This document shows positions 1 to 64,000 of a stretch of DNA of 64,000 bases, piece after piece. Both the position numbers and the translations under genes were made by a program. The stretch's first letter is position 1. The number at the start of each line of letters is the position of its first letter. Where the stretch lies: NCBI GenBank assembly GCA_902385255.1, contig CABMEV010000010.1, positions 64,114 to 128,113 of the forward strand, read 5' to 3'. The notes beneath the pieces were generated by a model. The model was not told the DNA's origin. It saw only the letters and a list, made by a program, of their open reading frames with translations, and ran no database searches. Origin of the DNA: Candidatus Tiddalikarchaeum anstoanum. Lineage in GTDB: Archaea; Nanobdellota; Nanobdellia; Tiddalikarchaeales; Tiddalikarchaeaceae.

Positions 1-1124
1 TAATAAGTCGTCAAGTATTGTGTTATAATGCATGCATATTAGCGGGAGAGGTATTCGTGCAAAACTGTTCTCGTCAAAAGGTGCAGGCGGGGCTTTTTTA
101 ATCCCATCTATCTGCTCTTCTATCTCGCTAAGCCTGGTTTTCTCATCGCTTAATATTATGTATGCGTTAAAAGGTATTCTTAATATGCTTAATAGTGAAA
201 GTGCAAGATTATTTTCCGCACTGGTTATTCTTTTATTCCACCTAAATAGCTGCGTGTCTGAGAATGATTCGATGCCTAAATCTATCTTTAATAACTTGGC
301 ATACTTTATTATTGATTCCTTGTTTTTCAATACACTGTCAGCCCTCGACAGGAAGTGCGTAGTAATATTTTCTTGTTTGAGGAACCCCATTATTTTAGGG
401 AACCTTGCAGTGTCTGCCAGGAAGTTGTCATCCATGAATACTGCCTGTTTCACTTCCTGATATTTTTGTATTTCTTTAATCCATGATATGACTTTTTCAG
501 CATTCATATATTTCAAGTGAGGATACATTTTTTTAGATTCGCAGAATGAACAGTTCCCGTTGCACCCTCTCGCTGATGAGAGTTCAGCCACTCCGTTTAA
601 ATTGTATTCTTTAAAATCAGGTAATGGCACTGTGTTTAAGTTAAGCGAGCTTTCTCTTGGCATAAAAATAATTTTTCCATCTTCTTTTCTTGCTATTCCT
701 TTAACCCTGGATTCATTGTTGTCTAATATATTGATTGCATATTCAAGAGAGGACTCTTCACCCTCTCCGACGCACACAGCGTTTATTGACTCCTCAGCGA
801 GGAGTTTGTCATAATGCATGCTTGCATGTCCGCCTATTATTATCTTCACATCTGGCAGTTCTTTTTTTATCATCCTGGAACAATAATTTGTTGCATCAAT
901 CTGTGTTGTAAGCGAATTAATTCCGACTATTTTCGGGTTTAATTCCTTGATTTTTTTTATATCTAAGAATTCGTAATTATATCGTTCTAGCCTGTTATCT
1001 GCGTATAATGGCTGCACTATTTGGGATTCAATTTTGTTATGCAAAAAATAAGTGTTTAAGAATTCCAATCCTATACAAGGATGCATGTTTTTCAGGCACC
1101 CGTTATAATTTCTTATTAAGACTA
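1..1124 (-). CDS. B12-binding radical SAM protein (class B), partial. The N-terminus is at 1124 and the C-terminus runs off the window start.
   Basis: Minus-strand translation from ATG (complement of 1122-1124) gives MADIVLIRNYNGCLKNMHPCIGLE...IIIGGHASMH (cobalamin-binding-like) and ...SSARGCNGNCSFCES (CxxxCxxC radical SAM cluster motif, complement of ~541-585). It is not in the ORF track because it is open at the edge. Plus-strand ORFs 32..460 and 560..814 are antisense artefacts. Confidence 0.8.
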
Positions 1125-1178
1125 TATCCGCCATTCTTGGTTTTTTGTTAAAAAAATTCTAATTTTAAATGTTTTCTT

Positions 1179-3698
1179 TTATGCGGACTCGCTTATTGAG
1201 TACTTCTTATAGAACCATTTTTTCATGAGTTCTACAAGTATTATGTATGTTATTACAAATATCACAAGTATGCCCATGAATGATAATGGAGGCGTTACGA
1301 ATCCAAACAATGAACCAATGAACGTGAAAGGTATTAATATTGCCATACTCACCATGATGAGATTATTTAGTATAAGGGACCTGCTTGGTTTGCTTTTGAA
1401 AAAAGGCACTTTGCTTGTCCTGATTGAGAATATTATTATTGTCTGGGTGCAGAACGATTCTATAAACCACGCTGTTTGAAAGAGAGCTGCAGGGGCTTTG
1501 AAGAAGTACAGCATGACGAAGAATGTCAAGAAGTCATATATTGAACTGATTGGTCCAATATAAAACATGAAATCCCTGATGAACTTGGAGTCCAATTTTT
1601 TAGGTTTCGTAATATATTCCTTGTCAACGTTGTCGGAGGGAATAGCTATCTGTGACACATCGTACATTAAGTTGTTCAATAATATCTGTATGGGCAGCAT
1701 TGGCAGGAAAGGCAGGAATAGTGATGCCACTGCGGCGCTGAACATGTTTCCGAAATTGGAGCTTAACCCCATCATTATATATTTCATGGTGTTTCCGAAC
1801 GTTTTTCTGCCCTCTAACACTCCGTCATATAACACTGCCAGGTCCTGCTTCAGAAGTATTATATCAGCAGTCTCTTTTGCTATATCAACGGCGTTGTTAA
1901 CTGATATTCCGACATCTGATGCTTTCATCGAGGGTGCATCGTTTATCCCGTCGCCCATGAATCCTACAACATGATTGTTGGATTTTAATGCGCTGATAAT
2001 CCTCGTCTTCTCTATTGGTGATACTCTTGTAAAAATATTCGCATTTTCAGCCGCGTTTTTTAACGCTTCATCACTCATTGTTTTTATTTCATTCCCGGAA
2101 AGCATATCCTTTATTTTGAACCCTAATTCTGTGCATATCATTCTAGTTACTAGCTCGTTGTCCCCTGTTAGTATCTTTAGTTCGACCCCTGAATTTTGCA
2201 ATTGTTTTATGGAATTCTTTGCACTCTCCTTAGGGGGGTCCATGAAGGCGACGAATCCTACGAACACCATGTCTTTTTCATCATTTACTGAATAACTCTT
2301 TTCCTTGCTGATTTCTTTGTAGGATACTCCTAAAACCCTGAATCCTTTGAGGCTCAAGTACTGGTATATCTTGTCTACTTTATCTTTCGCCTCTTTATTG
2401 AATGGTTTTATTTTTTCATTATTTTCATACTCTTTGCATATGCTTATCACTTCTTCAGGCGCACCTTTTGTTGCTATGAATCTTCTTCCATCTTCAGCAA
2501 CAACTGACACTCTTTTTCTTTTGAAATCAAAAGGTATCTCATCTATTTTTTTGTAATCATCAATGTTTATCTGCTTGTGCTCTATAATTGCTTCATCCAG
2601 TGCGCTTTTCAGCCCCGTCTGGAAATGGCTGTTAATATAGGAGTAGAATAATACTTTGTTATCCTCGTCGCCGTTCGTGTTCACATGCCTGACTAGGGTG
2701 ACCCTGTTCTCAGTTAATGTTCCTGTCTTGTCAGTGCATAATACGTCCATGCTGCCGAAATTTTGTATTGCTGCGAGGCGCTTTACTATAACATCCTTGT
2801 TTTTCATGTTTAATGCACCTTTCGACAAGTTGATTGAGGTTATCATAGGAAGCAGTTCTGGTGTTAATCCGACTGCGAGGGTTATTGCAAATAGCACCGA
2901 GTCTATAAAATCCCTTTTTAGAAGCGTGTTGACTATTACTGTAAATAATACGAGGAAGAATGTGACTTGTGTTATTAAATAGCTGAATCTTTTTAGTCCG
3001 CCTTCAAATTCTGTTTCGGGCCTGAGTGATACGCTTTTTATTATCTCCCCATACTCTGTCTGTTTTCCTGTTTTTACAACAACTACTGCAGCTTCCCCTG
3101 TCGTGACGAAAGTTCCCATGAAGAGATAATTTTTCCATTCTTCGCTTTTTGTGATTTCCGCGCTTTTATCCACTGGGAATGCTTCTCCTGTCAGCGCCGA
3201 CTGGTCCACTGCTAAGTCTTTGCTTTCTATTATCCTGCAGTCTGCAGGTATGATATCTCCCGCGCTCAAATATACTATATCACCAGGCACTATCTCTGAT
3301 ATTTTTATTTCAGTCTTTAGCCCGTTCCTTAATGCTAGCGTTGTTGTCCTTATTCTTTCTTCAAGTTTCTCTGCAGTTTTCTCAGCCCTGAATTCCTGAT
3401 AAGAGTCTAATATTACGCTAAAAAGTATTATTATGAATATTACTACCGAGTTGAACAATTCTTTTAATATTATTGATATTACGCTGACTATTACAAGTAT
3501 CATCACTAATGGGTTTGCAAAATGAGAGAATAAGTCTCCTATTGCCGTCTTTTTCTTTTTAACTATCTCATTGTATCCGTACTTCTTTACCCTCTCTTCA
3601 ACGTCGCTTATTGTGAGCCCGGACTTTGATGTTTCTAATTTTTTTAGAACTTCGCTGATAGGTAAGTGCACGATTTCTTCGGGTTTTAATTCAGCCAT
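1179..3698 (-). CDS. Cation-transporting P-type ATPase (Mg2+/Ca2+-type, P2/P3 family)
   Basis: 839 aa. DKTGTLT phosphorylation motif (CTDKTGTLTEN), TGEA actuator motif, GDGINDAPSMK hinge motif, about 10 TM segments. Confidence 0.9.
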   Translation of the reverse strand: MAELKPEEIVHLPISEVLKKLETSKSGLTISDVEERVKKYGYNEIVKKKKTAIGDLFSHFANPLVMILVIVSVISIILKELFNSVVIFIIILFSVILDSYQEFRAEKTAEKLEERIRTTTLALRNGLKTEIKISEIVPGDIVYLSAGDIIPADCRIIESKDLAVDQSALTGEAFPVDKSAEITKSEEWKNYLFMGTFVTTGEAAVVVVKTGKQTEYGEIIKSVSLRPETEFEGGLKRFSYLITQVTFFLVLFTVIVNTLLKRDFIDSVLFAITLAVGLTPELLPMITSINLSKGALNMKNKDVIVKRLAAIQNFGSMDVLCTDKTGTLTENRVTLVRHVNTNGDEDNKVLFYSYINSHFQTGLKSALDEAIIEHKQINIDDYKKIDEIPFDFKRKRVSVVAEDGRRFIATKGAPEEVISICKEYENNEKIKPFNKEAKDKVDKIYQYLSLKGFRVLGVSYKEISKEKSYSVNDEKDMVFVGFVAFMDPPKESAKNSIKQLQNSGVELKILTGDNELVTRMICTELGFKIKDMLSGNEIKTMSDEALKNAAENANIFTRVSPIEKTRIISALKSNNHVVGFMGDGINDAPSMKASDVGISVNNAVDIAKETADIILLKQDLAVLYDGVLEGRKTFGNTMKYIMMGLSSNFGNMFSAAVASLFLPFLPMLPIQILLNNLMYDVSQIAIPSDNVDKEYITKPKKLDSKFIRDFMFYIGPISSIYDFLTFFVMLYFFKAPAALFQTAWFIESFCTQTIIIFSIRTSKVPFFKSKPSRSLILNNLIMVSMAILIPFTFIGSLFGFVTPPLSFMGILVIFVITYIILVELMKKWFYKKYSISESA

Positions 3699-3723
3699 TC
3701 TGAAATTATTTATATTCGGGAAC

Positions 3724-3731
3724 TTTAAATA
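3724..3731 (+). promoter_or_regulatory. Archaeal TATA-box-like element (TTTAAATA) about 28 nt upstream of the ATG of the receiver gene, suggesting a leaderless transcript
   Basis: Seen in sequence in the divergent intergenic region between the ATPase and the receiver gene. Confidence 0.45.
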
Positions 3732-3755
3732 TTTGTAGTAATTAATCTTTTTATT

Positions 3756-4118
3756 ATGGTTTCTTCAAAGAAGCTTGTTTTAGTTGTTGATGATAATGAA
3801 GATATTCGTTTTCTTGTTAAGACCTGGCTTACAAATGCTGGATTTTCCGTTGTCACCGCTGTTGATGGTGATGATTTAATAAAAAAGTTAGACAAGAATA
3901 TTGATTTGGTGTTGACTGATTTTCACATGCCGGGCCCCGACCCGAAAATAGTACTTGACTCTATTAAGAAGAAAAGTCCAAAGGCAAAAATTATCTATCT
4001 TACGGGCTCCGTTCCTGATGTTATGATTAAAAGTCCAGTTGTTGGTTTTATTTCAAAGCCTGTGGAGGAAGAGGTCTTGATTAAGAAATTAAAAGAATTA
4101 TTCCTTAAAAATAAATAA
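3756..4118 (+). CDS. Single-domain response regulator (receiver/CheY-like)
   Basis: 120 aa. LVVDDNEDIRFLV...LVLTDFHMPG (acidic pocket, phospho-acceptor Asp), conserved K near the C-terminus. No output domain. Confidence 0.85.
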   Translation: MVSSKKLVLVVDDNEDIRFLVKTWLTNAGFSVVTAVDGDDLIKKLDKNIDLVLTDFHMPGPDPKIVLDSIKKKSPKAKIIYLTGSVPDVMIKSPVVGFISKPVEEEVLIKKLKELFLKNK

Positions 4119-4153
4119 TTATTAAAGCTTTGACTGCCTTAACTTGAGGTTTA

Positions 4154-7100
4154 ATGGCTGGATACGATGATTTTACTAGTGAGAAATATTTTAGACTCTT
4201 GTTCGACAAGATGAGTGATGCGGCATTTCTCGCGGATGTCGAGTCCGGACTTTTATTTGATGCTAATTTGTCAGCAGTTAAATTAACAGGCAGAGCGAGA
4301 AGTGAGCTAGTTGGCAAGCATCAGTCTATTCTCCATACTGATAAGAATGAAGGTAAACGGATTTTCAGGGCAGCGATGCTTGAAGGTGCGCCTCACGAGT
4401 TTGAAAGCAGTGTAATCACAAAAAAAGGAAATATAGTTCCTGTTTTAATCACAGTCACTATTATCAAGCTTGATGGCAGAACTTTTGCCTTGGGAATTTT
4501 CAAAGATATCACTGAAATTAAACACGTCGAGACAGAATTATTGAAAGAGAGGGAATGGTCAAACTCGATTATCCACTCAGCTCCAAATATTATTATAGGA
4601 CTTGGCAAGAATTCTAAAATATTAATATTTAATGAGTTTGCAGAAAAACTTACTGGTTATAAGGCTAAAGAAGTCATTGGCAGTAACTGGATTGATATAT
4701 TCATATCTAAAGACAAGCGCAGGGAGATGTATAAATTATGGGAAAACATTGTTGACAAAAAATTGGTCGGGCATCATTATACTAATCCAATAATCCTGAA
4801 GGACAAATCGGAGCGTTTAATTTCATGGAACAACACCTGCTTAACTGAACATGATAAATTTAAGATGGTGCTTTCAATTGGTGAGGACGTTACCGAACGG
4901 GAGAAATTACTAATCCAGTTAAGACAGAGCGAGTATAAGTATCGCAAGATTTTCGATAATTCTCCTGAGATTATCATCCTGCTGGATAATTTCGGCAAAG
5001 TTCTCGATATTAATTATAGTGTCTTTAACGCTATTGGCTATAAACCCAGTGAGGTTATAGGTAAGTTATTCTTCAAGCTGCCTTTTATACCCAAAAAATC
5101 TATGGTAGCAATGAGAGAGAATTTTATCAAACGTGTTAAAGGCGAAGATGTCGGCTCTTATACTGCAGATTTCATAGCGAAAAACGGGCTTACGCATTAT
5201 GGCCAGGTAAATGGCTCCGTAGTCAAGGATGATAATGGAAGAATTATTCGGTCATTAATAACCATACGCGACATTACTGAGATTAAGAATGCTGAGACTG
5301 AATTGGTGGAGAGCGAGCAGAAGCTTTACAGCATTATTAACGGCTCGCTGACGCCCACGTTTGTCATAGGGACTAACCATAAAATATTATACTGGAATTC
5401 AGCTTTGGAAAAATTGAGCGGTCTTACTGCAAGGAAGATGATTGGCACAAATAATCAATGGGTGGTTTTTTACAATAAGAAGAGGCCTGTAATGTCGGAT
5501 TTATTGGTTAATGGAGATTTCAAGGCAGTTCATTCCTGGTATGCTAATAAAGTATCTAAGTCCAGCTTGTTAGCGAATGCGTACGAAGCCATTGATTTCT
5601 TCCCGAAATTAAAAAAGTGGCTGCGATTCGGTGCAGTCCCAATCAAGGACAGCAAAGGCAAACTAATTGGAGCTATTGAAACGTTAGAAGATATTACTGC
5701 AAAAAAGAAATTTGAGGAATTATTGATTAACAGTGAGTCTCGTTTCAAAGCTTTGTTTAATAACATGAAGAGCGGGGTTTCAGTTTATGAGGCAGTTAAT
5801 AATGGTAATGATTTCATTTTTAAGGATTTCAACAAGGCTGCCGAGCGTATCGATAAAATAAGCAAGGCGTCAGTTATTGGGAGGAGTATCTTGAAAGTTT
5901 TCCCTGGAGTTCGCAAGTTTGGATTGTTTGATATCTTTAAACAAGTATACAGGACAGGCGTTCCTAAACATCACCCTATATCATTGTATAAAGATAAAAG
6001 ATTGAACAGTTGGCGTGAGAATTATGTTTACAAGCTTCCTACTGGCGAGATTGTTGCTGTTTTTGATGATGTCACTGAGCAAAAAAAAGCAAATATCGCT
6101 TTAACTTTTAGTGAGGTTCGTTACAGGCGTTTGTTCGAGGCGGCGCGTGACGGAATATTTATACTGGATTATGAAACAGGGAAGATTGTTGACGTAAACC
6201 CTTACATGACCGAGATGCTAGGCTTCACCCACAATGAACTCATTGGCGAGAAGCTTTGGGATCTTGGCTATTTTAAGGATATTATCGCCAGCCGAGCTGC
6301 ATTCAAGATACTGCAGAAGAAAGGTTATATCCATTACGAGAACCTGCCTCTTAAAACTAAGAAAGGTATTATCTTTACTGTCGAATTTGTAAGCAATGTT
6401 TATGATGTTGGCGGCAGAAAAGTTATCCAGTGCAATATTAGGGATATTACTGGCCGTAAAAAGGCTGAAGAGAAGATAGTAAGCCTTGCCAGGTTCCCTA
6501 ATGAGAATCCAAATCCTGTAATGAGGTTTTCAAAGACAGACCTTTTATTTGCCAATAAGCCAGGTCTTGACTTTTTTAAAAAATATGTTGCTTTTTGCAA
6601 AAACCGCAAAGATACCCTTAGAAATCTGATAATTGAATCTTTAAAAAATAATATTAGAAAAGATGCAGAGATTAATCTCGGGGAGAATTATTATTTATTA
6701 TTTTTCATCCCGTTCGTTAATGAAAATTATGTTAATGTATATGCTATTAATATTACAACGCGCAGAAAGGCAGAGGGATTACTGCAGGACAGCGAATCCC
6801 GTTTTAGGGAATTATTCAGCAGTATGGGCAATGGTGTTGCAGTTTACGAAGCGGTTAATGACGGCGCAGATTTCATTTTTAAGGATTTGAACAAGGCAGG
6901 GGAAAGGATTAGCAAGATTAGGAGAAGTAAAGCAGTTGGGCAAAGGCTGACTAAACTATTCCCAAGCATTAAGAAATCAGGGCTGCTGGAAATGTTCACG
7001 CGCGTTTTCAAGACAGGGAAATCTGAAAGAATTCCAGCTGTACTTTATAATGACAAAAATTTAAACCAATGGGTTGATAATTATGTGTATAAACTACCAA

Positions 7101-9550
7101 CAGGAGAATTAATCGTTGTTTATGATGATATTACTGTTCGCAAGAAAATTGAAGATGAATTAAAGGATAGCGAGGAGAAATTCAGAACTCTCATTGAGAA
7201 TGCTTCTGACCAGATTTTTATTATTGATAATAAGTACAGATTTGTATCTGCAAATAAAGTTGTTCTGACACTGTTTAGAAAAACTCCAAACGAAGTAATA
7301 GGAAAACATATTTCTGAAATTTTTCCAAAAGAGATTGCCGCTAAGAATTTAGAGAATCTGAAACATATATTCAAAACAGGCAAAGGAATATTTATTGAAG
7401 AAAAATTGAATATTGGAGGGCATGAATTCTGGGCAAGTTCAAGTCTTAATCCTGTGAAAAATGACGCCGGGCAGGTAACAGCGGTGCAAGGTATTGTTAG
7501 GGATATTACTGAATTGAAAAAAGCTGAAGAAGCTGATAGAGTTAATTTTGAAAACAACAAAGTCCTCTCGGAATCAGCCATTCATCTTATTGAGATATCA
7601 AATGAGGATGACTTGCTTGATTACGTAACAAACCAGGTAAAGATACTGGCAGGAGATGTTGTTGTAGTAACAACCAGTGTTGACATAGAGAACGGCATTG
7701 CTCACATTAAGTCGGTTAAAGGTGTGGATAATTTAGAAAAAATTGCCAAATTATTTAATAAAAATTCTAAAAATATGTATTTTGAATCTCCAAAAAACTC
7801 TAATTTGGAATACAGGACGCCCTCCCTGCAGGAGTTCAAAGGAGGTATTTATGAACTTGCATTAAGGAGAATACCTAAACAAATATGTGATTTGATAAAT
7901 AATTGGCTGAATATAGACAAGATTTACTTGATGGCTTTTATGGTTAAAAAAGAGTTCTTAGGTGATATAATCATAATCACCAGGAGAGGTTCGGAACTGA
8001 AGAATAAAGAAGTAATAACTGCATTAGTCAATCAGTCATCAATTGCGCTGCAGAAAAAAATACTTGAGGAAGATATGAAAAAGAGCGAAGATAAGTATCG
8101 TAACCTAACTGAAAACATAAATGATATTATCTACTCCATGGATGATAAAGGTGTAATCACTTATATAAGCCCCAAGGTTGCATCGTACGGAATTAATCCT
8201 ATGCAGTTAATAGGTAAAAATTTTTCACATATCATATATCGTGATGATTTGCATAATATTTCGAATGATGTAACTACAACACTCAAGACAGGCAAAGAAT
8301 TCATATCTATTTTCAGGGTCCAAAATGATAAAGGGGAATTATTCTGGTTTGAAGACAAAGGAAAAGCTAGAACTGATGATTCAGGCAAGGTAGTTGGCAT
8401 ACTTGGGATAATAAGAGATATTACAGAACGAAGGAAAGCAGAGGAGAATTTGAGAAATTCTGAGGAGGAGTTTAGGACCATATTTGACAGTTCAACGGAT
8501 GGTATTATAGTTGTTGACTTAAATGGTAAAATATTAAAAATTAATAAAAAAATCTTGGAACTAACTGGATATGATGAATCTGACTTTATAGGGAAACTTT
8601 TTACAAGTTTATCTATGATTTCAATAAATGATTTGCCAAATCTTTCAGTCACATTCGCTGGCTATATGTCTAGTTTTACAAAATTAAATGAATTAGCTGA
8701 ATTTGAAATTAATACTCGAAAGGGGGAAAAATTAATCATAGAACTGAAAGCTTCACCATTTATCAAGAATGGCAGGAAAACAGGCATAATTTTAATAATT
8801 AGAGACATTACTGAGCGCAACAAGCTTGGAAAATTAGAATCCGACGCTAAAGTTAATGAAGAATTGAATAAGATGAGAAATGATTTCCTTATGATGATAA
8901 CCCACGAATTGAAGCAGCCATTAACCCCTATAATAGGTTATGCAGGGCTTCTAAAGAATGAAGAATTATCGCGCGTCTCCAGGGATTATGTTGATAAGAT
9001 TATTTCAAGCTCGTACAAAATGAAGGACTTGGTTAACAGCATCCTTACACTGATAAAATTAGAAGCTGGAACACTGGAATTCCACTTCGAAAAATATGAC
9101 TTATCACAAATTATTGTTGACTCATTAGCTGAGAAGACTTCGCTGATTTCATTGAAAAGAATAATTATCTCCAAAGAACTGGATAAAGTCGATGCGGTTT
9201 GCGACTATGAAAGGATTAAGGATACAGTAAATAATCTGATTGAAAACGCTGTAAAATTCTCAAAACCAAATTCTGAAATATATTTAAGATTATGGAAAGA
9301 CAATAATAATGCTTATATAATAGTAAAAGACCACGGTGTAGGAATAAGGAAAGATGATATCCCTAAATTGTTTACTAAATTCTACCAGACTGAAGAAGGT
9401 AGAAAAGAAGGAGGAACAGGGATTGGTCTGGCAATAGTAAAAATGATAATAGACAAACACCATGGTAATGTAAGAGTAAGTAGTGAATATGGCAAAGGTT
9501 CAGAGTTCATAATCTCCCTGCCTTTGAAAGGTGCTGACTATGGCAAGTAA
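4154..9550 (+). CDS. Giant multi-PAS/GAF sensor histidine kinase
   Basis: 1798 aa. About 10 PAS-like modules with repeated ...RDITE(R/L)K(K/N)AE... linkers. H-box MITHELKQPLTPIIGYAGLL. N-box NLIENAVKFS. G1 DHGVGIRKDD. G2 GGTGIGLAIVKMI. Confidence 0.9.
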   Translation: MAGYDDFTSEKYFRLLFDKMSDAAFLADVESGLLFDANLSAVKLTGRARSELVGKHQSILHTDKNEGKRIFRAAMLEGAPHEFESSVITKKGNIVPVLITVTIIKLDGRTFALGIFKDITEIKHVETELLKEREWSNSIIHSAPNIIIGLGKNSKILIFNEFAEKLTGYKAKEVIGSNWIDIFISKDKRREMYKLWENIVDKKLVGHHYTNPIILKDKSERLISWNNTCLTEHDKFKMVLSIGEDVTEREKLLIQLRQSEYKYRKIFDNSPEIIILLDNFGKVLDINYSVFNAIGYKPSEVIGKLFFKLPFIPKKSMVAMRENFIKRVKGEDVGSYTADFIAKNGLTHYGQVNGSVVKDDNGRIIRSLITIRDITEIKNAETELVESEQKLYSIINGSLTPTFVIGTNHKILYWNSALEKLSGLTARKMIGTNNQWVVFYNKKRPVMSDLLVNGDFKAVHSWYANKVSKSSLLANAYEAIDFFPKLKKWLRFGAVPIKDSKGKLIGAIETLEDITAKKKFEELLINSESRFKALFNNMKSGVSVYEAVNNGNDFIFKDFNKAAERIDKISKASVIGRSILKVFPGVRKFGLFDIFKQVYRTGVPKHHPISLYKDKRLNSWRENYVYKLPTGEIVAVFDDVTEQKKANIALTFSEVRYRRLFEAARDGIFILDYETGKIVDVNPYMTEMLGFTHNELIGEKLWDLGYFKDIIASRAAFKILQKKGYIHYENLPLKTKKGIIFTVEFVSNVYDVGGRKVIQCNIRDITGRKKAEEKIVSLARFPNENPNPVMRFSKTDLLFANKPGLDFFKKYVAFCKNRKDTLRNLIIESLKNNIRKDAEINLGENYYLLFFIPFVNENYVNVYAINITTRRKAEGLLQDSESRFRELFSSMGNGVAVYEAVNDGADFIFKDLNKAGERISKIRRSKAVGQRLTKLFPSIKKSGLLEMFTRVFKTGKSERIPAVLYNDKNLNQWVDNYVYKLPTGELIVVYDDITVRKKIEDELKDSEEKFRTLIENASDQIFIIDNKYRFVSANKVVLTLFRKTPNEVIGKHISEIFPKEIAAKNLENLKHIFKTGKGIFIEEKLNIGGHEFWASSSLNPVKNDAGQVTAVQGIVRDITELKKAEEADRVNFENNKVLSESAIHLIEISNEDDLLDYVTNQVKILAGDVVVVTTSVDIENGIAHIKSVKGVDNLEKIAKLFNKNSKNMYFESPKNSNLEYRTPSLQEFKGGIYELALRRIPKQICDLINNWLNIDKIYLMAFMVKKEFLGDIIIITRRGSELKNKEVITALVNQSSIALQKKILEEDMKKSEDKYRNLTENINDIIYSMDDKGVITYISPKVASYGINPMQLIGKNFSHIIYRDDLHNISNDVTTTLKTGKEFISIFRVQNDKGELFWFEDKGKARTDDSGKVVGILGIIRDITERRKAEENLRNSEEEFRTIFDSSTDGIIVVDLNGKILKINKKILELTGYDESDFIGKLFTSLSMISINDLPNLSVTFAGYMSSFTKLNELAEFEINTRKGEKLIIELKASPFIKNGRKTGIILIIRDITERNKLGKLESDAKVNEELNKMRNDFLMMITHELKQPLTPIIGYAGLLKNEELSRVSRDYVDKIISSSYKMKDLVNSILTLIKLEAGTLEFHFEKYDLSQIIVDSLAEKTSLISLKRIIISKELDKVDAVCDYERIKDTVNNLIENAVKFSKPNSEIYLRLWKDNNNAYIIVKDHGVGIRKDDIPKLFTKFYQTEEGRKEGGTGIGLAIVKMIIDKHHGNVRVSSEYGKGSEFIISLPLKGADYGK
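5740..6100 (+). repeat. Internal PAS-domain duplication, copy A, inside the giant kinase
   Basis: aa ESRFKALFNNMKSGVSVYEAVNNGNDFIFKDFNKAAERI...YVYKLPTGEIVAVFDDVTEQKKA is about 60% identical to copy B. Confidence 0.7.
6790..7150 (+). repeat. Internal PAS-domain duplication, copy B
   Basis: aa ESRFRELFSSMGNGVAVYEAVNDGADFIFKDLNKAGERI...YVYKLPTGELIVVYDDITVRKK. Confidence 0.7.
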
Positions 9551-9914
9551 TGAAATAATACATATAGATGATGATGAAGCTATAAGGGATTTGGTTGTTG
9601 CAGTATTAAAAACCGCGAATATTGAAATACTCAGTTTTCCCGATGCTGAAACTGCGCTCCAAAAAATAAAGAGCGGAGATGTGCGGTTGATAATCCTTGA
9701 CATGAAACTGCATAACAAGTTTGAAGGCGAAGACGTGTTAAAATGGCTTTCCGGCGTTAAAAGCAGGATTAAAGTCATAATTTTGACGGCAAACCCTTCT
9801 GAGATTAGCAGTAAATTAAAATCCGAATATTCTTCATTAGTAAGTGAATGTGTTATGAAGCCTTTTGAGCCTAAACTTTTGATTAATGCGGTTAAAAAAG
9901 CAATTGGCAAATAA
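9531..9914 (+). CDS. Single-domain response regulator (receiver only)
   Basis: 127 aa. IHIDDDEAIRDLV...RLIILDMKLHN. The start overlaps the kinase stop by 20 nt, suggesting translational coupling. Confidence 0.8.
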   Translation: MLTMASNEIIHIDDDEAIRDLVVAVLKTANIEILSFPDAETALQKIKSGDVRLIILDMKLHNKFEGEDVLKWLSGVKSRIKVIILTANPSEISSKLKSEYSSLVSECVMKPFEPKLLINAVKKAIGK

Positions 9915-9986
9915 TAACTTGATGGAAAATACTGCTATAATCAATAATAAAGTATTAAAAACGTTATATACTAATTCATAATATAA

Positions 9987-10661
9987 ATGGCTGATTTAAT
10001 ATCTCTCATCTTCAATATTTCATGGATATTGTTAAGTGCGATAACATCAGTTTTTTCTTTCATACTCGCCAAAAAGTTTTGGAAAACAAAACAGAGAATA
10101 TGCTTCCTGCTAATAGCAGTTTCAATGCTTCTTGACTTAATTGCCAATTTTTTCTGGGCTGGAAATTTCATCGTTTACGGAAGCGAGGACTTAATACCTT
10201 ACCCCACATTCATGGATATATTATGGTTTACTTATTATACCCTGTTAGGTTTTGGAGTGTTGACTTACTGGGTTAGCATATACAGGGAAATTTATGAAAA
10301 CATCCCTGTTTTTTGGATTATGATGATTATAGCATTATCTGTTGCATCATGCTTTTTTGCGCCAGTGTTTTTCGGACCCAGTGCAGACATGATTACACAA
10401 ATAGCTGATTCTTTATACATAGGTCTTCCTTTGTTTTCATCACTTAACTGCATACCTCTCCTTCTTTTTTTTAAAGAAGGCAGGTTGTCAAAACCATGGT
10501 TGTATATGGGAATTGCCTTAACCATTAACTTAGCAGCTGAAATTGTCTGGATTATTGAATCTGTTAATGATTTTGGTTCAATTTCTTCAAATATTTTGTA
10601 CGCATTAGGTTATATTTTTATGATAACCTCTTATTGGAAACTTAATAAACTTAATATTTGA
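9987..10661 (+). CDS. Stand-alone 7-TM membrane protein (possible 7TM sensor module)
   Basis: 224 aa with seven predicted hydrophobic helices and no soluble domain. It sits directly upstream of a 7TM histidine-kinase-like gene. Confidence 0.55.
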   Translation: MADLISLIFNISWILLSAITSVFSFILAKKFWKTKQRICFLLIAVSMLLDLIANFFWAGNFIVYGSEDLIPYPTFMDILWFTYYTLLGFGVLTYWVSIYREIYENIPVFWIMMIIALSVASCFFAPVFFGPSADMITQIADSLYIGLPLFSSLNCIPLLLFFKEGRLSKPWLYMGIALTINLAAEIVWIIESVNDFGSISSNILYALGYIFMITSYWKLNKLNI

Positions 10662-10711
10662 ACGCTTTTTGATTACAAATAATTAAAAACTAATGCTTTG
10701 TTATAATCTGT

Positions 10712-12328
10712 ATGGATATATACATGATTTATCCGGTTTTGCTTCTTATAACAATTATAACTCCTTTTGTAATAATCGGACTGGTTTTCAGGAACAAATC
10801 AAGGCTCGTAAAATTATTTATCCTGGTTCTTTTATGCTTATCAGGCTGGTCTTTTTTCACTTTTTTTGAAATATTGTCCCCAGTCTACAAACCGTTAATC
10901 TACGAGTTTAGCTTCATTTTCAGGACGGCGGTTTCGCCGCTTATGCTGGTATTTGTTTTGGAATTTACAGGAAGAACAAAACTGGTAAATAAGAAATTAA
11001 TCATTGCATTATCACTCTTCTATGCAGCAGTCATAGTTTTATTATTAACCAACAATTATCACAAATTATTCTTGAATTCAATATCCTTAGTCAACCTGCC
11101 TTATGATACAGTAGTAACAGAATCTGTTAAAGGCCCGCTTTTTAATGCATACTTGGCGTATAATTATTCCCTTTTAATAATAGCCTGTTTTATACTATTA
11201 GATTTTATAGTGAATAAAAAAGGGTCGTACAAAGGGGGTTTAATCATCCTTTTAGGTTTATTGATGCCTTTTGCAGCAAACGTATTAACAAATATTTTTC
11301 CAGACATTTTTAATGTCAAACTTGATTTGACTGTGTTGTTTTTTATGGTAACTGAAATACTTTTCCTGGTTGCCGTTAGTTTTTTCAAGCTTATACCTCT
11401 TAGCCGCAACATGGTTTTTGATTTCATCGACGACTCGATTTTTATATTAAACGATGAAGATGTAGTTATTGATTTTAACAAGAATGCTAAAAGGATGATA
11501 GATGAGAAAATAATCAATTATAATTCAGATAAGATTACGGGCGTGAAGATTAACGACTTATTTGGTTCAATTAATTATAAGGGGGAAAACATCATTTTTT
11601 CCGCAAAACAAAAAAGTTATTTCATAGAACAGACACCAATATTTACCAATTCTGAAGTTATAGGTAAACTGCTACGCATCAAGGATATCACATATATGCA
11701 AAAAATTGAAAATTTGACAAAGGACAAGGAGATTAGTGATTTGAAGGATAAATTTGTTTTGTTGATGATTCATGACTTGAAGCAGCCATTAACCCCTATA
11801 ATAGGTTTCTCTGAACTTTTAAAGGAGAGTGCGAATCCTAAACAGAAAGAGTATTCTGACAAGATATTATCCAATGCCTACAAACTAAAGGATATAACTG
11901 AGAAGGTTATAAATTCATTAAAATTCACGGCTGAGACATATGAAAAAACAGATGAGAAAAATTATCTTTCAGAAATAGTAGACGGTGTGCTGGATTCTTT
12001 AGAAACTAGCATAGCTTCGCATAAGGTGAAGATTTTAAAAAAAATTGACAAGATAATGATATCTTATGATTCAAGCGTATTTTCGAAAGTCTTGTCCAAA
12101 ATACTTGAGGATTTAATAAGCGCCAGCCAAGCAGGTAATATTGTTGGTATAGAAAGTTCTGAAGACTCAAAAAACATTTATGTTAATATAAAATTTAAAA
12201 TCAATAGCACTTTCATAAATGATTTGGAGTTTGAAATAATCAAGAGGAAATTGTCAGTTATAAATGTCATATTTGAATTAAAAGATAATGAAATGATAAT
12301 AACACTCCCAAAATCGGGAAAAGCTTAA
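10712..12328 (+). CDS. 7TM-anchored histidine-kinase-like protein with an apparently degenerate ATP-binding domain
   Basis: 538 aa. N-terminal ~230 aa has about 7 TM helices. The H-box MIHDLKQPLTPIIGFSELL is near-identical to that of the giant kinase. In the C-terminal ~170 aa I cannot find N-box, G1 (DxGxG) or G2 (GxGxG) motifs. Confidence 0.7.
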   Translation: MDIYMIYPVLLLITIITPFVIIGLVFRNKSRLVKLFILVLLCLSGWSFFTFFEILSPVYKPLIYEFSFIFRTAVSPLMLVFVLEFTGRTKLVNKKLIIALSLFYAAVIVLLLTNNYHKLFLNSISLVNLPYDTVVTESVKGPLFNAYLAYNYSLLIIACFILLDFIVNKKGSYKGGLIILLGLLMPFAANVLTNIFPDIFNVKLDLTVLFFMVTEILFLVAVSFFKLIPLSRNMVFDFIDDSIFILNDEDVVIDFNKNAKRMIDEKIINYNSDKITGVKINDLFGSINYKGENIIFSAKQKSYFIEQTPIFTNSEVIGKLLRIKDITYMQKIENLTKDKEISDLKDKFVLLMIHDLKQPLTPIIGFSELLKESANPKQKEYSDKILSNAYKLKDITEKVINSLKFTAETYEKTDEKNYLSEIVDGVLDSLETSIASHKVKILKKIDKIMISYDSSVFSKVLSKILEDLISASQAGNIVGIESSEDSKNIYVNIKFKINSTFINDLEFEIIKRKLSVINVIFELKDNEMIITLPKSGKA

Positions 12329-12381
12329 GAAAAATTTATTAAACATAGAGTACATTAAAACTGTTAAGAGATGTTTGAATA

Positions 12382-12777
12382 TTGAAATTTCTTGTTGTAG
12401 ATGATGAAGAAGATATACGCTTATTAATAACGACGTGGCTCAAAAGAAAAGGTTATGACTACATAACCGCAGTTAACGGTGATGACTGCATCACTAAATT
12501 AACAAAAGATATAGATATAATATTATTGGATATAATAATGCCAGGGCTTAAGGCTAAAGATGTGATTGACGGCATTAAAAAGAAGAATCCAAATGTGAGA
12601 GTAATATACTTAACAAGTGTGAAACCCTTCAATGTAACTCAGGAGCAGGAGAAAAAAGGCTTAGTTCCGGTAATAGAACCGCCAATTATAGGTTATATTG
12701 AGAAGCCGCTGGACGAGAAAACTTTCTTTTCAAGAATAGACGACGCGTTAAAGATGAAGAAGTTCTTGAAAAAATAA
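12382..12777 (+). CDS. Single-domain response regulator (receiver only), TTG start
   Basis: 131 aa. (M)KFLVVDDEEDIRLLITTWL...IDIILLDIIMPG. The upstream ATG at 12371 hits a stop after 4 codons, so TTG at 12382 is used. Confidence 0.8.
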   Translation: MKFLVVDDEEDIRLLITTWLKRKGYDYITAVNGDDCITKLTKDIDIILLDIIMPGLKAKDVIDGIKKKNPNVRVIYLTSVKPFNVTQEQEKKGLVPVIEPPIIGYIEKPLDEKTFFSRIDDALKMKKFLKK

Positions 12778-12784
12778 AATAATT

Positions 12785-13360
12785 TTATCTGAGGAATCCC
12801 TCTTTTTTCAATATTAATCTTCCTAATTCGTCAAGACTTGAATAATAACAGATATTATGAATGTCATCTTCGAAGTTAGACGGCAGTTTCTGGCTTATGC
12901 ACCTTTCATCAATAAAGAGATGAATATTTCTCAATTTCTTATCCTTGAATGCACCATATTTCTGATGATATTTGATAAAAGAGAGTTCTATTAAACTGCC
13001 TGGCGAGAATCCGAGGCATATAATACACAACGCCTGCTTTGTCAACTCAGCGTTTAATTTATACCAGTCGCCGTCAATAGGCCTAGTTTCATACTTTTCG
13101 AAATTCTTCTTCAAGTGCTCATAACCATAATAAGTATCTTTGTCAGGGTAGTAACCGATTGGTTTCTTTTTCTTAATCTCGCCGAACTTTAATGCAATAT
13201 CCGTATAAACACCATCGTCAGGAGCGACTATTATGTTGTCAAAGACTTTAGCCAGGAACTTTGCATAATCATAAACGAAATTTTGGTAATCCTCCTTTTT
13301 TATTCCGCCTAAATTCCACAATACTTGCCTGTCAGATAACCCTATCAAGACTGCATCCAT
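12785..13360 (-). CDS. Hypothetical protein; possibly a LOG/SLOG-superfamily Rossmann-like fold
   Basis: 191 aa. The segment LGFSPGSLIELSF resembles the PGGxGTxEEL motif of LOG-family proteins and the size fits. Other LOG motifs are not clear. Weak call. Confidence 0.3.
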   Translation of the reverse strand: MDAVLIGLSDRQVLWNLGGIKKEDYQNFVYDYAKFLAKVFDNIIVAPDDGVYTDIALKFGEIKKKKPIGYYPDKDTYYGYEHLKKNFEKYETRPIDGDWYKLNAELTKQALCIICLGFSPGSLIELSFIKYHQKYGAFKDKKLRNIHLFIDERCISQKLPSNFEDDIHNICYYSSLDELGRLILKKEGFLR

Positions 13361-13383
13361 AAAGTACTAACTAACATGCTCTA

Positions 13384-13394
13384 TTTTTAAATAA
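13384..13394 (+). promoter_or_regulatory. Archaeal TATA-like element (TTTTTAAATAA) about 26 nt upstream of the EndoQ-like ATG
   Basis: Seen in sequence. The 54-bp divergent intergenic region is shared with the minus-strand 191-aa gene. Confidence 0.45.
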
Positions 13395-13414
13395 CCTATT
13401 TATCAACTAATCAT

Positions 13415-14698
13415 ATGATATTCGCAGATTTTCACATACACTCAAAATACAGCCGCGCAACAAGCAGCACCATGGACATCAAGCACTTATCAGAGTACGG
13501 TTCTATGAAGGGATTAAACGTTATAGGAACAGGAGATTTCACGCACCCAAAATGGAGAAGCGAGATAAAAAGAGACACTGAATACTTAGGCAAAGGAATT
13601 TACAAAAGCAGGTTCAATAATATGAGGTTTGTGCTCTCAAGCGAGATAGCAACAATATACTCCCAGGGCGATTCTGTCAGGAAGATACACCATATAATAA
13701 TACTGCCTGACTTTGAAATAGTTGAACAATTCGTGGATAACTTAAGCAGGAAATTATTGGCATCAAATAAGAAAGCCAACTTCACAAGCGACGGGAGGCC
13801 AATAATAGGGATGAGCAGTTTGGAGCTTTGCGACACGCTGTTTTCAACTTATGATAAAGCACTCTTAATACCTGCTCATATATGGACTCCATGGTTCAGC
13901 CTGTTTGGAAGCGGAAGCGGATTTGACAAGATAGAAGACTGCTACGGCAAGTACACTAAGAATATTTTTGCATTAGAGACGGGACTGTCATCCGACCCAT
14001 TGATGAACTGGAGACTGTCACAGATAGCGGATAAGACATTAATCAGCAACAGCGACTGCCACGGCCCGTTCGTTGACAGGATAGGACGGGAGTGCAACGT
14101 TTTTGATACAACGCTTGACGCTTTCAACTATGACTACTTATATGACGCATTAAAGAATAAGAAATTAGCATTCACTGTAGAGGTTGACCCAAGTTACGGC
14201 AAGTACCATTTCGACGGACATAGGAACTGCAACATCTGCTTTACGCCAAAAGAGAGCATACAACATAAGAATATCTGCCCGGTATGCAGGCGCAAGTTAA
14301 CAATAGGAGTGCTTCACAGGGTTGAGGAACTCGCTGACAAACCTGAAGGTTACAAGCCTCTAAATGCAGTGCCTTTCCAGTACCACGTTCCGCTCATAGA
14401 AATAATAGCTGCACTGACTGGTAAAGGAATCGGAACCAAGGGAGTGAAGGAACAGTATTTTGAATTAATCAAAAAATACGGCAACGAGTTTAACATAATG
14501 TTCAACCTGTCTGTTAATGAGATAGAAAGTTCATTTACAGGGCTTGGGAAAATAATACAATCACTCAGGGATAAGACTATGAAGGTAACGCCAGGTTATG
14601 ACGGCGTGTACGGAGTTCCAGGTATAGGAACTTTGAAAGATAAACCTTCTAAAACAGTTAAAACACCCCAAAAAAGCATTTTAGAATTCCAAAAGTAA
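13415..14698 (+). CDS. PHP-domain endonuclease, endonuclease Q (EndoQ)-like, for deaminated-base repair
   Basis: 427 aa. FADFHIHSKYSRA (PHP HxH), LISNSDCHGP, VEVDPSYGKYHFDGH and the Zn-finger CNICF...CPVCRR match my recollection of the Pyrococcus EndoQ architecture and its ~424-aa length. Confidence 0.7.
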   Translation: MIFADFHIHSKYSRATSSTMDIKHLSEYGSMKGLNVIGTGDFTHPKWRSEIKRDTEYLGKGIYKSRFNNMRFVLSSEIATIYSQGDSVRKIHHIIILPDFEIVEQFVDNLSRKLLASNKKANFTSDGRPIIGMSSLELCDTLFSTYDKALLIPAHIWTPWFSLFGSGSGFDKIEDCYGKYTKNIFALETGLSSDPLMNWRLSQIADKTLISNSDCHGPFVDRIGRECNVFDTTLDAFNYDYLYDALKNKKLAFTVEVDPSYGKYHFDGHRNCNICFTPKESIQHKNICPVCRRKLTIGVLHRVEELADKPEGYKPLNAVPFQYHVPLIEIIAALTGKGIGTKGVKEQYFELIKKYGNEFNIMFNLSVNEIESSFTGLGKIIQSLRDKTMKVTPGYDGVYGVPGIGTLKDKPSKTVKTPQKSILEFQK

Positions 14699-14732
14699 TG
14701 TTTTTAAACAGGTTTTTTCCTATATTTGAAAG

Positions 14733-15575
14733 ATGACTTTAAGGGATATTTTGTACACAACATCCAATGAGATAACTAATATTAAAGATAATATTTCAGA
14801 ATATTCTGCAACTTCTCAAAAATACACTGACTGCCTTGTTAATATGCAGAGAATAAATTACATATTAGATTTGGACAGGGGAAAGAAAGAAGGTTTATTG
14901 GATAAGTTTCACAGCCTAAACATTTCAAGGATTACACCTATTAAGGGAAGAGGATATCTTCAGAACATAATTGGCGAACTTGAGGAAGTTCAAACGGTTT
15001 TCGAGGAAGAAGTTCCGGAATTTAATGATACTTTAAATCGGATTATTTCATCATATCATAACAATGAGATAAGCGATGATAACGCATGTCTTATACTAAT
15101 GACTAATTGGCTGGCTAATTCGAATTATAGAGATGATTTAGTATTGACTGAAATTATGGAATATATGAATCTTGCTAAGATTAATTCTGCAAGAACTGCA
15201 GTAGAGATGCTTGGAACTAACTCTTTCAATGAAGATTTGCAGGAAAAATTTAATTATTTTATTGAAAACTTAAGCAATACGCTCAGGGGAACTAAATTGA
15301 CTTTTTTATATCCGGAACCGGAACTTAAAACAAGTCAAAAAATTAAGCCAAGCTCTATATTAAACGCACCTGTTAATACTACTTTTGAAAATTTAGAAAT
15401 AAATTTTGACTTTATTAACGATGATGTTCCTGTTAAGAATTACAGAATAATGGAGAATGATAACTTAGTTGCAGAGATTAACCCTGCCGTAACAGCCATA
15501 CTTCACGAAAATAATCATGCAAAAATCGTAAGCCTTACTAACTTATTGGATTTTATTATGCCAAGATTAAACTGA
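14733..15575 (+). CDS. Hypothetical protein, probably co-transcribed with the EndoQ-like gene (34-nt gap)
   Basis: 280-aa ORF with no recognisable motif. Confidence 0.5.
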   Translation: MTLRDILYTTSNEITNIKDNISEYSATSQKYTDCLVNMQRINYILDLDRGKKEGLLDKFHSLNISRITPIKGRGYLQNIIGELEEVQTVFEEEVPEFNDTLNRIISSYHNNEISDDNACLILMTNWLANSNYRDDLVLTEIMEYMNLAKINSARTAVEMLGTNSFNEDLQEKFNYFIENLSNTLRGTKLTFLYPEPELKTSQKIKPSSILNAPVNTTFENLEINFDFINDDVPVKNYRIMENDNLVAEINPAVTAILHENNHAKIVSLTNLLDFIMPRLN

Positions 15576-15586
15576 AAATCCCTGTT

Positions 15587-16258
15587 TTAATCTTTAATTT
15601 CTAATTTTTTTTCAGGAAATTTTTCTTTCAATGTATTAATTAGCGTATCTTCACTTATACCTGAAAGGTCAATTATTACTGTTTTTGACATATCTAAATT
15701 CATTAGCTGCATTAAATTTCTTATTAAATTATTTATTTTTTTAGTATATTCAGTTATTTCAGTATTAGTGAATATAAAGAGAGTTTTGCTGGAAAGGCGA
15801 TTGATTCCGTGTCTTGTTTTAGCATAATTATGTTTTATTTCAAACCGTTCAATGCTTTCTTTTTTAATCTCGTATTTTCCGACTCTGTCTGAAACTATTA
15901 TTCTGTTGTTTGTTATGTCATAGATTTCGTTATATCTGGCTTTATTTATTGCAAGCACGTCCAAAACTATAAGTAATAAAACACTTCCAAAAATAATATA
16001 TTTCATAGTTATAACAACGCCGAGTGCGGCTTCAGGAGTTCCTTCAATATTTCCTGAAGCAAAACTAAAAATTGTTTTTAAAACAAGCCCCATTTCACTC
16101 AAGAAATTAGTATTGTTTGCTATGCTATTATTTTCATTTATTGCCTGGATTTTAGAGTCAAAATCCATTAATGAAAATACAGTCACAAGCACTGTCAATG
16201 CCGCAGTTAGAAAAATAATTAGAAATATATCAGGATATTTAGACCTTTTAATTATCAT
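15587..16258 (-). CDS. Membrane protein with 2 TM helices and a possible bacterial-PH-like cytoplasmic domain
   Basis: 223 aa with two hydrophobic helices. The segment NRIIVSDRVGKYEIKKESIERFEI fits a bPH/DUF304-like pattern weakly. Confidence 0.4.
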   Translation of the reverse strand: MIIKRSKYPDIFLIIFLTAALTVLVTVFSLMDFDSKIQAINENNSIANNTNFLSEMGLVLKTIFSFASGNIEGTPEAALGVVITMKYIIFGSVLLLIVLDVLAINKARYNEIYDITNNRIIVSDRVGKYEIKKESIERFEIKHNYAKTRHGINRLSSKTLFIFTNTEITEYTKKINNLIRNLMQLMNLDMSKTVIIDLSGISEDTLINTLKEKFPEKKLEIKD

Positions 16259-16263
16259 TTTCT

Positions 16264-16617
16264 TTATGCCTTTAATCCGTGCATGCTTGACAATCTCCAG
16301 ATTGAGATTGTGACAAGCAAAAAGAATATTGTGAATATTGCACTATTCAGCATCTCGGGAAGTATTCCGCCAATGGTTAACAACCCGTGAGCTATGCCGG
16401 CTAAGCTTCCAAAAAGAAGTAGGGTAAATCCTTCACGCCAGCGCCTGATAATGCTGCGCTTTAAGCTTCTCTTGCTGATGGTGAGGATTATTATCCCGAA
16501 TATTACTTCTAACACGTTATATATTAGCTTAAGATTGGTGAATGCCAGTGCGAGTATTATGACAATAAAAGCTATGTAGAAAATGTTATAGTTCATATCT
16601 TTAGTTAAAAAATCCAA
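16264..16617 (-). CDS. Small integral membrane protein (3-4 TM)
   Basis: 117 aa, strongly hydrophobic. Confidence 0.45.
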   Translation of the reverse strand: MDFLTKDMNYNIFYIAFIVIILALAFTNLKLIYNVLEVIFGIIILTISKRSLKRSIIRRWREGFTLLLFGSLAGIAHGLLTIGGILPEMLNSAIFTIFFLLVTISIWRLSSMHGLKA

Positions 16618-16650
16618 TTTTATAAATATTAGCTGTTTATTAAAAAAACA

Positions 16651-17184
16651 ATGAATGGGCTTATATTATTAATAATAGTATTGAACATTTTTGGGATAAT
16701 ACTCGGGCTGGACGCCTATTATTACCAGCTGACAACTACGCCCTTCATGTTCTGGATTTTCGTTATAGACTGCCCTCTTGCAGCGATACTTTTTTTATTG
16801 TACCTGATGGGTTTGACTAATCCTTATTTTGAAGCCATAATGAGATGTTATGCCCTAAAATACGGAATCTGGACTATTATAGTAATATTCTCATCGTCCG
16901 AGTTCTTAAATTACTCTTTCACATGGGTGAACTTATTGCTGCACGCTGGTTTAATAATTGAATCCTTCACTTTTATGAAAAAAAGATTAGCAGCCAAGCA
17001 TTTTATACCTGCGCTAATAATACTTTTAACGAATGATTTTTTGGACTACGTTATAGGCATCCATCCTCCAATTAACAACTCATTATTTTTCGAAACAGCA
17101 TTTTTTACGGTATTCTTGTCAATATTTTCAGTTGCTGTGTTCGTATTGTTCTATAAAAATAATAAAAATATTAAGTTAGAATAA
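16651..17184 (+). CDS. Integral membrane protein (about 5 TM), unknown function
   Basis: 177 aa, hydrophobic helices. Confidence 0.5.
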   Translation: MNGLILLIIVLNIFGIILGLDAYYYQLTTTPFMFWIFVIDCPLAAILFLLYLMGLTNPYFEAIMRCYALKYGIWTIIVIFSSSEFLNYSFTWVNLLLHAGLIIESFTFMKKRLAAKHFIPALIILLTNDFLDYVIGIHPPINNSLFFETAFFTVFLSIFSVAVFVLFYKNNKNIKLE

Positions 17185-17185
17185 A

Positions 17186-17206
17186 TTTTTTTTACTTCTT
17201 TTTTGG
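17186..17206. terminator. Oligo-T tract (T8...T6) between convergent genes
   Basis: tttttttttacttcttttttgg immediately after the TAA at 17182-17184. It overlaps the 3' end of the convergent ferredoxin gene. Confidence 0.4.
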
Positions 17207-17434
17207 TGCAGTTTTCTTTTCTTCCTTAACCCAGCTTGGTGCGGTTTCACTGACTATTATCGCATTCTCCGGACAGTTAGCTTCGCAGGCATGGCATCCT
17301 ATGCAGTCAGCAGGTCTTGCAATCTTTGGGTAATCTTTGTCAGAGACTTTGTCGAATACTGTTACTGGGCAAACGCTTACGCAGGTAAAATGTTTCTTGC
17401 ACTTCTTGACATCTATATAAGGCCTTACTCCCAT
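17192..17434 (-). CDS. 2x[4Fe-4S] ferredoxin
   Basis: 80 aa with two CxxCxxCxxxCP motifs (CKKHFTCVSVCPV, CIGCHACEANCPE). It lies 2 nt downstream of topA on the same strand. Confidence 0.85.
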   Translation of the reverse strand: MGVRPYIDVKKCKKHFTCVSVCPVTVFDKVSDKDYPKIARPADCIGCHACEANCPENAIIVSETAPSWVKEEKKTAPKKK

Positions 17435-17436
17435 AT

Positions 17437-19692
17437 TTAGTGTTCACACTCCTTATTTATGCAGGACTCCTCATCATTTATAAGTATTATCGGGCTGCCG
17501 CACTTTTTGCATTTCTTCTCTGTAAATTTCAATTCATCCTTCTGGTTTAACCCGTACAACTTTTTGCAGTTCGGGTAATTTGAGCATCCTACAAATCTCG
17601 AACCCCTGTTTGAGAACATGAGCCTTAATGCGTTTTTGCACTCAGGGCATTCGCCAACTATCCTGGTCTTGCAATTCTTCTCAAGGCAGCACTCGAATCC
17701 TTTTTTGCCTACTTTGACAATAGGCGAGCCGCACGTGCACGTCTTGTCTGAGAATTCGTAAACTCCCCTTGGCAGGCTGTAAATGCTTGTGCATTTCGGA
17801 TAATTTGAGCACCCTACGAATTCCTGCCCGTTCTTCTTGCTGTACATTATTATAAGATTAGAGCCGCACTTTCTGCACTTTCCTACAACTTTTCCAACAT
17901 TGCTCTGCTCTTTCCACATTTCTTCAAGCGCGGCGTTCAACTCTTTGCCTATTACTTCCTCATTATCCTTGAAGGTGTTGCTGATATCTATTATTATCTC
18001 CTCAGCCTGGGACATTACTTCTTCTTTTGTCTCCTTCTTGTCCTGAATCTTATCCATCAATTTTTCGAAATGCCTTGTTAAATCCTCGCTTATTATCTTT
18101 GGGCAGAACTTCTCCAATGTTCTTATCACTCCGATTCCTAGTTTCGTTACAGTTATGCTTTCGCCAGTAATGTATCCCCTATCCTCCAGCGTCTTTACAA
18201 CATCCGCCCTTGTCGCCTTGGTTCCAATATCCCTTTTTTCCATCTCTGCAACTATACCTGCCTGAGTGTACCTGTTAGGAGGCAGTGTCTGTTTCTTTTC
18301 ATCACTCACCTTATCAATTGATACAATCTCCCCTTCCTTAACGTCAGGGAGTTCGAACTCCTTAGTTAGAGCATACTTTCCGTAATATTTCATCCATCCC
18401 TTTTCAATAATTATGCTTCCGTTCGAGACGAAAACGTGGTCCTTCACGCTTATCTTGATGTTAGTATTATTTTTTATTGCATCCTCCGCGAAGCATGACA
18501 AGAATCGTCTTACTATCAGGTCGTACACGTTCTTGTCCTGTATAGTTAAGCCATGAGGCGCTTCGCCTGTCGGGTGTATTGCCGTATGGGCCTGGTCGTC
18601 TTTCTTGCCCTCGAAAGGTTTTAAGTATTTCTTGCCAAGGAGTTCGCTGCATTCTCTTTTGTAAAACTCCTGCTTTTTCAGATTCCCGATAATCTTGGCG
18701 TAGCCTATCTTCTCAGGGAGTTTTTGGGAGCTTGTTCTTGGATAACTTATGAGTGCTGAAGTGTAAAGTTTTTGCGCAATCTTCTGCGTATTGTAAGGGT
18801 TGTACTTGAACTGCTTGTACGCCTCAGTCTGGAGGTTCGTAAGGTTGAACGGTACTGGAGGATTTAATTTGACCTCTTTCTTGGTGACGCTTTTTACTGT
18901 TCCTGTCTTTTCATTCCTGCAGTCCTCTTCGATTTTTTTCGCAGCTTCGAAATCGAATATTTTGTCTTTCTCATGCTCCGCCAAGTACTCCTTGTTCCAT
19001 ATTATGCTTAAGTCCCAGTAATCCATGGGAATAAATTTTCCAATTTCGTCCTCTTTATCAGTCAGCATTTTCAGTGTCGGGCCCTGCACTCTTCCGGTGC
19101 TGAGCACCTTAAAGCCTCCGCCTCTTGCTTTCTTGAGGCATATCGTTAAAGCCCTTGTCAGGTTTATTCCATACATCCAGTCAAGGTGGTGTCTTGCAAG
19201 GCCTGCATTTATCATGCCCATGTCAATGTTTTCCCTTTTATTCTCGAAGCTTTGGAGAAGCTCCTCTTTTGTCAGGGTTGTGAAGTACATCCGTTCCGCC
19301 TCTTTCCTGTTGCAGATGAATCTTAATATGTTGTAAGCGATGACGCTGCCTTCTATATCCCAGTCAGTTGCTACTATGAATTTGTCTGCTTTCTTGGCCA
19401 ATGCTTCCATATTCTTATAATATTTTTTTGTAAACAGTGCTTTCTTGTCAGCCTCGAAAGTTGGCACCCACTCATTCTCAAATATAGGGTAAGTCCAGCC
19501 TTTGCCGTTGACGTGCTTTAATACGAATAAGTGGCCGACTGCGGGCGAGACAATTATTCCCTCATTATTCTTCTTTAACTCGTAATACCTGACACCATCC
19601 TTCTTATGCTCTTTTAACGTTCCCGAATCGGCAAGTGCGGAAGCTATCTTCTCTGCAGCATCAGGTTTTTCAGCGATTATGAGTGTGGACAT
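17437..19692 (-). CDS. topA: DNA topoisomerase I (type IA) with four C-terminal Zn-ribbons
   Basis: 751 aa. Toprim N-terminus (IIAEKPDAAEKIA), active-site LISYPRTSSQ, and four CxxC...CxxC zinc ribbons at the C-terminus. Confidence 0.9.
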   Translation of the reverse strand: MSTLIIAEKPDAAEKIASALADSGTLKEHKKDGVRYYELKKNNEGIIVSPAVGHLFVLKHVNGKGWTYPIFENEWVPTFEADKKALFTKKYYKNMEALAKKADKFIVATDWDIEGSVIAYNILRFICNRKEAERMYFTTLTKEELLQSFENKRENIDMGMINAGLARHHLDWMYGINLTRALTICLKKARGGGFKVLSTGRVQGPTLKMLTDKEDEIGKFIPMDYWDLSIIWNKEYLAEHEKDKIFDFEAAKKIEEDCRNEKTGTVKSVTKKEVKLNPPVPFNLTNLQTEAYKQFKYNPYNTQKIAQKLYTSALISYPRTSSQKLPEKIGYAKIIGNLKKQEFYKRECSELLGKKYLKPFEGKKDDQAHTAIHPTGEAPHGLTIQDKNVYDLIVRRFLSCFAEDAIKNNTNIKISVKDHVFVSNGSIIIEKGWMKYYGKYALTKEFELPDVKEGEIVSIDKVSDEKKQTLPPNRYTQAGIVAEMEKRDIGTKATRADVVKTLEDRGYITGESITVTKLGIGVIRTLEKFCPKIISEDLTRHFEKLMDKIQDKKETKEEVMSQAEEIIIDISNTFKDNEEVIGKELNAALEEMWKEQSNVGKVVGKCRKCGSNLIIMYSKKNGQEFVGCSNYPKCTSIYSLPRGVYEFSDKTCTCGSPIVKVGKKGFECCLEKNCKTRIVGECPECKNALRLMFSNRGSRFVGCSNYPNCKKLYGLNQKDELKFTEKKCKKCGSPIILINDEESCINKECEH

Positions 19693-19795
19693 TGAAATAG
19701 TACATTTATTAACAACTATTTAAATTCTACCTTTTTTTTTACCCTGTTTAGTGGTGGAAAAGTTATTTAAGGTGAATATTTTTCTAAAATGAGTT

Positions 19796-20287
19796 ATGCA
19801 AGAGGGTCTTGAAACATTAATACAATTGCTGCCGAAGGATTTTGACGGCAAAAAGTACAAGGTAAAAGACACATTATTTCGCAAAAGATTAGAGGTTAAT
19901 ATAGAAAGATATGAAAATGCTATTGCTGCGTTTTGGTATGATTGGTCAACGTTTAAAGAATCTTCAAAGAGTGATAAGATATTCTATGACAACGTAGGCA
20001 AGCGCGCTTCTGCCGAGTGGATTTGGGACCTTCCTAATAAGATTGCAGATTTCACAAGCACTTACACGTTTATGGTTAATACTAGATTCACTATTTCGAA
20101 ACCAGAAGGCAATTTAAATTATTTCATAGTCAAGCCAGAGAATTCAGTGTACGAATCTCTTTTTGGAATATTCAAGATAGACCCTGTCGTTTTCTTATGC
20201 TTTGATGATAAAGACTTAAAAAGTATTCTTGAAAAAATAAAAATTCCAGAGAAAAAATTAGAACAAATTAATACAATGTATCAATAA
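19796..20287 (+). CDS. Hypothetical protein
   Basis: 163-aa ORF with a TATA-like element at 19763-19772. No motif recognised. Confidence 0.45.
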   Translation: MQEGLETLIQLLPKDFDGKKYKVKDTLFRKRLEVNIERYENAIAAFWYDWSTFKESSKSDKIFYDNVGKRASAEWIWDLPNKIADFTSTYTFMVNTRFTISKPEGNLNYFIVKPENSVYESLFGIFKIDPVVFLCFDDKDLKSILEKIKIPEKKLEQINTMYQ

Positions 20288-20295
20288 AAAAATAT

Positions 20296-21543
20296 TTACC
20301 AGCATATCCCATCATAGACTGCAGCTGCTGTTTTTATTTTCCTTCCCGCTATTACTATCTTACCTTTGTACAAATCTTCTTTTTTGAACTCGTCCCAGTC
20401 TGTTATTATCAAAACAGCATCGCTCTCATCCACTGCTTCTTTTGCGCTTTTTGCAAAATTTACTTTGCCATCGAATATTTTCTTTGCATTCTCCATCGCT
20501 TTCGGATCGTATGCGACTACTTTGGCGCCTAACTGCAGCAACTCGTTGATTATGGTTATGCTTGGAGATTCCCTCATATCATCAGTTCCTTTTTTGAAAG
20601 CAAGCCCCAATATGCAGATTTTTCTGCCTTTAGGGTTTATGTGGTTCTTTAACAGCGCGATTATCTTTGAAGGCTGTTTTCTATTGACTTCCATCACGCT
20701 TTTTAACAAAGTCATAGGCTCTCCTGTTTCTTCGCCTTTTTTAATTAATGCTTTGACATCTTTCGGGAAACAACTGCCCCCAAATCCGCACCCTGCATCC
20801 AAAAAGCTTCTGCATATTCGTTTATCCATGCCTACAGCATCCATGACATCATAGACGTCTATCCCTATTTTTTTGCATACGTTGCCTACTTCGTTTGCGA
20901 AGCTTATCTTTGTTGCAAGCAGGCTGTTGTTTGAGTATTTTATCATCTCTGCAGTTGTGGGATTCGTTACGAATATCTTTTGAGGAAAACCTTTGTATAA
21001 TAATCTCATCTTCTCCTCAGTTTTTGAGTCAATGACGCCGAGAACCACCCTGTCCCCTTCGAGGAAGTCCTTGATTGCAGTCCCCTCCTTTAAGAATTCA
21101 GGATTCATAGAGAGCCCGAAAGCTTTGCCGCTTTTGTCAAGTATCGGCTTCACTATATTCATGGTTGTTCCAGGAACCACGGTGCTCTTTACAACAACCA
21201 CTTTATAATCATTCAAGTTCTCGCTTATCGTTTTTGCAGCGCTCTTGATATAATCAAGATTGATGCTTCCGTCATCGCTGCTGGGAGTGCCGACGCATAT
21301 GAATACTATTTCGCTTTTTGTTATTCCTTCCTTGGAATTAGTTGTAGCTTTCAACGAGCTTTTCTTAATCATGCTCTGCAATAATTCCTTCATGCCTTCC
21401 TCGTATATTGGAGGTTCTCCGCTGTTAATCATGTCTACTTTTTTATTGTCAATGTCAATGCAGGTCACAACATGGCCCATCTTTGCAAAACAAACGCTTG
21501 TTGTTAATCCAACATAACCGCTTCCAACTACTGCGATTTTCAT
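20296..21543 (-). CDS. UDP-glucose/GDP-mannose-family nucleotide-sugar 6-dehydrogenase
   Basis: 415 aa. N-terminal Rossmann MKIAVVGSGYVGLTT, catalytic GFGGSCFPKD. Confidence 0.9.
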   Translation of the reverse strand: MKIAVVGSGYVGLTTSVCFAKMGHVVTCIDIDNKKVDMINSGEPPIYEEGMKELLQSMIKKSSLKATTNSKEGITKSEIVFICVGTPSSDDGSINLDYIKSAAKTISENLNDYKVVVVKSTVVPGTTMNIVKPILDKSGKAFGLSMNPEFLKEGTAIKDFLEGDRVVLGVIDSKTEEKMRLLYKGFPQKIFVTNPTTAEMIKYSNNSLLATKISFANEVGNVCKKIGIDVYDVMDAVGMDKRICRSFLDAGCGFGGSCFPKDVKALIKKGEETGEPMTLLKSVMEVNRKQPSKIIALLKNHINPKGRKICILGLAFKKGTDDMRESPSITIINELLQLGAKVVAYDPKAMENAKKIFDGKVNFAKSAKEAVDESDAVLIITDWDEFKKEDLYKGKIVIAGRKIKTAAAVYDGICW

Positions 21544-21586
21544 AATGAAATAGAATGAATGCCTTTAAGTTTTATAAATATTTTTT

Positions 21587-22465
21587 TTACAGCGTCGTAA
21601 TTATAGGCTTGTCTTTTACAAGTATTGTATGCTCAAACTGGCTTACTACTCCGTTCATCTCTTCCTTAAGAAGAGGGTAAGACCTGAGTGCACCATTGTT
21701 TTTCAGCTCCTTCAGTCCTAACTTAACATCTACTTGGCTGAATTTTTTATATAATGCCCTTTCGGCAAAAGGAAGAGTATTAAAGTTTTCTTTGATGAAT
21801 GTTAAGATTTTTTTGCCGCTTTCAGTCCTTACTGGTTTTACGCTGACTAATGCATGTATCTTTTCCATACTGCTGTTTATTACATAGCCTTTTCCCGTAG
21901 TGGCAAAGGGTTCTACTGCAATCATGTCGCCGTCTTTCAAAGTGTTCTTGTTGCCGTTGTCAAAGTTAGGTATGAACAGCCCCGAGTGAAGGTCATATTT
22001 TCCAACACCATGGCCCCCAAGATTAGTTATCGGATTGAATCCAAAAGACCTTATAGTATCATTAATAACTCTGCCAACCTGGCACAGTTTGACCCCTGGC
22101 TTTATCACTTTCATCGCTTCCCAGAAAGCCTTCTCGCTAGCTTTTATCAATTCCTTATACACAGCAGTCCCAATCTCTACAGTGAATGCGGTATCTCCTA
22201 CGTAGCCGTTTATCTGAGCCCCCAAGTCCAGCTTGACAACCTGGCCCTTCTGGAATACTTTATCATCTTTGAAATTAGGCGTATCATGGGCTGCGAACTC
22301 GTTAAAGCTGATATTCAGCGGAAACGCTAATTTTCCCCCAAATTCCACTATTTTAGCCTCAACATCTTCCGCGAAATCATAAATGTTTAATCCCTCTTTT
22401 ATTATACTTTTGGCATATTCCCTGGCTTTTCCTGTTATTCTACCTGCTTCTATGAAATCATCCAT
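21587..22465 (-). CDS. map: Methionine aminopeptidase, type 2 (archaeal)
   Basis: FAAHDTP, GHGVGKYDLHSG, AVEPFATTG. The track ORF starts at 22477 (MCINM...). The M at 22465 (MDDFIEAGRITGKARE) is the more likely start. Confidence 0.9.
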   Translation of the reverse strand: MDDFIEAGRITGKAREYAKSIIKEGLNIYDFAEDVEAKIVEFGGKLAFPLNISFNEFAAHDTPNFKDDKVFQKGQVVKLDLGAQINGYVGDTAFTVEIGTAVYKELIKASEKAFWEAMKVIKPGVKLCQVGRVINDTIRSFGFNPITNLGGHGVGKYDLHSGLFIPNFDNGNKNTLKDGDMIAVEPFATTGKGYVINSSMEKIHALVSVKPVRTESGKKILTFIKENFNTLPFAERALYKKFSQVDVKLGLKELKNNGALRSYPLLKEEMNGVVSQFEHTILVKDKPIITTL

Positions 22466-22529
22466 ATTAATACACAAAAACGTGTTAGTATAAAAATTTT
22501 TAAACTATCATACTTTTAGTGGATGAACT

Positions 22530-23684
22530 ATGGCAAAAAGAAAACATGCTAAATTAAAGCCTGAAAAGAAGGAACCTGAAAAGAAAAAAATAGTAGAAGA
22601 CGGTGCCAATTTGGAAAACCTAATACCTATAGACTGGAAAATACCAGTTTCTTTCTTAGCTGGTGTTGTGTTAACAATACTTTACTTTACACTATTCACG
22701 GGCACTTCAGGAACATCAAATACTAATACGGGCGGGAATACACTGCCTGGAAATACAGTACTATCTGATGCGCATGTTAACCTTATAGTGTTGACAGATA
22801 ATGCGTGTACAGTTTGTGATTACAGCTGGATACCAATCAGAGTTAGAATGGACTATTCAAATGTAACGATAAGTTATGTTGATGTAAGTTCAACGCAGGG
22901 ACAAAGTTACGTTAGCTCTCTTGGGATAACCAGTGTTCCAACAGCATTCTTTGACAGCTCAGTTGTGAACGCAGCAAACTTTTCAACTTATACACAGAAT
23001 AATTGGTTAATACCATCAGGAACGTATTACTTACTGAACATACAGGGAGAGAAGGATTTAACAAGAACGCCTTCAGCAACTCCAAAAATAGACTTGTTCG
23101 TAATGAGCCATTGCCCTTATGGAACAGCAGCAGAGACAACTATGAATAATATGTTAAATACAGTATCAGGATTTGACTTTAATGTACACTTCATAGGAAC
23201 AGTGTATAATGAGAGCGACGTACCTGCTAACGTGCTTTCAAACCTTGACCAGTACGGATTGATAAGAAAGAACGACTCAAAATATTATTCAACACTGCAT
23301 GGTACAACTGAACTCGACGGAGACATAGCTCAACTTTGCGCAATGAAATACTATCCTGCAACTTGGTGGAACTTCACACTCGCATACAATACAGCTAATT
23401 TCAACTTAGCAAGCGCGATAGCAACACTTGGTTACAATTCATCATTAATAATGAATTGTGTTAACTCACCTGAAGGATGGAACTTATTCGCAGAAGATGT
23501 GCAAATAGCTGAAGAGTTAGGTATCAGTTCAAGCCCAACTTACATGTTTGACAACACCATAAGACCGCAGCAATCAATACAAACTTATGGACCAGCAGGA
23601 GTACTATGTACGCTGCACTCAACATTAAACGGTTGTGCTAATATAGACCAGATACAGACAGCAACAGCAACTGGAAGCTGCTAA
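22530..23684 (+). CDS. Secreted or membrane-anchored Cys/Thr/Asn-rich protein with multiple N-glycosylation sequons (candidate glycoprotein)
   Basis: 384 aa. Lys-rich N-terminus then one TM (PVSFLAGVVLTILYFTLF). Six N-x-S/T sequons (NVT, NFS, NES, NDS, NFT, NSS) and about 10 Cys. Confidence 0.6.
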   Translation: MAKRKHAKLKPEKKEPEKKKIVEDGANLENLIPIDWKIPVSFLAGVVLTILYFTLFTGTSGTSNTNTGGNTLPGNTVLSDAHVNLIVLTDNACTVCDYSWIPIRVRMDYSNVTISYVDVSSTQGQSYVSSLGITSVPTAFFDSSVVNAANFSTYTQNNWLIPSGTYYLLNIQGEKDLTRTPSATPKIDLFVMSHCPYGTAAETTMNNMLNTVSGFDFNVHFIGTVYNESDVPANVLSNLDQYGLIRKNDSKYYSTLHGTTELDGDIAQLCAMKYYPATWWNFTLAYNTANFNLASAIATLGYNSSLIMNCVNSPEGWNLFAEDVQIAEELGISSSPTYMFDNTIRPQQSIQTYGPAGVLCTLHSTLNGCANIDQIQTATATGSC

Positions 23685-23693
23685 AACAGCCTC

Positions 23694-23711
23694 TATTTTT
23701 TATTTTTTTTT
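23694..23711 (+). terminator. Oligo-T terminator (T5 + T9)
   Basis: ctctatttttTATTTTTTTTT directly after the TAA at 23682-23684. Confidence 0.55.
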
Positions 23712-24335
23712 ATGAGTTTAAACATAATTTTCAGCTTTATTTCAGAATTAAACGTTATAAAATATACTATATCAAAGACTGACAGGTACATCAAACTTGG
23801 TTATAAATATTCTTTGCCAAAAGATGTGGCTGAATTTTCAAGCATTACGGATATATCAAAATCATTAAAAAATGAGTATAATGAAGCTGAGTATGAAAAT
23901 GTAAAAAAAAGCCTTGAAAGCGACTATTCCAAAATAGAACACAAATTTATCGAGTCATTAACCAAAGTATTCGGTGATAAAATCCCTCGTGATTTTGATG
24001 TCGTGTTAACAAAGTATGGCGTCGTCGGCGCTTTCAATCCCCCGAACAAGGTTACTATAAACTTTACAAATACCTGCCATTCGCCTATCAATATATTAGT
24101 GCATGAGATCCTTCACTTAATCATTGAGCCTTTTGTCATAATGTATAATATAAATCAGATGAGGAAAGAGCGCACAGTTGATTTATTATTAAACAGCGGC
24201 GAGTTTAACATGTTGGGGTTTAACAGCTGGCAGAGTAATTATAACGGCGCTGAAAAAGTTGTTGATGAACTGTTCAAAAACGATTTTTTTGCGTCGCCTG
24301 AACAATTTTTTAAAAAATTAAGCAAAATAAAATAA
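23712..24335 (+). CDS. Hypothetical protein with an HExxH motif (possible small zinc metallopeptidase)
   Basis: 207 aa. ...SPINILVHEILHLIIEPF... with a downstream Glu (KERT) as a candidate third ligand. Motif-only call. Confidence 0.4.
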   Translation: MSLNIIFSFISELNVIKYTISKTDRYIKLGYKYSLPKDVAEFSSITDISKSLKNEYNEAEYENVKKSLESDYSKIEHKFIESLTKVFGDKIPRDFDVVLTKYGVVGAFNPPNKVTINFTNTCHSPINILVHEILHLIIEPFVIMYNINQMRKERTVDLLLNSGEFNMLGFNSWQSNYNGAEKVVDELFKNDFFASPEQFFKKLSKIK

Positions 24336-24350
24336 AAAGAAGCCTGGAGT

Positions 24351-24360
24351 TTTTTTTATT
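24351..24360 (+). terminator. Oligo-T tract (T7) after the 207-aa gene
   Basis: gagTTTTTTTatt 16 nt after the stop at 24335. Confidence 0.4.
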
Positions 24361-25285
24361 CTGTCTCTCCGAGGAGTTTTGGTATTATCTGCTTCTTCCT
24401 GCTCATGACGCCTTTCATGTACACGCTTCCGTCTTTAAGTTTGACATTGAATGTCTTCTCGAACAAATCGGTTTTTCCCATTGCGTAAACCTGGCTGGAC
24501 TCTTCATTTAAGTCTGTAATCATGGCGATGAATATGTCATACTTCTTTTCCTTGATGAATTTTGCAATATCATCCTTCATTGCTTTGTCATTCTTTTTCA
24601 TGAACTCCTTCAAGTCCATGAGTTTGAACTGGGAAACACCCATCTTTAAATTATTAGGGGCAGGTATGTCATAATCCTTCAAGTCTTCGGTTATTATTTC
24701 CCTCATATTCTTCTTGTCGAACTTGCTCTTTATCTTGAACATCTCGGTTCCTATCTTTTGAATATCTAATCCGCTTGTCTTTGCCAGCTCGTCGCCGATG
24801 TCCTTATCAAGTTTTGTCGTCGCAGGCGACTTAAACATATCAGTGTCGCTTATTATTCCAGTAAGTATCAGGCTTGCAATATTCTTCGGAATCTGCACGT
24901 TATGACTCTTAAAATATGTGGCAATAATAGTTGATGTCGCGCCAACAGGTTCAGAGTGGTAATGTATGGGCTTATTTGTCCTAATGTCGCTGATGTTATG
25001 ATGGTCTATCACTTCAACAAGGTCTGCTTTGTCAAAATCAGGCACCATTTGCGCGATACAGCAGTGGTCAACAAGTGCTACGTGTTTCTGCGCCAGACTG
25101 TTTAACACTTGCGGTGTTGCGAACCCGAACCTTTTAAGAATGAATTCAGTTTCGTCGTCTACTTTTCCGGATACTGCAGGAGTCCATTCTTTTTCGCCAA
25201 TCTTTTCCTTGAAAAAAGCAAGTGCTATAGAACTCGCAACACTATCCAAATCAGGGTTTTTATGTCCAATAACGTATGTTACCAT
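24356..25285 (-). CDS. ppaC: Family II (Mn-dependent, DHH-DHHA2) inorganic pyrophosphatase
   Basis: 309 aa. MVTYVIGHKNPDLDSVASSIALA (DHH motif I), VDHCC, DHHN, and DHHA2-like ILTGIISDTDMFKSPATT. The size is typical of PpaC. Confidence 0.75.
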   Translation of the reverse strand: MVTYVIGHKNPDLDSVASSIALAFFKEKIGEKEWTPAVSGKVDDETEFILKRFGFATPQVLNSLAQKHVALVDHCCIAQMVPDFDKADLVEVIDHHNISDIRTNKPIHYHSEPVGATSTIIATYFKSHNVQIPKNIASLILTGIISDTDMFKSPATTKLDKDIGDELAKTSGLDIQKIGTEMFKIKSKFDKKNMREIITEDLKDYDIPAPNNLKMGVSQFKLMDLKEFMKKNDKAMKDDIAKFIKEKKYDIFIAMITDLNEESSQVYAMGKTDLFEKTFNVKLKDGSVYMKGVMSRKKQIIPKLLGETE

Positions 25286-25345
25286 AGTAGAACTGTAAGT
25301 AAAAAAGATTTAAAAAAACTTTTGGATTAATATAAATATACAAAA

Positions 25346-25978
25346 ATGAATGCTGACAAGGAGAAGCTGTTAAAATATTGGAAGAAAGACAAGATAGTGA
25401 AAGATGCAAAAATCTTGAAAGCCCTAACTGATGTTAAAAGGGAGGAGTTCATACCTGATTATCAGAAAAAATTCGCTTACGATGACATACCTCTTCACAT
25501 AGGAGAAGGGCAGACTATTTCCCAGCCGACGACAGTTGCGATAATGACTCAGGCATTAAGCCCAAAATTAGGCGAGAAGATATTAGAGGTAGGTACTGGG
25601 AGCGGCTACCAGTCTGCAATATTATCAAAAATTATAGGCCCTAAAGGAAAAATAATCACAATCGAGTATTTGAAGGAGCTTTACTTATTTGCAAAAAAAA
25701 ACCTTAAAGATTTCAAAAACGTATCAGTCCTGCACGGCGACGGAAGCAAGGGTTATCCGAAAGAGGCGCCGTTTGACAAGATAATAGTCACTGCAGCGGC
25801 AAGTTCCATTCCAAAACAATTATTAGGTCAGTTGAAAACAGGGGGCGTTCTCGTAATACCTGTCGGGGATTTCATACAAGAGATGCAGAAGATAACAAAA
25901 ACTAAAGAAGGACTGAAGAAGGAGAAACTTGGAGAGTTCAGGTTTGTGCCATTAGTCCTTGAAGATGATGGAAAGTAG
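25346..25978 (+). CDS. pcm: Protein-L-isoaspartate O-methyltransferase
   Basis: 210 aa. ILEVGTGSGYQSAILSKI SAM motif I and the typical Pcm layout (HIGEGQTISQP). Confidence 0.9.
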   Translation: MNADKEKLLKYWKKDKIVKDAKILKALTDVKREEFIPDYQKKFAYDDIPLHIGEGQTISQPTTVAIMTQALSPKLGEKILEVGTGSGYQSAILSKIIGPKGKIITIEYLKELYLFAKKNLKDFKNVSVLHGDGSKGYPKEAPFDKIIVTAAASSIPKQLLGQLKTGGVLVIPVGDFIQEMQKITKTKEGLKKEKLGEFRFVPLVLEDDGK

Positions 25979-26245
25979 GAAATAGATTGGAATCCCTATA
26001 ATGAAAACAATCAGTATTAACAATAATATTCTTATGGTGTTAGAGTCAAGCCCGGTAATCTTGCTGACCCTGTCTGAAATCCTAAGAAGCTCATCAGTGG
26101 TCTCGACATCCCTTTTTATTTTCAGAACTGTTGGTTTAACCTGTTTGACTAATTTTTTCTTCTTTAATATTTTTACCTTGGATTGTCTGCTTATTGTTTT
26201 CTTTGAAGGAACTTTCTCCACAGGTTCAGCGATTTCATCAGCCAT
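25952..26245 (-). CDS. Possible small tail-anchored membrane protein (uncertain whether real)
   Basis: 97 aa: Lys-rich N-terminal ~70 aa followed by a single C-terminal TM (ILLLILIVFIIGIPIYFLLSII). It overlaps the pcm 3' end by 27 nt on the opposite strand. Confidence 0.35.
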   Translation of the reverse strand: MADEIAEPVEKVPSKKTISRQSKVKILKKKKLVKQVKPTVLKIKRDVETTDELLRISDRVSKITGLDSNTIRILLLILIVFIIGIPIYFLLSIIFKD

Positions 26246-26266
26246 ATTAAAAACTAATTACGCCCT

Positions 26267-26278
26267 TATTTAAAAAAT
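26267..26278 (+). promoter_or_regulatory. TATA-like element (TTATTTAAAAAA) about 30 nt upstream of the orc1/cdc6 ATG
   Basis: Seen in sequence. Confidence 0.45.
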
Positions 26279-26304
26279 CCGCTACATTACAGGAATACTT
26301 ATAA

Positions 26305-27399
26305 ATGATTAAAAATTCCTATATTGTTATGAGTCTTTTCAATGATATACTTGCTGCTGACCAGACCTTATTCAAGGATGATACCATCCTCGATTTCGAT
26401 TATATTCCTACAATAGTTTCAGGAAGGGATGATGAGATTAAAGGCATAGTTGAAAGCGTGAAGCCGTTATTCTTCGACAAGGCTCCTACAAACCTTTTCA
26501 TAACAGGGCTTCCCGGTATTGGAAAAACGTTAGCGTTAAAGTTCGTATTCAATGACTTAAAGCAGACAAGCAGTGATATCATCCCTTGTTATATTAACTG
26601 CTGGAAGAATTCAACGTATCACAGCGTTTTCGTGGAATTGTCAAAATTTTTCGGAGTGCCATACCCAAGCAAGGGTGTAAGCACTGACGAGATTATCAGG
26701 GGAATCACCAAGAAGATAGAGAACAAGAAAGGGATAGTTGTAGCATTTGATGAGATAGACAAGGCGCGCACAATGGATTTCTTATACCCTTTGATAGACG
26801 GCTTTGGAAGAAAGATATGCCTCCTACTAGTATCCAATTATAATAATTTCCTTTCAAAAGTTGATTCAAGATTGTTGTCAAGATTGAACATTGAGAACTT
26901 GGATTTCAAGCCTTACAACAGGCCGCAGTTTGAAAACATACTGAAAGAGAGAGTGGACTACGCTTTTTATCCTAACGTTTTCGAGAAGGATGCGTTTAAC
27001 ACTGTTGTTGACAAGGCATGCACCAAGAAAGATGTAAGACTTGGGATATCACTTTTATTGAAGAGCGGCAGACGCGCAGAGAGCGAATCATCCAAGAAAG
27101 TGAAGAAGGAGCATGTTGATTTCGCAATCAAGAATATTGAAGAGTCGCTCCAGAAAGACAGGATGAAAGACTTAGAGGACCATGAGAAGAAAATCTTGGA
27201 CTTGTTGAAAGGCGAGAACGGCATAATAACAGGCGACTTGTATGACAAGTTTGTAAAGACAGGCGAGAATATAAGCATGAGGACTTTCAGAAAGTATCTA
27301 AATCAGCTTGAACGCTCAGAATTCATAAACACTGAGGATACCGGTGCAGGATTTCGCGGAAAGAGCAGGAAGATTTACCTGAAAAACTATGGTAGTTGA
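26305..27399 (+). CDS. cdc6: Orc1/Cdc6 replication initiator paralogue (AAA+ plus winged helix)
   Basis: 364 aa. Walker A LFITGLPGIGKT, Walker B VVAFDEIDK, C-terminal winged-helix-like segment. Confidence 0.85.
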   Translation: MIKNSYIVMSLFNDILAADQTLFKDDTILDFDYIPTIVSGRDDEIKGIVESVKPLFFDKAPTNLFITGLPGIGKTLALKFVFNDLKQTSSDIIPCYINCWKNSTYHSVFVELSKFFGVPYPSKGVSTDEIIRGITKKIENKKGIVVAFDEIDKARTMDFLYPLIDGFGRKICLLLVSNYNNFLSKVDSRLLSRLNIENLDFKPYNRPQFENILKERVDYAFYPNVFEKDAFNTVVDKACTKKDVRLGISLLLKSGRRAESESSKKVKKEHVDFAIKNIEESLQKDRMKDLEDHEKKILDLLKGENGIITGDLYDKFVKTGENISMRTFRKYLNQLERSEFINTEDTGAGFRGKSRKIYLKNYGS

Positions 27400-28225
27400 A
27401 AGTTTCATATCAGCAGATGATGCAAGAAAGAACCCGTGGTACTTATTCTTTCTAGGGATGGTTTACGCAAGCATGGGAATACTGCTTGCCATGATAATAT
27501 TCCCGAACCAGGCCAGCTTGACAGCCGTATTCCTGACAACGCTTGCGACAGCGCCATTATTTGTGTCATTGCTGAAATCTGAAGAGGTAATACAGATAGA
27601 ACTCATAGAGCAGAGAAAACCATTATTGTTAAAACAGATAGATATTATCAGCGTATTCTTCTTCTTATTCCTCGGATTCACATTGGCATTCTCATTCTGG
27701 TTCACGTTCCTGCCTGACACAATGGTGGAATCTGTTTTTAACACGCAGGTTGCAGAATTGACTAATATTCAGGGCTTGACAACAGGCAACTTGTTCAACG
27801 AAGGCATTTTCACGCTGATACTGCAGAACAACCTCAGGGTTTTATTATTCATAATAATAATATCATTCATATACGGTGCAGGTTCGATACTGATACTTGC
27901 TTGGAATGCAAGCGTACTCGGCTCAGCTGTTGGATTATTCATCAAAGAACAGGTTGGCTCGTTAATGGGCACCGACTACTTGAACAATCTCGCACTTTAC
28001 TTCTCATCCCTCCCTGCAGGTCTTGGCCAGTACATGGTCCACGGCAGCTTCGAAATGGGTGCTTATTTCATAGGAAGCTTCGTTGGCGGCATAATCAGCG
28101 CAGCAGTCGTAAGAAAACAGTTTATAAATATTAATTTCTTAAAGTTTTTAAAAAACGTAACAGTTTTAATAACAATCGCTTTATTACTTTTAGTAATCGC
28201 GGCGTATATAGAAGTGAGTTTATAA
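27389..28225 (+). CDS. Polytopic membrane protein (about 7 TM; DUF95/SpoIIM-like?) directly upstream of aglB
   Basis: 278 aa, hydrophobic. Overlaps orc1 by 11 nt and is 2 nt from the aglB start. Confidence 0.4.
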   Translation: MVVESFISADDARKNPWYLFFLGMVYASMGILLAMIIFPNQASLTAVFLTTLATAPLFVSLLKSEEVIQIELIEQRKPLLLKQIDIISVFFFLFLGFTLAFSFWFTFLPDTMVESVFNTQVAELTNIQGLTTGNLFNEGIFTLILQNNLRVLLFIIIISFIYGAGSILILAWNASVLGSAVGLFIKEQVGSLMGTDYLNNLALYFSSLPAGLGQYMVHGSFEMGAYFIGSFVGGIISAAVVRKQFININFLKFLKNVTVLITIALLLLVIAAYIEVSL

Positions 28226-28227
28226 AA

Positions 28228-30870
28228 ATGAAGAATAAGAAGGAATCTAAAAAAGCAGATGATGAAGAGGAGTTAGAATTAGACTTTGACTCAGTCTTTG
28301 AGTATGTGAAGACGCACAAGTTTGTAATCACGATTATAGGCATAATATTGGCACTCGGTGTCACTTGGATTGTAAGAACGCAGGATATACCGAATTTTGT
28401 AGGCGGAATACTTCCAGACCTTGACACTTACGTATTCCTAAGATACGCTAATGATATTATAACAAAAGGCGCGATACCGCTCAATGATACGATGCGTTAC
28501 TACCCTACAGGTTTTGACACTACTAGTGAATTAATGACTCCTTCTTATGCAATTGCGGCAATTTACCGCATACTTAATTTGTTCACTAATGTGAGCGTCA
28601 ATGATGCTGCAATACTATTTCCTGTCATTACAACCTGCATCGGCATGATATTCTTCTTTTTAATAGCGCACGATGCTTTTGGAAACGCTGTCGCCGTAAT
28701 ATCATCACTGCTACTTGCAGTAAGCCAGGGATTTCTTTACAGGACCAGCGCCGGAGTCCCGGAGAAAGAGCCTATAGCAATAATGTTCTTATTTCCAATG
28801 ATATATTTCATACTTAAGGCAATCAGGAATACCGACCTCAAAAAGAAAATAATATACTCTTTGCTTTGCGGAGTTTGTATAATCGGTTCTGCAGCGTCAT
28901 GGGGAGGTTCAAACTTCACGTTCATACCTTTGGAGATAACGCTATTCTTGCTTGTGATGTTCGGAGTCTCAACGAGAAAAGACTCAATAGTCTACTTCAT
29001 ACTTGTGTTGTCCATATTAGGCATTACTTTAGTCTCAGGACGCTATGGAGTATTCCTTGACATCTTCAAGAATTATATGTTCATACTCTTTGTCCCAGCA
29101 CTATTCCTCAACTTATTCGTGCACGAATTATACCCTAAGTTAAACAGTTTTGTTTCAAAGTACAAGCCTTCCTTCCTGTCAGAACAGTTCTACTCAGTTC
29201 TTCTTGGAATATTTATCCTGTTCATTTTAACACTAATATATCCAGGTATTAGTTATTACTCTTACCTCTTCAAATTCGCATTTGAACGAATCAATAATCC
29301 ATTTGGCTCCGACCCGTTCGCATTAAGCGTCAGTGAGAACCAAGCGCCTTATTTTTATGACCCAAGCAGCCACGTCGACTGGTGGTCGCCTTTAAACTAT
29401 ACTTTTTTCACAATGTTGCTCGGCTCATTTCTGTTATTCTACGAATTATTGAAAGAGTTTAAGCATTCACGATTAATACTGACCATTACTTATGTCGCGT
29501 CAATAGTATTATTCATATTTGCGCGCTTTAGCAGCGACTCGAAATATGCATGGATTAACAATATAATGGACCAGCCATTCCTGGGACTGCAGCTTCACCA
29601 CTGGGTGCTGTTTTCATTCTTCGCCTATTTTGCATTCTTCACATTCAAGAATAACAAGAGAGTTGAAGCATTCAAAAAATTCAGGCCAGAATACTTATTC
29701 CTGTTCTTATGGTTCCTCCTTTCAGCAATAGGTGCAAGCGGAGGAGTAAGATTAATATTCGCAGTGTGCCCTCCGGCAATGATACTGTCAGGATACTTTT
29801 TCAGGAAGCTCTTTGACATAATAAACAGGTTCGTCGAATCTAAGACGCTTGCATCATCAGCGTATGTCCTGGCAATAATACTTATTGGGTATAACCTTTT
29901 CGTATCAATTAATCTTAACAAGAACATTTATCCAAGTTTCACATCAGAATGGAATGATGCAATGAACTGGGTGAAGTTAAACACACCTATTGACAGCGTC
30001 TTTGCTCACTGGTGGGATTATGGCTACTGGGTTCAGACAATGGGTGACAGGGCTACAAACCTCGACGGTGGAAACTTCTTCGTAGACCGAGACCACTTAA
30101 TGGGCAGGTACTTATTCGCATCAAGGGTGTTTAATAACGGGACTTATAATATGAGCGAGCCGGCAACAGCGCTTGTCAGGAACTTTGGAAGCCCTGAGTA
30201 TTTCTTAATAATAGATGATGATGTGTTAAAGTACGTCCAGATGGGAAGGATTGGAAAAAGACCAATGTATTACACAGTAGGAATACCTGACCAGACAATG
30301 ACCAACGACGTAAGGTTCAACATAGCTAACGCTTCAACTTACCCTTCAATTGCAGTCTATAAATCAATTTATGGCGCTTTCCCTGTGCAGGAAGACTTCA
30401 AGTATAATAATTTCCTTTACAAGGCAGGGCAGACTTACATAGTGAACATATTATTCCCTTACAACGAAACTGACGTGTCTCCGAAAGCTTATGCTGCCGT
30501 ATACAACTCTTATGCTGACAGTGCAAATGTCAAACTAGTACCTTTCAACTGTTACTGCACGTACGGCGAACAATGCTATTACTATAGGAATGACGGATTG
30601 CCTGAATGCACTTACTTGGTGAGCGATGGTGTAGTATTAATACCTCAGAATGCAAGCAATAACTTGTTCACACAATTATACCTGCTCAATGCTACAGTTC
30701 CAGGATTCGAAATAGCATATGATAATGACAGGCTGTTAAACATTCAGGGAATGGTCAGTCAAAGCCTTACAGACATTAAGATTTACAAAATAAATTATAC
30801 AGCACTCGACCCGTTCGTGTTAGACTCAGTGCCTAATTACTGGACTACAACAGGCGGAGTATTCTGGTAA
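28228..30870 (+). CDS. aglB: Archaeal oligosaccharyltransferase AglB (STT3 family)
   Basis: 880 aa. N-terminal multi-TM domain. WWDYGYW signature (AHWWDYGYWVQTMGD). Acidic LPDLDTY loop motif near the N-terminus. Large C-terminal soluble domain. Confidence 0.92.
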   Translation: MKNKKESKKADDEEELELDFDSVFEYVKTHKFVITIIGIILALGVTWIVRTQDIPNFVGGILPDLDTYVFLRYANDIITKGAIPLNDTMRYYPTGFDTTSELMTPSYAIAAIYRILNLFTNVSVNDAAILFPVITTCIGMIFFFLIAHDAFGNAVAVISSLLLAVSQGFLYRTSAGVPEKEPIAIMFLFPMIYFILKAIRNTDLKKKIIYSLLCGVCIIGSAASWGGSNFTFIPLEITLFLLVMFGVSTRKDSIVYFILVLSILGITLVSGRYGVFLDIFKNYMFILFVPALFLNLFVHELYPKLNSFVSKYKPSFLSEQFYSVLLGIFILFILTLIYPGISYYSYLFKFAFERINNPFGSDPFALSVSENQAPYFYDPSSHVDWWSPLNYTFFTMLLGSFLLFYELLKEFKHSRLILTITYVASIVLFIFARFSSDSKYAWINNIMDQPFLGLQLHHWVLFSFFAYFAFFTFKNNKRVEAFKKFRPEYLFLFLWFLLSAIGASGGVRLIFAVCPPAMILSGYFFRKLFDIINRFVESKTLASSAYVLAIILIGYNLFVSINLNKNIYPSFTSEWNDAMNWVKLNTPIDSVFAHWWDYGYWVQTMGDRATNLDGGNFFVDRDHLMGRYLFASRVFNNGTYNMSEPATALVRNFGSPEYFLIIDDDVLKYVQMGRIGKRPMYYTVGIPDQTMTNDVRFNIANASTYPSIAVYKSIYGAFPVQEDFKYNNFLYKAGQTYIVNILFPYNETDVSPKAYAAVYNSYADSANVKLVPFNCYCTYGEQCYYYRNDGLPECTYLVSDGVVLIPQNASNNLFTQLYLLNATVPGFEIAYDNDRLLNIQGMVSQSLTDIKIYKINYTALDPFVLDSVPNYWTTTGGVFW

Positions 30871-30876
30871 AAAAAC

Positions 30877-31902
30877 ATGATAGTTTCGCTTATAACACTG
30901 ACTGTAAGTTTCTTAGTGACTTACTTTATCACACCTCTTTTCATAAACTATTTTAACAGTATTGGGCTCGTAAACAGCGACGTTCATAAAAAAACAAAGA
31001 CAATAGTTGCAAACAGCGGGGGAATACCTGTAATCTCAGGGATAGTAATGGGCCTGTTTACTTACATAGCATTAAAGACGTTCATTTACAAGGATGCAAC
31101 AAGCCTTATAGAATTATTCAGCGCCATAACAAGCATATTAATAATAACATTCTCAGGATTCCTTGACGACTTAAACAGCAAACCCCAAAAATACGAAGGG
31201 TTCACTTACAAATCAGGCCTAAAACAATGGCAGAAACCTTTGTTTACACTGCCAGCAGTAATACCTTTAATGGTGATTAATGCAGGAGAAACTACAATGA
31301 GCCTGCCTTTGCTAGGACTTGTGAATTTCGGATTATTATACCCCTTAGTGCTCATCCCACTTGGCATAGTCGGATGCGCTAATATGGTAAACCTCCTTGG
31401 AGGATTTAACGGCTCGGAAGCAGGTATGGGCATAATATACACATTAAGCCTTGGTCTTTACGCATTATATGCGCATCAGAATATTGCTGCAATAATCTTA
31501 TTGTCTACAACAGTGAGCCTCATCGCATTTTTGAATTTTAACTTTGCACCGGCAAGAATATTATCAGGCGACAGTTTAACGTATGCTTTGGGAGGAATAG
31601 TTGCAGTGTGCGCAATACTTGGCAACATGGAGAAATTTGCACTTGTAACAATGAGCTTGTTTATAATAGAATGGATACTGAAACTACGATCCTTACATGA
31701 CTTGAAACACTTCGCGACGAGCTTGGGGCACCTTGATAAGAAAACAATGCTGATAACATCAAAATATGACAAAGTGTACTCCTTAACTCATATAGCCATG
31801 GGAAAGAATGGTTCAACAGAGAAAGTAATTGCAGTCAAACTTGTCGCGCTGCAGATACTTGTTGCAGTAATTCCATGGATACTTTTTGTCAAAATAGTAT
31901 AA
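30877..31902 (+). CDS. Polyprenyl-phosphate sugar-1-phosphate transferase (GT4 MraY/WecA/AglH-like), the first committed step of lipid-linked glycan assembly
   Basis: 341 aa with about 10 TM. DDxxD-like FLDDLNSK. NMVNLLGGFNGSEAG matches the NxxNxxDGxDGL motif of GPT-family enzymes. Confidence 0.7.
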   Translation: MIVSLITLTVSFLVTYFITPLFINYFNSIGLVNSDVHKKTKTIVANSGGIPVISGIVMGLFTYIALKTFIYKDATSLIELFSAITSILIITFSGFLDDLNSKPQKYEGFTYKSGLKQWQKPLFTLPAVIPLMVINAGETTMSLPLLGLVNFGLLYPLVLIPLGIVGCANMVNLLGGFNGSEAGMGIIYTLSLGLYALYAHQNIAAIILLSTTVSLIAFLNFNFAPARILSGDSLTYALGGIVAVCAILGNMEKFALVTMSLFIIEWILKLRSLHDLKHFATSLGHLDKKTMLITSKYDKVYSLTHIAMGKNGSTEKVIAVKLVALQILVAVIPWILFVKIV

Positions 31903-31915
31903 TTTTTTTTATTTT
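31903..31915 (+). terminator. Oligo-T terminator (T8 a T4)
   Basis: TTTTTTTTATTTT immediately after the TAA at 31900-31902. Confidence 0.5.
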
Positions 31916-32784
31916 GTAGTCTCAACTCTCTGCCAAACCTGTTTGAAACTCTTTTTTACCAGCCTGTCGTAAAATGTTAAAATCCATAAGTAAAGTCTTA
32001 TCGGGAATAATAACAAACTCCATACTAATTCAATGGGGTTCTTTGCGTAACTTAATGCGTAACTTGGGCCTTTTATTATTTCATTTTTCAGGCTTCGCAT
32101 TTTGACATCTTGTCTGAAATAATTATTTATCTGATGGTATCCTCCTGCACTCCTTCTTTTCTGCTTAATCCAATCTGACAAAGTTGTCGGGTATTTTACG
32201 AAAACTTCAGCCTTTGGCGAGTAAGCAGTATCGTAGCCTTTGCTCCAAACATAATGGCTGATATATGCATCTTCGCTTAACAGGTTTGGAGGAAGCTCTT
32301 TTACTATCCCTTTTCTTAATCCCAACAAGTAGCCGCTGCAGTCGATGAATAATTTTTTGCTGCTCCTCTTTAATCTTTCATTATGCGCAGCTTCAACTAA
32401 TAAATGCGACCAGTAGCCTAGCATATTATTCTTAGGGTTAATGCTGACTACTCTTCCGCTTGCGCAGCCGACGTCGCGGTTTTTGAAAGCGTCAATCATG
32501 TAATTAATGCTGTTTTTGCCAAGGTAAGTGTCGCCATCGCATAATATCATAACTTCACCTTTAGCTTGTTCAAAACCCAGGTTTAAGGCTGCAAATTTTC
32601 CAATACCTTTATCCTTGAAAATCCTCGCCTTTTTGTAAGACTCTTTTGCAGACATAAGCGTCTCCTTGTCAGGTGCGATAACTAAAACTTCAAAAGGTTC
32701 GCTTATTTTTTGAGAAGTAATCGATTTTAAGCACTTATTTATCGTTTTTTCCTCTTTATATGCGGTAACTATTATTGAAATCAT
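31909..32784 (-). CDS. Family 2 glycosyltransferase
   Basis: 291 aa. MISIIVTAYKEEKTINKCLKSI, DGD motif (MILCDGDTY). Confidence 0.85.
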   Translation of the reverse strand: MISIIVTAYKEEKTINKCLKSITSQKISEPFEVLVIAPDKETLMSAKESYKKARIFKDKGIGKFAALNLGFEQAKGEVMILCDGDTYLGKNSINYMIDAFKNRDVGCASGRVVSINPKNNMLGYWSHLLVEAAHNERLKRSSKKLFIDCSGYLLGLRKGIVKELPPNLLSEDAYISHYVWSKGYDTAYSPKAEVFVKYPTTLSDWIKQKRRSAGGYHQINNYFRQDVKMRSLKNEIIKGPSYALSYAKNPIELVWSLLLFPIRLYLWILTFYDRLVKKSFKQVWQRVETTK

Positions 32785-32818
32785 AACGTTTTAAATTGTT
32801 AGTATATTTTAAAATCTT

Positions 32819-33772
32819 ATGAAAAAGGCCGAAAAAGTTAGCAAGCATAAAAAATTCAAGTTTGACACAAGAATATTCGCAGTAATAGGAATATTAATTT
32901 TTTTATATATCATTTCAAAATCTAACCTGGCATACTTATTCTCCGTCCTTGCAAACCTTGATTATAGATTTGTAATCTTGTCATTTTTAATCACAATATT
33001 AACAATAGTGTTAAAGAGCGTGAAGTGGAAATTATTAATAACTGAGGCAAAGTTTGATTATTCTATTGCCCGTTCAATCATTGTTTGGGTTATAAGTTTC
33101 GCTTACGGTTTTATTACTCCCGGAAGGGCAGGTGACTTCATAAGGGTCTTCTACTTAAAGCAGGATGCTGATATTCCAAAAAGAAAAGGATTCATTATAT
33201 GCTTATTAGACAGGTTAGTTGACCTGGCAAGCCTGGCGATTATAACGCTGGTGCTTTATTCAGCATCAATAAACATACCATTCCAGCTAATAATGATAAT
33301 AATATTATTTTCTTTAGTGTCAGTACTCCTTGCAGTAATACTCGACAAACTGGTTAAGTACTCCCATGAAAGAATCAAATCTTTATACTATCTTTCTAAG
33401 GATTTCGTAATTGAGGTATTTAAGATGTACAGTCCAAAACAAGTGTTTTTCCCTTTCTCAATAAGTATTACAAGCTGGTTTTTCAGCTTCCTGCAGAGTT
33501 TCCTGATACTGCTTGCGATGGGAAAAACAGTTCCTTTCCTCATCTTTAGCACTGCAACATCCACGGCAATACTAGTAAGCCTTCTCCCAATAAGCATAGG
33601 AGGTCTTGGAACTACAGAGGCAACCCTTTATTTCTTTCTGTCATCTTATTTAAGCATGGAAGAGGTTATTGCATTAGCATTTGTCTCAAATGTTGTAGGA
33701 TTATGGATACCTGCCCTTATTGGTTTTGTGCTTAATGGTTTTAAAAAATTAGAAGGTGAAAAATTAAAATGA
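32819..33772 (+). CDS. UPF0104 flippase-like membrane protein (lysyl-PG-synthase TM-region family)
   Basis: 317 aa with about 8 TM. N-terminal pattern ...LANLDYRFVILSFLITILTIVLKSVKWKLLI is typical of this family. Its stop overlaps the next GT2 start (ATGA). Confidence 0.65.
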   Translation: MKKAEKVSKHKKFKFDTRIFAVIGILIFLYIISKSNLAYLFSVLANLDYRFVILSFLITILTIVLKSVKWKLLITEAKFDYSIARSIIVWVISFAYGFITPGRAGDFIRVFYLKQDADIPKRKGFIICLLDRLVDLASLAIITLVLYSASINIPFQLIMIIILFSLVSVLLAVILDKLVKYSHERIKSLYYLSKDFVIEVFKMYSPKQVFFPFSISITSWFFSFLQSFLILLAMGKTVPFLIFSTATSTAILVSLLPISIGGLGTTEATLYFFLSSYLSMEEVIALAFVSNVVGLWIPALIGFVLNGFKKLEGEKLK

Positions 33773-34428
33773 TCAGCGTAGTCGTGCCGACTTATAATGA
33801 GAAAGAGAGCGTCAGCGAATTCTTAAGAGTGTTAAAGCAGAATTTGAAAACAGAATTTAATGTTATCATGATAGATGACTCTAATGATAATACTGCAAAA
33901 GTTGCAGAAACATCATGCAAACAATTAGGTATTAAATCAGTAATCATCCACAGGAGAGGAAAGAAAGGCAAAGGAAGCGCAGTAGCCGACGGGCTTAAAC
34001 TCGCAAAAGGAGACACTATAGTAATAATTGATGCAGACTTGGAATACCACCCGCGCTATATAACTCCCATGATAAAAAAGTTATCAGACTGCGACGTAGT
34101 CACCGCTGTAAGGATAAGGCGTGATGTATGGTACAGGCAGATACTTGGTGCATTATTCAAATTCGCAGTAAGATTGATGTTTGGAATACCTTTCGAAACC
34201 CAGTCAGGATTGAAAGTTATGAAAAGAAGCGCTGTTAAAAACATAGAAATTGAAAGCATAGGATGGTCATGGGATGTAGAATTCATCAAAAAATTAATGA
34301 ATAATAAAGCAGTGATTTGCACGCACACAATCCCTTACACAACAAGGGAGTTTGGAAGCAGCAAGATTAATTTTTTTACGCCAATTCAGATGCTTTTAGA
34401 TTTGATTGTTCTCAGGTTTAAGTTATAA
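33769..34428 (+). CDS. Polyprenyl/dolichyl-phosphate hexose synthase-like GT2 (DPM1/GtrB-like)
   Basis: 219 aa. MISVVVPTYNEKESVSEF...IMIDDSNDNT...GKGSAVADGLKLAKGDTIVIIDADLEYHP. Confidence 0.8.
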   Translation: MISVVVPTYNEKESVSEFLRVLKQNLKTEFNVIMIDDSNDNTAKVAETSCKQLGIKSVIIHRRGKKGKGSAVADGLKLAKGDTIVIIDADLEYHPRYITPMIKKLSDCDVVTAVRIRRDVWYRQILGALFKFAVRLMFGIPFETQSGLKVMKRSAVKNIEIESIGWSWDVEFIKKLMNNKAVICTHTIPYTTREFGSSKINFFTPIQMLLDLIVLRFKL

Positions 34429-35306
34429 CCTTCAACTATGCCTTTTATTTCAGTAAGGTAATAAATATTCATGTATATTACTGACCTAATTATTGACATT
34501 ATTAATTCGCGCAGCAGATAAAAAAACAATCTCACTGCATTATTCTTATACAAGTGCTTGAAGAAGAAATAACTCGTATTCCTGTGATACCAGTATGCCC
34601 AATCCTTTTTCCTTGAAGGATCTATGTTGCCCCCTATGCTGGAAGCATTATGAAAAACCCTGGCTTTCGGCTCGAACACAACATCGAATCCGGATTCAAA
34701 AACCCTGTACACGAATTCAGTCTCGTCCCTGTAATGGCCTTCCATCTTCTCATCCATCAACCCTATCTTTTTGATTACGCTTCTTCTGATGCTGAAATTG
34801 GAGCCGTGAAGGTGTTCAACAATAATCTTATTTTTATAATCCGGGGAAAAATTGGATATTATCTCGCCTGACCAAGTTATAGAGCCAGGCTTGTTAAAAG
34901 CAAAAAATAATCTGTGAAGAAGTGATATTTTTTCTTTAATCTCGCTTCCGCCTGCTGCGCCAACATTAACATCACAATAATCCCTCATTATATACTTGAA
35001 ATAATCCTTTTGTATTTCCGTATCGTCGTCGAAGAAGAATAATATTTCACCACGTGCTTTCTTTATCCCTAAATTCCTAGCTTTAACGCTTCCAACAGCG
35101 CTCTCTGTTTTAATCTCAACAATGTTAAGCTTGGAATCCCTGCAGACACGGCTTGTCTCATCCCTTAATTTTTTATCATTATTATTGTTTATTACAACTA
35201 CTTCAAAAGGCTTAATAGGGTTCAGGTCTAAAACTTCTATTGATTTTATGCATTTTTCGAATATTTTAGGCCTGCCGAAAGTTGGTATTATAATTGAAAC
35301 TTTCAT
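34386..35306 (-). CDS. Family 2 glycosyltransferase
   Basis: 306 aa. MKVSIIIPTFGRP...FFFDDDTEI. Confidence 0.85.
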   Translation of the reverse strand: MKVSIIIPTFGRPKIFEKCIKSIEVLDLNPIKPFEVVVINNNNDKKLRDETSRVCRDSKLNIVEIKTESAVGSVKARNLGIKKARGEILFFFDDDTEIQKDYFKYIMRDYCDVNVGAAGGSEIKEKISLLHRLFFAFNKPGSITWSGEIISNFSPDYKNKIIVEHLHGSNFSIRRSVIKKIGLMDEKMEGHYRDETEFVYRVFESGFDVVFEPKARVFHNASSIGGNIDPSRKKDWAYWYHRNTSYFFFKHLYKNNAVRLFFYLLRELIMSIIRSVIYMNIYYLTEIKGIVEGYNLNLRTIKSKSI

Positions 35307-36379
35307 TTTTTTAACAGCTCCGCGTATAATTTTTTATGTTCCTCGTAAACTTTAACCCAGCTGAATTTTTTAACCCATACTAATCCTTTCCTAGATAAAT
35401 CTTCCCGCAATTTTTTATTATTATATAATTTCATAATTTTTTCAATAAAATCCTTAATATCACCCTGTTTGAAATACTGGCATACTTCTCCGCCAGCCTC
35501 CTTTATTGCCGGCTGGTCGCTTGCCAAAACAGGCACCCCGCATGCCATACCTTCAAGTACTACAAGTCCGAAACCTTCAGACATCATGGTAGGGAAAACA
35601 ACAAGGTCGCTCTCTCCAATCAGTCTTGGAAGCTCCTTTTCAGGTATATTAATATAATACTTTATACCATCTCCTTTTTCTAAATTATTATAATACTCCT
35701 CGTCGCTGACATATCCTATAATTCTTAATTCGCACATTTTTTGAACATTTTTAGGCAGCGTATTAAACGCTTTGATTAAGAAGTCCTGTCCTTTTTCAGG
35801 GCTTATCCTTGATACGTGGCTGATTATGAATTTATTATGCTTACTTCTTGCATAGGGCTTGAATTTTTCCAAGTCAACGCCGTTTGGTATTACTTTTATT
35901 TTCTCCTTCTTAACTCCCATTTTTACCAAGTCATTCATTGTTCCGTTGCTTACAGTTATCACCTTATCTGCACGGTTAGCCTGCCAGACAAGCACTCTCC
36001 CAAGAAATTTATTGATTAACGTTTGCTTTCTGATGTTCGGGTCTATGAAGTGGCCCACATGGTGTATTGTAAGTACGAATGGCGTTTTAGACAATCTTAT
36101 ACACTCTATGTTATTTGCATGCACCAAGTCACACTTGTTGAATAAGTTTCTCAAGCTCATATTCCAAGTGTAGTAAATGTACCGAATCAGCGCATTCTTT
36201 GTCTTTAAATGCTTGAATACCGAGCTGTCTTTTGGAAAAACGTCATTATTAGTGTATCCGCTGATTATTCTGATTTTGAACTCCTTCTCAGCTTTTTTAT
36301 ATAATTCATAGAATACTTTTTCGCATCCTCCCTTGCAGTCCGGATAAAAATTCCTGGAGACAAAATTTAGAACTTTCAT
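35303..36379 (-). CDS. Family 4 (GT-B) glycosyltransferase
   Basis: 358 aa. C-terminal EGFGLVVLEGMACGVPVLAS. Confidence 0.85.
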   Translation of the reverse strand: MKVLNFVSRNFYPDCKGGCEKVFYELYKKAEKEFKIRIISGYTNNDVFPKDSSVFKHLKTKNALIRYIYYTWNMSLRNLFNKCDLVHANNIECIRLSKTPFVLTIHHVGHFIDPNIRKQTLINKFLGRVLVWQANRADKVITVSNGTMNDLVKMGVKKEKIKVIPNGVDLEKFKPYARSKHNKFIISHVSRISPEKGQDFLIKAFNTLPKNVQKMCELRIIGYVSDEEYYNNLEKGDGIKYYINIPEKELPRLIGESDLVVFPTMMSEGFGLVVLEGMACGVPVLASDQPAIKEAGGEVCQYFKQGDIKDFIEKIMKLYNNKKLREDLSRKGLVWVKKFSWVKVYEEHKKLYAELLKK

Positions 36380-36388
36380 TTTTAAACT

Positions 36389-37966
36389 TCAGCAGCTCCT
36401 AATATCATATACTTTTGTCATTTCATAATTTTTAACAGATATGGAATTATAAGGGCATCTGGCTAGACTATTATTTATGCTGCTAACACATTCGCCGCTT
36501 CCTATCACATGCGTAATGCTTGAATTTTTTAAAATTTCAAAACTGGGGCAGGTATTAGTTCCCAGCATTAATTTAGCTATTCCAGCGTTGATGTAGTTAA
36601 CATTATTGTTAACATAGAATCCGATTAGGCCTGTAGTGCCGACCGGGTCGTATACGTTTACACCGTTTAATGAGTTTAAGTATTCGCCAACGATTCTTGA
36701 GTCAAAATTGCGAAGGTTATGGCCATCTTGGCATTCCTGGCTCGTGCATAATACGTTTTTTGCAAGCCCCATATTCGGGAAATAATATGCTGTCAATGCT
36801 AGGTCTGAGATTATTATCACTAATGAGATTATAAGCCAAAATTTGGATGCGTATTTTATTTTATTATTATCCGAGAAAACTCTTCCTGCAATTATGAAAA
36901 AAAGCATGGAGTACTGTATTCCTCTCTTTATGGATTCGTGAGCTTCGAAGAATCCGCTGAAGAGCAACAAAACTAACAAGAAGACTGAGAATGCATCATT
37001 CAATTTGATGTTTTTTATTTCTTTATATATCATATATAAAGAAGATGCTACTAGTATCCATAATAACGGATTATTGAAGAACAAAGAGTCATATAATAAT
37101 TCAAATAGTACGAAGTGGATTCCTGCTCCTCCTGCCAAGTTGTAATACTGGTATACTTTGTACGGGACGCTGAAATCAAATCCAAAGATTATTCCTAATG
37201 TCAGCGCGCTAACTCCAGCAATTATGAGAATATTTTTCAAAATAACTACGACATCAAATGATAATTCTTTCTTCAGCATCTTAATGCCAGCGATTGTTGA
37301 AAATGCTGCAAATAAAGGTATGAGAACCAAGCCGTTTAGTTTCGCGGCTGCTATGAGCCCTAAAAATACGCTGCTAATAACCAAGTCCTGCAATTTCTTT
37401 TTTTCAAGCCATAAGTAGAAAAATAGCAGCGCCAAAACAGTGTATAATATCTGGAAAATTTCAAGCAGCGCCACCCTGCTGTAGTCTATGATTAACGGGT
37501 TGAATGAGAATAGTGCAAAACTTATTAGTCCCGCTTTTTTCCCGTACATATTTTTAACCAGGAAATATATTACTACTCCGCTTATTATGCCTGCAAGCGC
37601 AGACGGCAGCCTCGCTGCAAACTCGAGTCCTTTTATCAAATCCCTGTTAACATCTATGCTTGCATAATCCATCTGTGGATAATTTCTTATAGGCGAGAAG
37701 TCGCGGTTTGACAATAAGACAATTGACAATCCTATTGGCCACTGCCCTCCAGGTGTTGCCATATCATATAATGAGACGCTGTAAGGATTGTTCAAAAAAT
37801 GTTTTATCCCAGCCGTAATAATCACAGGCTCGTCAGTAGTATAACCAACGGAGTCAAGATTGCTTAATCGGATAAAAGATGATACAATAAGCACTGCGAA
37901 GAATATTAACGTAAACTTGTCAATTTTGATTTTCATTTCAGTATCCTCTCTGCTATACTCACCCAA
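36389..37966 (-). CDS. Polytopic membrane glycosyltransferase-like protein (GT-C fold, ArnT/PMT-like?)
   Basis: 525 aa. N-terminal TM with a TTDEP acidic loop motif, about 11 TM, and a C-terminal soluble Cys-containing domain. Confidence 0.5.
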   Translation of the reverse strand: MGEYSREDTEMKIKIDKFTLIFFAVLIVSSFIRLSNLDSVGYTTDEPVIITAGIKHFLNNPYSVSLYDMATPGGQWPIGLSIVLLSNRDFSPIRNYPQMDYASIDVNRDLIKGLEFAARLPSALAGIISGVVIYFLVKNMYGKKAGLISFALFSFNPLIIDYSRVALLEIFQILYTVLALLFFYLWLEKKKLQDLVISSVFLGLIAAAKLNGLVLIPLFAAFSTIAGIKMLKKELSFDVVVILKNILIIAGVSALTLGIIFGFDFSVPYKVYQYYNLAGGAGIHFVLFELLYDSLFFNNPLLWILVASSLYMIYKEIKNIKLNDAFSVFLLVLLLFSGFFEAHESIKRGIQYSMLFFIIAGRVFSDNNKIKYASKFWLIISLVIIISDLALTAYYFPNMGLAKNVLCTSQECQDGHNLRNFDSRIVGEYLNSLNGVNVYDPVGTTGLIGFYVNNNVNYINAGIAKLMLGTNTCPSFEILKNSSITHVIGSGECVSSINNSLARCPYNSISVKNYEMTKVYDIRSC

Positions 37967-39036
37967 TCATATTTTTCCAGGCAAATATCCCTGTTAGTTT
38001 CGCCTATTTTTTTAGTTAATCGCTTCGATTTATATAATTTTAATACGCACTTTACAAGATCTTCATCATCGTTCGTTTTAACCCTGAAGCCGTTAATTCC
38101 ATTTTTAACCAGTTTTTGGAGGTTTCCAGCATCAGTGACTATTACTGGCTTTGCCATACTCATATACTCAAAAAGTTTCAAAGGCGAGAAGTAAAAGCCC
38201 AGCCTTTTCATAGGTTCATAATTTTCAGTGTCGGGGACATATAAGCAGACATCGCTGTCCGCTATTATTTGAGGTATCTTATTATAATTCACCCTGCCAA
38301 GGAATCTTGTATTTTCACTATTCTCTCCTGTCCCGCCTGCGAAAACAAACAATATTTTTTTGTACTTCTTCAATTTCTCTGCAGCTTTTAATATTGTCTC
38401 AACACCCTGCCATTTCGCGAACGTCCCTACAAACAAGCAGACGAACTTGTCATTCAAATTATCCCTTTTTAATTTTTCAGGATTGAAAAGTTCTGTATCA
38501 ACCCCGTTTGTAAGAACTCTTACTTTTTTAGGGCTGGCTCTCTTTGTCATTATCTTATCATGGGTGATTATTTTGTCTGCGAATTTGAACACGCAATACT
38601 CCCATATTGATGCTAATATCATCATGGTGAAGCTTATCCTTTTTTCAATATAAGGCGCGTCAACAGTCGGGTCGTTTACTTCTAGAATGGTTTTCTTGCC
38701 TAACAATTTTCCAATTACAGCACCAACACCACCGAATATCCTGTAGCGCTCGTAGACTATATCCGGTGAAAAATTATTTATCTGATATACTGAGTTAGTA
38801 ACACTTTTTAAAAATAAAACCAGCATGTTCAGCCAGTTTTTAGAACTAATACGCCAATAAACACGCCTAACTTCAATACCATCCAATACATCCTTTACTG
38901 ACTCCTCATTATTCCACTCGCAGACTATCCTGATTTCATTGCCCAATTTTTGGAAAGCTCTTGCTATACTCAATTCATGAGTGGAACCTCCAAGCCCGGG
39001 AATTGGCGTGTCCCAGGTGAAATGTAAAATCTTCAT
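37933..39036 (-). CDS. Family 4 glycosyltransferase
   Basis: 367 aa. MKILHFTWDTPIPGLGGSTHELSIARAF. Confidence 0.85.
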   Translation of the reverse strand: MKILHFTWDTPIPGLGGSTHELSIARAFQKLGNEIRIVCEWNNEESVKDVLDGIEVRRVYWRISSKNWLNMLVLFLKSVTNSVYQINNFSPDIVYERYRIFGGVGAVIGKLLGKKTILEVNDPTVDAPYIEKRISFTMMILASIWEYCVFKFADKIITHDKIMTKRASPKKVRVLTNGVDTELFNPEKLKRDNLNDKFVCLFVGTFAKWQGVETILKAAEKLKKYKKILFVFAGGTGENSENTRFLGRVNYNKIPQIIADSDVCLYVPDTENYEPMKRLGFYFSPLKLFEYMSMAKPVIVTDAGNLQKLVKNGINGFRVKTNDDEDLVKCVLKLYKSKRLTKKIGETNRDICLEKYDWVSIAERILK

Positions 39037-39072
39037 TTTATTGTTATATTAACAAGGATTATATAAAAACTT

Positions 39073-39717
39073 CTAAACATTCTTTTTCTCAAGTATGAAA
39101 AAATAATGATACGAGTTTAACACTGGCTGAAACTCTTTTTTAATATTAAAGAATTTCTTAAGCAGCCCCTTTATTTTTGCCTTTGAATACTCTTTCCTGC
39201 CCATTTCCCAATAATGCTCCTTATTTTTTTTGAAGCTTTTAGACCAGTATGGTATGCGTACAGCCATGTTCAATTTTAGGTTAATTAATGGTATGCGCAG
39301 CCTTGTTAAGTTTTCAAAATATGCACAACTATATGGTATTGAGATTATTACATTGTGTTTTGAAACGCGCCTTAGTTCCTTAAGTGCTGTTTCGACTTCA
39401 TGGAAGTCTATATGCTCAAGTATTTCGCAGGCGATTACGGTGTCAAAAGAATTGTTGCCAAAAGGGATTTTTCGTATATCCCCAACTTTGTCAGGTTTCA
39501 AGTTTTTGTCAATATCACATGTAGTTATGTCAAAACCTGACTCTTTCAAATAATTGCAGACTGTTTTATTTCCTATACCTATCTCCAATACTTTGCCTGG
39601 CTTAGTTTTGATAACTGAATCAATCTGGTAAAAATAAGAGATAAACCGTTCAACAGTGTCATAACCATTGAAATAATGGTCCTTTTCAACTTGTATACTT
39701 GGTTTTTTCAAAGCCAT
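39073..39717 (-). CDS. Class I SAM-dependent methyltransferase
   Basis: 214 aa. VLEIGIGNKT motif I, FDTVIACEILEHI motif II. Confidence 0.8.
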   Translation of the reverse strand: MALKKPSIQVEKDHYFNGYDTVERFISYFYQIDSVIKTKPGKVLEIGIGNKTVCNYLKESGFDITTCDIDKNLKPDKVGDIRKIPFGNNSFDTVIACEILEHIDFHEVETALKELRRVSKHNVIISIPYSCAYFENLTRLRIPLINLKLNMAVRIPYWSKSFKKNKEHYWEMGRKEYSKAKIKGLLKKFFNIKKEFQPVLNSYHYFFILEKKNV

Positions 39718-39720
39718 AAA

Positions 39721-40254
39721 TTATTTCCTCGCTTCAGCATAATAAGCCAATGGCATTAGGCGAAAACCATACTCTTTTATTTTAACGTCTTTAAATTTTT
39801 TAAGAATCTCCTTTAAGCCGTATTTAGTGAACCTGTAATAGTCACCTGGTTCATCATGCAGTGGGAACGCAAAAGGTATTACGAACAGGGCTACTCCTCC
39901 TTTTTTCAGCGCTTTGTAAATATTATCCACTGCTTTTTTCGTATTTATCACGTGTTCTAATACGTTAAGGCAGAGAATAATGTCAAATTCCTTGTTAAAA
40001 CGCATTGTTGTAACATCGACTAATTTATGGCCGTACTCTTTTTTAATATCAGATTGAGTGAAATTATTCGACTTGTCGAAGAATCTCCTTGTCGAGTAAT
40101 AATACTCGTCATTTTTCTTTTTCCCGCTCCCAAGCTCTAATATTTTTTTGTTTTTAACACCAGCCGCAAACTTTTTTACTTGTTCATTATTGAATCTTCT
40201 AATAGAAATTATGCTTAAACCAATGTTTTTTATGATAGTGTTCATCTTATGCAA
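39721..40254 (-). CDS. Class I SAM-dependent methyltransferase
   Basis: 177 aa. ILELGSGKK, FDIILCLNVLEHV. Confidence 0.7.
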   Translation of the reverse strand: MHKMNTIIKNIGLSIISIRRFNNEQVKKFAAGVKNKKILELGSGKKKNDEYYYSTRRFFDKSNNFTQSDIKKEYGHKLVDVTTMRFNKEFDIILCLNVLEHVINTKKAVDNIYKALKKGGVALFVIPFAFPLHDEPGDYYRFTKYGLKEILKKFKDVKIKEYGFRLMPLAYYAEARK

Positions 40255-40915
40255 GCTTACCTCTTATTACTGCAATTAAGAATGTCCAACAGCTTTTAAA
40301 AAAATGCAGTTTGCTCATGCCAAATCTTTGTTCTGTCTTTATTGGGATTTCAGTATACTTCATCCCGTTTTTTATTACGCGCGCAGTTAACTCAGCTTCA
40401 TAATCAAGATTGCTCGCTTTTGAAGGCAGTCCTGCAACTTTTCTATTGAATACCCTCAAACCTGAAGTGACATCAGTAACTTTATGCATTAAAATTATGG
40501 TCGTAACCCAAGCACCTAACACGTTTGCAATAGCCCTCCTCCAGGAATACCCTTTTGGAAATCCATTCATGAACCTGGAACCAACCACTATATCATAACC
40601 TGTTTCTAATTTTTTTACAAGTTTAGGTATCTCTTCAGGAGGGTATGTACAGTCTGCATCTATAGTCGCAATAATGTCATATTTTGCATTTTTATAGCCT
40701 GTCTGCAATGCATGCACTTTTCCCTTGTTCTTTTTATGCTGCAGGATTTTTGTATTCTTGTCAGCGAATTTCTTCATAATATCCCATGTTTTATCGCTTG
40801 ACCCGTCATCAATGATTATTATCTCAGCATCAGGATTTGATTTTAACACCCTTTTGTAGGTTCTTTCCAAGCCTTCTTCCTCATTAAAAGCTGGGATTAT
40901 TATTGAGTAATTCAT
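40247..40915 (-). CDS. Family 2 glycosyltransferase (Dol-P-sugar synthase-like)
   Basis: 222 aa. MNYSIIIPAFNEEEGLERT...IIIIDDGSSDKT...IDADCTYPP. Confidence 0.85.
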   Translation of the reverse strand: MNYSIIIPAFNEEEGLERTYKRVLKSNPDAEIIIIDDGSSDKTWDIMKKFADKNTKILQHKKNKGKVHALQTGYKNAKYDIIATIDADCTYPPEEIPKLVKKLETGYDIVVGSRFMNGFPKGYSWRRAIANVLGAWVTTIILMHKVTDVTSGLRVFNRKVAGLPSKASNLDYEAELTARVIKNGMKYTEIPIKTEQRFGMSKLHFFKSCWTFLIAVIRGKLA

Positions 40916-40963
40916 AGTTAATTTCAGAATTAGTTAATCTTTTTATATCTTTATATTTAGGAA

Positions 40964-42127
40964 TTAGTTTATTTTTGAGCTTATCAGCTTATTATACAGA
41001 GGGATGAGGTTGTTCTTAATATGCTCATGCCAGTAAAATCTTTTTATGGTGTTCATCTCGTTTTTTTGGATTTCTTCATATAAAAATTGGTCTTCAAGTT
41101 TTTTAACTCCACTGGCTATCTGTTCAGGGTGCAATGGTTCAACTAAGAATCCTTCCTTTAGATTAGTCACTATTTCGGGCGTTCCACCGATATTAGTTGC
41201 TATTATAGGTGTTCTTGTAGTCATTGCATCATACAATGACACGCTTGCAGGCTCGTATATGCTTGGCAGGATAAATGCAAAACTTGAAAGCATATGTTTT
41301 ATCACTTCATTATGCGAGATACTGCCTATGAATGAGACCCTGTTTTCAAGTTTTTCTTTCTTCGCAAGTTCCTTAAGATGCGATTCTTCATTGCCGTTTC
41401 CTGCGATTACAAGGCGGTAATTTTTACGCAAAAAATGCAGGGAGCGTATCGCATCATCAACGTTTTTTTTGGATTCTAGTTTCAATGCACAGAATAACTT
41501 GTTCTTATCCCTTTTTTCCACTGCGTTAACAGGTTCAGCCCCGTTTCTAAACAAGAATATTTTTCCTCCATCTATATTATTATACTTCATTAGTTCATTT
41601 TTGATAAATAAGCTTGGAACAGTTATCATATCCACCTTCGATGCTATAAATTTCTGCAGCGAAAGCAGTAATTTTTTTAATAAGGTTTTTCTGTTGTAAA
41701 ATTCTTCAGGAGTTATGTCAGTTGTTCTTGCTTTTTTAATCTTTGAATAAAACTCTATCGCTACATCCCCTGTAAATTTTGAAATCTTCTTAATTTTTAC
41801 GCCTGATAATATCACTGCCAGAGATGATATGTTTAGGTCATGGCAGTGTATGAGGTCGTACTCATAATTTTTGCATAATTTTTTAATTGAACTGCTTAGT
41901 GTAAAAACCAATTTTAAAACGCTGAAAATATTATCCTTTGTCCTGTCAAATATTCCTGCCCTTATAAGATTATAATTGGATTTCTTATCCTCGTAACCCT
42001 TTAAACCATAAGTTAAGACATCAACACTATTGCCTAATTTTACTAATTCAGTTGCTATAACTGGCACTGTGGCAGCAGGCCCGCCTATTGAAGGCGGATA
42101 ATTTGCAGATATTATCAGTATTTTCAT
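40964..42127 (-). CDS. Family 4 glycosyltransferase
   Basis: 387 aa. MKILIISANYPPSIGGPAATV. Confidence 0.85.
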   Translation of the reverse strand: MKILIISANYPPSIGGPAATVPVIATELVKLGNSVDVLTYGLKGYEDKKSNYNLIRAGIFDRTKDNIFSVLKLVFTLSSSIKKLCKNYEYDLIHCHDLNISSLAVILSGVKIKKISKFTGDVAIEFYSKIKKARTTDITPEEFYNRKTLLKKLLLSLQKFIASKVDMITVPSLFIKNELMKYNNIDGGKIFLFRNGAEPVNAVEKRDKNKLFCALKLESKKNVDDAIRSLHFLRKNYRLVIAGNGNEESHLKELAKKEKLENRVSFIGSISHNEVIKHMLSSFAFILPSIYEPASVSLYDAMTTRTPIIATNIGGTPEIVTNLKEGFLVEPLHPEQIASGVKKLEDQFLYEEIQKNEMNTIKRFYWHEHIKNNLIPLYNKLISSKIN

Positions 42128-42161
42128 TCGTATTCTAAACTATTTTTTACTTATTATGTGG

Positions 42162-43097
42162 TTATATTATTTTCTCTATTTTTACTTTGTTACTTGCGGC
42201 ATTGCTGCTGAAATACAAGCTAATAGACCTGAAATAAGCAAGCACGGACTCAGTTACAGCTATATCCAAGCTGTATCCTTTGATTAGCATCATAATAGTC
42301 ATCAATAAGAATGGCAGTATAACCATAGAAATAAGGATTGTATTGTAGAAACCAGCAATGACAGACGCCAAAATCCAGGGTGTTAAGAAGAAATCCTGGT
42401 CAAAAAAAGATATTTTTTCGCTAAATGATAATTTATTGAATACATTCCTCTTCCCGATGGCATACCAGTTATGCTTCTTGATTAAATCCAGTATTGAAGA
42501 ACTGTCTCCTTTGCTGTTATGGTACATTGAAACTTTATTTATCCTGTAAATTTTATACCCTTCTTTTGTTACCTTCAAGGAAATATAATGCTCTTCAGCT
42601 GCAGTGACAGTCTCGTCAAGTTCAGTATATTTTAAGATGACATTTTTCCTAAACATGTAATTTCCAGAAACTTTGGAGACAAACCCGAACTTGTCATTTT
42701 TGAATCTTTGAGTATACATTCTGCCTATTAATGAATCCTGGTTTTTTTCAACCCTTTTTCCTGACACAACTGCAATGTCAGGATTATCAAAAAGTTTGAC
42801 TGCTTCGCTGATAAATTCCCTGCTCACAGTTGAGTCTCCATTAACTATAAACACAAGTTCGCCTTTTGCAAGATTTATCCCTGATTTTAATGCCGCCCCT
42901 ATACTGGCTGCATCCATTTTATAAATCGAGACGCCTCTTATTTTTTTGGCAACTTTTATTGTATTATCATTTGAAAAACTATCTATTAAAATTATTTCCA
43001 AGTTTTTATAAGATGAATTCTTTATCGAGATGATGCAGTCTTTTATCTTATCTTCTTCATTTCTCGCCAGGATTACTACGCTTACATTCTTAGTCAT
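42162..43097 (-). CDS. Family 2 glycosyltransferase
   Basis: 311 aa. VSVVILARNEEDKIKDCI. Confidence 0.85.
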   Translation of the reverse strand: MTKNVSVVILARNEEDKIKDCIISIKNSSYKNLEIILIDSFSNDNTIKVAKKIRGVSIYKMDAASIGAALKSGINLAKGELVFIVNGDSTVSREFISEAVKLFDNPDIAVVSGKRVEKNQDSLIGRMYTQRFKNDKFGFVSKVSGNYMFRKNVILKYTELDETVTAAEEHYISLKVTKEGYKIYRINKVSMYHNSKGDSSSILDLIKKHNWYAIGKRNVFNKLSFSEKISFFDQDFFLTPWILASVIAGFYNTILISMVILPFLLMTIMMLIKGYSLDIAVTESVLAYFRSISLYFSSNAASNKVKIEKII

Positions 43098-43105
43098 ACA
43101 TTATC

Positions 43106-44584
43106 CTATTTTTTAATTAATTTAAAAAAATCTCCTAAAACTAAAGATTTATGTATTAATTTGTCTAAAGCAATTCCTGGATGTCTTAAAAAATATTTTA
43201 CCATTTCTTTTTTGAGCTCTGATTTATATTCTTTCAGGGCTTTATCGAGATCATCCTTGCTGAATTCTTTCGTTGAAATAGGGTGGTTGCCGTCAATTTG
43301 TGTTGCAGTGGCAAAATCTTTATCATTCATTTTTTTAATGATTTTATTTTTTACGCATATATTGTATAATTCTGTCCCGTACAATGGTGTGGCTACGCTG
43401 ACATAAGGGTAACAATCGTATTCCCTTAACAATTTTATGGCTAAATTCAGTGTTTCCTTTATATTATCCAACGTTTCCCCAGGCAATCCTACGACATAAA
43501 AAGCGATTAAAACGATTTTTAATTTCTTGCAGTCCTTTACGACTTCCAAGACTTTTTTTAAAGACAGGTTCTTCTTTATTATCTTATCAAGGACGTACTG
43601 GTTTCCTGATTCTATTGCTATCTTAATCATCTTACAGCCTGATTTTTTCATTTTTTTCAGCAAATTGTAATCAAGGGAATCTGCGCGCAGGCCATTTGGC
43701 ACATCCCATTTTATATTAAGCTTGTTTTCTATTATCTTGTCAAGGATGGCTTCAAATCGTTTTCTGTCAAGGGAGAAATTATCATCTTCAAAGTGGAAAT
43801 TTCGTATCCCCAACTTGTTAATGCAGAGTTTAAGGTGATTAATCACATAATCAGGTGAGTTAGCGCGCCAGCCATTTCCCATATGCAGTTTTATAGAGCA
43901 GAATACGCAGTTGAAAGGGCAGCCCCTGCTTGTTATTATTGAAATAGATTTCTTACCTAAGTCCCCTCTAGTTGCGTATAAATATTTATTTTTTAGATAA
44001 TCATTTATGTTTATTAAATCATAAGCCGGCAATGGCAGGCTGTCCAAATTTTTTATGAAAGGCCTTGCTTTGTATTGTATTTTTTTGTCTTTTTTGTACG
44101 CTAATCCTTCAATGTTGTACAGGTTTTGTTTTGAACTGAATTTTTTCACGACTTCGAAAAAAGTCTCTTCACCTTCGCCGACTACGCAGAAATCGCACGT
44201 TTTCTCTTTTAGAAGCATATCATATCTAACTGAAGCGTCGGGGCCGCCGAAGATAACTATTATTTTTGGGTTTACTTCTTTGCATATCCTGCTTATCTTA
44301 ATTGCTTGCTCTGACTGGGCTGAAAAAGGTATGGAAATACCGACAATATCAGGGTTTTCATTTTTTATTATCTCTTTTATCCTCTTAAAAGATGTGCCGT
44401 AAAGCGTATATTCTTTCTTCTTTAATATCTCAAAATCAGTAACCAGGCAGTCTAAGATTTTAACATCGCATATTTTTTTAATCATTGCTCCAACATATAA
44501 TAACCCAATTGGGAAATAGACGTTAAACATCCTTGAAGAACCAAAATACTTCTGTGGAGGGTTTATTAACAGTACTCTTGGCAT
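43106..44584 (-). CDS. B12-binding radical SAM enzyme (class B; putative glycan C-methyltransferase or modifier)
   Basis: 492 aa. N-terminal cobalamin-binding-like region (IVIFGGPDAS) and a radical SAM cluster motif RGCPFNCVFCS. Confidence 0.9.
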   Translation of the reverse strand: MPRVLLINPPQKYFGSSRMFNVYFPIGLLYVGAMIKKICDVKILDCLVTDFEILKKKEYTLYGTSFKRIKEIIKNENPDIVGISIPFSAQSEQAIKISRICKEVNPKIIVIFGGPDASVRYDMLLKEKTCDFCVVGEGEETFFEVVKKFSSKQNLYNIEGLAYKKDKKIQYKARPFIKNLDSLPLPAYDLININDYLKNKYLYATRGDLGKKSISIITSRGCPFNCVFCSIKLHMGNGWRANSPDYVINHLKLCINKLGIRNFHFEDDNFSLDRKRFEAILDKIIENKLNIKWDVPNGLRADSLDYNLLKKMKKSGCKMIKIAIESGNQYVLDKIIKKNLSLKKVLEVVKDCKKLKIVLIAFYVVGLPGETLDNIKETLNLAIKLLREYDCYPYVSVATPLYGTELYNICVKNKIIKKMNDKDFATATQIDGNHPISTKEFSKDDLDKALKEYKSELKKEMVKYFLRHPGIALDKLIHKSLVLGDFFKLIKK

Positions 44585-44636
44585 ATTTAGATATGGTTCA
44601 CTTAATGTTTTATAATATTTTCTATTCTTACTTGTC

Positions 44637-46202
44637 TTATATTTTTATATCAGCACTGGATTCTGAACAATTCTGCTGGAAATCTACGAAATCCCTGCCT
44701 GTTTCTGTATTAATAAGCCAGGTCATATTTTTTGAAACACTGAAATTAAAAATTGTGTAATTGTTCCTCAGCAGCTTAATGCTGTTCATTATATGCAGAA
44801 ATGTTTTGTTGCCAGAACCCTGGAAGGGTGAGTCATAAAAGATATTATTGTATTCTCCCTTTTCCGCAAGATAAGCCGTACTAATACATACGGAATCATT
44901 TGAGGTAATATTTTTCTGCAAATCCACTAATCGGGTAAAGTATGACTGGTCTACATCCCACTTAGTTGAACTCTTGAAATATGAAGGGAACATCAAAAAA
45001 TAGATTAAGTACAATAACATTGCAGCATAAATTAATTTTTTATTTATTTTATCTATTATTTTGGAATATAGTATTGAGGAAGGTATTATCAGCAGATAAG
45101 CATATTTTATTACCATATATGCTTGTTTTATTTCAAAGAATAAAAAGTAAGTAAACAAATAATTCGTAATAAAGATTACAAAGAGCACTAATGGAGGTAT
45201 TAGGAATGCGATTGTTAAAAACAACACCGCCTTGTCTTTTAGGAACATCTTAATGTTTTTTACTGCATAATATAATAAGGGGATAAATATTAAGACTGAA
45301 CATATGTTCGGTATTGTAATTCCTCCCCTGATGAAAAATATAACCTCTAATCCAGGCATGTTATTAAACATGCGTATTATGTAAAAAGCAGCCAGCTGTA
45401 GACTTTCTATTGTGCCGATGAATAATCCAAGCAGGTATATGTGGTATTCTTTTTTATAGTTGAATACCAGATTTAGCAAAAGGAATAAAAATCCTATTAA
45501 GAAATAATGAGGATAAGTAAGTCCAAGTGCTCCGAAAAAAAAACTGCTAAACAAGTATTCTTTGCTGAAAAAAAAGTATAATACCAATAATAAGTATAGT
45601 ATCCCGAGTATGCTTGGTATATAACCCTGACCTAGTTCCAAAAGAAGTATTATCGAGAATGAAAATAAGCTTGTTGAAATTAAACTATTATTTTCATTGT
45701 TAAATAATTTCATATTAATTTTGTACAGCACCCATGATGAATATATCATGAATACTAAAGCAGAACAAAATCCTGTTATTAGCTCATTTTGCGGCAAAAT
45801 ATGTATTAAGAAAGCCAGTATTGTGTAAATCCCAACAGGGTAAGTGTGCACGAAACTGGTTTGGGTTGCACTATGATCTGTAACATAAAATAAGCTGTCA
45901 GTGTCAGATACGACCTTGCTGACTGATATGTGATTATAGAAGTCCGGGCTGTCAGTTATCAGCGTGAGTTTATCAGTCATGAGTATTAGCGCAAGCGCCT
46001 GGACTGCAATTATTATCAGCAGCTTGTAATTAACATGTACATTTTTAAAATCCGTATTAACCAATAAAAAAATGACTGCGGCAATGTCTATTATTGCAGT
46101 CACACCAAAACTGATATTAAAATAAAGAAGCAGGTAAGATGCGAATTGGGTGAGTAATAATAGTACACCAATAGCGTTAAACAATGATAATTTTTTTGCC
46201 AT
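44637..46202 (-). CDS. Polytopic membrane protein with a C-terminal extracytoplasmic domain (Wzy-like polymerase, ligase or GT-C candidate)
   Basis: 521 aa. About 12 TM in the first ~400 aa. The C-terminal ~120 aa is soluble with N-x-S/T sequons. Confidence 0.35.
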   Translation of the reverse strand: MAKKLSLFNAIGVLLLLTQFASYLLLYFNISFGVTAIIDIAAVIFLLVNTDFKNVHVNYKLLIIIAVQALALILMTDKLTLITDSPDFYNHISVSKVVSDTDSLFYVTDHSATQTSFVHTYPVGIYTILAFLIHILPQNELITGFCSALVFMIYSSWVLYKINMKLFNNENNSLISTSLFSFSIILLLELGQGYIPSILGILYLLLVLYFFFSKEYLFSSFFFGALGLTYPHYFLIGFLFLLLNLVFNYKKEYHIYLLGLFIGTIESLQLAAFYIIRMFNNMPGLEVIFFIRGGITIPNICSVLIFIPLLYYAVKNIKMFLKDKAVLFLTIAFLIPPLVLFVIFITNYLFTYFLFFEIKQAYMVIKYAYLLIIPSSILYSKIIDKINKKLIYAAMLLYLIYFLMFPSYFKSSTKWDVDQSYFTRLVDLQKNITSNDSVCISTAYLAEKGEYNNIFYDSPFQGSGNKTFLHIMNSIKLLRNNYTIFNFSVSKNMTWLINTETGRDFVDFQQNCSESSADIKI

Positions 46203-46204
46203 AC

Positions 46205-47149
46205 TTATTTCTTATCTTGATATATTTTTAATGATTTTGAATTTGCTATAAGCACATTAAGGATAAACAAAGATAGTATGAATAATATGGATGAGGAGAG
46301 TGAAAAACTTATTACTCCCTCAGCAGGTATGTTCAATAATCCGAAGAAATAAACGAGCGACACTTCACGCAGACCGAATCCTGAGAAACTGATTGGCAGC
46401 ATTGAAATTATTGTGATTAACGGGAATACCAGAGTTACGAAATAGAACGGTACGTACACTTTGAAGCCCAGTAAGAATACGAATGTTATAAAATAAGTGA
46501 ACAGCCAGTAAATTATGGATACTAAAAGCGATTTGAACAGCGCTTTTTTATTTGACATCAACGTTTTAAAAGCATCATTCACTTTTTCTGATATTTCTGA
46601 AACTCTCTTCCTGAACTTATTTGGGATGATTCTGATAAAGAATTTATTGTACTTAATATAGAGGAAGAATGCGACAATGCATGCAAAGAAAAATGCAAAG
46701 CCTGCAATCAGATAAAGCAGGTTGTTAACCTCAAAGGCGTTTAGGAAGACTGAAAAGAAGCATATGATGAAGATAGAGAAGTAACTTATTATCTTGTCCA
46801 TAAAAACAGTTGATAATGCCTTGCTTTTTGATATGCCTGTGGCTTTTGATAATATGAACCCTCTTGAAAAATCACCGACTTGTCCTGGTGTTATCCTGCC
46901 TGAAAATGTTCCTATTATAAGGGCAAAAAACGCATCTTTCAAGCTATACTCAGTGAAAATTTTGACAAGTATAATCCATTGGATGCTCTTTATCAACTGG
47001 CTGAAAATTGAGCCAACTATGAATATTATAATGTAAAAAGGGCTGATTGACAAAAGAGCGTTTAAAACAGCCTTAATATCATATTTGGAGAATAAATATA
47101 TGAAGAATATAATACTTAAAAATATTAATAATAATTTTTTAATGTTCAT
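46205..47149 (-). CDS. UPF0104 flippase-like membrane protein (paralogue of 32819..33772)
   Basis: 314 aa. ...ISPFYIIIFIVGSIFSQLIKSIQWIILV... has the same family pattern. Confidence 0.6.
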   Translation of the reverse strand: MNIKKLLLIFLSIIFFIYLFSKYDIKAVLNALLSISPFYIIIFIVGSIFSQLIKSIQWIILVKIFTEYSLKDAFFALIIGTFSGRITPGQVGDFSRGFILSKATGISKSKALSTVFMDKIISYFSIFIICFFSVFLNAFEVNNLLYLIAGFAFFFACIVAFFLYIKYNKFFIRIIPNKFRKRVSEISEKVNDAFKTLMSNKKALFKSLLVSIIYWLFTYFITFVFLLGFKVYVPFYFVTLVFPLITIISMLPISFSGFGLREVSLVYFFGLLNIPAEGVISFSLSSSILFILSLFILNVLIANSKSLKIYQDKK

Positions 47150-47203
47150 TACTTGAAAACTTAGTTAAGGGCGGGTTTTAAATTTGTTTTGTAATGAAAA
47201 TCT

Positions 47204-47217
47204 TTTTATTAAATAGC
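47204..47217 (+). promoter_or_regulatory. TATA-like element (TTTTTATTAAATAG) about 22 nt upstream of the wecB ATG
   Basis: Seen in sequence. A second A/T box is at 47177-47186. Confidence 0.4.
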
Positions 47218-47231
47218 ACTTAATTCATATT

Positions 47232-48314
47232 ATGCTTAAAGTCGCCGTCTGTTTGGGCACCCGTCCGGAAATAATTAAAATGAGTCCGATAATCCGCGCT
47301 CTTATTGATGAAAAAATTGAATATTTCATCCTTCACTCAGGGCAGCATTATTCATATAACATGGATAAATTATTCTTTGAGGAATTAAATCTTCCAGCCC
47401 CAAAATATAATCTTAACGTCGGGTCAGGGACTCATGCAAGCATGACTGCGAAGATAATGGAAGAATCTGAAAAAATATTTTTAGACGAGAAGCCAACGCA
47501 TGTTTTTGTGCAGGGAGATACGAATACTGTTCTTGGCTGCAGTATGGGCGCATTTAAGATTGAAGGAATTAAGCTTTGCCATGTTGAAGCAGGGTTAAGG
47601 AGTAATTTATGGTATATGCCTGAGGAAAAAAACAGGGTAATTGTTGATCACATATCAGATATCTTATTCGCGCCAACGAAGGAATCAGTAAAACTGCTTA
47701 AGAAAGAAGGAATACCTTCAAAAAGGATATTTCTAACGGGCAATACAATAGTAGACGCCACAATTCAAAATATCAAGCTTAAGGACGAGACTGAAACATT
47801 GTCTAAATTCAACCTTGAAAAAAAGAAATTTATAATAGTGACAGTCCACAGGCAGGAAAACGTGGATAATAAAAATAGTTTATTGTCAATATCCAATGCT
47901 ATAAACGAATTGAGCAATGATTATACAATACTATGGCCCATTCATCCGAGAACTAAAGAAAGGATTAAGGAATTTAACATAATAATTAATAAATCTATAA
48001 AAATTGTAGAACCAATAGGATACCTTGATTTTCTTAACCTGATAAAAAACGCCAGCTTGGTGCTGACTGATTCGGGCGGGCTGCAGGAGGAAAGTTGTAT
48101 ACTTAAAACTCCCTGTGTAACACTGCGCGAGAATACTGAAAGGCCTGAAACGTTAAAGGCGGGCAGTAACATGCTGTCAAAACTGGATAAGAAAAAAATA
48201 ATTAAAACAGTCAACGTGATGATTAAAAGAAAGCCCAGATGGAAGAACCCGTTTGGTGACGGCTTTGCTGCTAAAAAAATTATAAATATATTAAAATCCG
48301 AGCGTAAAAGCTAA
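47232..48314 (+). CDS. wecB: UDP-N-acetylglucosamine 2-epimerase (non-hydrolysing)
   Basis: 360 aa. MLKVAVCLGTRPEIIKMSPII N-terminus and HVEAGLRS are characteristic. Confidence 0.92.
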   Translation: MLKVAVCLGTRPEIIKMSPIIRALIDEKIEYFILHSGQHYSYNMDKLFFEELNLPAPKYNLNVGSGTHASMTAKIMEESEKIFLDEKPTHVFVQGDTNTVLGCSMGAFKIEGIKLCHVEAGLRSNLWYMPEEKNRVIVDHISDILFAPTKESVKLLKKEGIPSKRIFLTGNTIVDATIQNIKLKDETETLSKFNLEKKKFIIVTVHRQENVDNKNSLLSISNAINELSNDYTILWPIHPRTKERIKEFNIIINKSIKIVEPIGYLDFLNLIKNASLVLTDSGGLQEESCILKTPCVTLRENTERPETLKAGSNMLSKLDKKKIIKTVNVMIKRKPRWKNPFGDGFAAKKIINILKSERKS

Positions 48315-48338
48315 CATTTTTATAGGTTTAATTTAGAT

Positions 48339-49577
48339 ATGTTCATTATGAAACTTATGGACAAGATAAAGAGCAAGTCTGCTAAAATATGCGTTATAGG
48401 TATAGGTTATATGGGCCTGCCAATCTCTGCTCTCTTTGCTAAGCAAGGTTTTGATGTATTAGGTTTTGATGTTGATGCAAAAAAAGTTGAGCTAGTGAAT
48501 AAGTCAATACCTCCGTTTGAAGAAAAAGACCTGCCTGAACTAATTAAATCAGTGCGCTTTAAGTCAAAACTAAGGGCTTCATCAAAGATAGAAAAAGCTG
48601 ACATTTTTTTAATATCAGTGCCAACTCCAAAAAAGAACAATAATGCAGACTTATCCTTTGTAGAAGCAGCAACTAAATCAATATATTCAGTTTTAGAGGA
48701 GGGAAATCTCGTAATACTCGAATCAACAGTTCCCCCAAAGACTTCAATAAATCTTATCAAGCCACTCCTTGACCAGAAAAAAATAAAATATTACTTGGCC
48801 CACTGTCCGGAAAGGGCATTCCCAGGCAATACTATTTATGAATTAATTAATAATGACAGGATAGTCGGCGGCTTGGATGAAGAGGCAACAAGTCTGGCAA
48901 AAGAATTGTATTTAACATTCGTAAAAGGCAAAATATTTACCACAACTATTACCACAGCTGAGTTTTGCAAACTGGCGGAGAATACTTATCGTGATGTAAA
49001 CATAGCCCTCGCAAATGAGCTTGCATTATTATGCGAAGATGTAGGGATTAATGTTTGGGATTTAATTGAGCTCGCGAATAAGCATCCTCGTGTTAATATC
49101 CTGCAGCCTGGACCTGGAGTCGGCGGGCACTGCATACCTAAAGACCCAATATATTTGTACAAATCTTCCACCAAGGCTAAATTAATACCTATAGCCAGGG
49201 AGGTAAATGACAGTATGCCAAAACACGTTGTTGATATGATTAAAGAAGAGGTTAAAGGAGTAAAGAAACCAAAAATTGCATTGCTTGGCGCCTCCTTTAA
49301 AAAGAATGTGGATGACACGAGGGATTCGCCCACTGAATTCATTGCAAAACTATTATTAGACCTGGATTATGAAGTTAAAATACACGACCCTCTTGTTAAA
49401 ATGTTTAAATTTGAATTAAGCGATTATGATGCTTGCGTAAAAGATGCCGACTTAGTCGTTTTATTAATAGACCATGACTATTATAAAAGCAAGGATTTCA
49501 GCAAACTTAAAATATTAGATACCAGGAATTTTTACCCCAAAGCTGCAAGAAAATTAGGTGTTGGTTCTAAACCTTAG
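48339..49577 (+). CDS. wecC: UDP-N-acetyl-D-mannosamine dehydrogenase (nucleotide-sugar dehydrogenase)
   Basis: 412 aa. KICVIGIGYMGLPISALFA, catalytic GVGGHCIPKDP. Immediately downstream of wecB. Confidence 0.85.
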   Translation: MFIMKLMDKIKSKSAKICVIGIGYMGLPISALFAKQGFDVLGFDVDAKKVELVNKSIPPFEEKDLPELIKSVRFKSKLRASSKIEKADIFLISVPTPKKNNNADLSFVEAATKSIYSVLEEGNLVILESTVPPKTSINLIKPLLDQKKIKYYLAHCPERAFPGNTIYELINNDRIVGGLDEEATSLAKELYLTFVKGKIFTTTITTAEFCKLAENTYRDVNIALANELALLCEDVGINVWDLIELANKHPRVNILQPGPGVGGHCIPKDPIYLYKSSTKAKLIPIAREVNDSMPKHVVDMIKEEVKGVKKPKIALLGASFKKNVDDTRDSPTEFIAKLLLDLDYEVKIHDPLVKMFKFELSDYDACVKDADLVVLLIDHDYYKSKDFSKLKILDTRNFYPKAARKLGVGSKP

Positions 49578-50205
49578 TCGCGACTATTAATGATTTATAG
49601 GAGAATATTTTTCCAGTTAAGCCGTTTACCCAATTAATTAACCGCTTATTGTTTAAGTAATAGAGAATCCTGCCTAAACCTCTTGGCGTTACCCACTCCC
49701 TTGATACTATATTTATGTCGAATCCATTGTCTTTCAGAATTTCTATGATTGCCCTTGGGTGAACAGGCTGCCTATGTGTATAATCGTTGAAGAACTCCCA
49801 TTTGCGTCTCCTTATATCCGGAAAAACCAGCATCATTTTTCCGCCTTTTTTTAAAACTCGCGACCACTCTTTTATTATTTCATAGCGGTTATCCAAGTGT
49901 TCTATCACGCAGTCCGAGCATACTGCATCGAAAACTCCGTCTTTAAACTGCAATTTTTTTGCATCCCCAAGTTTAACGTTCAAGCCTTTTTTAGCTGCGT
50001 ATTTAATGAAAGTTTCATTATTATCCAATCCGAACGCTTCAACTTTTTTCGGGAGAAATTCCAAGAATGCACCCCAGCCGCAGCCTATATCTAATACTCT
50101 TTTTGGTTCTCCTAAAATGTCATAATAGTGCAGGACCTGTATTTCCCGCATAAACTTGGAATACTTGTTGGCGTAAGGTTTAGGCAGAACGTGTTCATAA
50201 TACAT
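49567..50205 (-). CDS. Class I SAM-dependent methyltransferase
   Basis: 212 aa. VLDIGCGWGAFLEFL, FDAVCSDCVIEHL. Confidence 0.8.
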   Translation of the reverse strand: MYYEHVLPKPYANKYSKFMREIQVLHYYDILGEPKRVLDIGCGWGAFLEFLPKKVEAFGLDNNETFIKYAAKKGLNVKLGDAKKLQFKDGVFDAVCSDCVIEHLDNRYEIIKEWSRVLKKGGKMMLVFPDIRRRKWEFFNDYTHRQPVHPRAIIEILKDNGFDINIVSREWVTPRGLGRILYYLNNKRLINWVNGLTGKIFSYKSLIVATKV

Positions 50206-51691
50206 TTTTTATCTTCCTCCATAAAGTTTTTGCATAATTTAATATGATTCTTAATAAGAAGAATGGTAGTATTAAAAAACCCAGCACTTTTTTAATTAAA
50301 TGGCTTTTCAAAAACACTGCGTTTTTGAATTCTATAAAAAACAGCCTTAAATCATAGCCATTCTTTAACAGGAAGTGAAATGGCACGTACTCGTTGAGGA
50401 ATAAATATTTCAGGCTTTTCGAATCTTTTATGTCCATCAGGGTATATAACGCATAGCGCATGTAGAATCTCTTTGCGTATTCTTCCAATTTTGCTTCATC
50501 CAGGCTCGGATTTTGAAAACGAGGTACTGTTTGTCCTTGCTTGTTTTTATAATTTTCATCAGTCCACGAGAATTTTTTGAGCAGCCCTTTTTCTACGGCG
50601 ATATCATAAACCCTGCTTCCAGGAAATATATCAAGCGGGCAGAATGAAAGTGACTGCGGCCTTAGTTTCCATGCTATATTAAACGTATCATTTATCGTCT
50701 TCTCATTATCACCAGGGTGGCCAATGATGAAGAAAGTTGTATAGTCAAGACCTACTTTTTCAGTAATCCTTATTGCCTTAATCACCTTTTCAACAGTTAT
50801 CATTTTATTAATGGATTTTAATATCTCATTATTCCCGCTTTCCACGCCGTACTCTATCATCACGCACCCGGCTGACTTTAATTTTTTTAACAATTCTTCA
50901 TCGACTGTGTCAACCCTGCCTAAGCATTCCCATTCTAGGTCTAGTTTTCTTTTAATTATCTCATTGCATATTTCAATAGCCCAGCTTTTTCTTGCGGTGA
51001 AAGTGTCATCTTTTATGTGGATGCGTTTTTTACCGTACTTGTTGATTAAGTATTCTATCTCATCGACAACTTTTTTGGCGCTTCGCGTTCTTAATTTCCT
51101 ATTCCATAATTTCGGGGAAGCGCAGAATGTACAGTCAAACGGGCAGCCTCTTGATGCAAACACTCCGAAATATTTGTACTTCTCCATTGGCAATAAGTCC
51201 CAGCCATAAGGGAGAGCATCTATATCCTGTATGAACAGCCTCGGCTGGTTTTTCCTGATTTTTTTCCCATCTCTGAATATTATTCCCTCTATTTCACCCA
51301 GTTTTTTGCCGCGGCAAATATCAAGCATGGTGTCTTCACCTTCCCCGAATACCACTATGTCTATGAAAGGATAATCCTGCATTATTTCTTCGCCCATGAA
51401 TGTGGCATGTACTCCGCCATAAACTGTCTTATAACCTAATTTTTTTGCACGCTTAAGCATATCCAGCGCTTCGAACCTATTATACGTAATGCTGGTAACC
51501 CCTACTATTTGGGGTTTTATTTTTTTAATCTCATTTTCCACCCTATTATTATCCCAGTTTAATATTTCGGCGTCTATTATGCTTACATCAATCCCATGTT
51601 CCTTAAGGTATCCGCCAATCATGGTAATACCTATTGGAGGTTCAAAATTACTTCCGCCAAATGAGAGACAATTTATTAGCACAATTTTCAT
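50195..51691 (-). CDS. B12-binding radical SAM enzyme (class B)
   Basis: 498 aa. MKIVLINCLSFGG... and RGCPFDCTFCAS (CxxxCxxC). Confidence 0.9.
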   Translation of the reverse strand: MKIVLINCLSFGGSNFEPPIGITMIGGYLKEHGIDVSIIDAEILNWDNNRVENEIKKIKPQIVGVTSITYNRFEALDMLKRAKKLGYKTVYGGVHATFMGEEIMQDYPFIDIVVFGEGEDTMLDICRGKKLGEIEGIIFRDGKKIRKNQPRLFIQDIDALPYGWDLLPMEKYKYFGVFASRGCPFDCTFCASPKLWNRKLRTRSAKKVVDEIEYLINKYGKKRIHIKDDTFTARKSWAIEICNEIIKRKLDLEWECLGRVDTVDEELLKKLKSAGCVMIEYGVESGNNEILKSINKMITVEKVIKAIRITEKVGLDYTTFFIIGHPGDNEKTINDTFNIAWKLRPQSLSFCPLDIFPGSRVYDIAVEKGLLKKFSWTDENYKNKQGQTVPRFQNPSLDEAKLEEYAKRFYMRYALYTLMDIKDSKSLKYLFLNEYVPFHFLLKNGYDLRLFFIEFKNAVFLKSHLIKKVLGFLILPFFLLRIILNYAKTLWRKIKNVL

Positions 51692-53016
51692 TTCATAATC
51701 ACTTTTTCAATTCCCTTATCAATTATTCGTATTGTTTTAAATTCTTTTGCTGTTTTCCTGCTTCTTTGCCTAAACCATTCTGCGAGATGTGTCATATTAG
51801 TTATCCAAATATTTCTTTTCTTGATGAGATTAAGCGTGAACCTTAACCCTCTAAAATCTAATGAAGGATGGTATAACACGTTTATTATTTCATTATTTTT
51901 GACCGAGTATTTGATGCTGTCAATAATTTCTCTTTTATCATGACACTCGAATAATGAAACTGGAAGTTCATAAAACTTGAATAACTTAGTTTTGTATACA
52001 GGATTAAATAATATGGATATTCCAACCAAACTCTTACTTTTTTTAGGTCTAATCTTTTTTGAAATATTTTTGCCGTAATTTATCGAAACTTCTTGGTATA
52101 ATGATGAATCGAGCGCTATTTCTGCATCATCCAGATTTTCAAGCATCAATGGCAGGAATATGTAGCCGTTATGAACTCTGGAGATTATGACTTTCTTCCC
52201 AACATAACGTTCAAGCTCTCTTTTTTGTACCAATATATTTGTAAAATTTCCATAAGCGTTATCATATAATGAATCATTTACGAATCCTTTACTGTACTCC
52301 CAAACTGTGCTTCCAAAATGCAGGCCTACTTCATCATTTTCTTTCGACGGGATGTATCCGTACCTTCCTGTTCCAAGAGGAGGAAATCTGCCATTTTCTT
52401 CTTTTGAGGTTTTTGGTGTTCTTAAAAACAGGGTTGGATATACTCCATATTTATGGCATGTTTCTAAGACATTAGGTGCAAACTTGAACCTCGTTTCCAT
52501 ACCAGCGTACCATAATGGGTAGAACATAGCTTTTAACAAGAAATCAGGGAGTTTAAGCAGGAAATTTAAAAAAAAATTATTTTTCTTCTTAATGTTTGCG
52601 TATTGTTTCTCAAAATCGATATCAAAGCTGAGCACGAATGCGCTCTCATAATTTTTGGGATAATACCACTTTGTTGTAATGGATAAATCATACGCTTTTG
52701 TTATCTCTTTTAAAATTTTAATTAAAATCTTCGGCTCATCTATGTTTGTTTGCTTGAAACTGAAAGCGTCATAAAACTGCTCTATAATCCTCTCATTTAC
52801 GTATATTGTATTATTTTCAAAAACATAATTTTTATCTAACTTTTTTTGTGTTATGAGGATTTTTCCAGTTTTTATTTTATTGCTGGAGAATATTATATCA
52901 CCTTCTGTTCCAGTTTTGTAATCAAGTCCTTCCCATTCTAAGAGGTTCTTCATTACTGCAAAAAATTTGCTGTTATCTTTTTTTAATGTAATAATCATTT
53001 TATTTTTTCCTCGCAA
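51688..53016 (-). CDS. Hypothetical protein in the glycan-modification operon
   Basis: 442-aa ORF whose ends overlap both neighbours. I cannot assign a family confidently. A weak polysaccharide-deacetylase-like guess was not supported. Confidence 0.45.
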   Translation of the reverse strand: MRGKNKMIITLKKDNSKFFAVMKNLLEWEGLDYKTGTEGDIIFSSNKIKTGKILITQKKLDKNYVFENNTIYVNERIIEQFYDAFSFKQTNIDEPKILIKILKEITKAYDLSITTKWYYPKNYESAFVLSFDIDFEKQYANIKKKNNFFLNFLLKLPDFLLKAMFYPLWYAGMETRFKFAPNVLETCHKYGVYPTLFLRTPKTSKEENGRFPPLGTGRYGYIPSKENDEVGLHFGSTVWEYSKGFVNDSLYDNAYGNFTNILVQKRELERYVGKKVIISRVHNGYIFLPLMLENLDDAEIALDSSLYQEVSINYGKNISKKIRPKKSKSLVGISILFNPVYKTKLFKFYELPVSLFECHDKREIIDSIKYSVKNNEIINVLYHPSLDFRGLRFTLNLIKKRNIWITNMTHLAEWFRQRSRKTAKEFKTIRIIDKGIEKVIMK

Positions 53017-53713
53017 AAATGATAATCTGGTTGGAATTGTCTTTGAAGAGATTGCTCAGCGGGAACAGGAGGAATTTGCGTATAACTGCATATCTAGAAA
53101 GTACAGGAAGGTCAAATAATATGCCTGAATATTTTAAAATCTCAAATCCGGATGTTTCTATTAACTTCTTCAGTTCTTTTGAGCTGTACCTTTTTTCACT
53201 CCAGCTCTTTTTATTTTTAGAGTAGATTACATCCTCCTCTGTTTTTTTACTAATTAACTTGTATAATATTTTTTTAATATTATCCTTATTTCCCAGACTT
53301 AGAATCAAATGGCCGTTTTTCTTGATTACTCTGTGTAATTCGTGCATCATCAAATTTTTATCATGATAGTATAATGTCTCCATACATAGAACTACATCAA
53401 AAGATTCGTCTTTGAACGGCAGTTTTACTGCATTCCCGACGAATACTTTTTCAATACTATTTTTTGCCCTAATAGCTGCCTGAAAGGATACGTCAATACC
53501 TATTATGTTGTCATAGCCTAATTCTTTTGAAAAGAAGCCTTCTCCGCATCCAACGTCGAGAATCCTTAATTTCTTATTATCTAGCGAATTCAGATAACTT
53601 TTTGTCTTCTTTACTCGCTCATAAAATTTTTCAGCCCTTATCTTGTTAGTAAATATTTCCCACGCATCTTTTCCCTTCTTATAGTAGTCTTCGAAAAATT
53701 CATTCTCATTCAT
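53000..53713 (-). CDS. Class I SAM-dependent methyltransferase
   Basis: 237 aa. ILDVGCGEGFFSKEL, FDVVLCMETLYYH. Confidence 0.8.
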   Translation of the reverse strand: MNENEFFEDYYKKGKDAWEIFTNKIRAEKFYERVKKTKSYLNSLDNKKLRILDVGCGEGFFSKELGYDNIIGIDVSFQAAIRAKNSIEKVFVGNAVKLPFKDESFDVVLCMETLYYHDKNLMMHELHRVIKKNGHLILSLGNKDNIKKILYKLISKKTEEDVIYSKNKKSWSEKRYSSKELKKLIETSGFEILKYSGILFDLPVLSRYAVIRKFLLFPLSNLFKDNSNQIIIFARKK

Positions 53714-54821
53714 TTAATTCACCTTGTGTCAGGCAGTCAAATATCTGCGATGTGTATAATAATGATTCATCATTCCTGAAGTTAACATCAAATAACTCCC
53801 TTTTTATCCTCTCCTTTATTCTTTTAATTCGCGTCATCGTTTCATATGTTAATCCTATGCTGGCATCTCCAGTTAACTCATTAATGCATCCTTTTGCCAG
53901 GCCAATTAATGAAAATCTCTTTTCATATCTTGGGAATGCGCCTTTATTGTTCTGCATTTTTGAAAGGATATTGATGCAAGTTTTCAGCTCTTCTTTATAC
54001 CCTTGTTCTTTGAAGCAGTAAGCTCCAAAACCATAAGCGCCGCTGGTTTTGTGGGAAAACATTAAGTGGCTTTTCTCCCACATGAAACCATTGTCATTTA
54101 TCGAGTTAGACAGCCATTGTCCGCCTTTTTCAAGGCTGATATCTAGATACTTATTCTTGATTTTGGATAATAACAAGTAATACATCGTTGTTCCCTGGTA
54201 GTGTATGTCAGGCACGTTTAAATGATACTCATAAGGGTAGCTTTGCACAGGCGTCGAGTACGGGTAAGCCCCATTTTTGAACTGGTGTCTTGCTATATTG
54301 AATATGCACCTTTCGCTCGCGTCTAATAATTTCTTGTTTTTCAATTCTTTTCCAAGATAACTTATGAAGGAGAGTACCGTAGCGTTAACGTTTAAGACAT
54401 CAGCGTAATGCTTGTATGATTTTATGAAAAATCCAGGACTGAACTCTTTTGTAAGAACATAATCAGCGGCCTTCTTTGCACAAATCAGGAATTTTTTACT
54501 GCCAGACTGCCTAAATGCATCAACCATAACCCTGCCGCATATGCTAGTTACTACAGTGCTCTCCTCATTCAAGTCAGGATGTATCTCATTCCAGCTGCCA
54601 TTACCATTCTGCCTTTTTAAAACCCAATTCAGTGATTTGTAAGCTTGTTCTTTCTCTTCCATAAAGAGCAGGCTTTTTCCGATTTCTGCACCAACCCTGT
54701 TTCTTTTGATGTTTAATACTGGGTCCAGGAAAGAACCATCTTCTCCCTGCAGGTTTAAAATGTAATCTTTTATTTTTTTAGTAATCATATTTTTTTGCAT
54801 ACCTTTAGTAATTTTTTGCAC
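53706..54821 (-). CDS. Prenyltransferase/terpene-cyclase-like alpha/alpha-toroid repeat protein
   Basis: 371 aa with four Q-x-x-[DN]-G-[SGA]-[FWY] repeats: LQGEDGSF, RQNGNGSW, HQFKNGAY, MQNNKGAF. Confidence 0.5.
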   Translation of the reverse strand: MQKITKGMQKNMITKKIKDYILNLQGEDGSFLDPVLNIKRNRVGAEIGKSLLFMEEKEQAYKSLNWVLKRQNGNGSWNEIHPDLNEESTVVTSICGRVMVDAFRQSGSKKFLICAKKAADYVLTKEFSPGFFIKSYKHYADVLNVNATVLSFISYLGKELKNKKLLDASERCIFNIARHQFKNGAYPYSTPVQSYPYEYHLNVPDIHYQGTTMYYLLLSKIKNKYLDISLEKGGQWLSNSINDNGFMWEKSHLMFSHKTSGAYGFGAYCFKEQGYKEELKTCINILSKMQNNKGAFPRYEKRFSLIGLAKGCINELTGDASIGLTYETMTRIKRIKERIKRELFDVNFRNDESLLYTSQIFDCLTQGELNE

Positions 54822-55906
54822 TGCTTATCCCTGCTGAATTCTAATGCCGCCTTTCTGCAGTTATTTGAATAATAACTCTTATTTTTTAATAATTTAATTA
54901 TTGCAGCGTTTATCTTTTTAGGGTCTTCACTTGAAACAAAGACACCTAAGGAGTACTTCTTCATGAATTTATCCATATCCCCGTTTTTATACCCTATTGC
55001 GAGTATTGGTTTTTCCGCACCTAAGTACTCTAATAGTTTGGACGGGAGGGCGTAAGCCCATAATTTTTCAGGCTTTAATCCGACATATAATATTGCTGCA
55101 CTTTTAAGATAGCTAAATACATCCTCATGTTTCACTTCATCTTTTATTATAACATTTTTATTGCGCTGTCGTAATTCCTCTTTTCCAGGACCAGAGCCTA
55201 TAACCAAAAGATTTGCATTATCCGGCAATGCGTTTAATACACTTAAAACCCCTCTGGTTTTATATATAGTTCCCATGTAAAGGAGTGTATTATCTTTTAA
55301 ACCGATTGTTTTGGCTTTGGCAAACGACTGCAAGTCTGGTCCGTTAAACACAACTTCAAATTTTTCCTCATCAATACCATGAATCTGGATTAATTCTTCT
55401 TTAATAGCTGGATTTGTCACTATTATCTTTTCAGCTTTTTTATATATCATTTTTAGAAATGGTCTTGCGATTAGGGCGGTTAATGAGTCTTTTTTTATGT
55501 AGCCTTTGTGTGCGTCTATTTCAAAGTTAAAATTTCTAATCCAGATGTCCCTCACTTCAACTATTAATTTTTTTCCGGTAAATAAACTCAGCAGGTATCC
55601 TGCGAACAAGTCCACTATAGGGGGGCTAGTTGCAAATATGCAGTCTATTTTCTCCTCTTTAATTGTCTTATACCCTTTTGTTATCAGGGATAACAGGTAG
55701 CCCGCGCCTGGGAATATCAGTGTTGCTGCGCGGCCTTCAACGCCGAGAACCTTAATGTTTTTCCTGATTTTCGAAGTCTTATTTTTTTTGGAGAGTACGA
55801 AAAGTTTGAACTCTTTCGATAATTCTTCAGTCTGGTACTTTGCCCGGATGCTCCCGCCGTTTATTACAGGAGGATACTCCAATGTTATGTACAATATTTT
55901 TTTCAT
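54785..55906 (-). CDS. Family 4 glycosyltransferase
   Basis: 373 aa. MKKILYITLEYPPVINGGSIRAKYQ. Confidence 0.8.
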   Translation of the reverse strand: MKKILYITLEYPPVINGGSIRAKYQTEELSKEFKLFVLSKKNKTSKIRKNIKVLGVEGRAATLIFPGAGYLLSLITKGYKTIKEEKIDCIFATSPPIVDLFAGYLLSLFTGKKLIVEVRDIWIRNFNFEIDAHKGYIKKDSLTALIARPFLKMIYKKAEKIIVTNPAIKEELIQIHGIDEEKFEVVFNGPDLQSFAKAKTIGLKDNTLLYMGTIYKTRGVLSVLNALPDNANLLVIGSGPGKEELRQRNKNVIIKDEVKHEDVFSYLKSAAILYVGLKPEKLWAYALPSKLLEYLGAEKPILAIGYKNGDMDKFMKKYSLGVFVSSEDPKKINAAIIKLLKNKSYYSNNCRKAALEFSRDKQCKKLLKVCKKI

Positions 55907-57327
55907 GCAAATACTTTCCTTATCTTATTGAATATGTAATCTTTTTCATCCTTTGTTATAACTGAAATTATTATGCAAAATGAAGCTAGTATGACAAGTA
56001 TTGAGACTATTATTCTTAAATACAAGTCGAACTTATACGCTTCCCTAAGTATCAGGATTGCAACAGTATTTACGAATGTAAGCCAGATTATGTTCTTATT
56101 AATCTTAGTCTTGAACATTAATATGAGCATGACTGTCATACTCAGGTAATAAACTATCTGTGATATTCCTGCGCCGAATACCCCGAATCTGTCAATTAAA
56201 AATATCAGGGCCACTGCATCAATCACGAGTCCTAACAGGTATAATAAAGGCATTTTTTTGATATCCCCGCTTCCGAAGTAAAACTTGTTTAAAATCGAGT
56301 AAGTCAGCTGGAATAATCCGGCTATGAATAATGGGAATGCCAAAGTAACTGCATTTCTGAACTCGTCGCCAAAGATTATTATTATAGTTTCTGGGATTGT
56401 TGCAAAGAGTATTGATGCTGTAAAATATAATATTATGTCATACTTTAATGTCTTGTTTATGAAATATTCTTTTTTGTCCTCTTCAAGCTGTGATGAAGCG
56501 CTGAGCATAGTGTTTGCAAGGCTGACTGATACAATATTAAGTATGGATAAGAATGTGAATGCCGAATAGTAAAATCCTACATCTATTGTTGATAACAGCG
56601 ATCCGATTAGAATCTTGTCCAGGTTTTGCGAGATTATGCCCATTATTGTAATGACGAACGCGATTAAGCTGTAGTTTAGGATGTCTCTGCGGAGTTCTGT
56701 CTTGAATTTTTCAAGCAGGCTTATTTTGTTGATTAATGGTTTTAGGAAAATTATTAATACTAATATTGTTGAGACTACTGTTGCCAAAACTATTGATGTA
56801 ATATCCTGTTTGTAAATCACTGCGAGAACAATGATGATTGCCAGGTACAAAACTTGCTTAATATTGTCCATTAAAACCATTTTTACATAATCCCTTAATC
56901 CCCTGAAACTGAAATAAAATATTGTGTATATATTGCCGAAAATAATTATCAGCGATGCTATTTTCAATAAAGGTTCAATTGAAATGTCATTGTATATGGT
57001 GATTGCTAAAAACCTGCTGAACGTAAAATGCAATACTGCAGCTATGGTTGATGTAGCAAGCACTATGAAAATTATTATCTTATAATACGGCAAAAAATTT
57101 ATTTTGTCTTTTTGATAACTTGCTAGAAACTTGCTTAGCGTTGTTTCAAGTCCTAAGAGCGAGATTTCTGAGAATAACGTAACCGAAACGAGTGATAGTG
57201 TGATTTGACCAACACCCAAAGGTCCAAAAATCCTTGAAATAATCATTAAAGCTATGACAGTGACTACTTTTTGTGTTACTGAACCTACAGTCAGCACGGC
57301 GCTTTCCTTTAAATACTGCTTTATCAT
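55903..57327 (-). CDS. Wzx/RfbX-type oligosaccharide flippase (MOP superfamily; AglR-like)
   Basis: 474 aa, about 12-14 TM. The N-terminus MIKQYLKESAVLTVGSVTQKVVTVIALMIISRIFGPLGVGQ is typical of the polysaccharide-biosynthesis protein family. Confidence 0.75.
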   Translation of the reverse strand: MIKQYLKESAVLTVGSVTQKVVTVIALMIISRIFGPLGVGQITLSLVSVTLFSEISLLGLETTLSKFLASYQKDKINFLPYYKIIIFIVLATSTIAAVLHFTFSRFLAITIYNDISIEPLLKIASLIIIFGNIYTIFYFSFRGLRDYVKMVLMDNIKQVLYLAIIIVLAVIYKQDITSIVLATVVSTILVLIIFLKPLINKISLLEKFKTELRRDILNYSLIAFVITIMGIISQNLDKILIGSLLSTIDVGFYYSAFTFLSILNIVSVSLANTMLSASSQLEEDKKEYFINKTLKYDIILYFTASILFATIPETIIIIFGDEFRNAVTLAFPLFIAGLFQLTYSILNKFYFGSGDIKKMPLLYLLGLVIDAVALIFLIDRFGVFGAGISQIVYYLSMTVMLILMFKTKINKNIIWLTFVNTVAILILREAYKFDLYLRIIVSILVILASFCIIISVITKDEKDYIFNKIRKVFA

Positions 57328-57430
57328 TTAGAGAATTCTAATGCATTTATATTTAAAAATAGTATAGAAATGCCCATTTTAAGCTGATGAAAACCTTTTT
57401 AATCGAAAATTTTTATTTATAGGCATAAGT

Positions 57431-58378
57431 ATGACTATCTTGGTTACAGGTTCAGCAGGCTTTATCGGTTCTCATATAGTTCAGAAACTTTTAGAAAAAG
57501 GAGAGAAAATTATTGGCGTGGACAATTTTGACATGCTTTATGAGCCATCCTATAAGCTTCGCAACATTTCAGAATTCGTAGATAATAAGAATTTTATATT
57601 CAAGACTATTGATTTTAGGAATTTTAAGGATGTGGAATCCTTATTCAAAGAATATCCTATAACAAAAATAATACATCTTGGCGCAAGAGCAGGCGTTAGG
57701 CCTTCAATAGATGACCCTTTCATTTACCAGGATATTAATGTAAAAGGCACGCTTAATCTTTTAGAATTGGCCAGGCTTAATAAAATCCAAAATTTTATTT
57801 TCGCATCATCTTCAAGCGTTTATGGAAACTCCAAAAAAGTGCCTTTTAATGAAATGGATTCCGCAGACAGGCCAATCTCTCCTTATGCGGCAAGCAAAAG
57901 GGCTGCTGAACTATTATGTTTTAACTATAGCCACCTGTATAATATTCCCGTTTCATGTTTGCGCTTCTTCACTGTTTACGGCCCAAGGCAGAGGCCCGAG
58001 ATGGCTATAGCGAGTTTTACAAAAAAGATTGATGAAGGAAAAGAGATATCTCTGTACGGAGATGGAGATTCAAGCAGGGATTACACTTACATTGATGACA
58101 TAACAGACGGTATTCTGAAAGCATTAAATAAGAAATTCAGTTACGAAATAATAAATCTTGGAAATTCAAATCCTATAAAACTTAAATACTTGGTTTCACT
58201 TATTGAGAAAGAATTAGGCAAAAAAGCAGTTATTAAATTCCTGCCAAAACAAGCAGGGGATGTTGAAACAACATACGCTGATATCTCAAAAGCCCAAAAA
58301 TTATTGGAGTATAAACCTTCAATAACAATAGAAGAGGGAATTAAAAGGTACGTAGTGTGGTATAAGAAGAACAAATAA
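57431..58378 (+). CDS. NAD-dependent nucleotide-sugar epimerase/dehydratase (UDP-glucose/glucuronate 4-epimerase-like)
   Basis: 315 aa. MTILVTGSAGFIGSHIV, catalytic YAASKRAAE. Confidence 0.85.
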   Translation: MTILVTGSAGFIGSHIVQKLLEKGEKIIGVDNFDMLYEPSYKLRNISEFVDNKNFIFKTIDFRNFKDVESLFKEYPITKIIHLGARAGVRPSIDDPFIYQDINVKGTLNLLELARLNKIQNFIFASSSSVYGNSKKVPFNEMDSADRPISPYAASKRAAELLCFNYSHLYNIPVSCLRFFTVYGPRQRPEMAIASFTKKIDEGKEISLYGDGDSSRDYTYIDDITDGILKALNKKFSYEIINLGNSNPIKLKYLVSLIEKELGKKAVIKFLPKQAGDVETTYADISKAQKLLEYKPSITIEEGIKRYVVWYKKNK

Positions 58379-58382
58379 AAAA

Positions 58383-59213
58383 TTATAATACGTAGCCTAT
58401 TGCGAATATTAAATTTCTTATAATGCTAATAAACGATAATTTAATCTTATAACCCAGACTCAGATTATCATACCTTATTATATTTATAATAAATATAATC
58501 AGTAATAGCGGCGGGAAAACTACGGCGGTTAAGAATAATATAATTTTGGCTGCAGGGAGATTATTATTCTTTATGTAAAATTTATGCATGTTTTTCGAGA
58601 ATTTCCATGTTCTTTTAACTAATTTTGTCATACTGTCAGGTTCGCCTAAATGATACTGGACTGCTTTTTTTTCAAAAAATATTTCGTATCCTAATTTTCT
58701 TATTCTTATACCTAAATCAATATCCTCCCCATATTCGAGCGTTTCGTCAAAGCCGCCTGCTTCTCTTAATACTTTTTTTCTTAAAATCCACGCGTTTTTC
58801 GGGCTGAAATTATTATTTTGGCGCAATTCAAATTCTTCCTGCAGTGTTTTCGCAACCCAAGTTTTAGGTTGGTACAATTCCCTTTTATCGAGCATGCAGG
58901 ATATTTTAGCGTCCGTCATCCTCATCTTGACTATTTTAATATAATTATCATAATAAATTGAGTCTGATTCTATGAAGATTATAACGTCATTTTTTGCATT
59001 TTTCCATCCCGTATTTCTTGCAGCCGAACGATTGCATCTTTTTTTAATTATTTTAGCGCCGTATCTTTTTGCAATGTCTAAAGTTTTATCTGTTGAATAA
59101 GAATCAACTATTATTAACTCGTCATTTTTTTCTAATTGTTTGTTTAATGAATATAAGCAGGCGTCAAGTGTTTTTTCCGTATTTATTGTTGGAATTACTA
59201 AACTAATATTCAT
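58383..59213 (-). CDS. Family 2 glycosyltransferase with a C-terminal TM anchor
   Basis: 276 aa. MNISLVIPTINTEKTLDACLYSL...IIFIESDS, hydrophobic C-terminal tail. Confidence 0.8.
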   Translation of the reverse strand: MNISLVIPTINTEKTLDACLYSLNKQLEKNDELIIVDSYSTDKTLDIAKRYGAKIIKKRCNRSAARNTGWKNAKNDVIIFIESDSIYYDNYIKIVKMRMTDAKISCMLDKRELYQPKTWVAKTLQEEFELRQNNNFSPKNAWILRKKVLREAGGFDETLEYGEDIDLGIRIRKLGYEIFFEKKAVQYHLGEPDSMTKLVKRTWKFSKNMHKFYIKNNNLPAAKIILFLTAVVFPPLLLIIFIINIIRYDNLSLGYKIKLSFISIIRNLIFAIGYVL

Positions 59214-59240
59214 ATAGTTATTAGATTGATTGGGTGATTT

Positions 59241-59993
59241 TTATTTCTTTTTAAAATAGTCCCATGCTTCTTCTACGCTGTCCCAGTTTCCCATATCCAA
59301 GTACATCGCATTTGTTGATACTACTTTTATCTTTTCGCCGTTCTTCAGCGCTGTCTTGAATACGTCAGGGACTTGGTATTCTCCTTTTAATCCAGGGGGA
59401 GTCTTCTCGATGTAGTCAAACACTTTCTTGTTGAATATGTAAATGCCAAGATTAACCAAGTATTTCCCGTTTACTTTGAATGGTTTTGCCTGTTCAAGTG
59501 TCGGCTTCTCAATTGTGTCAACTAATTCTCCTTTGTCATTGACTCTTAGTATTCCGTAAAGTGTCGGGTTATCAACTTCTCTGGCTAAGATAGTGGCAAA
59601 AGGCTTCTCCTTCTTGTGAACAAGGACTGCTTTTTTCATCTCATCTTCTGGATTAATAAAAGCATCACCAACGTGAACAATGAAATCCTCATCTATCCAT
59701 CCTTTTCCCTGCAGAATCGCGTGAGCAAGACCTTTTCTCTCTTCCTGAAATAAGTAGCCAATCTTCAATTTTCCGCTGTTAAACATTGTTCCATCACCTA
59801 AGTGGTCTATGATTGCACCCTTATGGCTTCCTACTATTACAAATATCTTATCAACGCCTGCGTAATTGTGCAATGTTTCAACAACGTGGTCAATGACGGC
59901 TTTTCTCTGGACGGGGAATAATTCTTTTGGGTTTGCTTTTGTGAATGGGTACATCCTTGTGCCGCTTCCTGCTGCTGGTATTAATCCAATCAT
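59241..59993 (-). CDS. Sugar-1-phosphate nucleotidyltransferase (short form, glucose-1-P thymidylyl/uridylyltransferase-like)
   Basis: 250 aa. MIGLIPAAGSGTRMYPFTKANPKELFPV. Confidence 0.85.
   Translation of the reverse strand: MIGLIPAAGSGTRMYPFTKANPKELFPVQRKAVIDHVVETLHNYAGVDKIFVIVGSHKGAIIDHLGDGTMFNSGKLKIGYLFQEERKGLAHAILQGKGWIDEDFIVHVGDAFINPEDEMKKAVLVHKKEKPFATILAREVDNPTLYGILRVNDKGELVDTIEKPTLEQAKPFKVNGKYLVNLGIYIFNKKVFDYIEKTPPGLKGEYQVPDVFKTALKNGEKIKVVSTNAMYLDMGNWDSVEEAWDYFKKK
59918..59990. repeat. ~70-bp near-identical direct repeat, copy 1 (5' end of nucleotidyltransferase gene)
   Basis: ggggaataattcttttgggtttgcttttgtgaatgggtacatccttgtgccgcttcctgctgctggtatta. Confidence 0.75.
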
Positions 59994-59995
59994 AT

Positions 59996-60787
59996 TTATT
60001 TTTTCACATCCTTTTCCTCTTTTTTAAGATTTCTAAAAAATTCGTTGGCTTTCTCGACACTCTCCCAGTTTCCTATATCTATATACTCGCCTTTTATTTT
60101 CACTACGCGTATCTTTTTGCCGTCTTTCAATGCCAGCTTTATAGAGTCTGTTATCTGGTACTCATCCTTTACACCTTTCGGGGTCTTTTCGATGTAAGAA
60201 AAAATCTCAGGTGAGAATATGTAAATCGCAGTCAGCGCCAAGTATTTATTACCCACTTTGTAGCTCTTTGCCTGTTCTAATGTCGGCTTCTCAAAAGTAT
60301 CAACTAAGTAATTTTTATTATCAACTTTTACAATACCATGATGAGTCGGGTCCTCAAGTTCAGTGACGAGTATTGTTGCAAAAGGCTTCTCCTTCCTTTG
60401 AATATTAACAGCATCCTTTAATTCGTCTTTAGGATGGATGAATGAATCTCCTGCGTGAACGATGAAGTCCTCGCTAATCCAGTTTTTTGCCTGGTAAATC
60501 GCGTGCGCGAGTCCAAGACGCTCTTCCTGAAAAAGGTATGCTATGCTTAAGTCGTTGCTGTCATCTTTGCCTCCGCTTCCAACGTGGTCTATTATTGCAC
60601 CTTTATGGCTTCCGACGATTATTAGTATCTTGTCAACACCCATGTATTTGTGCAAAGATTCTATTACGTGGTCTATCACTGCACGCCTCTCTATTGGGAA
60701 TAATTCTTTTGGGTTTGCTTTTGTGAATGGGTACATCCTTGTGCCGCTCCCTGCTGCTGGTATTATTCCTATCATTCTTTCATCCAC
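59996..60787 (-). CDS. Sugar-1-phosphate nucleotidyltransferase, tandem paralogue
   Basis: 263 aa. MIGIIPAAGSGTRMYPFTKANPKELFPI. The first ~30 aa are nearly identical to the downstream copy. Confidence 0.85.
   Translation of the reverse strand: MDERMIGIIPAAGSGTRMYPFTKANPKELFPIERRAVIDHVIESLHKYMGVDKILIIVGSHKGAIIDHVGSGGKDDSNDLSIAYLFQEERLGLAHAIYQAKNWISEDFIVHAGDSFIHPKDELKDAVNIQRKEKPFATILVTELEDPTHHGIVKVDNKNYLVDTFEKPTLEQAKSYKVGNKYLALTAIYIFSPEIFSYIEKTPKGVKDEYQITDSIKLALKDGKKIRVVKIKGEYIDIGNWESVEKANEFFRNLKKEEKDVKK
60700..60772. repeat. ~70-bp near-identical direct repeat, copy 2
   Basis: tgggaataattcttttgggtttgcttttgtgaatgggtacatccttgtgccgctccctgctgctggtatta. About 68/71 identities to copy 1. The rest of the two genes are far more diverged. 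Confidence 0.75.
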
Positions 60788-61713
60788 TCAATCATTTTTG
60801 CCAAGCCCGTTTCGAGTTTTATTTTAGGAGACCAGTTTAAGAGCTTTTTAGCTTTGGTGATATCAGGAACTCTCTGCGGAGGGTCGTCCATTGGCAGGTC
60901 TTTGAAAATTATCTTCGATTTGGAATTCGTGACTTTTACTATTTTTTTTGCAAGTTCCAGAATGGTAACTTCTTCAGGGTTGCCTATGTTGATAACTTCA
61001 CCATTTAACTCCTTCTTCGTTGCAAGCGTGTATATTCCTTCAATTAAATCATCGACGAAGCAGAAACTCCTAGTCTGTTTCCCGTCTCCGTAAATAGTTA
61101 TTGGTTCATTATCCAGTGCTTGCATGATGAAATTAGTCATTACCCTGCCGTCGTTGTACCTCATGTGGGGTCCGTAAGTGTTGAAAATTCTGACAATCCT
61201 GCAGTCAATGTTGAATTTGTGAATGAACTCATAGCATAACGCCTCTCCAAAACGCTTGCTTTCGTCATAACAGCTTCTTGGTCCGAAACTGTTAACGTAG
61301 CCGTAATAAGTTTCCGGTGTAGGTATCACTTCTGCCTTGCCGTAAACCTCGCTTGTGCTTGCGAATAAGAAGCGGGCGCTGTCTTTCTGTGCTTTTTTCA
61401 AAAGATTGAATGTGCCTATGCTGTTGGCGAGTAATGTGTCAAAAGAGTTAGTCTGATAATCGCTCGGGCTTGCCCTGCTTGCGAAGTGGAGTATTAAGTC
61501 AACTTTTTCAATATCATCCAGGTCTTTTGTAACATCTTTCTGCATGAATTTGAATCTTCCTGTTTTTCCAAGGTCTTCAATGTTATTTAGTGAACCAGTT
61601 CCCAAATGGTCTATGCAGATTACTTCATTGCCTGTATTTACGAATTTGCTGCAGAGGTGGCTGCCTATGAATCCAGCGCCTCCGGTAATTAAGACTTTCA
61701 TAATAGTAATCAA
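60772..61713 (-). CDS. UDP-glucuronate decarboxylase (UDP-xylose synthase)-like SDR
   Basis: 313 aa. MKVLITGGAGFIGSHLC, catalytic YDESKRFGE (UXS-type YDEGKR motif). Confidence 0.7.
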   Translation of the reverse strand: MITIMKVLITGGAGFIGSHLCSKFVNTGNEVICIDHLGTGSLNNIEDLGKTGRFKFMQKDVTKDLDDIEKVDLILHFASRASPSDYQTNSFDTLLANSIGTFNLLKKAQKDSARFLFASTSEVYGKAEVIPTPETYYGYVNSFGPRSCYDESKRFGEALCYEFIHKFNIDCRIVRIFNTYGPHMRYNDGRVMTNFIMQALDNEPITIYGDGKQTRSFCFVDDLIEGIYTLATKKELNGEVINIGNPEEVTILELAKKIVKVTNSKSKIIFKDLPMDDPPQRVPDITKAKKLLNWSPKIKLETGLAKMIEWMKE

Positions 61714-61739
61714 TCACTGCTAATTATAAATATATTACC

Positions 61740-61762
61740 TTTATCCTACTTGGTAGGATAAA
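61740..61762. promoter_or_regulatory. Perfect palindrome TTTATCCTAC-ttg-GTAGGATAAA (10-bp arms, 3-bp spacer) in the divergent promoter region; candidate operator
   Basis: Seen in sequence. It lies just upstream of the TATA-like element for the RHH-fused nucleotidyltransferase gene and 27-49 nt upstream of the minus-strand UXS-like gene start. Confidence 0.5.
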
Positions 61763-61766
61763 CAAC

Positions 61767-61777
61767 TTAATATATTA
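61767..61777 (+). promoter_or_regulatory. TATA-like element (CTTAATATATT) about 28 nt upstream of the ATG at 61800
   Basis: Seen in sequence. Confidence 0.4.
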
Positions 61778-61799
61778 CTGTGGTCATTGTATTTAGTAA

Positions 61800-62570
61800 A
61801 TGAAGAGTAAGCTGTCAATAACGCTGGATGAGAAGATAATAAAATCTTTGGATAAGTACATTGACGGAGTAAATATAAGGAACCGTTCCCAAGCTATAGA
61901 GTTCTTCATATCAAAGCACTTAAGCCAGAACAGGATTGCTGTGATACTGGCGTCGAAGATAGAGCCTTTCAGGATACTTGCTAAGATAAAAGGCCAGCCT
62001 TTGATTATGCATACTGTCAAGCTTCTTCAGTCTTATAATTTCAAGAAGTTGTTCGTGATTGGCGAGAAGGAGATTTTGTCGCAGGTTTTTACTGTTCTTG
62101 GGACCGGGCAGGAGTACTTGATGAGCATAGAGTATGTTGAGGACGTTAATCCGAAGGGTAGTGCTGCGTCTCTTTCGCTTTTGAAGAATAAGGTTGATTC
62201 GACGTTTCTGGTTGTTCCTGCTGATAATTTTTTCAATACTGATATTAATTCGTTCTGGACTTTTCATGTTAAGAGCGGCAAACTGGTTAACTTGGCTATC
62301 TCTGCTGCAAGTAATCCTACGAAGCTTGGTATTATAGACTTACAGGGTGGGAGTATTGTTGGTTTTGAGCAGAAGCCTAAGAAGAGTACGAGTTATCTTA
62401 TCTGGACTGGTATTATGATTTGCGAGCCTGAGATTTTATATTATAACTGCAATTCTATTGAGAAGGATTTGATACCGAAACTTATCTTAACTCGTGACTT
62501 GGGCGGTTTCGTATTTGCAGGCCAGTGGAAGAACATACACACAAAGAAAGACATAGAAGATTTACGCTAA
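61800..62570 (+). CDS. Sugar-phosphate nucleotidyltransferase with an N-terminal ribbon-helix-helix (CopG-like) extension
   Basis: 256 aa. N-terminal LSITLDEKIIKSLDKYIDGVNIRNRSQAIEFFISKHL fits the RHH pattern (beta strand xSxTLD, helix, RxRSxxI). It is followed by an NTP-transferase fold (IAVILASKIEP...VVPADNFF). Confidence 0.6.
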   Translation: MKSKLSITLDEKIIKSLDKYIDGVNIRNRSQAIEFFISKHLSQNRIAVILASKIEPFRILAKIKGQPLIMHTVKLLQSYNFKKLFVIGEKEILSQVFTVLGTGQEYLMSIEYVEDVNPKGSAASLSLLKNKVDSTFLVVPADNFFNTDINSFWTFHVKSGKLVNLAISAASNPTKLGIIDLQGGSIVGFEQKPKKSTSYLIWTGIMICEPEILYYNCNSIEKDLIPKLILTRDLGGFVFAGQWKNIHTKKDIEDLR

Positions 62571-62617
62571 ATTTAGAAATCGCAATTTGTTATCATGACT
62601 GATTCATAATCCTTTAA

Positions 62618-62640
62618 AAGAATAAAAATTCTTATTTTTT
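62618..62640 (+). terminator. Short hairpin plus oligo-T: AAGAAT-aaaa-ATTCTT-ATTTTTT
   Basis: Seen in sequence, 48 nt after the stop at 62570. Confidence 0.45.
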
Positions 62641-62645
62641 AATTT

Positions 62646-62804
62646 ATGAATAGTCTTAGAATTATACTAATAGTTCTTGGGGTAATAGGTCTGATATTAC
62701 TAATAACTAGTTCTAGTTTTATGAAGCCAGTATTATCTTGCTTTGATATGTCAAACGTGTCTAATACGTTTCAGTTTCAATGCATAGGTTTCTGGTTACA
62801 TTAA
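62646..62804 (+). CDS. Possible small hydrophobic protein (52 aa) in the intergenic region (speculative)
   Basis: MNSLRIILIVLGVIGLILLITSSSFMKPVLSCFDMSNVSNTFQFQCIGFWLH. One predicted TM. It is below the ORF-track size cut-off. Confidence 0.25.
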   Translation: MNSLRIILIVLGVIGLILLITSSSFMKPVLSCFDMSNVSNTFQFQCIGFWLH

Positions 62805-62888
62805 CCAACAAAAATTGAGTATTCAAGCTGATTTATTGTGCAAAGCCGTGTTTAGAGTTAAATATATAAATAAGTATTACTTCGTAAT

Positions 62889-63746
62889 ATGTTTATGATT
62901 GTTCGTGAACGAATTTCTCTAACAATAGATAAAAACGTCCTGGCGGCAGTTGACGCCACAGTAGACGGCAATAAAGTACGCAACAGAAGCCATGCAATGG
63001 AGGTCTTACTCTCAAAGGCACTGGGCAACAAGCGCGTGAAGAGGGCATTCATACTCGCAGGCGGCAAAGGCACAAGACTTAGGCCCATAACTTACGAAAT
63101 ACCTAAACCAATGGTGCCAATACACGGAAAACCATTATTACAGCACACCGTAGAACTATTGAAAAAATATGACATCAGAGATATCATAATCTCAATAGGA
63201 TTCTTAGGAGAAAAAATCCAGGAATACTTCGGCAATGGCTCAAAATTTGGAGTCAAAATAAGCTACGTAAAAGAAGACGAACCTCTCGGAACAGCAGGAC
63301 CACTTAAGATTGCAAAACCATTACTTGAAGACGCGCACTTCGTCATGATAAACGGAGACAACTTATTCAACATAGACTTGTTCGATATGATAAGCACACA
63401 CTTCGAAAACGGGGCTGTAGCAACAATAGCATTAACATCAGTTAGCGATCCGACAAAATTCGGAGTAGCACAGCTAAAAGGGAGAAAGATACTGAAATTC
63501 ATAGAAAAACCCAAGCTTGAAGAAGCACCTTCCAATTTAATCAATGCAGGAGTATACTTATTCTCGCCGAAAATATTCGATTACCTGCCTGAAAACAAAA
63601 AAAATATTATGATAGAAACAGAAGTTTTCCCAAAACTCTTAGAGAAAGGAGAGTTCTATGGCTACGTCATGGAGGGACAATGGCTTCCGGCAGGAACACC
63701 TGAAGAGTATGAGAAAGCAATACAAGAATGGAGAGATATAGAATGA
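62889..63746 (+). CDS. Sugar-phosphate nucleotidyltransferase (mannose-1-P guanylyltransferase-like) with an N-terminal RHH-like extension; paralogue of 61800..62570
   Basis: 285 aa. N-terminal ISLTIDKNVLAAVDATVDGNKVRNRSHAMEVLLSKAL, then AFILAGGKGTRLRPITYEIPKPMVPIHGKP (canonical nucleotidyltransferase G-loop). An alternative start at 62895 (MIVRE) aligns better with the paralogue. Confidence 0.8.
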   Translation: MFMIVRERISLTIDKNVLAAVDATVDGNKVRNRSHAMEVLLSKALGNKRVKRAFILAGGKGTRLRPITYEIPKPMVPIHGKPLLQHTVELLKKYDIRDIIISIGFLGEKIQEYFGNGSKFGVKISYVKEDEPLGTAGPLKIAKPLLEDAHFVMINGDNLFNIDLFDMISTHFENGAVATIALTSVSDPTKFGVAQLKGRKILKFIEKPKLEEAPSNLINAGVYLFSPKIFDYLPENKKNIMIETEVFPKLLEKGEFYGYVMEGQWLPAGTPEEYEKAIQEWRDIE

Positions 63747-64000
63747 GCATATTCAAATCTTATGACATCCGCGGAGTTTACCCAACAGAGATAAACGAAG
63801 AAAACGTATACAAGATAGCAAGGGCATACATTGAATTTACAAAATTCAGAAAAATAGTAGTCGGCCGCGACATGAGACTCTCCTCACCAATGCTTTACTC
63901 TGCAATAGTAAGAGGATTAATAGACCAGGGAACTGAAGTAATAGACGTCGGCGAAGTCAGCACTCCGATGTTTTACTACGCAGTAAACAAACTTGACGCT
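63743..64000 (+). CDS. Phosphomannomutase/phosphoglucomutase (alpha-D-phosphohexomutase), partial; runs off the window
   Basis: MSIFKSYDIRGVYPTEINEENVYKIARAY...GRDMRLSSP. YDIRGV is the typical N-terminus. The start overlaps the previous stop (ATGA). Confidence 0.85.
   Translation, partial: MSIFKSYDIRGVYPTEINEENVYKIARAYIEFTKFRKIVVGRDMRLSSPMLYSAIVRGLIDQGTEVIDVGEVSTPMFYYAVNKLDA

Follow-up and report, generated by a model that had tools for sequence, protein, structure and literature searches.

Why should a flippase and a glycosyltransferase be encoded together with a protein that resembles a prenyltransferase, two methyltransferases, a protein of no evident family and a B12-binding radical SAM (rSAM) enzyme? 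This question is raised by a seven-gene block of Candidatus Tiddalikarchaeum anstoanum (DPANN). The seven genes most likely serve the cell surface by attaching an acidic sugar, modifying it, and exporting it. Their "prenyltransferase-like" toroid protein is more probably an enzyme of sugar modification, whose gene accompanies those for the sugar in more than 50 archaeal species. The window (the whole stretch analysed, 64,000 nucleotides) contains the following features.

55903..57327, minus strand: MOP-family (Wzx/AglR-like) flippase, 474 aa; Polysacc_synt 2e-17, Polysacc_synt_3 7e-17, above gathering score
54785..55906, minus strand: GT4 glycosyltransferase, 373 aa; Pfam Glycos_transf_1 and Glyco_transf_4
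53706..54788, minus strand: soluble (α/α)6 six-hairpin (toroid) protein, 360 aa, ATG at 54788
53000..53713, minus strand: class-I SAM methyltransferase MT1, 237 aa; Methyltransf_11 3e-19, motif I ILDVGCGEG
51688..52998, minus strand: NodB/CE4-fold protein hyp442, 436 aa, ATG at 52998; extra N-terminal α/β domain of ~110 aa
50195..51691, minus strand: class-B radical SAM enzyme with B12-binding domain, 498 aa; B12-binding 2e-22, Radical_SAM 7e-30
49567..50205, minus strand: class-I SAM methyltransferase MT2, 212 aa, at the end of the unit; Methyltransf_11 1e-20
57350..57357, minus strand: TATA-box-like element TTTAAATA, 23-30 nt ahead of the Wzx ATG, between divergent genes 103 bp apart
47232..48314, plus strand: non-hydrolysing UDP-GlcNAc 2-epimerase (WecB); TIGR00236 wecB, 402 bits against a cutoff of 210
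48339..49577, plus strand: UDP-N-acetylmannosamine-type 6-dehydrogenase (WecC-like); TIGR03026, 417 bits, above cutoff
28228..30870, plus strand: AglB/STT3 oligosaccharyltransferase; Pfam STT3 2.8e-14, above gathering score; context, outside the operon

Gene junctions and expression signals

The preliminary description had all six junctions overlapping, as each does if the longest open reading frame is used. The seven minus-strand reading frames are real and match the coordinates given there exactly, and four overlaps are certain under any choice of start: ATGA (4 nt) at both Wzx/GT4 and hyp442/rSAM, ATGAATGA (8 nt) at toroid/MT1, and 11 nt at rSAM/MT2. The 37-nt overlap of GT4 with the toroid gene (54785/54821) and the 17-nt overlap of MT1 with hyp442 (53000/53016) instead hang on GTG or TTG longest-frame starts. 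The resulting 371-aa toroid protein, begun at a GTG at 54821, probably starts too early; with the ATG at 54788 the overlap with GT4 shrinks to 4 nt (ATGA), and the ATG of hyp442 at 52998, preceded by GAGGA, leaves a 1-nt gap after MT1. These ATG starts are the ones used in the NCBI deposit (360 and 436 aa). The operon junctions are tighter than the background, since 6 of 6 overlap, a count that presupposes longest-frame starts, against 6 of 26 same-strand neighbour pairs elsewhere in the window (probability ~1.5e-4 at that rate). Short overlaps are frequent anyway in this compact genome.

Intergenic space is absent, and a strict archaeal TATA consensus (TTTAWATA) occurs just once on this strand from 49400 to 57430, upstream of the first gene and not inside the block; the seven genes therefore look like one co-transcribed, translationally coupled unit, as had been suggested from the overlaps. 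The element TTTAAATA is a candidate for the single promoter and would give a leaderless or short-leader transcript. Strong Shine-Dalgarno-like motifs stand ahead of MT1, hyp442, and MT2 (GGAGGA), the GT4 and toroid genes have weak distal AGG-type matches only, and a search upstream of the Wzx and rSAM genes found none. A run of nine T residues occurs within the block at 52568-52576.

The probable ManNAcA cassette and the glycan island

The acidic sugar is pointed to by the genes that converge on the operon. The closest specific models for the WecC-like dehydrogenase are those of UDP-ManNAc dehydrogenase (372 and 355 bits), with 170 bits for the UDP-Glc dehydrogenase AglM. Its gene overlaps MT2 tail to tail by 11 nt and functionally belongs to the module. 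Supply of N-acetylmannosaminuronic acid (ManNAcA) to N-glycans by WecB/WecC has archaeal precedent (PMC2952790). Among 61 species-level loci, with smaller denominators for single genes, the gene immediately preceding the toroid gene encodes a GT4 homologue in 54 of 58, and the GT4 stop overlaps the toroid start or lies within 10 nt of it in 45 of 54. A dehydrogenase gene precedes the GT4-toroid pair in 47 of 56 loci, and in 45 of 54 a WecB-type epimerase comes first, completing the order epimerase-dehydrogenase-GT4-toroid; the cassettes of more than 45 methanogen genomes consist of these four genes only, without methyltransferases. The GT4 is thus a putative transferase of ManNAcA or a related uronate, its donor sugar being assigned from synteny only.

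The block sits inside an aglB-anchored glycan island that holds AglB, a PF00953 phosphosugar transferase (AglH-like, 30877-31902) following it, more than 10 glycosyltransferases, sugar-nucleotide enzymes, a second B12-rSAM, and further methyltransferases. AglB lies 23 kb from the operon, and in other genomes no AglB appeared within 10 kb of the cassette; the product may therefore be a surface glycan that is not N-linked. Apart from the flippase, which is polytopic with numerous hydrophobic segments, the enzymes lack signal peptides and transmembrane segments (a C-terminal anchor of the rSAM enzyme aside), which makes the earlier suggestion of tailoring before flipping, here at the cytoplasmic face, plausible.

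MT1, hyp442 and the radical SAM enzyme

The "hypothetical" protein hyp442, flagged for a fold check, turns out to have the fold of NodB/CE4 deacetylases. Its top matches include ArnD, a deformylase of lipid-linked sugars, and it is predicted to be a de-N-acetylase or esterase working on the glycan. Its relatives number 11 among 1.84 billion proteins. Relatives of hyp442 occur in other glycan clusters without a toroid gene. MT1 orthologues (47% and 43% identical) lie directly upstream of a hyp442 orthologue in loci L002 and L005, and a methyltransferase gene directly precedes a distant hyp442 relative in L067. The rSAM enzyme carries CPFDCTFC at residue 183 and a C-terminal transmembrane helix at residues 464-490, a tail retained only in the closest orthologue; a 40% identical orthologue in L005 follows methyltransferase and hyp487 genes. 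The order MT-hyp442-rSAM thus recurs in L005, and MT-hyp442 in L002, L007, and L067; MT1, hyp442, and rSAM are a DPANN-restricted sub-module. MT2 resembles MT1 in the SAM-binding core alone (36% over 92 aa).

The toroid protein

Structure prediction for the toroid protein returned a confident (α/α)6 six-hairpin model (pLDDT 90.6), which together with four Q..G[SA][WFY] repeats bears out the proposed fold. Public annotation also reads this protein as of terpene cyclase/prenyltransferase type. Its family, found in Methanomicrobiales, Methanosarcinales, Thermococcales, and DPANN, has 26 invariant positions, among them the ionisable R31, E35, E68, K123, D130, and H196, which sit at helix N-termini and loops, the active-site places of six-hairpin enzymes. 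A profile of 24 family sequences searched against 5.8 billion proteins recovered only close family members (E <= 1e-94) and no link to AglQ/Agl32. The protein is proposed to be a glycan-level hexuronate-modifying enzyme and, as its fold, its context, and its conserved polar residues suggest, is probably an epimerase.

Alternative explanations

The preliminary description had linked the toroid protein to prenyltransferase or terpene-cyclase chemistry and suggested that the block may build or tailor the lipid carrier, which would be of dolichol type. Neither part found support, and this reading is rejected as very improbable: the protein in the window has no DxDD and no DDxxD, DxDD occurs once among 66 family sequences, and DDxxD (19 of 63 aligned) is confined to one subfamily-specific loop. 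Pfam gives no Prenyltrans or SQHop_cyclase match for it, and a Prenyltrans match in 1 of 24 family members (E 1e-3); the sequence likeness is limited to the generic repeat. The conserved neighbours are genes for UDP-ManNAcA synthesis and GT4 in more than 45 genomes, with no isoprenoid genes nearby. The toroid protein might instead be a hydrolase or lyase specific for the glycan made by the neighbouring glycosyltransferase, which it would trim, prime, or recycle. Precedents are MmpH of the mycobacterial methylmannose-polysaccharide cluster (a glycosyltransferase, two methyltransferases, and a cytoplasmic six-hairpin hydrolase) and AlgL or BcsZ of bacterial exopolysaccharide operons. This reading is nevertheless unlikely, because GT4 and toroid genes are translationally coupled in the methyltransferase-free methanogen cassettes, where a biosynthetic step therefore fits better than editing. 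No GH or PL family exceeds threshold, and cutting a lipid-linked intermediate in the cytoplasm would be futile, as was argued for AglQ (PMC3827465). The toroid protein could also be a non-catalytic partner of GT4, a scaffold or a module that binds a substrate, for example the uronate or the lipid-linked acceptor. The obligate adjacency and coupling with GT4, the fact that no known catalytic motif was recognised, and the use of toroid domains as binding modules elsewhere (weak TED/complement matches in 9 of 24 members) fit this idea, but the invariant ionisable set at active-site places, kept from Euryarchaeota to DPANN, exceeds what binding alone usually preserves and makes it decidedly improbable.

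A broader doubt concerns the unity of the block. The seven genes together are not a conserved unit: a link to the toroid gene is seen for Wzx in 3 of 61 other loci and for MT2 in 1 of 61, and only GT4-toroid and MT-hyp442(-rSAM) recur. Since conservation of the partnership does not extend to Wzx and MT2, the genes may be a lineage-specific mosaic, in which independent cassettes, two or three in number (Wzx; GT4-toroid; MT1-hyp442-rSAM; MT2), serve different sugars in a hypervariable island. The toroid-free hyp442 clusters and the island's additional B12-rSAM, methyltransferases, and glycosyltransferases speak for this. Such a mosaic is rather unlikely, given that the toroid gene has an rSAM_A-like gene beside it or close by in six or more DPANN loci (L005, L007, L008, L009, L060, and the P0006 contig; directly adjoining in L060, L009, and P0006), that MT-hyp442 shares a locus with dehydrogenase-GT4-toroid in L002, L005, and L007, and that the stop/start overlaps and single upstream TATA argue for co-expression. 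We give about even chances to the full preferred reading, a co-transcribed glycan-tailoring and export unit around ManNAcA in the aglB-anchored island, with a toroid protein that is neither prenyltransferase nor terpene cyclase.

Proposed pathway

According to this ManNAcA reading, the convergent WecB/WecC pair (47232-49577), classed by family scores, would make UDP-ManNAcA, and GT4, judged by synteny, would transfer ManNAcA onto a lipid-linked glycan at the cytoplasmic face. The toroid protein would then alter the uronate in place, most likely as an AglQ/Agl32-like epimerase in which an acid/base residue removes and returns the proton beside the carboxylate. In DPANN, the trio of MT1, the CE4-fold de-N-acetylase or esterase, and the B12-radical-SAM enzyme (here membrane-anchored), joined in this genome by MT2, may decorate the sugar by deacetylation and N-, O-, or C-methylation or by radical rearrangement. 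The Wzx-type flippase would move the finished lipid-linked glycan outward, to AglB or another surface assembly route.

Comparison with known systems

The closest functional parallels are AglQ of Haloferax volcanii and Agl32/VNG1058H of Halobacterium salinarum. Like the toroid protein, both are soluble, single-domain, all-α six-hairpin proteins of ~370 aa, encoded in agl/glycan islands with a UDP-sugar dehydrogenase, glycosyltransferases, methyltransferase, and flippase, and acting on a uronic acid once the dehydrogenase has worked, as is predicted for the toroid protein (PMC3827465, PMC12624080, PMC13308652). The solved structures closest to all three are the same: cellobiose 2-epimerase, mannose isomerase, GlcNAc 2-epimerase, GH88, YihS, YteR, and PL10. 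No sequence relationship was detectable by the two comparisons made, the toroid profile search and PF07221. The haloarchaeal enzymes work with GlcA from AglM, the toroid protein presumably with ManNAcA from WecB/WecC, and their taxonomic ranges differ. The claim that the combination is not a described agl module stands in part: flippase, UDP-sugar dehydrogenase, methyltransferase, and soluble six-hairpin epimerase are known from haloarchaeal agl clusters (PMC3827465, PMC12624080, PMC13308652), but a literature search found no description of a CE4-like protein or B12-rSAM in archaeal N-glycosylation.

Enzymes of the AGE superfamily (N-acylglucosamine 2-epimerase, cellobiose 2-epimerase, mannose isomerase, YihS) are ~10% identical to the toroid protein, which has no PF07221 match, and use free sugars rather than lipid-linked glycans. 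The toroid protein departs from class II terpene cyclases and from the β-subunits of protein prenyltransferases in aspartate motifs, family-level HMM match, and isoprenoid context, all of which it lacks. MmpH, its top Foldseek match (13% identity), is likewise a six-hairpin protein of the cytoplasm whose gene neighbours those of a glycosyltransferase and SAM methyltransferases, whereas most toroid cassettes lack methyltransferases and carry uronic-acid synthesis genes.

Compared with NodB/CE4 deacetylases such as ArnD (undecaprenyl-phosphate-L-Ara4FN deformylase), hyp442 lacks a PF01522 match, replaces the canonical TFDD and H(S/T)xxH with D-x-D and a single His in LHFG, adds the N-terminal domain of ~110 aa, and belongs to a very rare family. 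The rSAM enzyme shares an N-terminal B12-binding domain and CxxxCxxC core with class-B enzymes of sugars and lipid head groups (GenK/Fom3-type C-methylases, the AprD4 diol-dehydratase, HpnJ), yet reaches none of the NCBIfam equivalog cutoffs (the best being BchE, 228 bits against 481; HpnJ, 197 against 578) and has its own C-terminal anchor. Its nearest solved chain, AprD4 (6fd2, 1.9e-25), is a dehydratase and not a methylase, a point against the preferred reading. By analogy only, the HpnI/HpnK/HpnJ pathway, running from a glycosyltransferase through a deacetylase to a B12-rSAM, follows the same logic as the block.

Organization of the operon

The genes under discussion comprise a seven-gene operon and the two genes that converge on its 3′ end:

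47232-48314, plus strand: WecB UDP-GlcNAc 2-epimerase
48339-49577, plus strand: WecC-like, UDP-ManNAc-type dehydrogenase
49567-57327, minus strand: Wzx, GT4, a six-hairpin α/α-toroid protein (the toroid protein), methyltransferase MT1, the NodB/CE4-fold protein hyp442, a B12-binding radical SAM protein (rSAM), and methyltransferase MT2

The seven minus-strand ORFs lie where the preliminary description had placed them, and its observation holds once two start codons are corrected. With longest-ORF starts, all six junctions overlap as it stated; four of these overlaps are independent of start choice.

Operon junctions that overlap independently of start choice
Wzx/GT4: ATGA, 4 nt
Toroid/MT1: ATGAATGA, 8 nt
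hyp442/rSAM: ATGA, 4 nt
rSAM/MT2: 11 nt

The remaining overlaps, of 37 and 17 nt, stem from GTG and TTG starts. The deposited proteins begin instead at ATG 54788 (toroid protein, 360 aa), which creates a further ATGA overlap with GT4, and at ATG 52998 (hyp442, 436 aa), which is preceded by GAGGA and leaves a 1-nt gap to MT1. With ATG starts, the junctions range from an 11-nt overlap to a 1-nt gap and intergenic space is essentially nil. Short gene overlaps are normal for the Tiddalikarchaeum genome, yet the block is unusually tight, since only 6 of 26 same-strand pairs elsewhere in the window overlap.

The element TTTAAATA, 23-30 nt upstream of the Wzx ATG, is the sole strict archaeal TATA consensus on the operon strand in 8 kb. 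Shine-Dalgarno-like motifs located inside the upstream genes precede MT1 (AGGTGA), hyp442 (GAGGA), and MT2 (GGAGGA), and none was found at the Wzx start; this pattern would be compatible with one promoter and a coupled unit. Junctions with at most a 1-nt gap, a single candidate promoter element upstream, and internal ribosome-binding motifs together support the proposal of one translationally coupled unit. A scan for sigma-70 promoters and hairpin terminators gave 53 promoter-like sites where 32.6 would be expected for such AT-rich DNA and is uninformative for an archaeon, and tRNA and Rfam scans of the whole window returned no matches.

Oligo-T tracts are archaeal termination signals, and a T9 run on the transcript strand (52568-52576, minus strand) lies inside the hyp442 coding sequence, where it encodes ..NFFLNF..; it may be an internal attenuation point for the distal rSAM and MT2 genes. 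At the other end of the block, the 3′ ends of MT2 (minus strand) and the dehydrogenase (plus strand) overlap tail to tail by 11 nt (49567-49577), so the two converging transcripts must overlap.

The surrounding glycan island

Candidatus Tiddalikarchaeum anstoanum, whose deposited proteins include identical copies of the toroid protein and hyp442, is a DPANN (Nanoarchaeia) metagenome-assembled genome from Australian groundwater with 36.5% GC (PMC8561730). The operon sits in a glycan island of ∼36 kb, at the start of which are an STT3/AglB oligosaccharyltransferase (28228-30870) and a phosphosugar transferase of family PF00953. Beyond these, the island contains over ten GTs, four additional methyltransferase or radical SAM genes, two membrane proteins resembling flippases, and a series of sugar-nucleotide enzymes. 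For WecB the score is 402 bits (cutoff 210); the adjoining dehydrogenase comes nearest to UDP-ManNAc dehydrogenase, at 372 and 355 bits, with UDP-Glc dehydrogenase AglM far lower at 170 bits. In Methanococcus, UDP-ManNAcA made by WecB and WecC goes into the N-glycan (PMC2952790). The Wzx protein matches PF01943 (64 bits; cutoff 28.2) and PF13440 (62 bits) and has hydrophobic segments over its full length, as a MOP flippase should.

Several other genes in the window touch on surface glycans. LPG_synthase_TM flippase-like paralogues lie at 32819-33772 (plus strand) and 46205-47149 (minus strand), the second above the TIGR00374 cutoff; as Wzx is in the same island, there may be more than one route of lipid-linked-glycan translocation. 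Another class-B radical SAM gene, encoding 492 aa (within 43106-46202, minus strand), is only 28% identical to the operon rSAM, and its best NCBIfam model, the Sden_1168 P-methyltransferase family, falls far under cutoff. After it comes a polytopic membrane protein of 521 aa that no Pfam or NCBIfam model matches; this protein is possibly a GT-C or a Wzy-like polymerase and has a 21%-identical relative adjoining a further radical SAM gene in a Nanoarchaeia locus (L001). At 59241-63746, four paralogues of NTP_transferase (sugar-1-phosphate nucleotidyltransferase) stand in series with two SDR epimerase/dehydratases, which suggests that several different activated sugars are made in the island.

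Outside the island is a second UDP-sugar dehydrogenase (20296-21543). The window also encodes a histidine kinase of 1798 aa with at least seven PAS domains (4154-9550, plus strand) and a second kinase, of HisKA_7TM type (10712-12328, plus strand), which is much sensory capacity for a small-genome DPANN archaeon. An Orc1/Cdc6-type AAA+ gene (26305-27399, plus strand) lies ∼0.8 kb upstream of aglB, with one small ORF between them, overlapped by 11 nt, and a replication origin may be nearby.

A conserved cassette around the toroid gene

A scan for toroid loci, with one genome per species, yielded 61 loci, mostly from Methanoculleus and other Methanomicrobiales, with further examples in Methanosarcina, Methanolobus, Thermococcus, Thermoplasmatales, several DPANN lineages, and one Ignavibacteriaceae bacterium.

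Neighbors of the toroid gene
GT4 directly upstream, same strand: 54/58 loci
ManNAc-type dehydrogenase upstream of GT4-toroid: 47/56 loci
WecB upstream of dehydrogenase-GT4-toroid: 45/54 loci
GT4 stop overlapping the toroid start or within 10 nt of it: 45/54 loci

These counts define WecB, WecC, GT4, and the toroid gene as the conserved unit, an arrangement also found on metagenomic contigs. In the window this unit is split over two converging transcription units, and the functional module therefore reaches 47232, past the boundary of the block as first described. Wzx and MT2 are lineage-specific additions to it. Neither AglB nor AglH was found within 10 kb of the other toroid loci, a result that is uninformative, since even the window has its AglB at a distance of 23 kb.

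The Ignavibacteriaceae genome, the sole bacterium against 60 archaeal loci, carries the complete WecB, dehydrogenase, GT4, and toroid cassette (locus L019, 438-5169), which suggests horizontal transfer as a unit. Downstream of the toroid gene in Methanoculleus taiwanensis (locus L003, 11187-21206) are an ADH_zinc_N/GFO_IDH_MocA fusion, CapK-like adenylating enzymes, and FemAB-like Acetyltransf_6 proteins, families that recur near hyp442 relatives in two other loci (L067 and L068). Possibly they are machinery amidating the carboxyl group of a uronate, by analogy with the Thr-modified ManNAcA of Methanococcus.

The toroid protein is probably not a terpene cyclase

The preliminary description had read the toroid protein as prenyltransferase-like from its QxxDG[SW] repeats, normally a sign of prenyltransferase or terpene-cyclase chemistry, and had suggested that the operon may build or tailor the lipid carrier or a methylated sugar. 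Those repeats are real: four of the form Q..G[SA][WFY] were found (QGEDGSF, QNGNGSW, QFKNGAY, and QNNKGAF), and the AF2 model has the paired helices of an α/α toroid. Such repeats and this fold are common to the whole six-hairpin clan. Set against the prenyltransferase and terpene cyclase families PF00432, PF13243, and PF13249, the window protein has no Prenyltrans or SQHop_cyclase match at E ≤ 0.01; its Pfam matches are only weak ones to pectate lyase, and its NCBIfam squalene cyclase score is 16.5 bits (cutoff 322.7). Weak Pfam matches of 24 family members are spread over the clan (SQHop_cyclase_C in 12, Pec_lyase in 11, TED in 9, GH88 and C5-epim_C in 3 each, and Prenyltrans in 1), the best at 2.7e-5. 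A PDB sequence search did match squalene-hopene cyclase, but in the QW repeat alone and with every stretch individually weak, and it was rejected as evidence for a cyclase because it is repeat-level only.

The catalytic motifs of terpene chemistry, DxDD (class II) and DDxxD (class I), are both absent from the window protein; among relatives, DxDD occurs in 1 of 66 and DDxxD in 19 of 63, confined to one subfamily-specific loop. No isoprenoid-pathway context was seen across the 61 loci, where the neighbors are WecB, the WecC-like dehydrogenase, GT4, and glycan genes. With neither motif, no family HMM match, and no isoprenoid neighbors, a prenyl or terpene reaction on the lipid carrier is not supported. 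A literature search on the family as "squalene cyclase" found no papers.

Twenty-six residues are invariant in 63 toroid sequences, including R31, E35, E68, K123, D130, N133, Y177, H196 (the only invariant His), and Y197, and these residues are located at helix N-termini and the loops preceding them, where six-hairpin enzymes have their active sites. The residue types would suit proton abstraction beside a carboxylate.

hyp442 and the radical SAM protein

No family model in Pfam or NCBIfam matches hyp442, PF01522 included. Its relatives amount to 11 cluster representatives among 1.84 billion proteins by exhaustive HMMER, which was needed to find them, as a word-indexed search returned the query alone. 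The structural model (pLDDT 87.2) is a distorted (β/α) barrel of the NodB/CE4 deacetylase fold with an additional N-terminal domain of ∼110 aa. Canonical CE4 motifs include TFDD, the H[ST]xxH metal triad, RxPY, and LxH; the invariant D126-x-D128, H227, R274-x-H276, D297, and H377-P of hyp442 resemble motifs 1, 2, 3, and 5, with the second His of motif 2 absent, and matches to CE4 profiles are weak (E 0.009-0.02). Distant relatives also adjoin a class-I methyltransferase, in uronic- and diacetamido-sugar clusters. At one of these loci (L068, 8001-11193), a distant relative of 515 aa is followed by a heparinase II/III-type protein, with several methyltransferases, Wzy, and NeuB around them. Heparinase II/III-type proteins act on uronates and belong to an α/α-toroid family of their own; the locus gives a second case, independent of the first, of a CE4-like protein paired with a toroid protein.

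The rSAM protein has CPFDCTFC at residue 183 and matches PF02310 (79.6 bits) and PF04055 (104.9 bits), both above gathering score, and thus combines the CxxxCxxC motif with the N-terminal B12-binding domain of class B. It falls in none of the characterized equivalogs compared (BchE, HpnJ, PhpK, HpnR, and others), the best scores being 228 vs 481 bits for BchE and 197 vs 578 bits for HpnJ. Because its closest solved relative is the sugar diol-dehydratase AprD4, methylation is just one possibility for its chemistry. A C-terminal transmembrane helix (residues 464-490) suggests that it works at the membrane; the anchor is claimed for the window protein only, as it is kept solely in the closest orthologue (locus L005). 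No papers were found on B12-binding radical SAM proteins in archaeal N-glycosylation.

The MT1-hyp442-rSAM trio is confined to DPANN loci in the toroid locus scan. Next to the toroid gene at locus L002 are adjacent orthologues of MT1 (47% identity) and hyp442 (32%), with their order conserved, and likewise at L005, where a 40%-identical B12-binding radical SAM gene follows. A third locus (L007) has the methyltransferase and hyp442 genes together with dehydrogenase-GT4-toroid, and an rSAM_A-like gene lies next to the toroid gene at L060, L009, and on the P0006 contig.

Proposed function and significance

The tailoring unit of the preliminary description survives in part: a coupled cytoplasmic unit acting before flipping is plausible, unlike prenyl or terpene reactions on the lipid carrier. 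There is about an even chance that the operon is a ManNAcA-centered tailoring and export unit in which the six-hairpin protein is an AglQ/Agl32-like sugar modifier; "epimerase" specifically is a less probable label for that protein. The DPANN-specific trio of putative deacetylase, methyltransferase, and B12-binding radical SAM protein would add further chemistry to the sugar.

A more far-reaching joint reading, which we regard as unlikely, makes the toroid proteins new sequence-independent, glycan-level amino-uronate epimerases (e.g., ManNAcA to L-GulNAcA) that, with the DPANN CE4-like de-N-acetylase, SAM methyltransferases, and membrane-anchored B12-binding radical SAM protein, would yield a new C-methylated or radically rearranged lipid-linked amino-uronate. 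If true, a family widespread in methanogens, Thermococcales, and DPANN archaea would be mislabeled as terpene cyclases, and archaeal surface glycosylation would gain its first example of cobalamin-dependent radical SAM chemistry. No papers were found on ManNAcA epimerases in archaea.

At least 121 archaeal protein clusters of the toroid family are labeled "prenyltransferase/squalene oxidase repeat", "terpene cyclase/mutase", or "pectic acid lyase". Recognizing the real context, UDP-ManNAcA synthesis with GT4, corrects a spreading annotation and is relevant to terpenoid gene mining in archaea. The widespread cassette, mis-annotated and without description in the literature searched, is a testable set of four genes (WecB, WecC, GT4, and the six-hairpin protein) in archaea that are cultivable and partly genetically tractable, such as Methanoculleus, Methanosarcina, and Thermococcus barophilus. 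The two very rare families, CE4-like hyp442 and its partner B12-binding radical SAM protein, are candidates for new sugar-tailoring chemistry on DPANN cell surfaces, which mediate contact with host cells.

Comparison with known systems

Under the joint reading, the operon would parallel the hopanoid enzymes HpnI, HpnK, and HpnJ, with the same logic of GT, deacetylase, and B12-binding radical SAM protein. For the toroid protein itself, the comparison is with AglQ and Agl32, both haloarchaeal and, to our knowledge, the only archaeal sugar epimerases with experimental support. A profile of 24 toroid sequences searched against 5.8 billion proteins (word-indexed) gave 121 matches, all close relatives with E ≤ 1e-94; there were no distant matches and no haloarchaeal protein among the named ones, and the attempt to bridge the families by large profile search thus returned only the close family.

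Haloferax AglQ is soluble and acts downstream of the dehydrogenase AglM, with 1fp3, GH88, YihS, YteR, and PL10 as predicted structural neighbors (PMC3827465). Its top Pfam match is PF07221 (PMC3827465), whereas no PF07221 match occurs in the 24 toroid members. Like AglQ and Agl32, the toroid protein is soluble and folds as one α-helical barrel domain, its closest solved structures being epimerases of the AGE superfamily, and its gene lies in a glycan (aglB) island, linked to a UDP-sugar dehydrogenase and GT4. In these respects of fold and gene context, the toroid family would work like AglQ and Agl32.

Follow-up and report, generated by a model that had tools for sequence, protein, structure and literature searches.

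A perfect palindrome stands in the promoter region of a gene that fuses an RHH domain to a nucleotidyltransferase fold in the stretch of archaeal DNA analysed here (64,000 nt, hereafter the window). Is this palindrome the operator of the gene that it precedes? The first-pass annotation had suggested so, on the ground that RHH proteins bind dyad operators of this kind. Our comparison of loci supported an operator-like cis-element tied to the RHH gene, but the conserved unit was a block of 35 nt and not the dyad. We consider it likely, from sequence comparison, that the palindrome makes up the right-hand two thirds of a tripartite operator and that this operator belongs to an autoregulated, probably UDP-sugar-sensing RHH regulator.

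The palindrome and the conserved 35-nt block

We re-read the palindrome from the window and found it as annotated: TTTATCCTAC-TTG-GTAGGATAAA at 61740–61762 (no strand assigned), with perfect arms of 10 nt and a spacer of 3 nt. Its setting also agreed with the annotation. The palindrome lies in a divergent gap of 98 nt shared with a UXS-like gene, from the conserved ATG at 61701 (minus strand) to the ATG of the RHH gene at 61800 (plus strand), and is followed directly by an A/T-rich, TATA-like stretch at 61767–61777. It occurs as a single copy in the 64-kb window, even when 3 mismatches are allowed. The annotation had asked whether such a palindrome arises at random frequency. The window, with a GC content of 36%, contained 3 perfect inverted repeats with arms of at least 10 nt and a spacer of at most 8 nt, compared with 1.0 expected from dinucleotide shuffles. 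When at least 3 G/C per arm were demanded, 0.45 were expected per window, and the probability of finding at least one was 0.39. These results indicate that the palindrome class is close to chance level in the window, whereas the element itself is conserved across loci, so that its significance rests on position and conservation and not on the palindrome itself.

The palindrome core was kept in 7 of 7 close orthologous loci (the palindrome in L001, L003, L004 and L006–L008), while the surrounding intergenic DNA had diverged. Three close orthologues (61–70% identity) retained the intergenic sequence TATCCTAC-N3-(G/A)TAGGA, with different DNA on either side. Each GTDB species, represented by one genome, was scanned at the protein level for the wider family, and of the 210 relatives found we kept the top 80 loci; the loci were chosen by protein similarity only and came from different GTDB species. 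These relatives were mostly labelled Woesearchaeota or Nanoarchaeota, with some Aenigmarchaeota, Micrarchaeota and Nanohaloarchaea, and their proteins were mostly 33–41% identical to the window protein. Of 81 loci, 76 carried a block, T(T/A)TAAAT-ATCTTACC-nTT-ATCCTAC-yTT-xTxxxAx, no more than 600 nt upstream of the gene. The 78 block sequences (the 76 loci, the window and L011) were aligned by MAFFT without any gap, and each position between -7 and +27 (counted from heptad 1) carried 1–2.5 bits of information, compared with about 0 in the flanks.

The conserved unit consists of a TATA box and three heptads in 35 ungapped nucleotides, and the heptads are phased by 11 and 10 bp. TATA box 1 (TTATAAAT, 61724–61731, minus strand; family consensus TTTAAAT) is the presumed promoter of the divergent UXS-like operon, and its columns (2–8 of the 78-sequence alignment) were 86–99% conserved. 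About 27 nt separate its centre from the UXS ATG (61701), a spacing that points to a leaderless mRNA. Heptad 1 (61732–61738, plus strand) reads ATATTAC in the window and ATCTTAC in most of the family, with T2, T5, A6 and C7 kept in 96–99% of loci; because it abuts TATA box 1, it sits at the BRE position of the divergent promoter. Heptad 2 (61743–61749, plus strand), ATCCTAC in both the window and the family, was the most conserved part, in which T, T, A and C never varied and both C's were kept in 95–97% of 78 loci. Heptad 3 (61753–61759, minus strand), GTAGGAT, is an inverted copy of heptad 2 in the window lineage. Of the 78 sequences, about 50% had an ATSCGAT-like heptad 3, about 26% a direct repeat (ATNNTAC) and about 18%, the window clade among them, an inverted (G/A)TA(G/A)GAT; T2 and A6 alone were invariant. 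This variability indicates that the perfect palindrome is a lineage-specific case, made of heptads 2 and 3 plus symmetric TTT/AAA flanks. The dyad of the first-pass annotation therefore omits heptad 1 and the upstream TATA box.

On the other side of the heptads, TATA-like box 2 (TTAATATATTA, 61767–61777, plus strand) is the presumed promoter of the RHH gene, and the distance of 26–30 nt from its centre to the ATG at 61800 again implies a leaderless mRNA. In about 50 of the 78 loci, its family consensus, TTTATATA, is separated from heptad 3 by 3 nt and from the ATG by about 26 nt. The block is accordingly placed between two divergent, presumed core promoters. Across loci, the divergent ATG lay at a modal distance of 30–32 nt from heptad 1, and the ATG of the RHH gene was 59–72 nt (typically about 61 nt) from heptad 1 in about 50 of the 78 loci, the window included. 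Fourteen of the 78 loci had no second TATA box, and the heptads there lay between TATA box 1 and the ATG, or heptad 3 contained the ATG, as in L001 and L029 (GTAGGATG). Extra DNA between the block and the gene was seen in 14 loci. A placement typical of repressors, between TATA box and start, was thus present in 14 of the 78 loci of gene orthologues, whereas the site in the window lies upstream of the presumed TATA box of the RHH gene.

We searched 501 kb of loci on both strands for the block, allowing at most 3 mismatches. The results showed 76 matches within 600 nt upstream of the RHH gene and 3 elsewhere, and one of these 3, in L078, was the block in reverse orientation, lying immediately before the RHH gene. 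In the window, no further copies of the element were found above chance with a strict heptad grammar or with the heptad 1–heptad 2 pattern at 3 mismatches; heptad pairs numbered 1, with 0.09 expected. We also ran the test in reverse and scanned metagenome contigs for ATCTTACCNTTATCCTAC without reference to any gene, which gave 130 sites. An RHH-family gene followed on the same strand in 79 of them, 12 were too near a contig end to evaluate, and the 39 others consisted mainly of 11-bp satellite arrays and of sequence that was clearly unrelated. In five to seven cases, among them L107, L111, L123, L124 and L178, a site with both TATA box and motif adjoined a UDP-glucose dehydrogenase gene and had no adjacent RHH gene, indicating that the adjacency of motif and RHH gene is not absolute; the regulator could be encoded elsewhere in those genomes. 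Altogether, more than 150 independent loci have kept the element, whose position with respect to a single gene family is fixed and whose flanks are not conserved.

The RHH protein and its sugar-gene neighbours

The gene downstream of the block (61800–62570, plus strand; gene 1) encodes a protein of 256 aa, a predicted regulator in which Pfam and profile searches identified an RHH domain and a degenerate nucleotidyltransferase. It is 100% identical to a protein of Candidatus Tiddalikarchaeum anstoanum, a DPANN archaeon. The N-terminal RHH domain, which the annotation had named, was borne out: it scored 20.9 bits against RHH_1 on 48 aa (Pfam cut-off, 20.5 bits), and 31 of 35 N-termini of the family matched, while the full-length protein scored only 16.5 bits. 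A profile of the family N-termini, compared with solved structures, matched NikR (E = 3.7e-4), the RHH antitoxin Rv0298, NikR of P. horikoshii and CopG. The beta-strand KxSxT of gene 1 aligned with the start of NikR (RVTIT, residues 3–7), the strand residues by which NikR contacts DNA. The RHH motif RNRSQA was kept in 99 of 101 family proteins and MKxKISIT was also nearly invariant, a constancy that matches the invariance of the heptads. In a model of the monomer, the N-terminus was predicted as coil (1–10), helix (11–21) and helix (29–41) with a pLDDT below 50, and this low value is as expected for an obligate dimer.

The C-terminal part has the nucleotidyltransferase fold (Pfam PF00483, E = 6e-17), but the match begins only at position 27 of the profile. 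Profile matches in the PDB were RmlA, GMPP and UGPase, and the AlphaFold model of the domain had a pLDDT above 90 and Foldseek TM-scores of 0.70–0.75 against enzymes of the RmlA/GMPP type. The annotation of this gene as a nucleotidyltransferase is therefore right for the fold and not for the catalytic loop: GxGTRL (G-x-G-T-R-L(x)nPK, which binds the NTP phosphates) was absent from 101 of 101 family proteins. A 9-residue deletion replaces the loop in the window clade and GGPEE(K/R)L in the rest of the family. The pocket residues G120, G177 and K192 were invariant and D142 nearly so. With the GxGTRL loop lost and the RHH domain kept, gene 1 is most aptly called a fusion of an RHH domain and a pseudo-enzyme, and its nucleotidyltransferase domain is probably a sensor and not an enzyme.

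The divergent partner in the window is a UXS-like NAD-dependent epimerase/dehydratase (60772–61701, minus strand; Pfam Epimerase and GDP_Man_Dehyd), the first gene of the putative target operon, and its divergent position was kept in 7 loci. Downstream of it lie two tandem genes for sugar-1-phosphate nucleotidyltransferases with intact G-loops (59241–60787, minus strand), which probably belong to the same operon; the order of UXS followed by two nucleotidyltransferase genes was also found in L001, L006 and L007. In close orthologues, the RHH gene (plus strand), divergent from UXS (minus strand), was followed by the second paralogue and phosphomannomutase-type genes. UXS as a universal divergent partner was rejected, since it holds for the window clade only and other loci have UDP-glucose dehydrogenase or other partners. 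Using tblastn with three query proteins, which gives lower bounds, we found that the divergent partner in at least 34 distant loci was UDP-glucose 6-dehydrogenase, followed by a nucleotidyltransferase, and that in 6 loci it was an unknown protein of 303 aa. In L010, another gene for an NAD-dependent NDP-sugar epimerase/dehydratase was preceded, at about 50 nt, by a second site of nearly palindromic form, ATCCTAC-TTT-TTAGGAT. The divergent neighbours and this second site tie the element to the branch from UDP-glucose through UDP-glucuronate to UDP-xylose, a pathway assignment based on Pfam families and general knowledge.

A predicted feedback circuit and its rivals

Based on these results, we propose the following circuit. 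TATA box 1 (61724–61731) would drive the UXS/UDP-sugar operon leftwards and TATA box 2 (about 61767–61777) the RHH gene rightwards, and between these back-to-back archaeal core promoters the three 7-bp boxes would lie on one face of the DNA. The N-terminal domains of the gene 1 product are predicted to bind as RHH dimers, one per heptad, and neighbouring dimers may be bridged by the C-terminal nucleotidyltransferase-fold domains. Enzymes with this fold are commonly dimers or tetramers. Such a complex would cover the BRE position of the divergent promoter and abut that of its own promoter, and in relatives it would cover the start site of its own gene. From this occupancy, both transcription units are most likely repressed; the window site, which lies upstream of both TATA boxes, would also suit an activator. 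The C-terminal domain, devoid of the triphosphate loop and equipped with the pocket residues, may sense a UDP-sugar or a precursor as its hypothetical ligand, and this ligand would tune DNA binding and so place UDP-sugar synthesis under feedback control.

Heptads 1 and 3 lie at or next to BRE positions, so part of the conservation could reflect basal promoter function. The whole block might then be no more than two TATA boxes with their BREs, bound by TBP and TFB without a dedicated regulator. Heptad 1 falls exactly where the BRE of the divergent promoter is expected, heptad 3 ends in most loci in ...GATAA, which looks like a BRE upstream of TATA box 2, and the distances to both start codons suit leaderless promoters. 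Heptad 2, however, with its invariant T..TAC the most conserved part, is at neither BRE position, and the two putative BREs are unlike each other. Moreover, the block occurs once per locus and at one gene pair only, as the ratio of 76 to 3 matches in 501 kb shows, and is absent from all other promoters of the window. A BRE would also make no sense in 14 loci whose heptads follow the TATA box and cover the start site. We therefore regard a purely basal promoter as improbable. A real operator might also be bound by a different transcription factor of the UDP-sugar genes, with the RHH gene merely a frequent neighbour, and the five to seven motif sites beside UDP-glucose dehydrogenase genes without an adjacent RHH gene, as well as the second site of L010 away from its RHH gene, fit this explanation. 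The motif nevertheless stays with the RHH gene as the divergent partner changes from UXS to UDP-glucose dehydrogenase, the 303-aa protein or none. Short repeats one helical turn apart are typical RHH targets, and a single base separates the heptad core from the half-site of NikR, which among solved RHH proteins is the nearest relative. In addition, the promoter of the paralogous RHH protein carries distinct heptads of its own, the pattern expected of autoregulators. A different factor is thus unlikely.

The perfect 10-bp arms and 3-nt loop in the window genome could also suggest a nucleic-acid structure, whether an RNA hairpin, an attenuator, a terminator or a DNA cruciform. We counted pairs between the arms in 73 distinct family sequences. 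The results showed pairing in 59.0% of cells, compared with 59.1% after shuffling, and the central C-G pairs were present in only 12–14 of the 73 sequences, with no covariation. The element lies upstream of both presumed transcription starts, and an Rfam search of the window gave no match. Pair counting and the Rfam result led us to reject a hairpin or structured RNA, and structure in general is highly improbable as the function of the palindrome. That the palindrome is a chance feature of an AT-rich genome would be in keeping with its statistics, as about one perfect palindrome of its class is expected per 64 kb and the probability is about 0.39 with at least 3 G/C per arm. It is the comparative data, and not these statistics, that reject a chance origin: given the number of independent loci (more than 150), the fixed placement with respect to one gene family and the lack of conservation in the flanks, its probability is next to negligible. 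The tripartite operator of an RHH autoregulator accordingly remains our preferred reading.

Related RHH systems and the second paralogue

RHH autoregulators with repeated boxes are a well-known kind. Arc, CopG and MetJ use short repeated boxes in their own promoters, where adjacent RHH dimers bind cooperatively about one helical turn apart, and CopG was among the matches of the N-terminal profile of gene 1. These are small single-domain proteins acting at bacterial or phage sigma-70 promoters, whereas the system described here has an archaeal divergent TATA/BRE promoter and a two-domain regulator.

Among solved structures, NikR (PDB 1q5v, 2hzv and 2bj1) was the best match of the N-terminal domain, at the E-value given above. 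Like gene 1, it joins an N-terminal RHH domain to a C-terminal domain for ligand binding and oligomerisation in one polypeptide, and its beta-strand RxTxT aligns with KxSxT of gene 1. The half-sites of E. coli NikR are GTATGA and TCATAC (PMC7055735), each one base from the heptad cores GTAGGA and TCCTAC. The two systems differ in that the C-terminal domain of NikR is ACT-like, binds metal and forms tetramers, a feature of the NikR family that is absent from gene 1 with its nucleotidyltransferase fold. The NikR half-sites are inverted and 16 bp apart, whereas gene 1 has three boxes, 10–11 bp apart and in mixed orientation. The ligand of NikR is a metal, and that of gene 1 is presumably a nucleotide sugar.

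Omega (ParB) of plasmid pSM19035 binds as one RHH dimer per 7-bp heptad, and its arrays work as direct or inverted repeats (PMC9499535). That these heptads function in either orientation accounts for the ability of heptad 3 to differ in orientation from one lineage to another and still work. Omega heptads are contiguous, with a 7-bp period, and at least 4 are needed for partition function, whereas the three heptads of gene 1 have helical-turn spacing and lie within a promoter. For the C-terminal domain, the nearest parallel is GMPPA, a non-catalytic paralogue of GDP-mannose pyrophosphorylase, which binds GDP-mannose and regulates GMPPB (PMC11228364). GMPPA (PDB 7d72) matched both the profile of the gene 1 family (E = 7.6e-7) and the gene 1 model. 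GMPPA is a nucleotidyltransferase fold that serves as a product sensor without catalysis, as gene 1 would be with its predicted ligand binding; it differs in acting allosterically on an enzyme partner and not on DNA, and in having no RHH domain.

To our knowledge, the regulation of genes in DPANN archaea is almost entirely unexplored, since these archaea are uncultivated. The literature that we searched contained no description of a fusion of RHH and a dead nucleotidyltransferase, which proves no novelty, nor did we find there the three-heptad divergent-promoter architecture or its near-invariance across a phylum-level uncultivated archaeal radiation. The circuit is open to experiment, with a defined 35-bp site, a protein of 256 aa that is likely easy to express and few candidate ligands. 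The site is conserved well enough to be used as a regulon marker in metagenomes. The fusion would be an example of an enzyme fold recycled as a sensor by joining it to a small DNA-binding domain. It also suggests a regulatory role in the supply of cell-surface sugars for the common archaeal RHH-nucleotidyltransferase fusions that are annotated simply as enzymes ('GlmU' in this genome). Such a supply is likely to matter for symbionts that rely on contact with a host.

The second paralogue (62895–63746, plus strand; likely start 62895) joins an RHH domain to a nucleotidyltransferase with an intact GGKGTRL loop. Its TATA box (TTAAATATATAAATAA, 62858–62873, plus strand) was conserved in 7 loci as ATATATAAATAA and is followed at 62874–62890 (no strand assigned) by GTATTAC-TTC-GTAATAT, which the first-pass annotation had taken for a weaker dyad overlapping the start codon. 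The element is present and was conserved as two GTAWTAC boxes, but neither the overlap nor the dyad form held across orthologues. The orthologues place the start at the ATG of 62895 (MIVRER...); between it and the end of the dyad there are 4 nt, and the two do not overlap. In L001, L004, L006–L008 and L208, the corresponding sequence is GTATTAC-N3-GTATTAC-GTT-ATG, where the box recurs in direct orientation after 10 bp; since the GTAWTAC box is itself palindromic, its orientation is nearly meaningless. In 7 loci the site had a repressor-type placement between a presumed TATA box and a presumed start. No further copies of the paralogue pattern were found above chance in the window, although heptad 1 of the gene 1 site (ATATTAC) is similar to the boxes of the paralogue. 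The experimentally defined aCcr1-box of Sulfolobales is A-GTAATAC-N (PMC9976878), and its core equals the GTAWTAC heptad of this promoter, at the same position. The likeness is at the level of the box: aCcr1 is a small stand-alone RHH protein with many genomic targets, among them cell division genes, whereas the RHH domains of the window proteins are fused to enzyme-like domains and their sites lie in their own or the divergent promoter.

The second paralogue belongs to a very large archaeal family, with 7500 proteins at E < 1e-20 among 8000 candidates scored. A wider proposal, which we put forward tentatively, is possible and somewhat short of probable. A dead copy of the first enzyme of the pathway would be the ligand sensor (for UDP-glucose, UDP-glucuronate, UDP-xylose or a precursor), acting at a near-invariant three-heptad operator in more than 200 DPANN species, and the active RHH-nucleotidyltransferase paralogues, which number in the thousands in archaea, would be autoregulating enzyme-repressors that use related heptads with ATC/GTA half-sites. 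If true, this would be the first widely conserved circuit of regulator, operator and ligand predicted for these archaea, and RHH recognition would follow a simple code. A residue-to-base code read from the beta-strands of both paralogues, L205 and L207 against their heptads was not clean and rested on too few data, and it stays no more than an idea. The boxes of these two more distant members resembled those of the second paralogue and were GTAATAT-ATT-GTCATAC in L205 and ATATTAC-ATT-ATCATAC-TTT-ATCTTAA in L207.

Genes around the RHH gene and a second operator-like site

The operator partner is the UXS gene in the lineage of the window and the UDP-glucose dehydrogenase gene in most of the family. 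Two UDP-glucose dehydrogenase homologues were found in the window, at 20335-21558 (-) and 48378-49559 (+), with 46% and 31% identity, respectively, to the enzyme of locus L048, and both lie far from the operator. In six loci (L022, L025, L027, L032, L058 and L061), the divergent partner of the RHH gene was a gene for a protein of 303 aa that matched no Pfam family (2013-2924 (-) in L022), and the UDP-glucose dehydrogenase gene was located just past it. In L048, a Woesearchaeota locus, a LAGLIDADG-type homing endonuclease gene (3985-4674) lies directly 3' of the RHH gene.

Locus L010 carries a second, near-palindromic operator-like site, ATCCTAC-TTT-TTAGGAT (3650-3685), which is preceded by a TATA-like TATTAATATA. 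This site lies about 50 nt 5' of a separate NAD-dependent epimerase/dehydratase gene and 2 kb from the RHH gene, which hints at a small regulon.

Extra DNA downstream of the operator block

Additional DNA separated the operator block (TATA box and heptads 1-3) from the RHH gene in 14 of the 78 loci, including L051, L052, L059, L077, L080 and L084, placing the block 95-498 nt 5' of the start codon. This DNA could represent small, MITE-like mobile elements that have inserted there, or leader sequences that form a structure. A hairpin-like CAAGGGTTTCGCCCCTTG directly 3' of heptad 3 was common to L051 and L059, and GAGCGAAGCGAACGG-like stretches were common to several of these loci.

Heptad matches and perfect palindromes elsewhere

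Five metagenome contigs (L103, L108, L146, L179 and L197) contained the operator heptad sequence within long 11-bp satellite arrays of ATTATCCTACC and its variants, some of them with long repetitive ORFs (YHYPTIILPLS...). These arrays appear to be unrelated to the archaeal promoter element, and the heptad match appears incidental. In two metagenome contigs of higher G+C (L139 and L163), an exact ATCTTACCGTTATCCTAC was present 110 nt 5' of a UDP-glucose/GDP-mannose dehydrogenase-family gene on the same strand (N-terminus MERPFLEKV...IGLGYVGLP), without a TATA context and without an RHH gene; this match may be a coincidence, or it may be a remote trace of the same regulation.

The two remaining perfect palindromes in the window, both nearly pure A/T, fall within long ORFs: TTCTTTATATAT-C-ATATATAAAGAA (37019-37043, 12-nt arms) in the ORF at 36389-37966 (-), and ATTATATTTAT-A-ATAAATATAAT (58477-58499, 11-nt arms) in the GT2 gene at 58383-59213 (-).

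Start codon of the second RHH-nucleotidyltransferase

The ORF of the second RHH-nucleotidyltransferase has a possible start at 62889, giving MFMIVRER (region 62889-62897). The upstream ATG was absent from six orthologues, which start at the equivalent of 62895 with MI.RE(R/H), and the database protein P0102 (283 aa) likewise starts at 62895.

Follow-up and report, generated by a model that had tools for sequence, protein, structure and literature searches.

Two genes on the forward strand, referred to here as A and B, lie towards the end of the window, that is, the whole 64-kb stretch of DNA that was analysed (64,000 nucleotides). Gene A (61800-62570) is an open reading frame of 256 aa encoding a ribbon-helix-helix (RHH) domain followed by an NTP_transferase-like domain from which the G-x-G-T-R...P-K loop is missing, while gene B (62895-63746, 283 aa) encodes an RHH domain followed by a sugar-1-phosphate nucleotidyltransferase, in which this loop is intact (GGKGTRLRP...PKP). 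The two proteins can be aligned over their full length, RHH domain included, with 31% identity end to end (BLASTP, E 9e-46), and the peptides SITLDEKIIKSLD...RNRSQAIEFF and SLTIDKNVLAAVD...RNRSHAMEVL are both found in their translations, which bears out the preliminary description of a pair of paralogous fusions. The open reading frame of B extends from an alternative ATG at 62889 to 63746 (285 aa). A start at this codon, as proposed earlier, is unlikely, and ATG 62895 (MIVRER...) is taken as the likely start, since it is favoured by the public annotation (P0001, 100% identical, 283 aa) and by the 'GTT ATG AT' context kept in relatives.

An SDR gene (60772-61713, reverse strand; dTDP-glucose dehydratase / UDP-xylose synthase / ArnA-like; probable start ATG 61701) is transcribed divergently from A, and its NCBIfam matches are all under the curated cutoffs. 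Downstream of it, in the same direction, are two tandem AglF/GalU-like nucleotidyltransferase genes without an RHH domain (59241-60787, reverse strand), which probably form one operon with the SDR gene. Synteny of the SDR gene was found in L001-L004 and L085, and that of the tandem pair in L001 and L003; across 79 loci, the divergent neighbour of A is UDP-glucose 6-dehydrogenase in 40. On the other side, the stop codon of B overlaps (ATGA) the start of a phosphoglucomutase/phosphomannomutase (PGM/PMM) gene (63743-64000, forward strand; Pfam PGM_PMM_I 3.7e-22), the probable operon partner of B, and the gene order B, PGM/PMM, PGM/PMM, GlmU-like is conserved in relatives.

The N-termini of A and B were confirmed, at the level of sequence, as RHH domains of the NikR/CopG type. 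The domain of A comprises residues 1-46 (61800-61937, forward strand) with the strand K4-x-S6-x-T8 and with N-R-S-Q opening helix 2, and that of B comprises residues 1-49 (62895-63041, forward strand) with the strand R-x-S-x-T and N-R-S-H at the same place. A segment of ~40 aa resembling RHH/CopG had been noticed before, and the Pfam comparison upholds it: the isolated N-termini exceed the RHH_1 cutoff of 20.5 (A 21.0 bits, B 21.7 bits), the matches within the whole proteins being sub-threshold (16.5 and 17.0 bits). RHH_1 is matched by 47 of 52 family N-termini (best 4e-7), in which S32 is invariant and N30 and R31 are more than 90% conserved. A profile built from these 52 N-termini, A among them, retrieved residues 2-44 of Escherichia coli NikR from the PDB with an E of 5e-7, along with Pyrococcus horikoshii NikR (1.4e-3), the RHH antitoxin Rv0298 and CopG. 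The family profile was used for the assignment since a phmmer search of the PDB with the single N-terminus of B gave RHH matches that were marginal, below a spurious designed beta-trefoil. The NikR models cover residues 4-45 only, well under their cutoffs, and the ACT-like nickel-binding tetramerisation domain of NikR is absent, the C-terminus being NTP_transferase.

It had been considered that the extension might simply be an N-terminal strand of the Rossmann sheet. In the full-length AF2 model of B (pLDDT 92.5), the segment formed by residues 1-12 is extended without being assigned as a strand of that sheet; two helices (13-21 and 31-43) follow, and the first strand of the enzyme comes after them, at residue 50. 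The extended segment and the two helices were modelled with a pLDDT of 82-93, the strand being unscorable in a monomer. The N-terminal helices may pack against the enzyme in this model. The extension is also conserved, with 98-99% query coverage among more than 100 homologues listed. A Foldseek search of the PDB with the isolated 49-aa RHH model, a monomer that cannot display the intermolecular beta-ribbon, gave a best E of 5.6, and plant TCP-domain DNA complexes (TM 0.53) are included in its top matches.

The enzyme domains of the two proteins differ. PF00483 (NTP_transferase) matches B at 5.4e-52 over profile positions 2-241 of 245, and the AF2 model of B resembles the solved structures 8x7s, 7x8j and 3hl3 (TM 0.7-0.78), the best match being 8x7s, a UDP-glucose pyrophosphorylase (E 4e-25); solved nucleotidyltransferases align to just ~230-260 of the 283 residues. 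The match of PF00483 to A (6.4e-17) covers profile positions 27-203 only, and the PDB alignments of A start at residue 60, past the signature loop, which reads AVILA----SKIEPF-----RILAKIKG in A and AFILAGGKGTRLRPITYEIPKPMVPIHG in B. Two deletions in A relative to B thus remove nine loop residues, GGKG and TYEIP, the P-K lysine included, and the consensus of the A family likewise lacks the loop. The earlier claim of a complete nucleotidyltransferase in both proteins therefore needs correcting for A, whose catalytic apparatus is incomplete.

Beyond the loop, the N-x-G-x-Y motif is lost in A, which keeps the first metal-binding Asp (VVPADNFF; MINGDNLF in B), the KPK lysine and the G-S-A motif. 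The second metal-binding Asp is replaced by Asn in A and by Pro in the clade of B (GQWLPAGT in 31 of 120 homologues versus GQWFDTGT in 56 of 120); the two Asp are those that we take to be equivalent to RmlA D110 and D225. Loop degeneration is repeated in several RHH-fused subfamilies, as would be expected once the domain acts as a sensor. The NCBIfam equivalog matches are all under their cutoffs, the best being Man-1-P guanylyltransferase (194.7 bits versus 440) and rmlA_long (181.6 bits versus 320). The loss of the catalytic loop suggests that A is probably a ligand-sensing pseudoenzyme rather than an active one, and the catalytic competence of B is uncertain too, since its clade is without the second metal-binding Asp.

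In the region between A and the SDR gene, a perfect inverted repeat described earlier (61740-61762; 10-nt arms, 100% complementary, 3-nt spacer) was found again, and is part of a larger predicted operator of A (61732-61759), which contains the three heptads ATATTAC (61732-61738), ATCCTAC (61743-61749) and GTAGGAT (61753-61759). The start-to-start spacing is 11 and 10 nt, and the last two heptads constitute the palindrome. Heptad 1 is overlapped by a TATA-like box AATATATTA (61729-61737, reverse strand) that would serve the divergent SDR operon, and a second AATATATTA box serving gene A (61769-61777, forward strand) is located ~27 nt before the ATG; the two boxes form a repeat pair, direct and inverted. 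The metagenome consensus of A-type promoters has TTTATATA where gene A has its TATA-like box. The mRNA of gene A would be leaderless, and the divergent promoter, from the position of its box relative to ATG 61701, would be of the leaderless or short-leader archaeal type.

An operator role of the palindrome gained strong support from comparative genomics. The palindrome is kept in the relatives L001, L003 and L004 (60-67% protein identity). Of 74 distant A-type genes (33-41% identity), 55 have the exact heptad ATCCTAC/GTAGGAT in the 100 nt that precede them, against a background, coding DNA taken in, of 17 occurrences in 220 kb, or 0.008 per interval searched (binomial 6e-99, phylogenetic relatedness ignored). 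The heptad lies farther upstream in 8 of the 19 A-type promoters without a match inside 100 nt. At least two units occur in 53 A-type promoters, with a spacing of 11 (51 times) or 10 nt (8 times), and this tandem arrangement at 10-11 nt is flanked by divergent TATA boxes. The heptads stay with the A gene despite other divergent neighbours (L091, L163 and L088).

For gene B, a TATA-like box AAATATATAAATAA (62860-62873, forward strand), kept as ATATATAAATAA in L001, L003 and L004, is followed by a predicted operator at 62874-62890, between the box and the ATG, that reads GTATTAC-TTC-GTAATAT, two heptads of the GTAnTAC type 10 nt apart. It has one mismatch to GTAWTAC-N3-GTAWTAC and is the sole intergenic match in the window. 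GTATTAC/GTAATAC was found in 13 of 60 B-type promoters (background 0.007) and ATCATAC in 18 of 60 (background 0.019), both backgrounds including coding DNA, and pairs of half-sites occur in 21 of 65 B-type versus 7 of 168 control promoters, the motif having been defined from the same promoters; these enrichments, too, take no account of phylogenetic relatedness. Promoter controls and tests of specific heptads were adopted because TATA-like AT-rich words swamped a 6-mer enrichment that took random locus windows as its reference. In some lineages the operator is located upstream of the TATA box, in others it follows the box and precedes the start, and a recognisable heptad is missing from about a quarter to a half of the promoters.

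Within the 64-kb window, with two to three mismatches allowed, no copies of the A or B operator were found beyond these two promoters, and no sign of a wider regulon was detected. An extra match at 54167 (two mismatches) is intragenic and at chance level, and was rejected as an operator. The predicted operators thus point to the promoters of A and B themselves and to the divergent promoter of A, a narrower target than the glycan locus envisaged in the preliminary description.

The type of heptad varies with the residues of the RHH beta-strand (chi-square 91, p 7e-19, phylogenetic relatedness ignored). Genes with K-S-T strands have ATCCTAC in 57 of 74 cases, those with R-S-T strands GTATTAC in 9 of 12, and those with R-T-T strands ATCATAC/GTATGAT in 17 of 41, which suggests that three strand residues predict the heptad: ATCCTAC for K-S-T, GTATTAC for R-S-T and ATCATAC for R-T-T. 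The R-T-T strand RVTLTLD resembles QRVTITLD of NikR, whose operator is GTATGA-N16-TCATAC (PMC7055735); its half-site GTATGA/TCATAC corresponds to the heptad upstream of the R-T-T-type members.

The fusion is widespread. In a search of representative sequences, where the RHH domain of A gave 79.8 bits, 1023 clusters (50% identity) matched at E<=1e-3, and a nucleotidyltransferase-like start follows directly after the RHH domain in 82 of the 140 matches listed that are longer than 52 aa, which makes it the most frequent continuation of the RHH subtype IRNRS[HQ]AIE. Some 60 of 80 GTDB loci align from query residue 1-7 onward, and the reading frame from RHH to enzyme is unbroken, with a linker of ~6 residues, in hundreds of independent assemblies. 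Homologous extensions, for which a database search had been suggested, are consequently numerous, and the fusion was found in DPANN, Altiarchaeota, Asgard archaea and CPR bacteria; the proteins are annotated as plain nucleotidyltransferases throughout. No description of an RHH/CopG-nucleotidyltransferase fusion was found in the open-access literature searched, which included the paper on the genome of the source organism; this agrees with the earlier remark that no described RHH-NDP-sugar pyrophosphorylase fusion was known. The fusion is abundant in databases, yet apparently undescribed.

Taken together, A and B are best explained as members of a widespread family in which an RHH domain of the NikR/CopG type is joined by a linker of ~6 residues to a sugar-1-phosphate nucleotidyltransferase, and which would act as 'trigger enzyme' regulators; to this reading, mechanism included, we assign a probability of roughly 0.7. 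The N-terminal strands of two chains would pair into the RHH beta-ribbon, which would read the 7-bp heptads in the major groove, and the nucleotidyltransferase domains would add the oligomerisation that brings two or three RHH dimers onto one face of the DNA, as the heptad spacing of 10-11 bp would allow. Binding of an NTP, a sugar-1-phosphate or an NDP-sugar in the nucleotidyltransferase pocket would alter the affinity for DNA. B would be a trigger enzyme that binds an operator downstream of the TATA box and ahead of the transcription start, thereby repressing the operon to which it belongs (B, PGM/PMM and the genes after them), and A would be a pure sensor-regulator acting on the region common to its own promoter and the divergent one, which would drive the SDR gene and the two nucleotidyltransferases. 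The SDR gene is thus the likely target of A, and the ligand of A is likely a UDP-sugar from the branch UDP-Glc / UDP-GlcA / UDP-Xyl, in view of the divergent targets (the SDR operon here, UDP-glucose 6-dehydrogenase in most distant relatives). The analysis establishes what the domains are, that the fusion and the synteny are conserved, and that conserved predicted operators vary together with the RHH domain; the binding of DNA as such, the ligand, the oligomeric state, the catalytic status and the direction in which A and B regulate are what we infer.

The broader proposal goes further, and we hold it to be only somewhat better than an even bet: the fusions would constitute a large and hitherto unrecognised class of nucleotide-sugar-sensing transcription factors, active and pseudoenzyme, in DPANN, Altiarchaeota, Asgard and CPR, which would control the UDP-glucose dehydrogenase / UDP-xylose and hexose-1-phosphate branches for cell-surface glycans by means of a strand-heptad code.

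Other readings of the same data have to be weighed. Both proteins might be ordinary active NDP-sugar pyrophosphorylases that autoregulate, the loop of A being a variant active site; the first metal-binding Asp, the KPK lysine and the G-S-A motif are kept in A, the shortened loop has a conserved Y-R / F-R that could stand in for the catalytic Arg, and the NTP_transferase fold is still detected (E 6e-17). The deletion of nine signature-loop residues, GGKG and the P-K lysine among them, the replacement of the second metal-binding Asp by Asn, the lost N-x-G-x-Y, the start of all Pfam and PDB alignments past the loop and the recurrence of loop degeneration in several RHH-fused subfamilies speak against it, and we regard it as unlikely. 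Alternatively, the RHH-like segment might be an oligomerisation or stability module that does not bind DNA, the repeats being promoter elements or the sites of another factor. RHH folds are obligate dimers and hence suited to dimerisation, the Foldseek search with the monomer model gave no significant RHH match, and the exact heptad is missing from 19 of 74 A-type and most R-T-T promoters. Against this, the most conserved residues are those by which RHH proteins contact DNA (the alternating polar strand and N-R-S of helix 2), the domain aligns to the DNA-binding domain of NikR, the heptad type shifts with the strand residues, and the heptads track the A gene across differing divergent neighbours (L091, L163, L088), so that this explanation appears quite improbable.

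That the segments are remnants of antitoxin or CopG-like genes fused by accident, or a gene-calling artefact, could draw on the weak matches to RHH_1 and to a HicB-like antitoxin model and on the antitoxin Rv0298 among the PDB matches. With a continuous frame and short linker in hundreds of independent assemblies, and with 82 of the 140 longer matches listed passing straight into the nucleotidyltransferase-like start, this reading has almost no probability left; the fusion is so well conserved that it is in effect refuted. A type II toxin-antitoxin system was likewise rejected: instead of a toxin gene, SDR, nucleotidyltransferase and PGM/PMM genes lie next to A and B, and the RHH domain is fused to an enzyme of 230 aa.

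The trigger-enzyme reading finds its classic RHH precedent in PutA, which carries an N-terminal RHH domain on a metabolic enzyme (proline dehydrogenase / P5C dehydrogenase). PutA represses its own and the divergent gene (putA-putP) from a common intergenic region, and its switching depends on redox-driven membrane association. It differs from A and B in enzyme class and pathway, in its redox switch as opposed to the allosteric ligand control proposed here, and in being bacterial, whereas members of the A/B family come mostly from archaea (DPANN, Altiarchaeota, Asgard) and also from CPR bacteria. In omega of pSM19035, ParG, CopG, Arc and MetJ, one RHH dimer binds each short repeat, co-operatively on direct or inverted repeats. 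These are small stand-alone or short-tailed proteins, in contrast with the 230-aa enzyme domain of A and B, whose repeats, unlike theirs, lie a whole helical turn apart.

Among solved proteins, the N-terminal domain is most closely related to NikR, with which it has in common the strand pattern R-V-T-I-T-L-D and a second helix starting with N-R-S-E-A-I, and which follows the same logic of an RHH dimer with a C-terminal ligand-binding oligomerisation domain. In NikR that domain is an ACT-like nickel domain rather than a Rossmann-like nucleotidyltransferase, the half-sites are 16 bp apart rather than the 10-11 bp of the A/B heptads, and the ligand is a metal, whereas a nucleotide or sugar is predicted for the A/B family. 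Enzyme-regulator fusions of the 'trigger enzyme' class also include BirA, NadR, PutA and archaeal RbkR (PMC5397151). In this class a single polypeptide both catalyses a reaction and binds an operator, its affinity for DNA being modulated by substrate or product (PMC5397151); the domain architecture and the predicted autoregulatory operators of the A/B family agree with it. RbkR, a riboflavin kinase/regulator, was found through comparative genomics of operators at its own and pathway genes, near TATA boxes (PMC5397151). RbkR, BirA and NadR resemble the A/B family in that the enzyme domain is the effector sensor of a transcription factor, and NadR also has a nucleotidyltransferase (NMN adenylyltransferase), but all three have a wHTH/HTH fold instead of RHH. 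All known trigger enzymes belong to vitamin, cofactor or amino-acid metabolism (PMC5397151), as opposed to the nucleotide-sugar and glycan precursor metabolism of the A/B family. For the sensor role proposed for A, GMPPA is a non-catalytic NDP-sugar-binding paralogue that binds GDP-mannose and regulates GMPPB (PMC11228364), and GalF is labelled 'GalU regulator' in NCBIfam. Both are precedents for a nucleotidyltransferase paralogue that lost catalysis and became a sensor; they act through protein-protein contact with the active enzyme, whereas the action predicted for A is transcriptional.

To our knowledge, next to nothing is known about how transcription is regulated in DPANN and CPR or about archaeal control of the nucleotide-sugar supply for surface glycans, and these glycans are thought to be important for the attachment of episymbionts to their hosts. 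The family offers a testable regulator-operator-ligand system, with ~1000 clusters and a 7-bp unit predictable from three residues, in which an active-looking paralogue next to a degenerate one provides a natural pair. If the reading is true, the 'trigger enzyme' concept would come to cover nucleotide-sugar metabolism as well, pseudoenzyme sensors such as GMPPA would have a DNA-binding counterpart in prokaryotes, hundreds of 'GlmU' / 'NDP-sugar pyrophosphorylase' entries would have to be re-annotated as regulators, and the fusions would be the first described regulators of glycan precursor supply in ultra-small, host-dependent organisms.

Genes A (61800..62570, + strand, 256 aa) and B (62889..63746, + strand, 285 aa counted from ATG 62889) encode paralogous proteins whose similarity spans the whole length, N-terminal segment included (31% identity, E 9e-46). 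The Pfam NTP_transferase profile is matched in full by B (5.4e-52) and at positions 27-203 only by A (6.4e-17). Two in-frame ATGs, 62889 and 62895 (window 62889-62897), occur at the beginning of B, and the latter, giving MIVRER..., is probably the real start, because it is supported by the public annotation and by the 'GTT ATG AT' context conserved in relatives; ATG 62889 falls within the second heptad of the operator predicted for B. In the public record, A is named 'Nucleotidyl transferase' and B 'Bifunctional protein GlmU', and database names present such fusions as plain enzymes. The 100% identical proteins P0001 and P0121 belong to 'Candidatus Tiddalikarchaeum anstoanum', a DPANN archaeon represented by a Nanoarchaeia MAG; the paper describing it, PMC8561730, mentions neither gene.

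The preliminary description had assigned a ribbon-helix-helix (RHH)/CopG-like segment to both N-termini, which was borne out by the analysis. The peptides quoted for it are found in the translations of A and B, and the isolated segments exceed the Pfam RHH_1 gathering score (21.0 and 21.7 bits); in full-length context, the N-terminal matches of 16.5 and 17.0 bits are sub-threshold for both proteins (cutoff 20.5), and NCBIfam gave weak NikR matches to A residues 4-45. RHH_1 was individually matched by 47 of 52 non-redundant N-termini of both families, and the profile A1 built from these 52 matched nearly the entire RHH domain of E. coli NikR (E 5.3e-7), together with P. horikoshii NikR (1.4e-3), the RHH antitoxin Rv0298 (1.7e-3) and CopG (8.7e-3). 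Conservation peaks at T10, D20, D24 and N30-R31-S32-x-A34-x-E36, the last of which aligns with NRSEAI of NikR at the start of helix 2. In the AlphaFold2 model of full-length B (76-sequence alignment, pLDDT 92.5), residues 1-12 are extended and two helices follow (13-21 and 31-43), ahead of the enzyme's first strand at residue 50; the isolated B N-terminal domain was modelled with the same extended and two-helix pattern (pLDDT 83.7). Solved nucleotidyltransferases cover only about 230-260 of B's 283 residues, no PDB chain spanning both parts was found, and Foldseek returned no significant match for a 49-aa monomer model, as may be expected when an obligate-dimer fold is modelled from a single chain. 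The N-terminal RHH fold is backed mainly by sequence and secondary structure.

The fusion itself is conserved. Among the matches listed, B homologues align over 98-99% of the query, extension included, and retain the motif [KR]ER[IV][ST]LT[IL]D...VDG..I[KR]NRSHA[IV]E, while about 60 of the best 80 GTDB loci (one genome per GTDB species) align from query residue 1-7. These loci derive from archaea (Nanoarchaeia, Woesearchaeota, Parvarchaeota with ARMAN-4 included, Aenigmatarchaeota, Altiarchaeota and the Asgard 'Atabeyarchaeum') and from CPR bacteria (Saccharibacteria, Berkelbacteria and other Patescibacteria). From 1.84 billion representatives, an RHH-only profile retrieved 1023 clusters (50% identity) with a cutoff of E<=1e-3, of which 272 also pass E<=1e-10. 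Within the best 147 of the 1023, a nucleotidyltransferase-like start 'A[VI]ILAGG...' follows the RHH in 82 of 140 hits exceeding the domain length (~2/3), which implies that this RHH subtype is mainly tied to the nucleotidyltransferase fold; many short matches among the same 147 resemble truncated fragments. A few hits (P0276, P0313) run on into unrelated C-terminal sequence.

The catalytic loop has been lost in A. Alignment with B revealed deletions of 4 and 5 residues, which take GGKG and TYEIP out of AFILAGGKGTRLRPITYEIPKPMVPIHG and leave AVILASKIEPFRILAKIKG. The G-x-G-T-R...P-K signature is also missing from the consensus of 100 A-family members, Pfam and PDB alignments of A begin only past this loop, and an Asn occupies the second metal-binding Asp position. 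The first Asp is still present in A, as are the KPK lysine and a G-S-A motif, so a pocket for nucleotide or sugar may persist, and we infer that A is a non-catalytic ligand sensor, for which GMPPA, a non-catalytic paralogue with GDP-mannose binding, offers a precedent (PMC11228364). The window's B clade (31/120 homologues) carries GQWLPAGT (window 63675-63698, B residues ~261-268), with Pro at the usual second metal-binding Asp, in place of the GQWFDTGT of most relatives; the catalytic activity of B, though an otherwise active-looking paralogue, is therefore not certain either. The G-loop is degenerate in many other RHH-nucleotidyltransferase subfamilies (P0222-P0368), for example ILAGGPEEKI... 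and LAGGKKSKAGHPKAM..., which suggests that the enzyme domain was turned into a sensor repeatedly.

Both genes are linked to sugar-nucleotide genes. The window is a glycan-biosynthesis locus, encoding a Wzx-like flippase, GT1 and GT2 glycosyltransferases, methyltransferases, a B12-radical SAM enzyme and a UDP-GlcNAc 2-epimerase with a nucleotide-sugar dehydrogenase. A tandem AglF/GalU-like nucleotidyltransferase pair without RHH extension (59241-60787, - strand) is followed by an SDR of the dTDP-glucose dehydratase/UDP-xylose synthase/ArnA family (- strand), the divergent intergenic region, A, a variable stretch, B and a phosphoglucomutase/phosphomannomutase (PGM/PMM) gene, whose start overlaps the B stop codon (ATGA, 63743-63746), suggesting that the two are translationally coupled. 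This order is conserved around A and B in relatives, of which L001-L004 keep B, PGM/PMM, PGM/PMM and a GlmU-like gene. Once A, B, the AglF/GalU-like pair and the relatives' GlmU-like gene are counted, the NTP_transferase paralogues of this small region number at least four or five. In the window, the A-B stretch (62571-62859) holds only a 52-aa hydrophobic ORF (62646-62804) without Pfam match; at this place L001 has two unknown ORFs, L003 a methyltransferase, and L004 an amidohydrolase with a PIF1-like helicase. A UDP-glucose 6-dehydrogenase (TuaD 616 bits, AglM 417 bits) is encoded divergently next to the A-type gene in 40 of 79 distant metagenome loci. One sublineage (L091, L093, L095 and L109) has a conserved ~308-aa protein between A and this dehydrogenase, without NCBIfam match, whose gene diverges from A with an operator region common to both. 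Elsewhere in the window, a 371-aa ORF (53706-54821, - strand) gave a weak partial Pec_lyase match (1.9e-7, no stretch passing alone), and a 442-aa ORF (51688-53016) had no Pfam match.

The palindrome at 61740-61762, put forward earlier as a possible operator, is a perfect inverted repeat with 10-nt arms, occurs once in the window, and is flanked by two AATATATTA TATA-like boxes (61729-37 and 61769-77). It is kept upstream of A in three relatives (proteins 60-67% identical). The heptad ATCCTAC/GTAGGAT was fixed from the window beforehand and then tried on an independent set of 74 non-identical A-type promoters, whose proteins are 33-41% identical to A. Exact copies lie <=100 nt upstream in 55 of the 74 (binomial 6e-99), against a background of 0.008 per window (17 copies in 220 kb); 8 of the 19 remaining promoters have it farther upstream, and in several others variants such as ATACTAC or ATCATAC appear with unchanged spacing. 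The distant consensus, TAAATATCTTACCTTTATCCTACTTTATCCGATAAATTTATATATT, comprises three heptads, start-to-start 11 and 10 nt, which occupy the whole gap between two TATA-like boxes, and adjacent heptads are spaced by 11 nt 51 times and by 10 nt 8 times. The same three units are laid out in the window (ATATTAC 61732-38, ATCCTAC 61743-49, GTAGGAT 61753-59), and the heptads stay with the A gene even where the divergent gene is not a dehydrogenase (L088, L091, L163).

The promoter of B has a TATA-like box (62860-73) and, next to it, a predicted operator, GTATTAC-TTC-GTAATAT (62874-90), ending 4 nt before ATG 62895, and relatives show GTATTAC-N3-GTA[AT]TAC at this position. Among 60 GTDB B-type promoters, GTATTAC/GTAATAC was found in 13 (background 0.007 per window) and ATCATAC/GTATGAT in 18 (0.019 per window). 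Half-site pairs 8-12 nt apart occur in 21/65 B-type versus 7/168 control promoters of the same loci, with a Fisher p of 4e-8 that is optimistic because the motif was defined post hoc from those very promoters. In the Saccharibacteria locus L050 (CAZKRD010000003.1), some 70 nt ahead of the gene that starts at 2995, the region between TTGACC (-35) and TATAAT (-10), the classic position for a bacterial repressor, bears GTATGATAAAGTATGATA, with direct GTATGAT repeats; the same operator logic thus appears to have been transplanted into a bacterial promoter.

The heptads of the genes' own promoters co-vary with the RHH domain. When the three outward-facing strand residues (positions -26, -24 and -22 relative to the N-R-S serine) were scored, K-S-T strands (n=74) had ATCCTAC 57, GTATTAC 3 and ATCATAC 3 times, R-S-T strands (n=12) 1, 9 and 1 times, and R-T-T strands (n=41) 2, 6 and 17 times, respectively; the dominant heptad shifts with the strand residues (chi-square 91, p 7e-19), the counts being confounded by phylogeny. 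The R-T-T strand ERVTLTLD resembles QRVTITLD of NikR, whose operator half-sites are GTATGA/TCATAC (PMC7055735), the heptad core found with R-T-T strands. Such covariation is the pattern that cognate regulator-operator pairs should show. Were the repeats bound by a factor other than the fusion, it would be hard to explain why the heptad type varies with the RHH strand residues. On Aenigmatarchaeota contig L048 (2150-3830), a tandem pair of RHH-nucleotidyltransferases bears R-T-T and R-S-T.

The RHH-nucleotidyltransferase fusions are predicted to act as DNA-binding regulators. Each heptad would be bound by one RHH dimer, and the nucleotidyltransferase domain would join two or three such dimers (RmlA-type enzymes are dimers or tetramers), with a ligand in the enzyme pocket adjusting DNA affinity. 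For A, this ligand is most likely a UDP-sugar of the UDP-Glc/UDP-GlcA/UDP-Xyl branch. Known archaeal repressors sited between TATA box and start block RNA polymerase recruitment; the B operator lies in this interval, upstream of a start presumed to be leaderless, which predicts autorepression of the B-PGM/PMM operon. The A operator would occupy the BRE-proximal space of both divergent promoters and overlap the - strand TATA box, and A is predicted to be co-regulated with the SDR/nucleotidyltransferase operon or, in relatives, with the gene for UDP-glucose dehydrogenase. For RbkR, sites immediately before TATA boxes were taken as activating (PMC5397151).

In design, the fusions resemble trigger enzymes and one-component regulators already known, namely PutA (RHH and enzyme), NikR (RHH and ligand-binding domain), and BirA, NadR and archaeal RbkR (HTH and enzyme; PMC5397151). 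All known trigger enzymes, according to PMC5397151, act in vitamin, cofactor or amino-acid metabolism. NikR-family membership was ruled out by the absence of the defining C-terminal domain, and antitoxin-family membership by the absence of the defining partner gene. In the open-access literature searched, neither the combination of RHH and sugar nucleotidyltransferase nor the operators or the pseudoenzyme branch were found. These fusions, of interest to glycobiology and to the study of gene regulation in archaea and CPR bacteria, would add nucleotide-sugar metabolism to the range of trigger enzymes.
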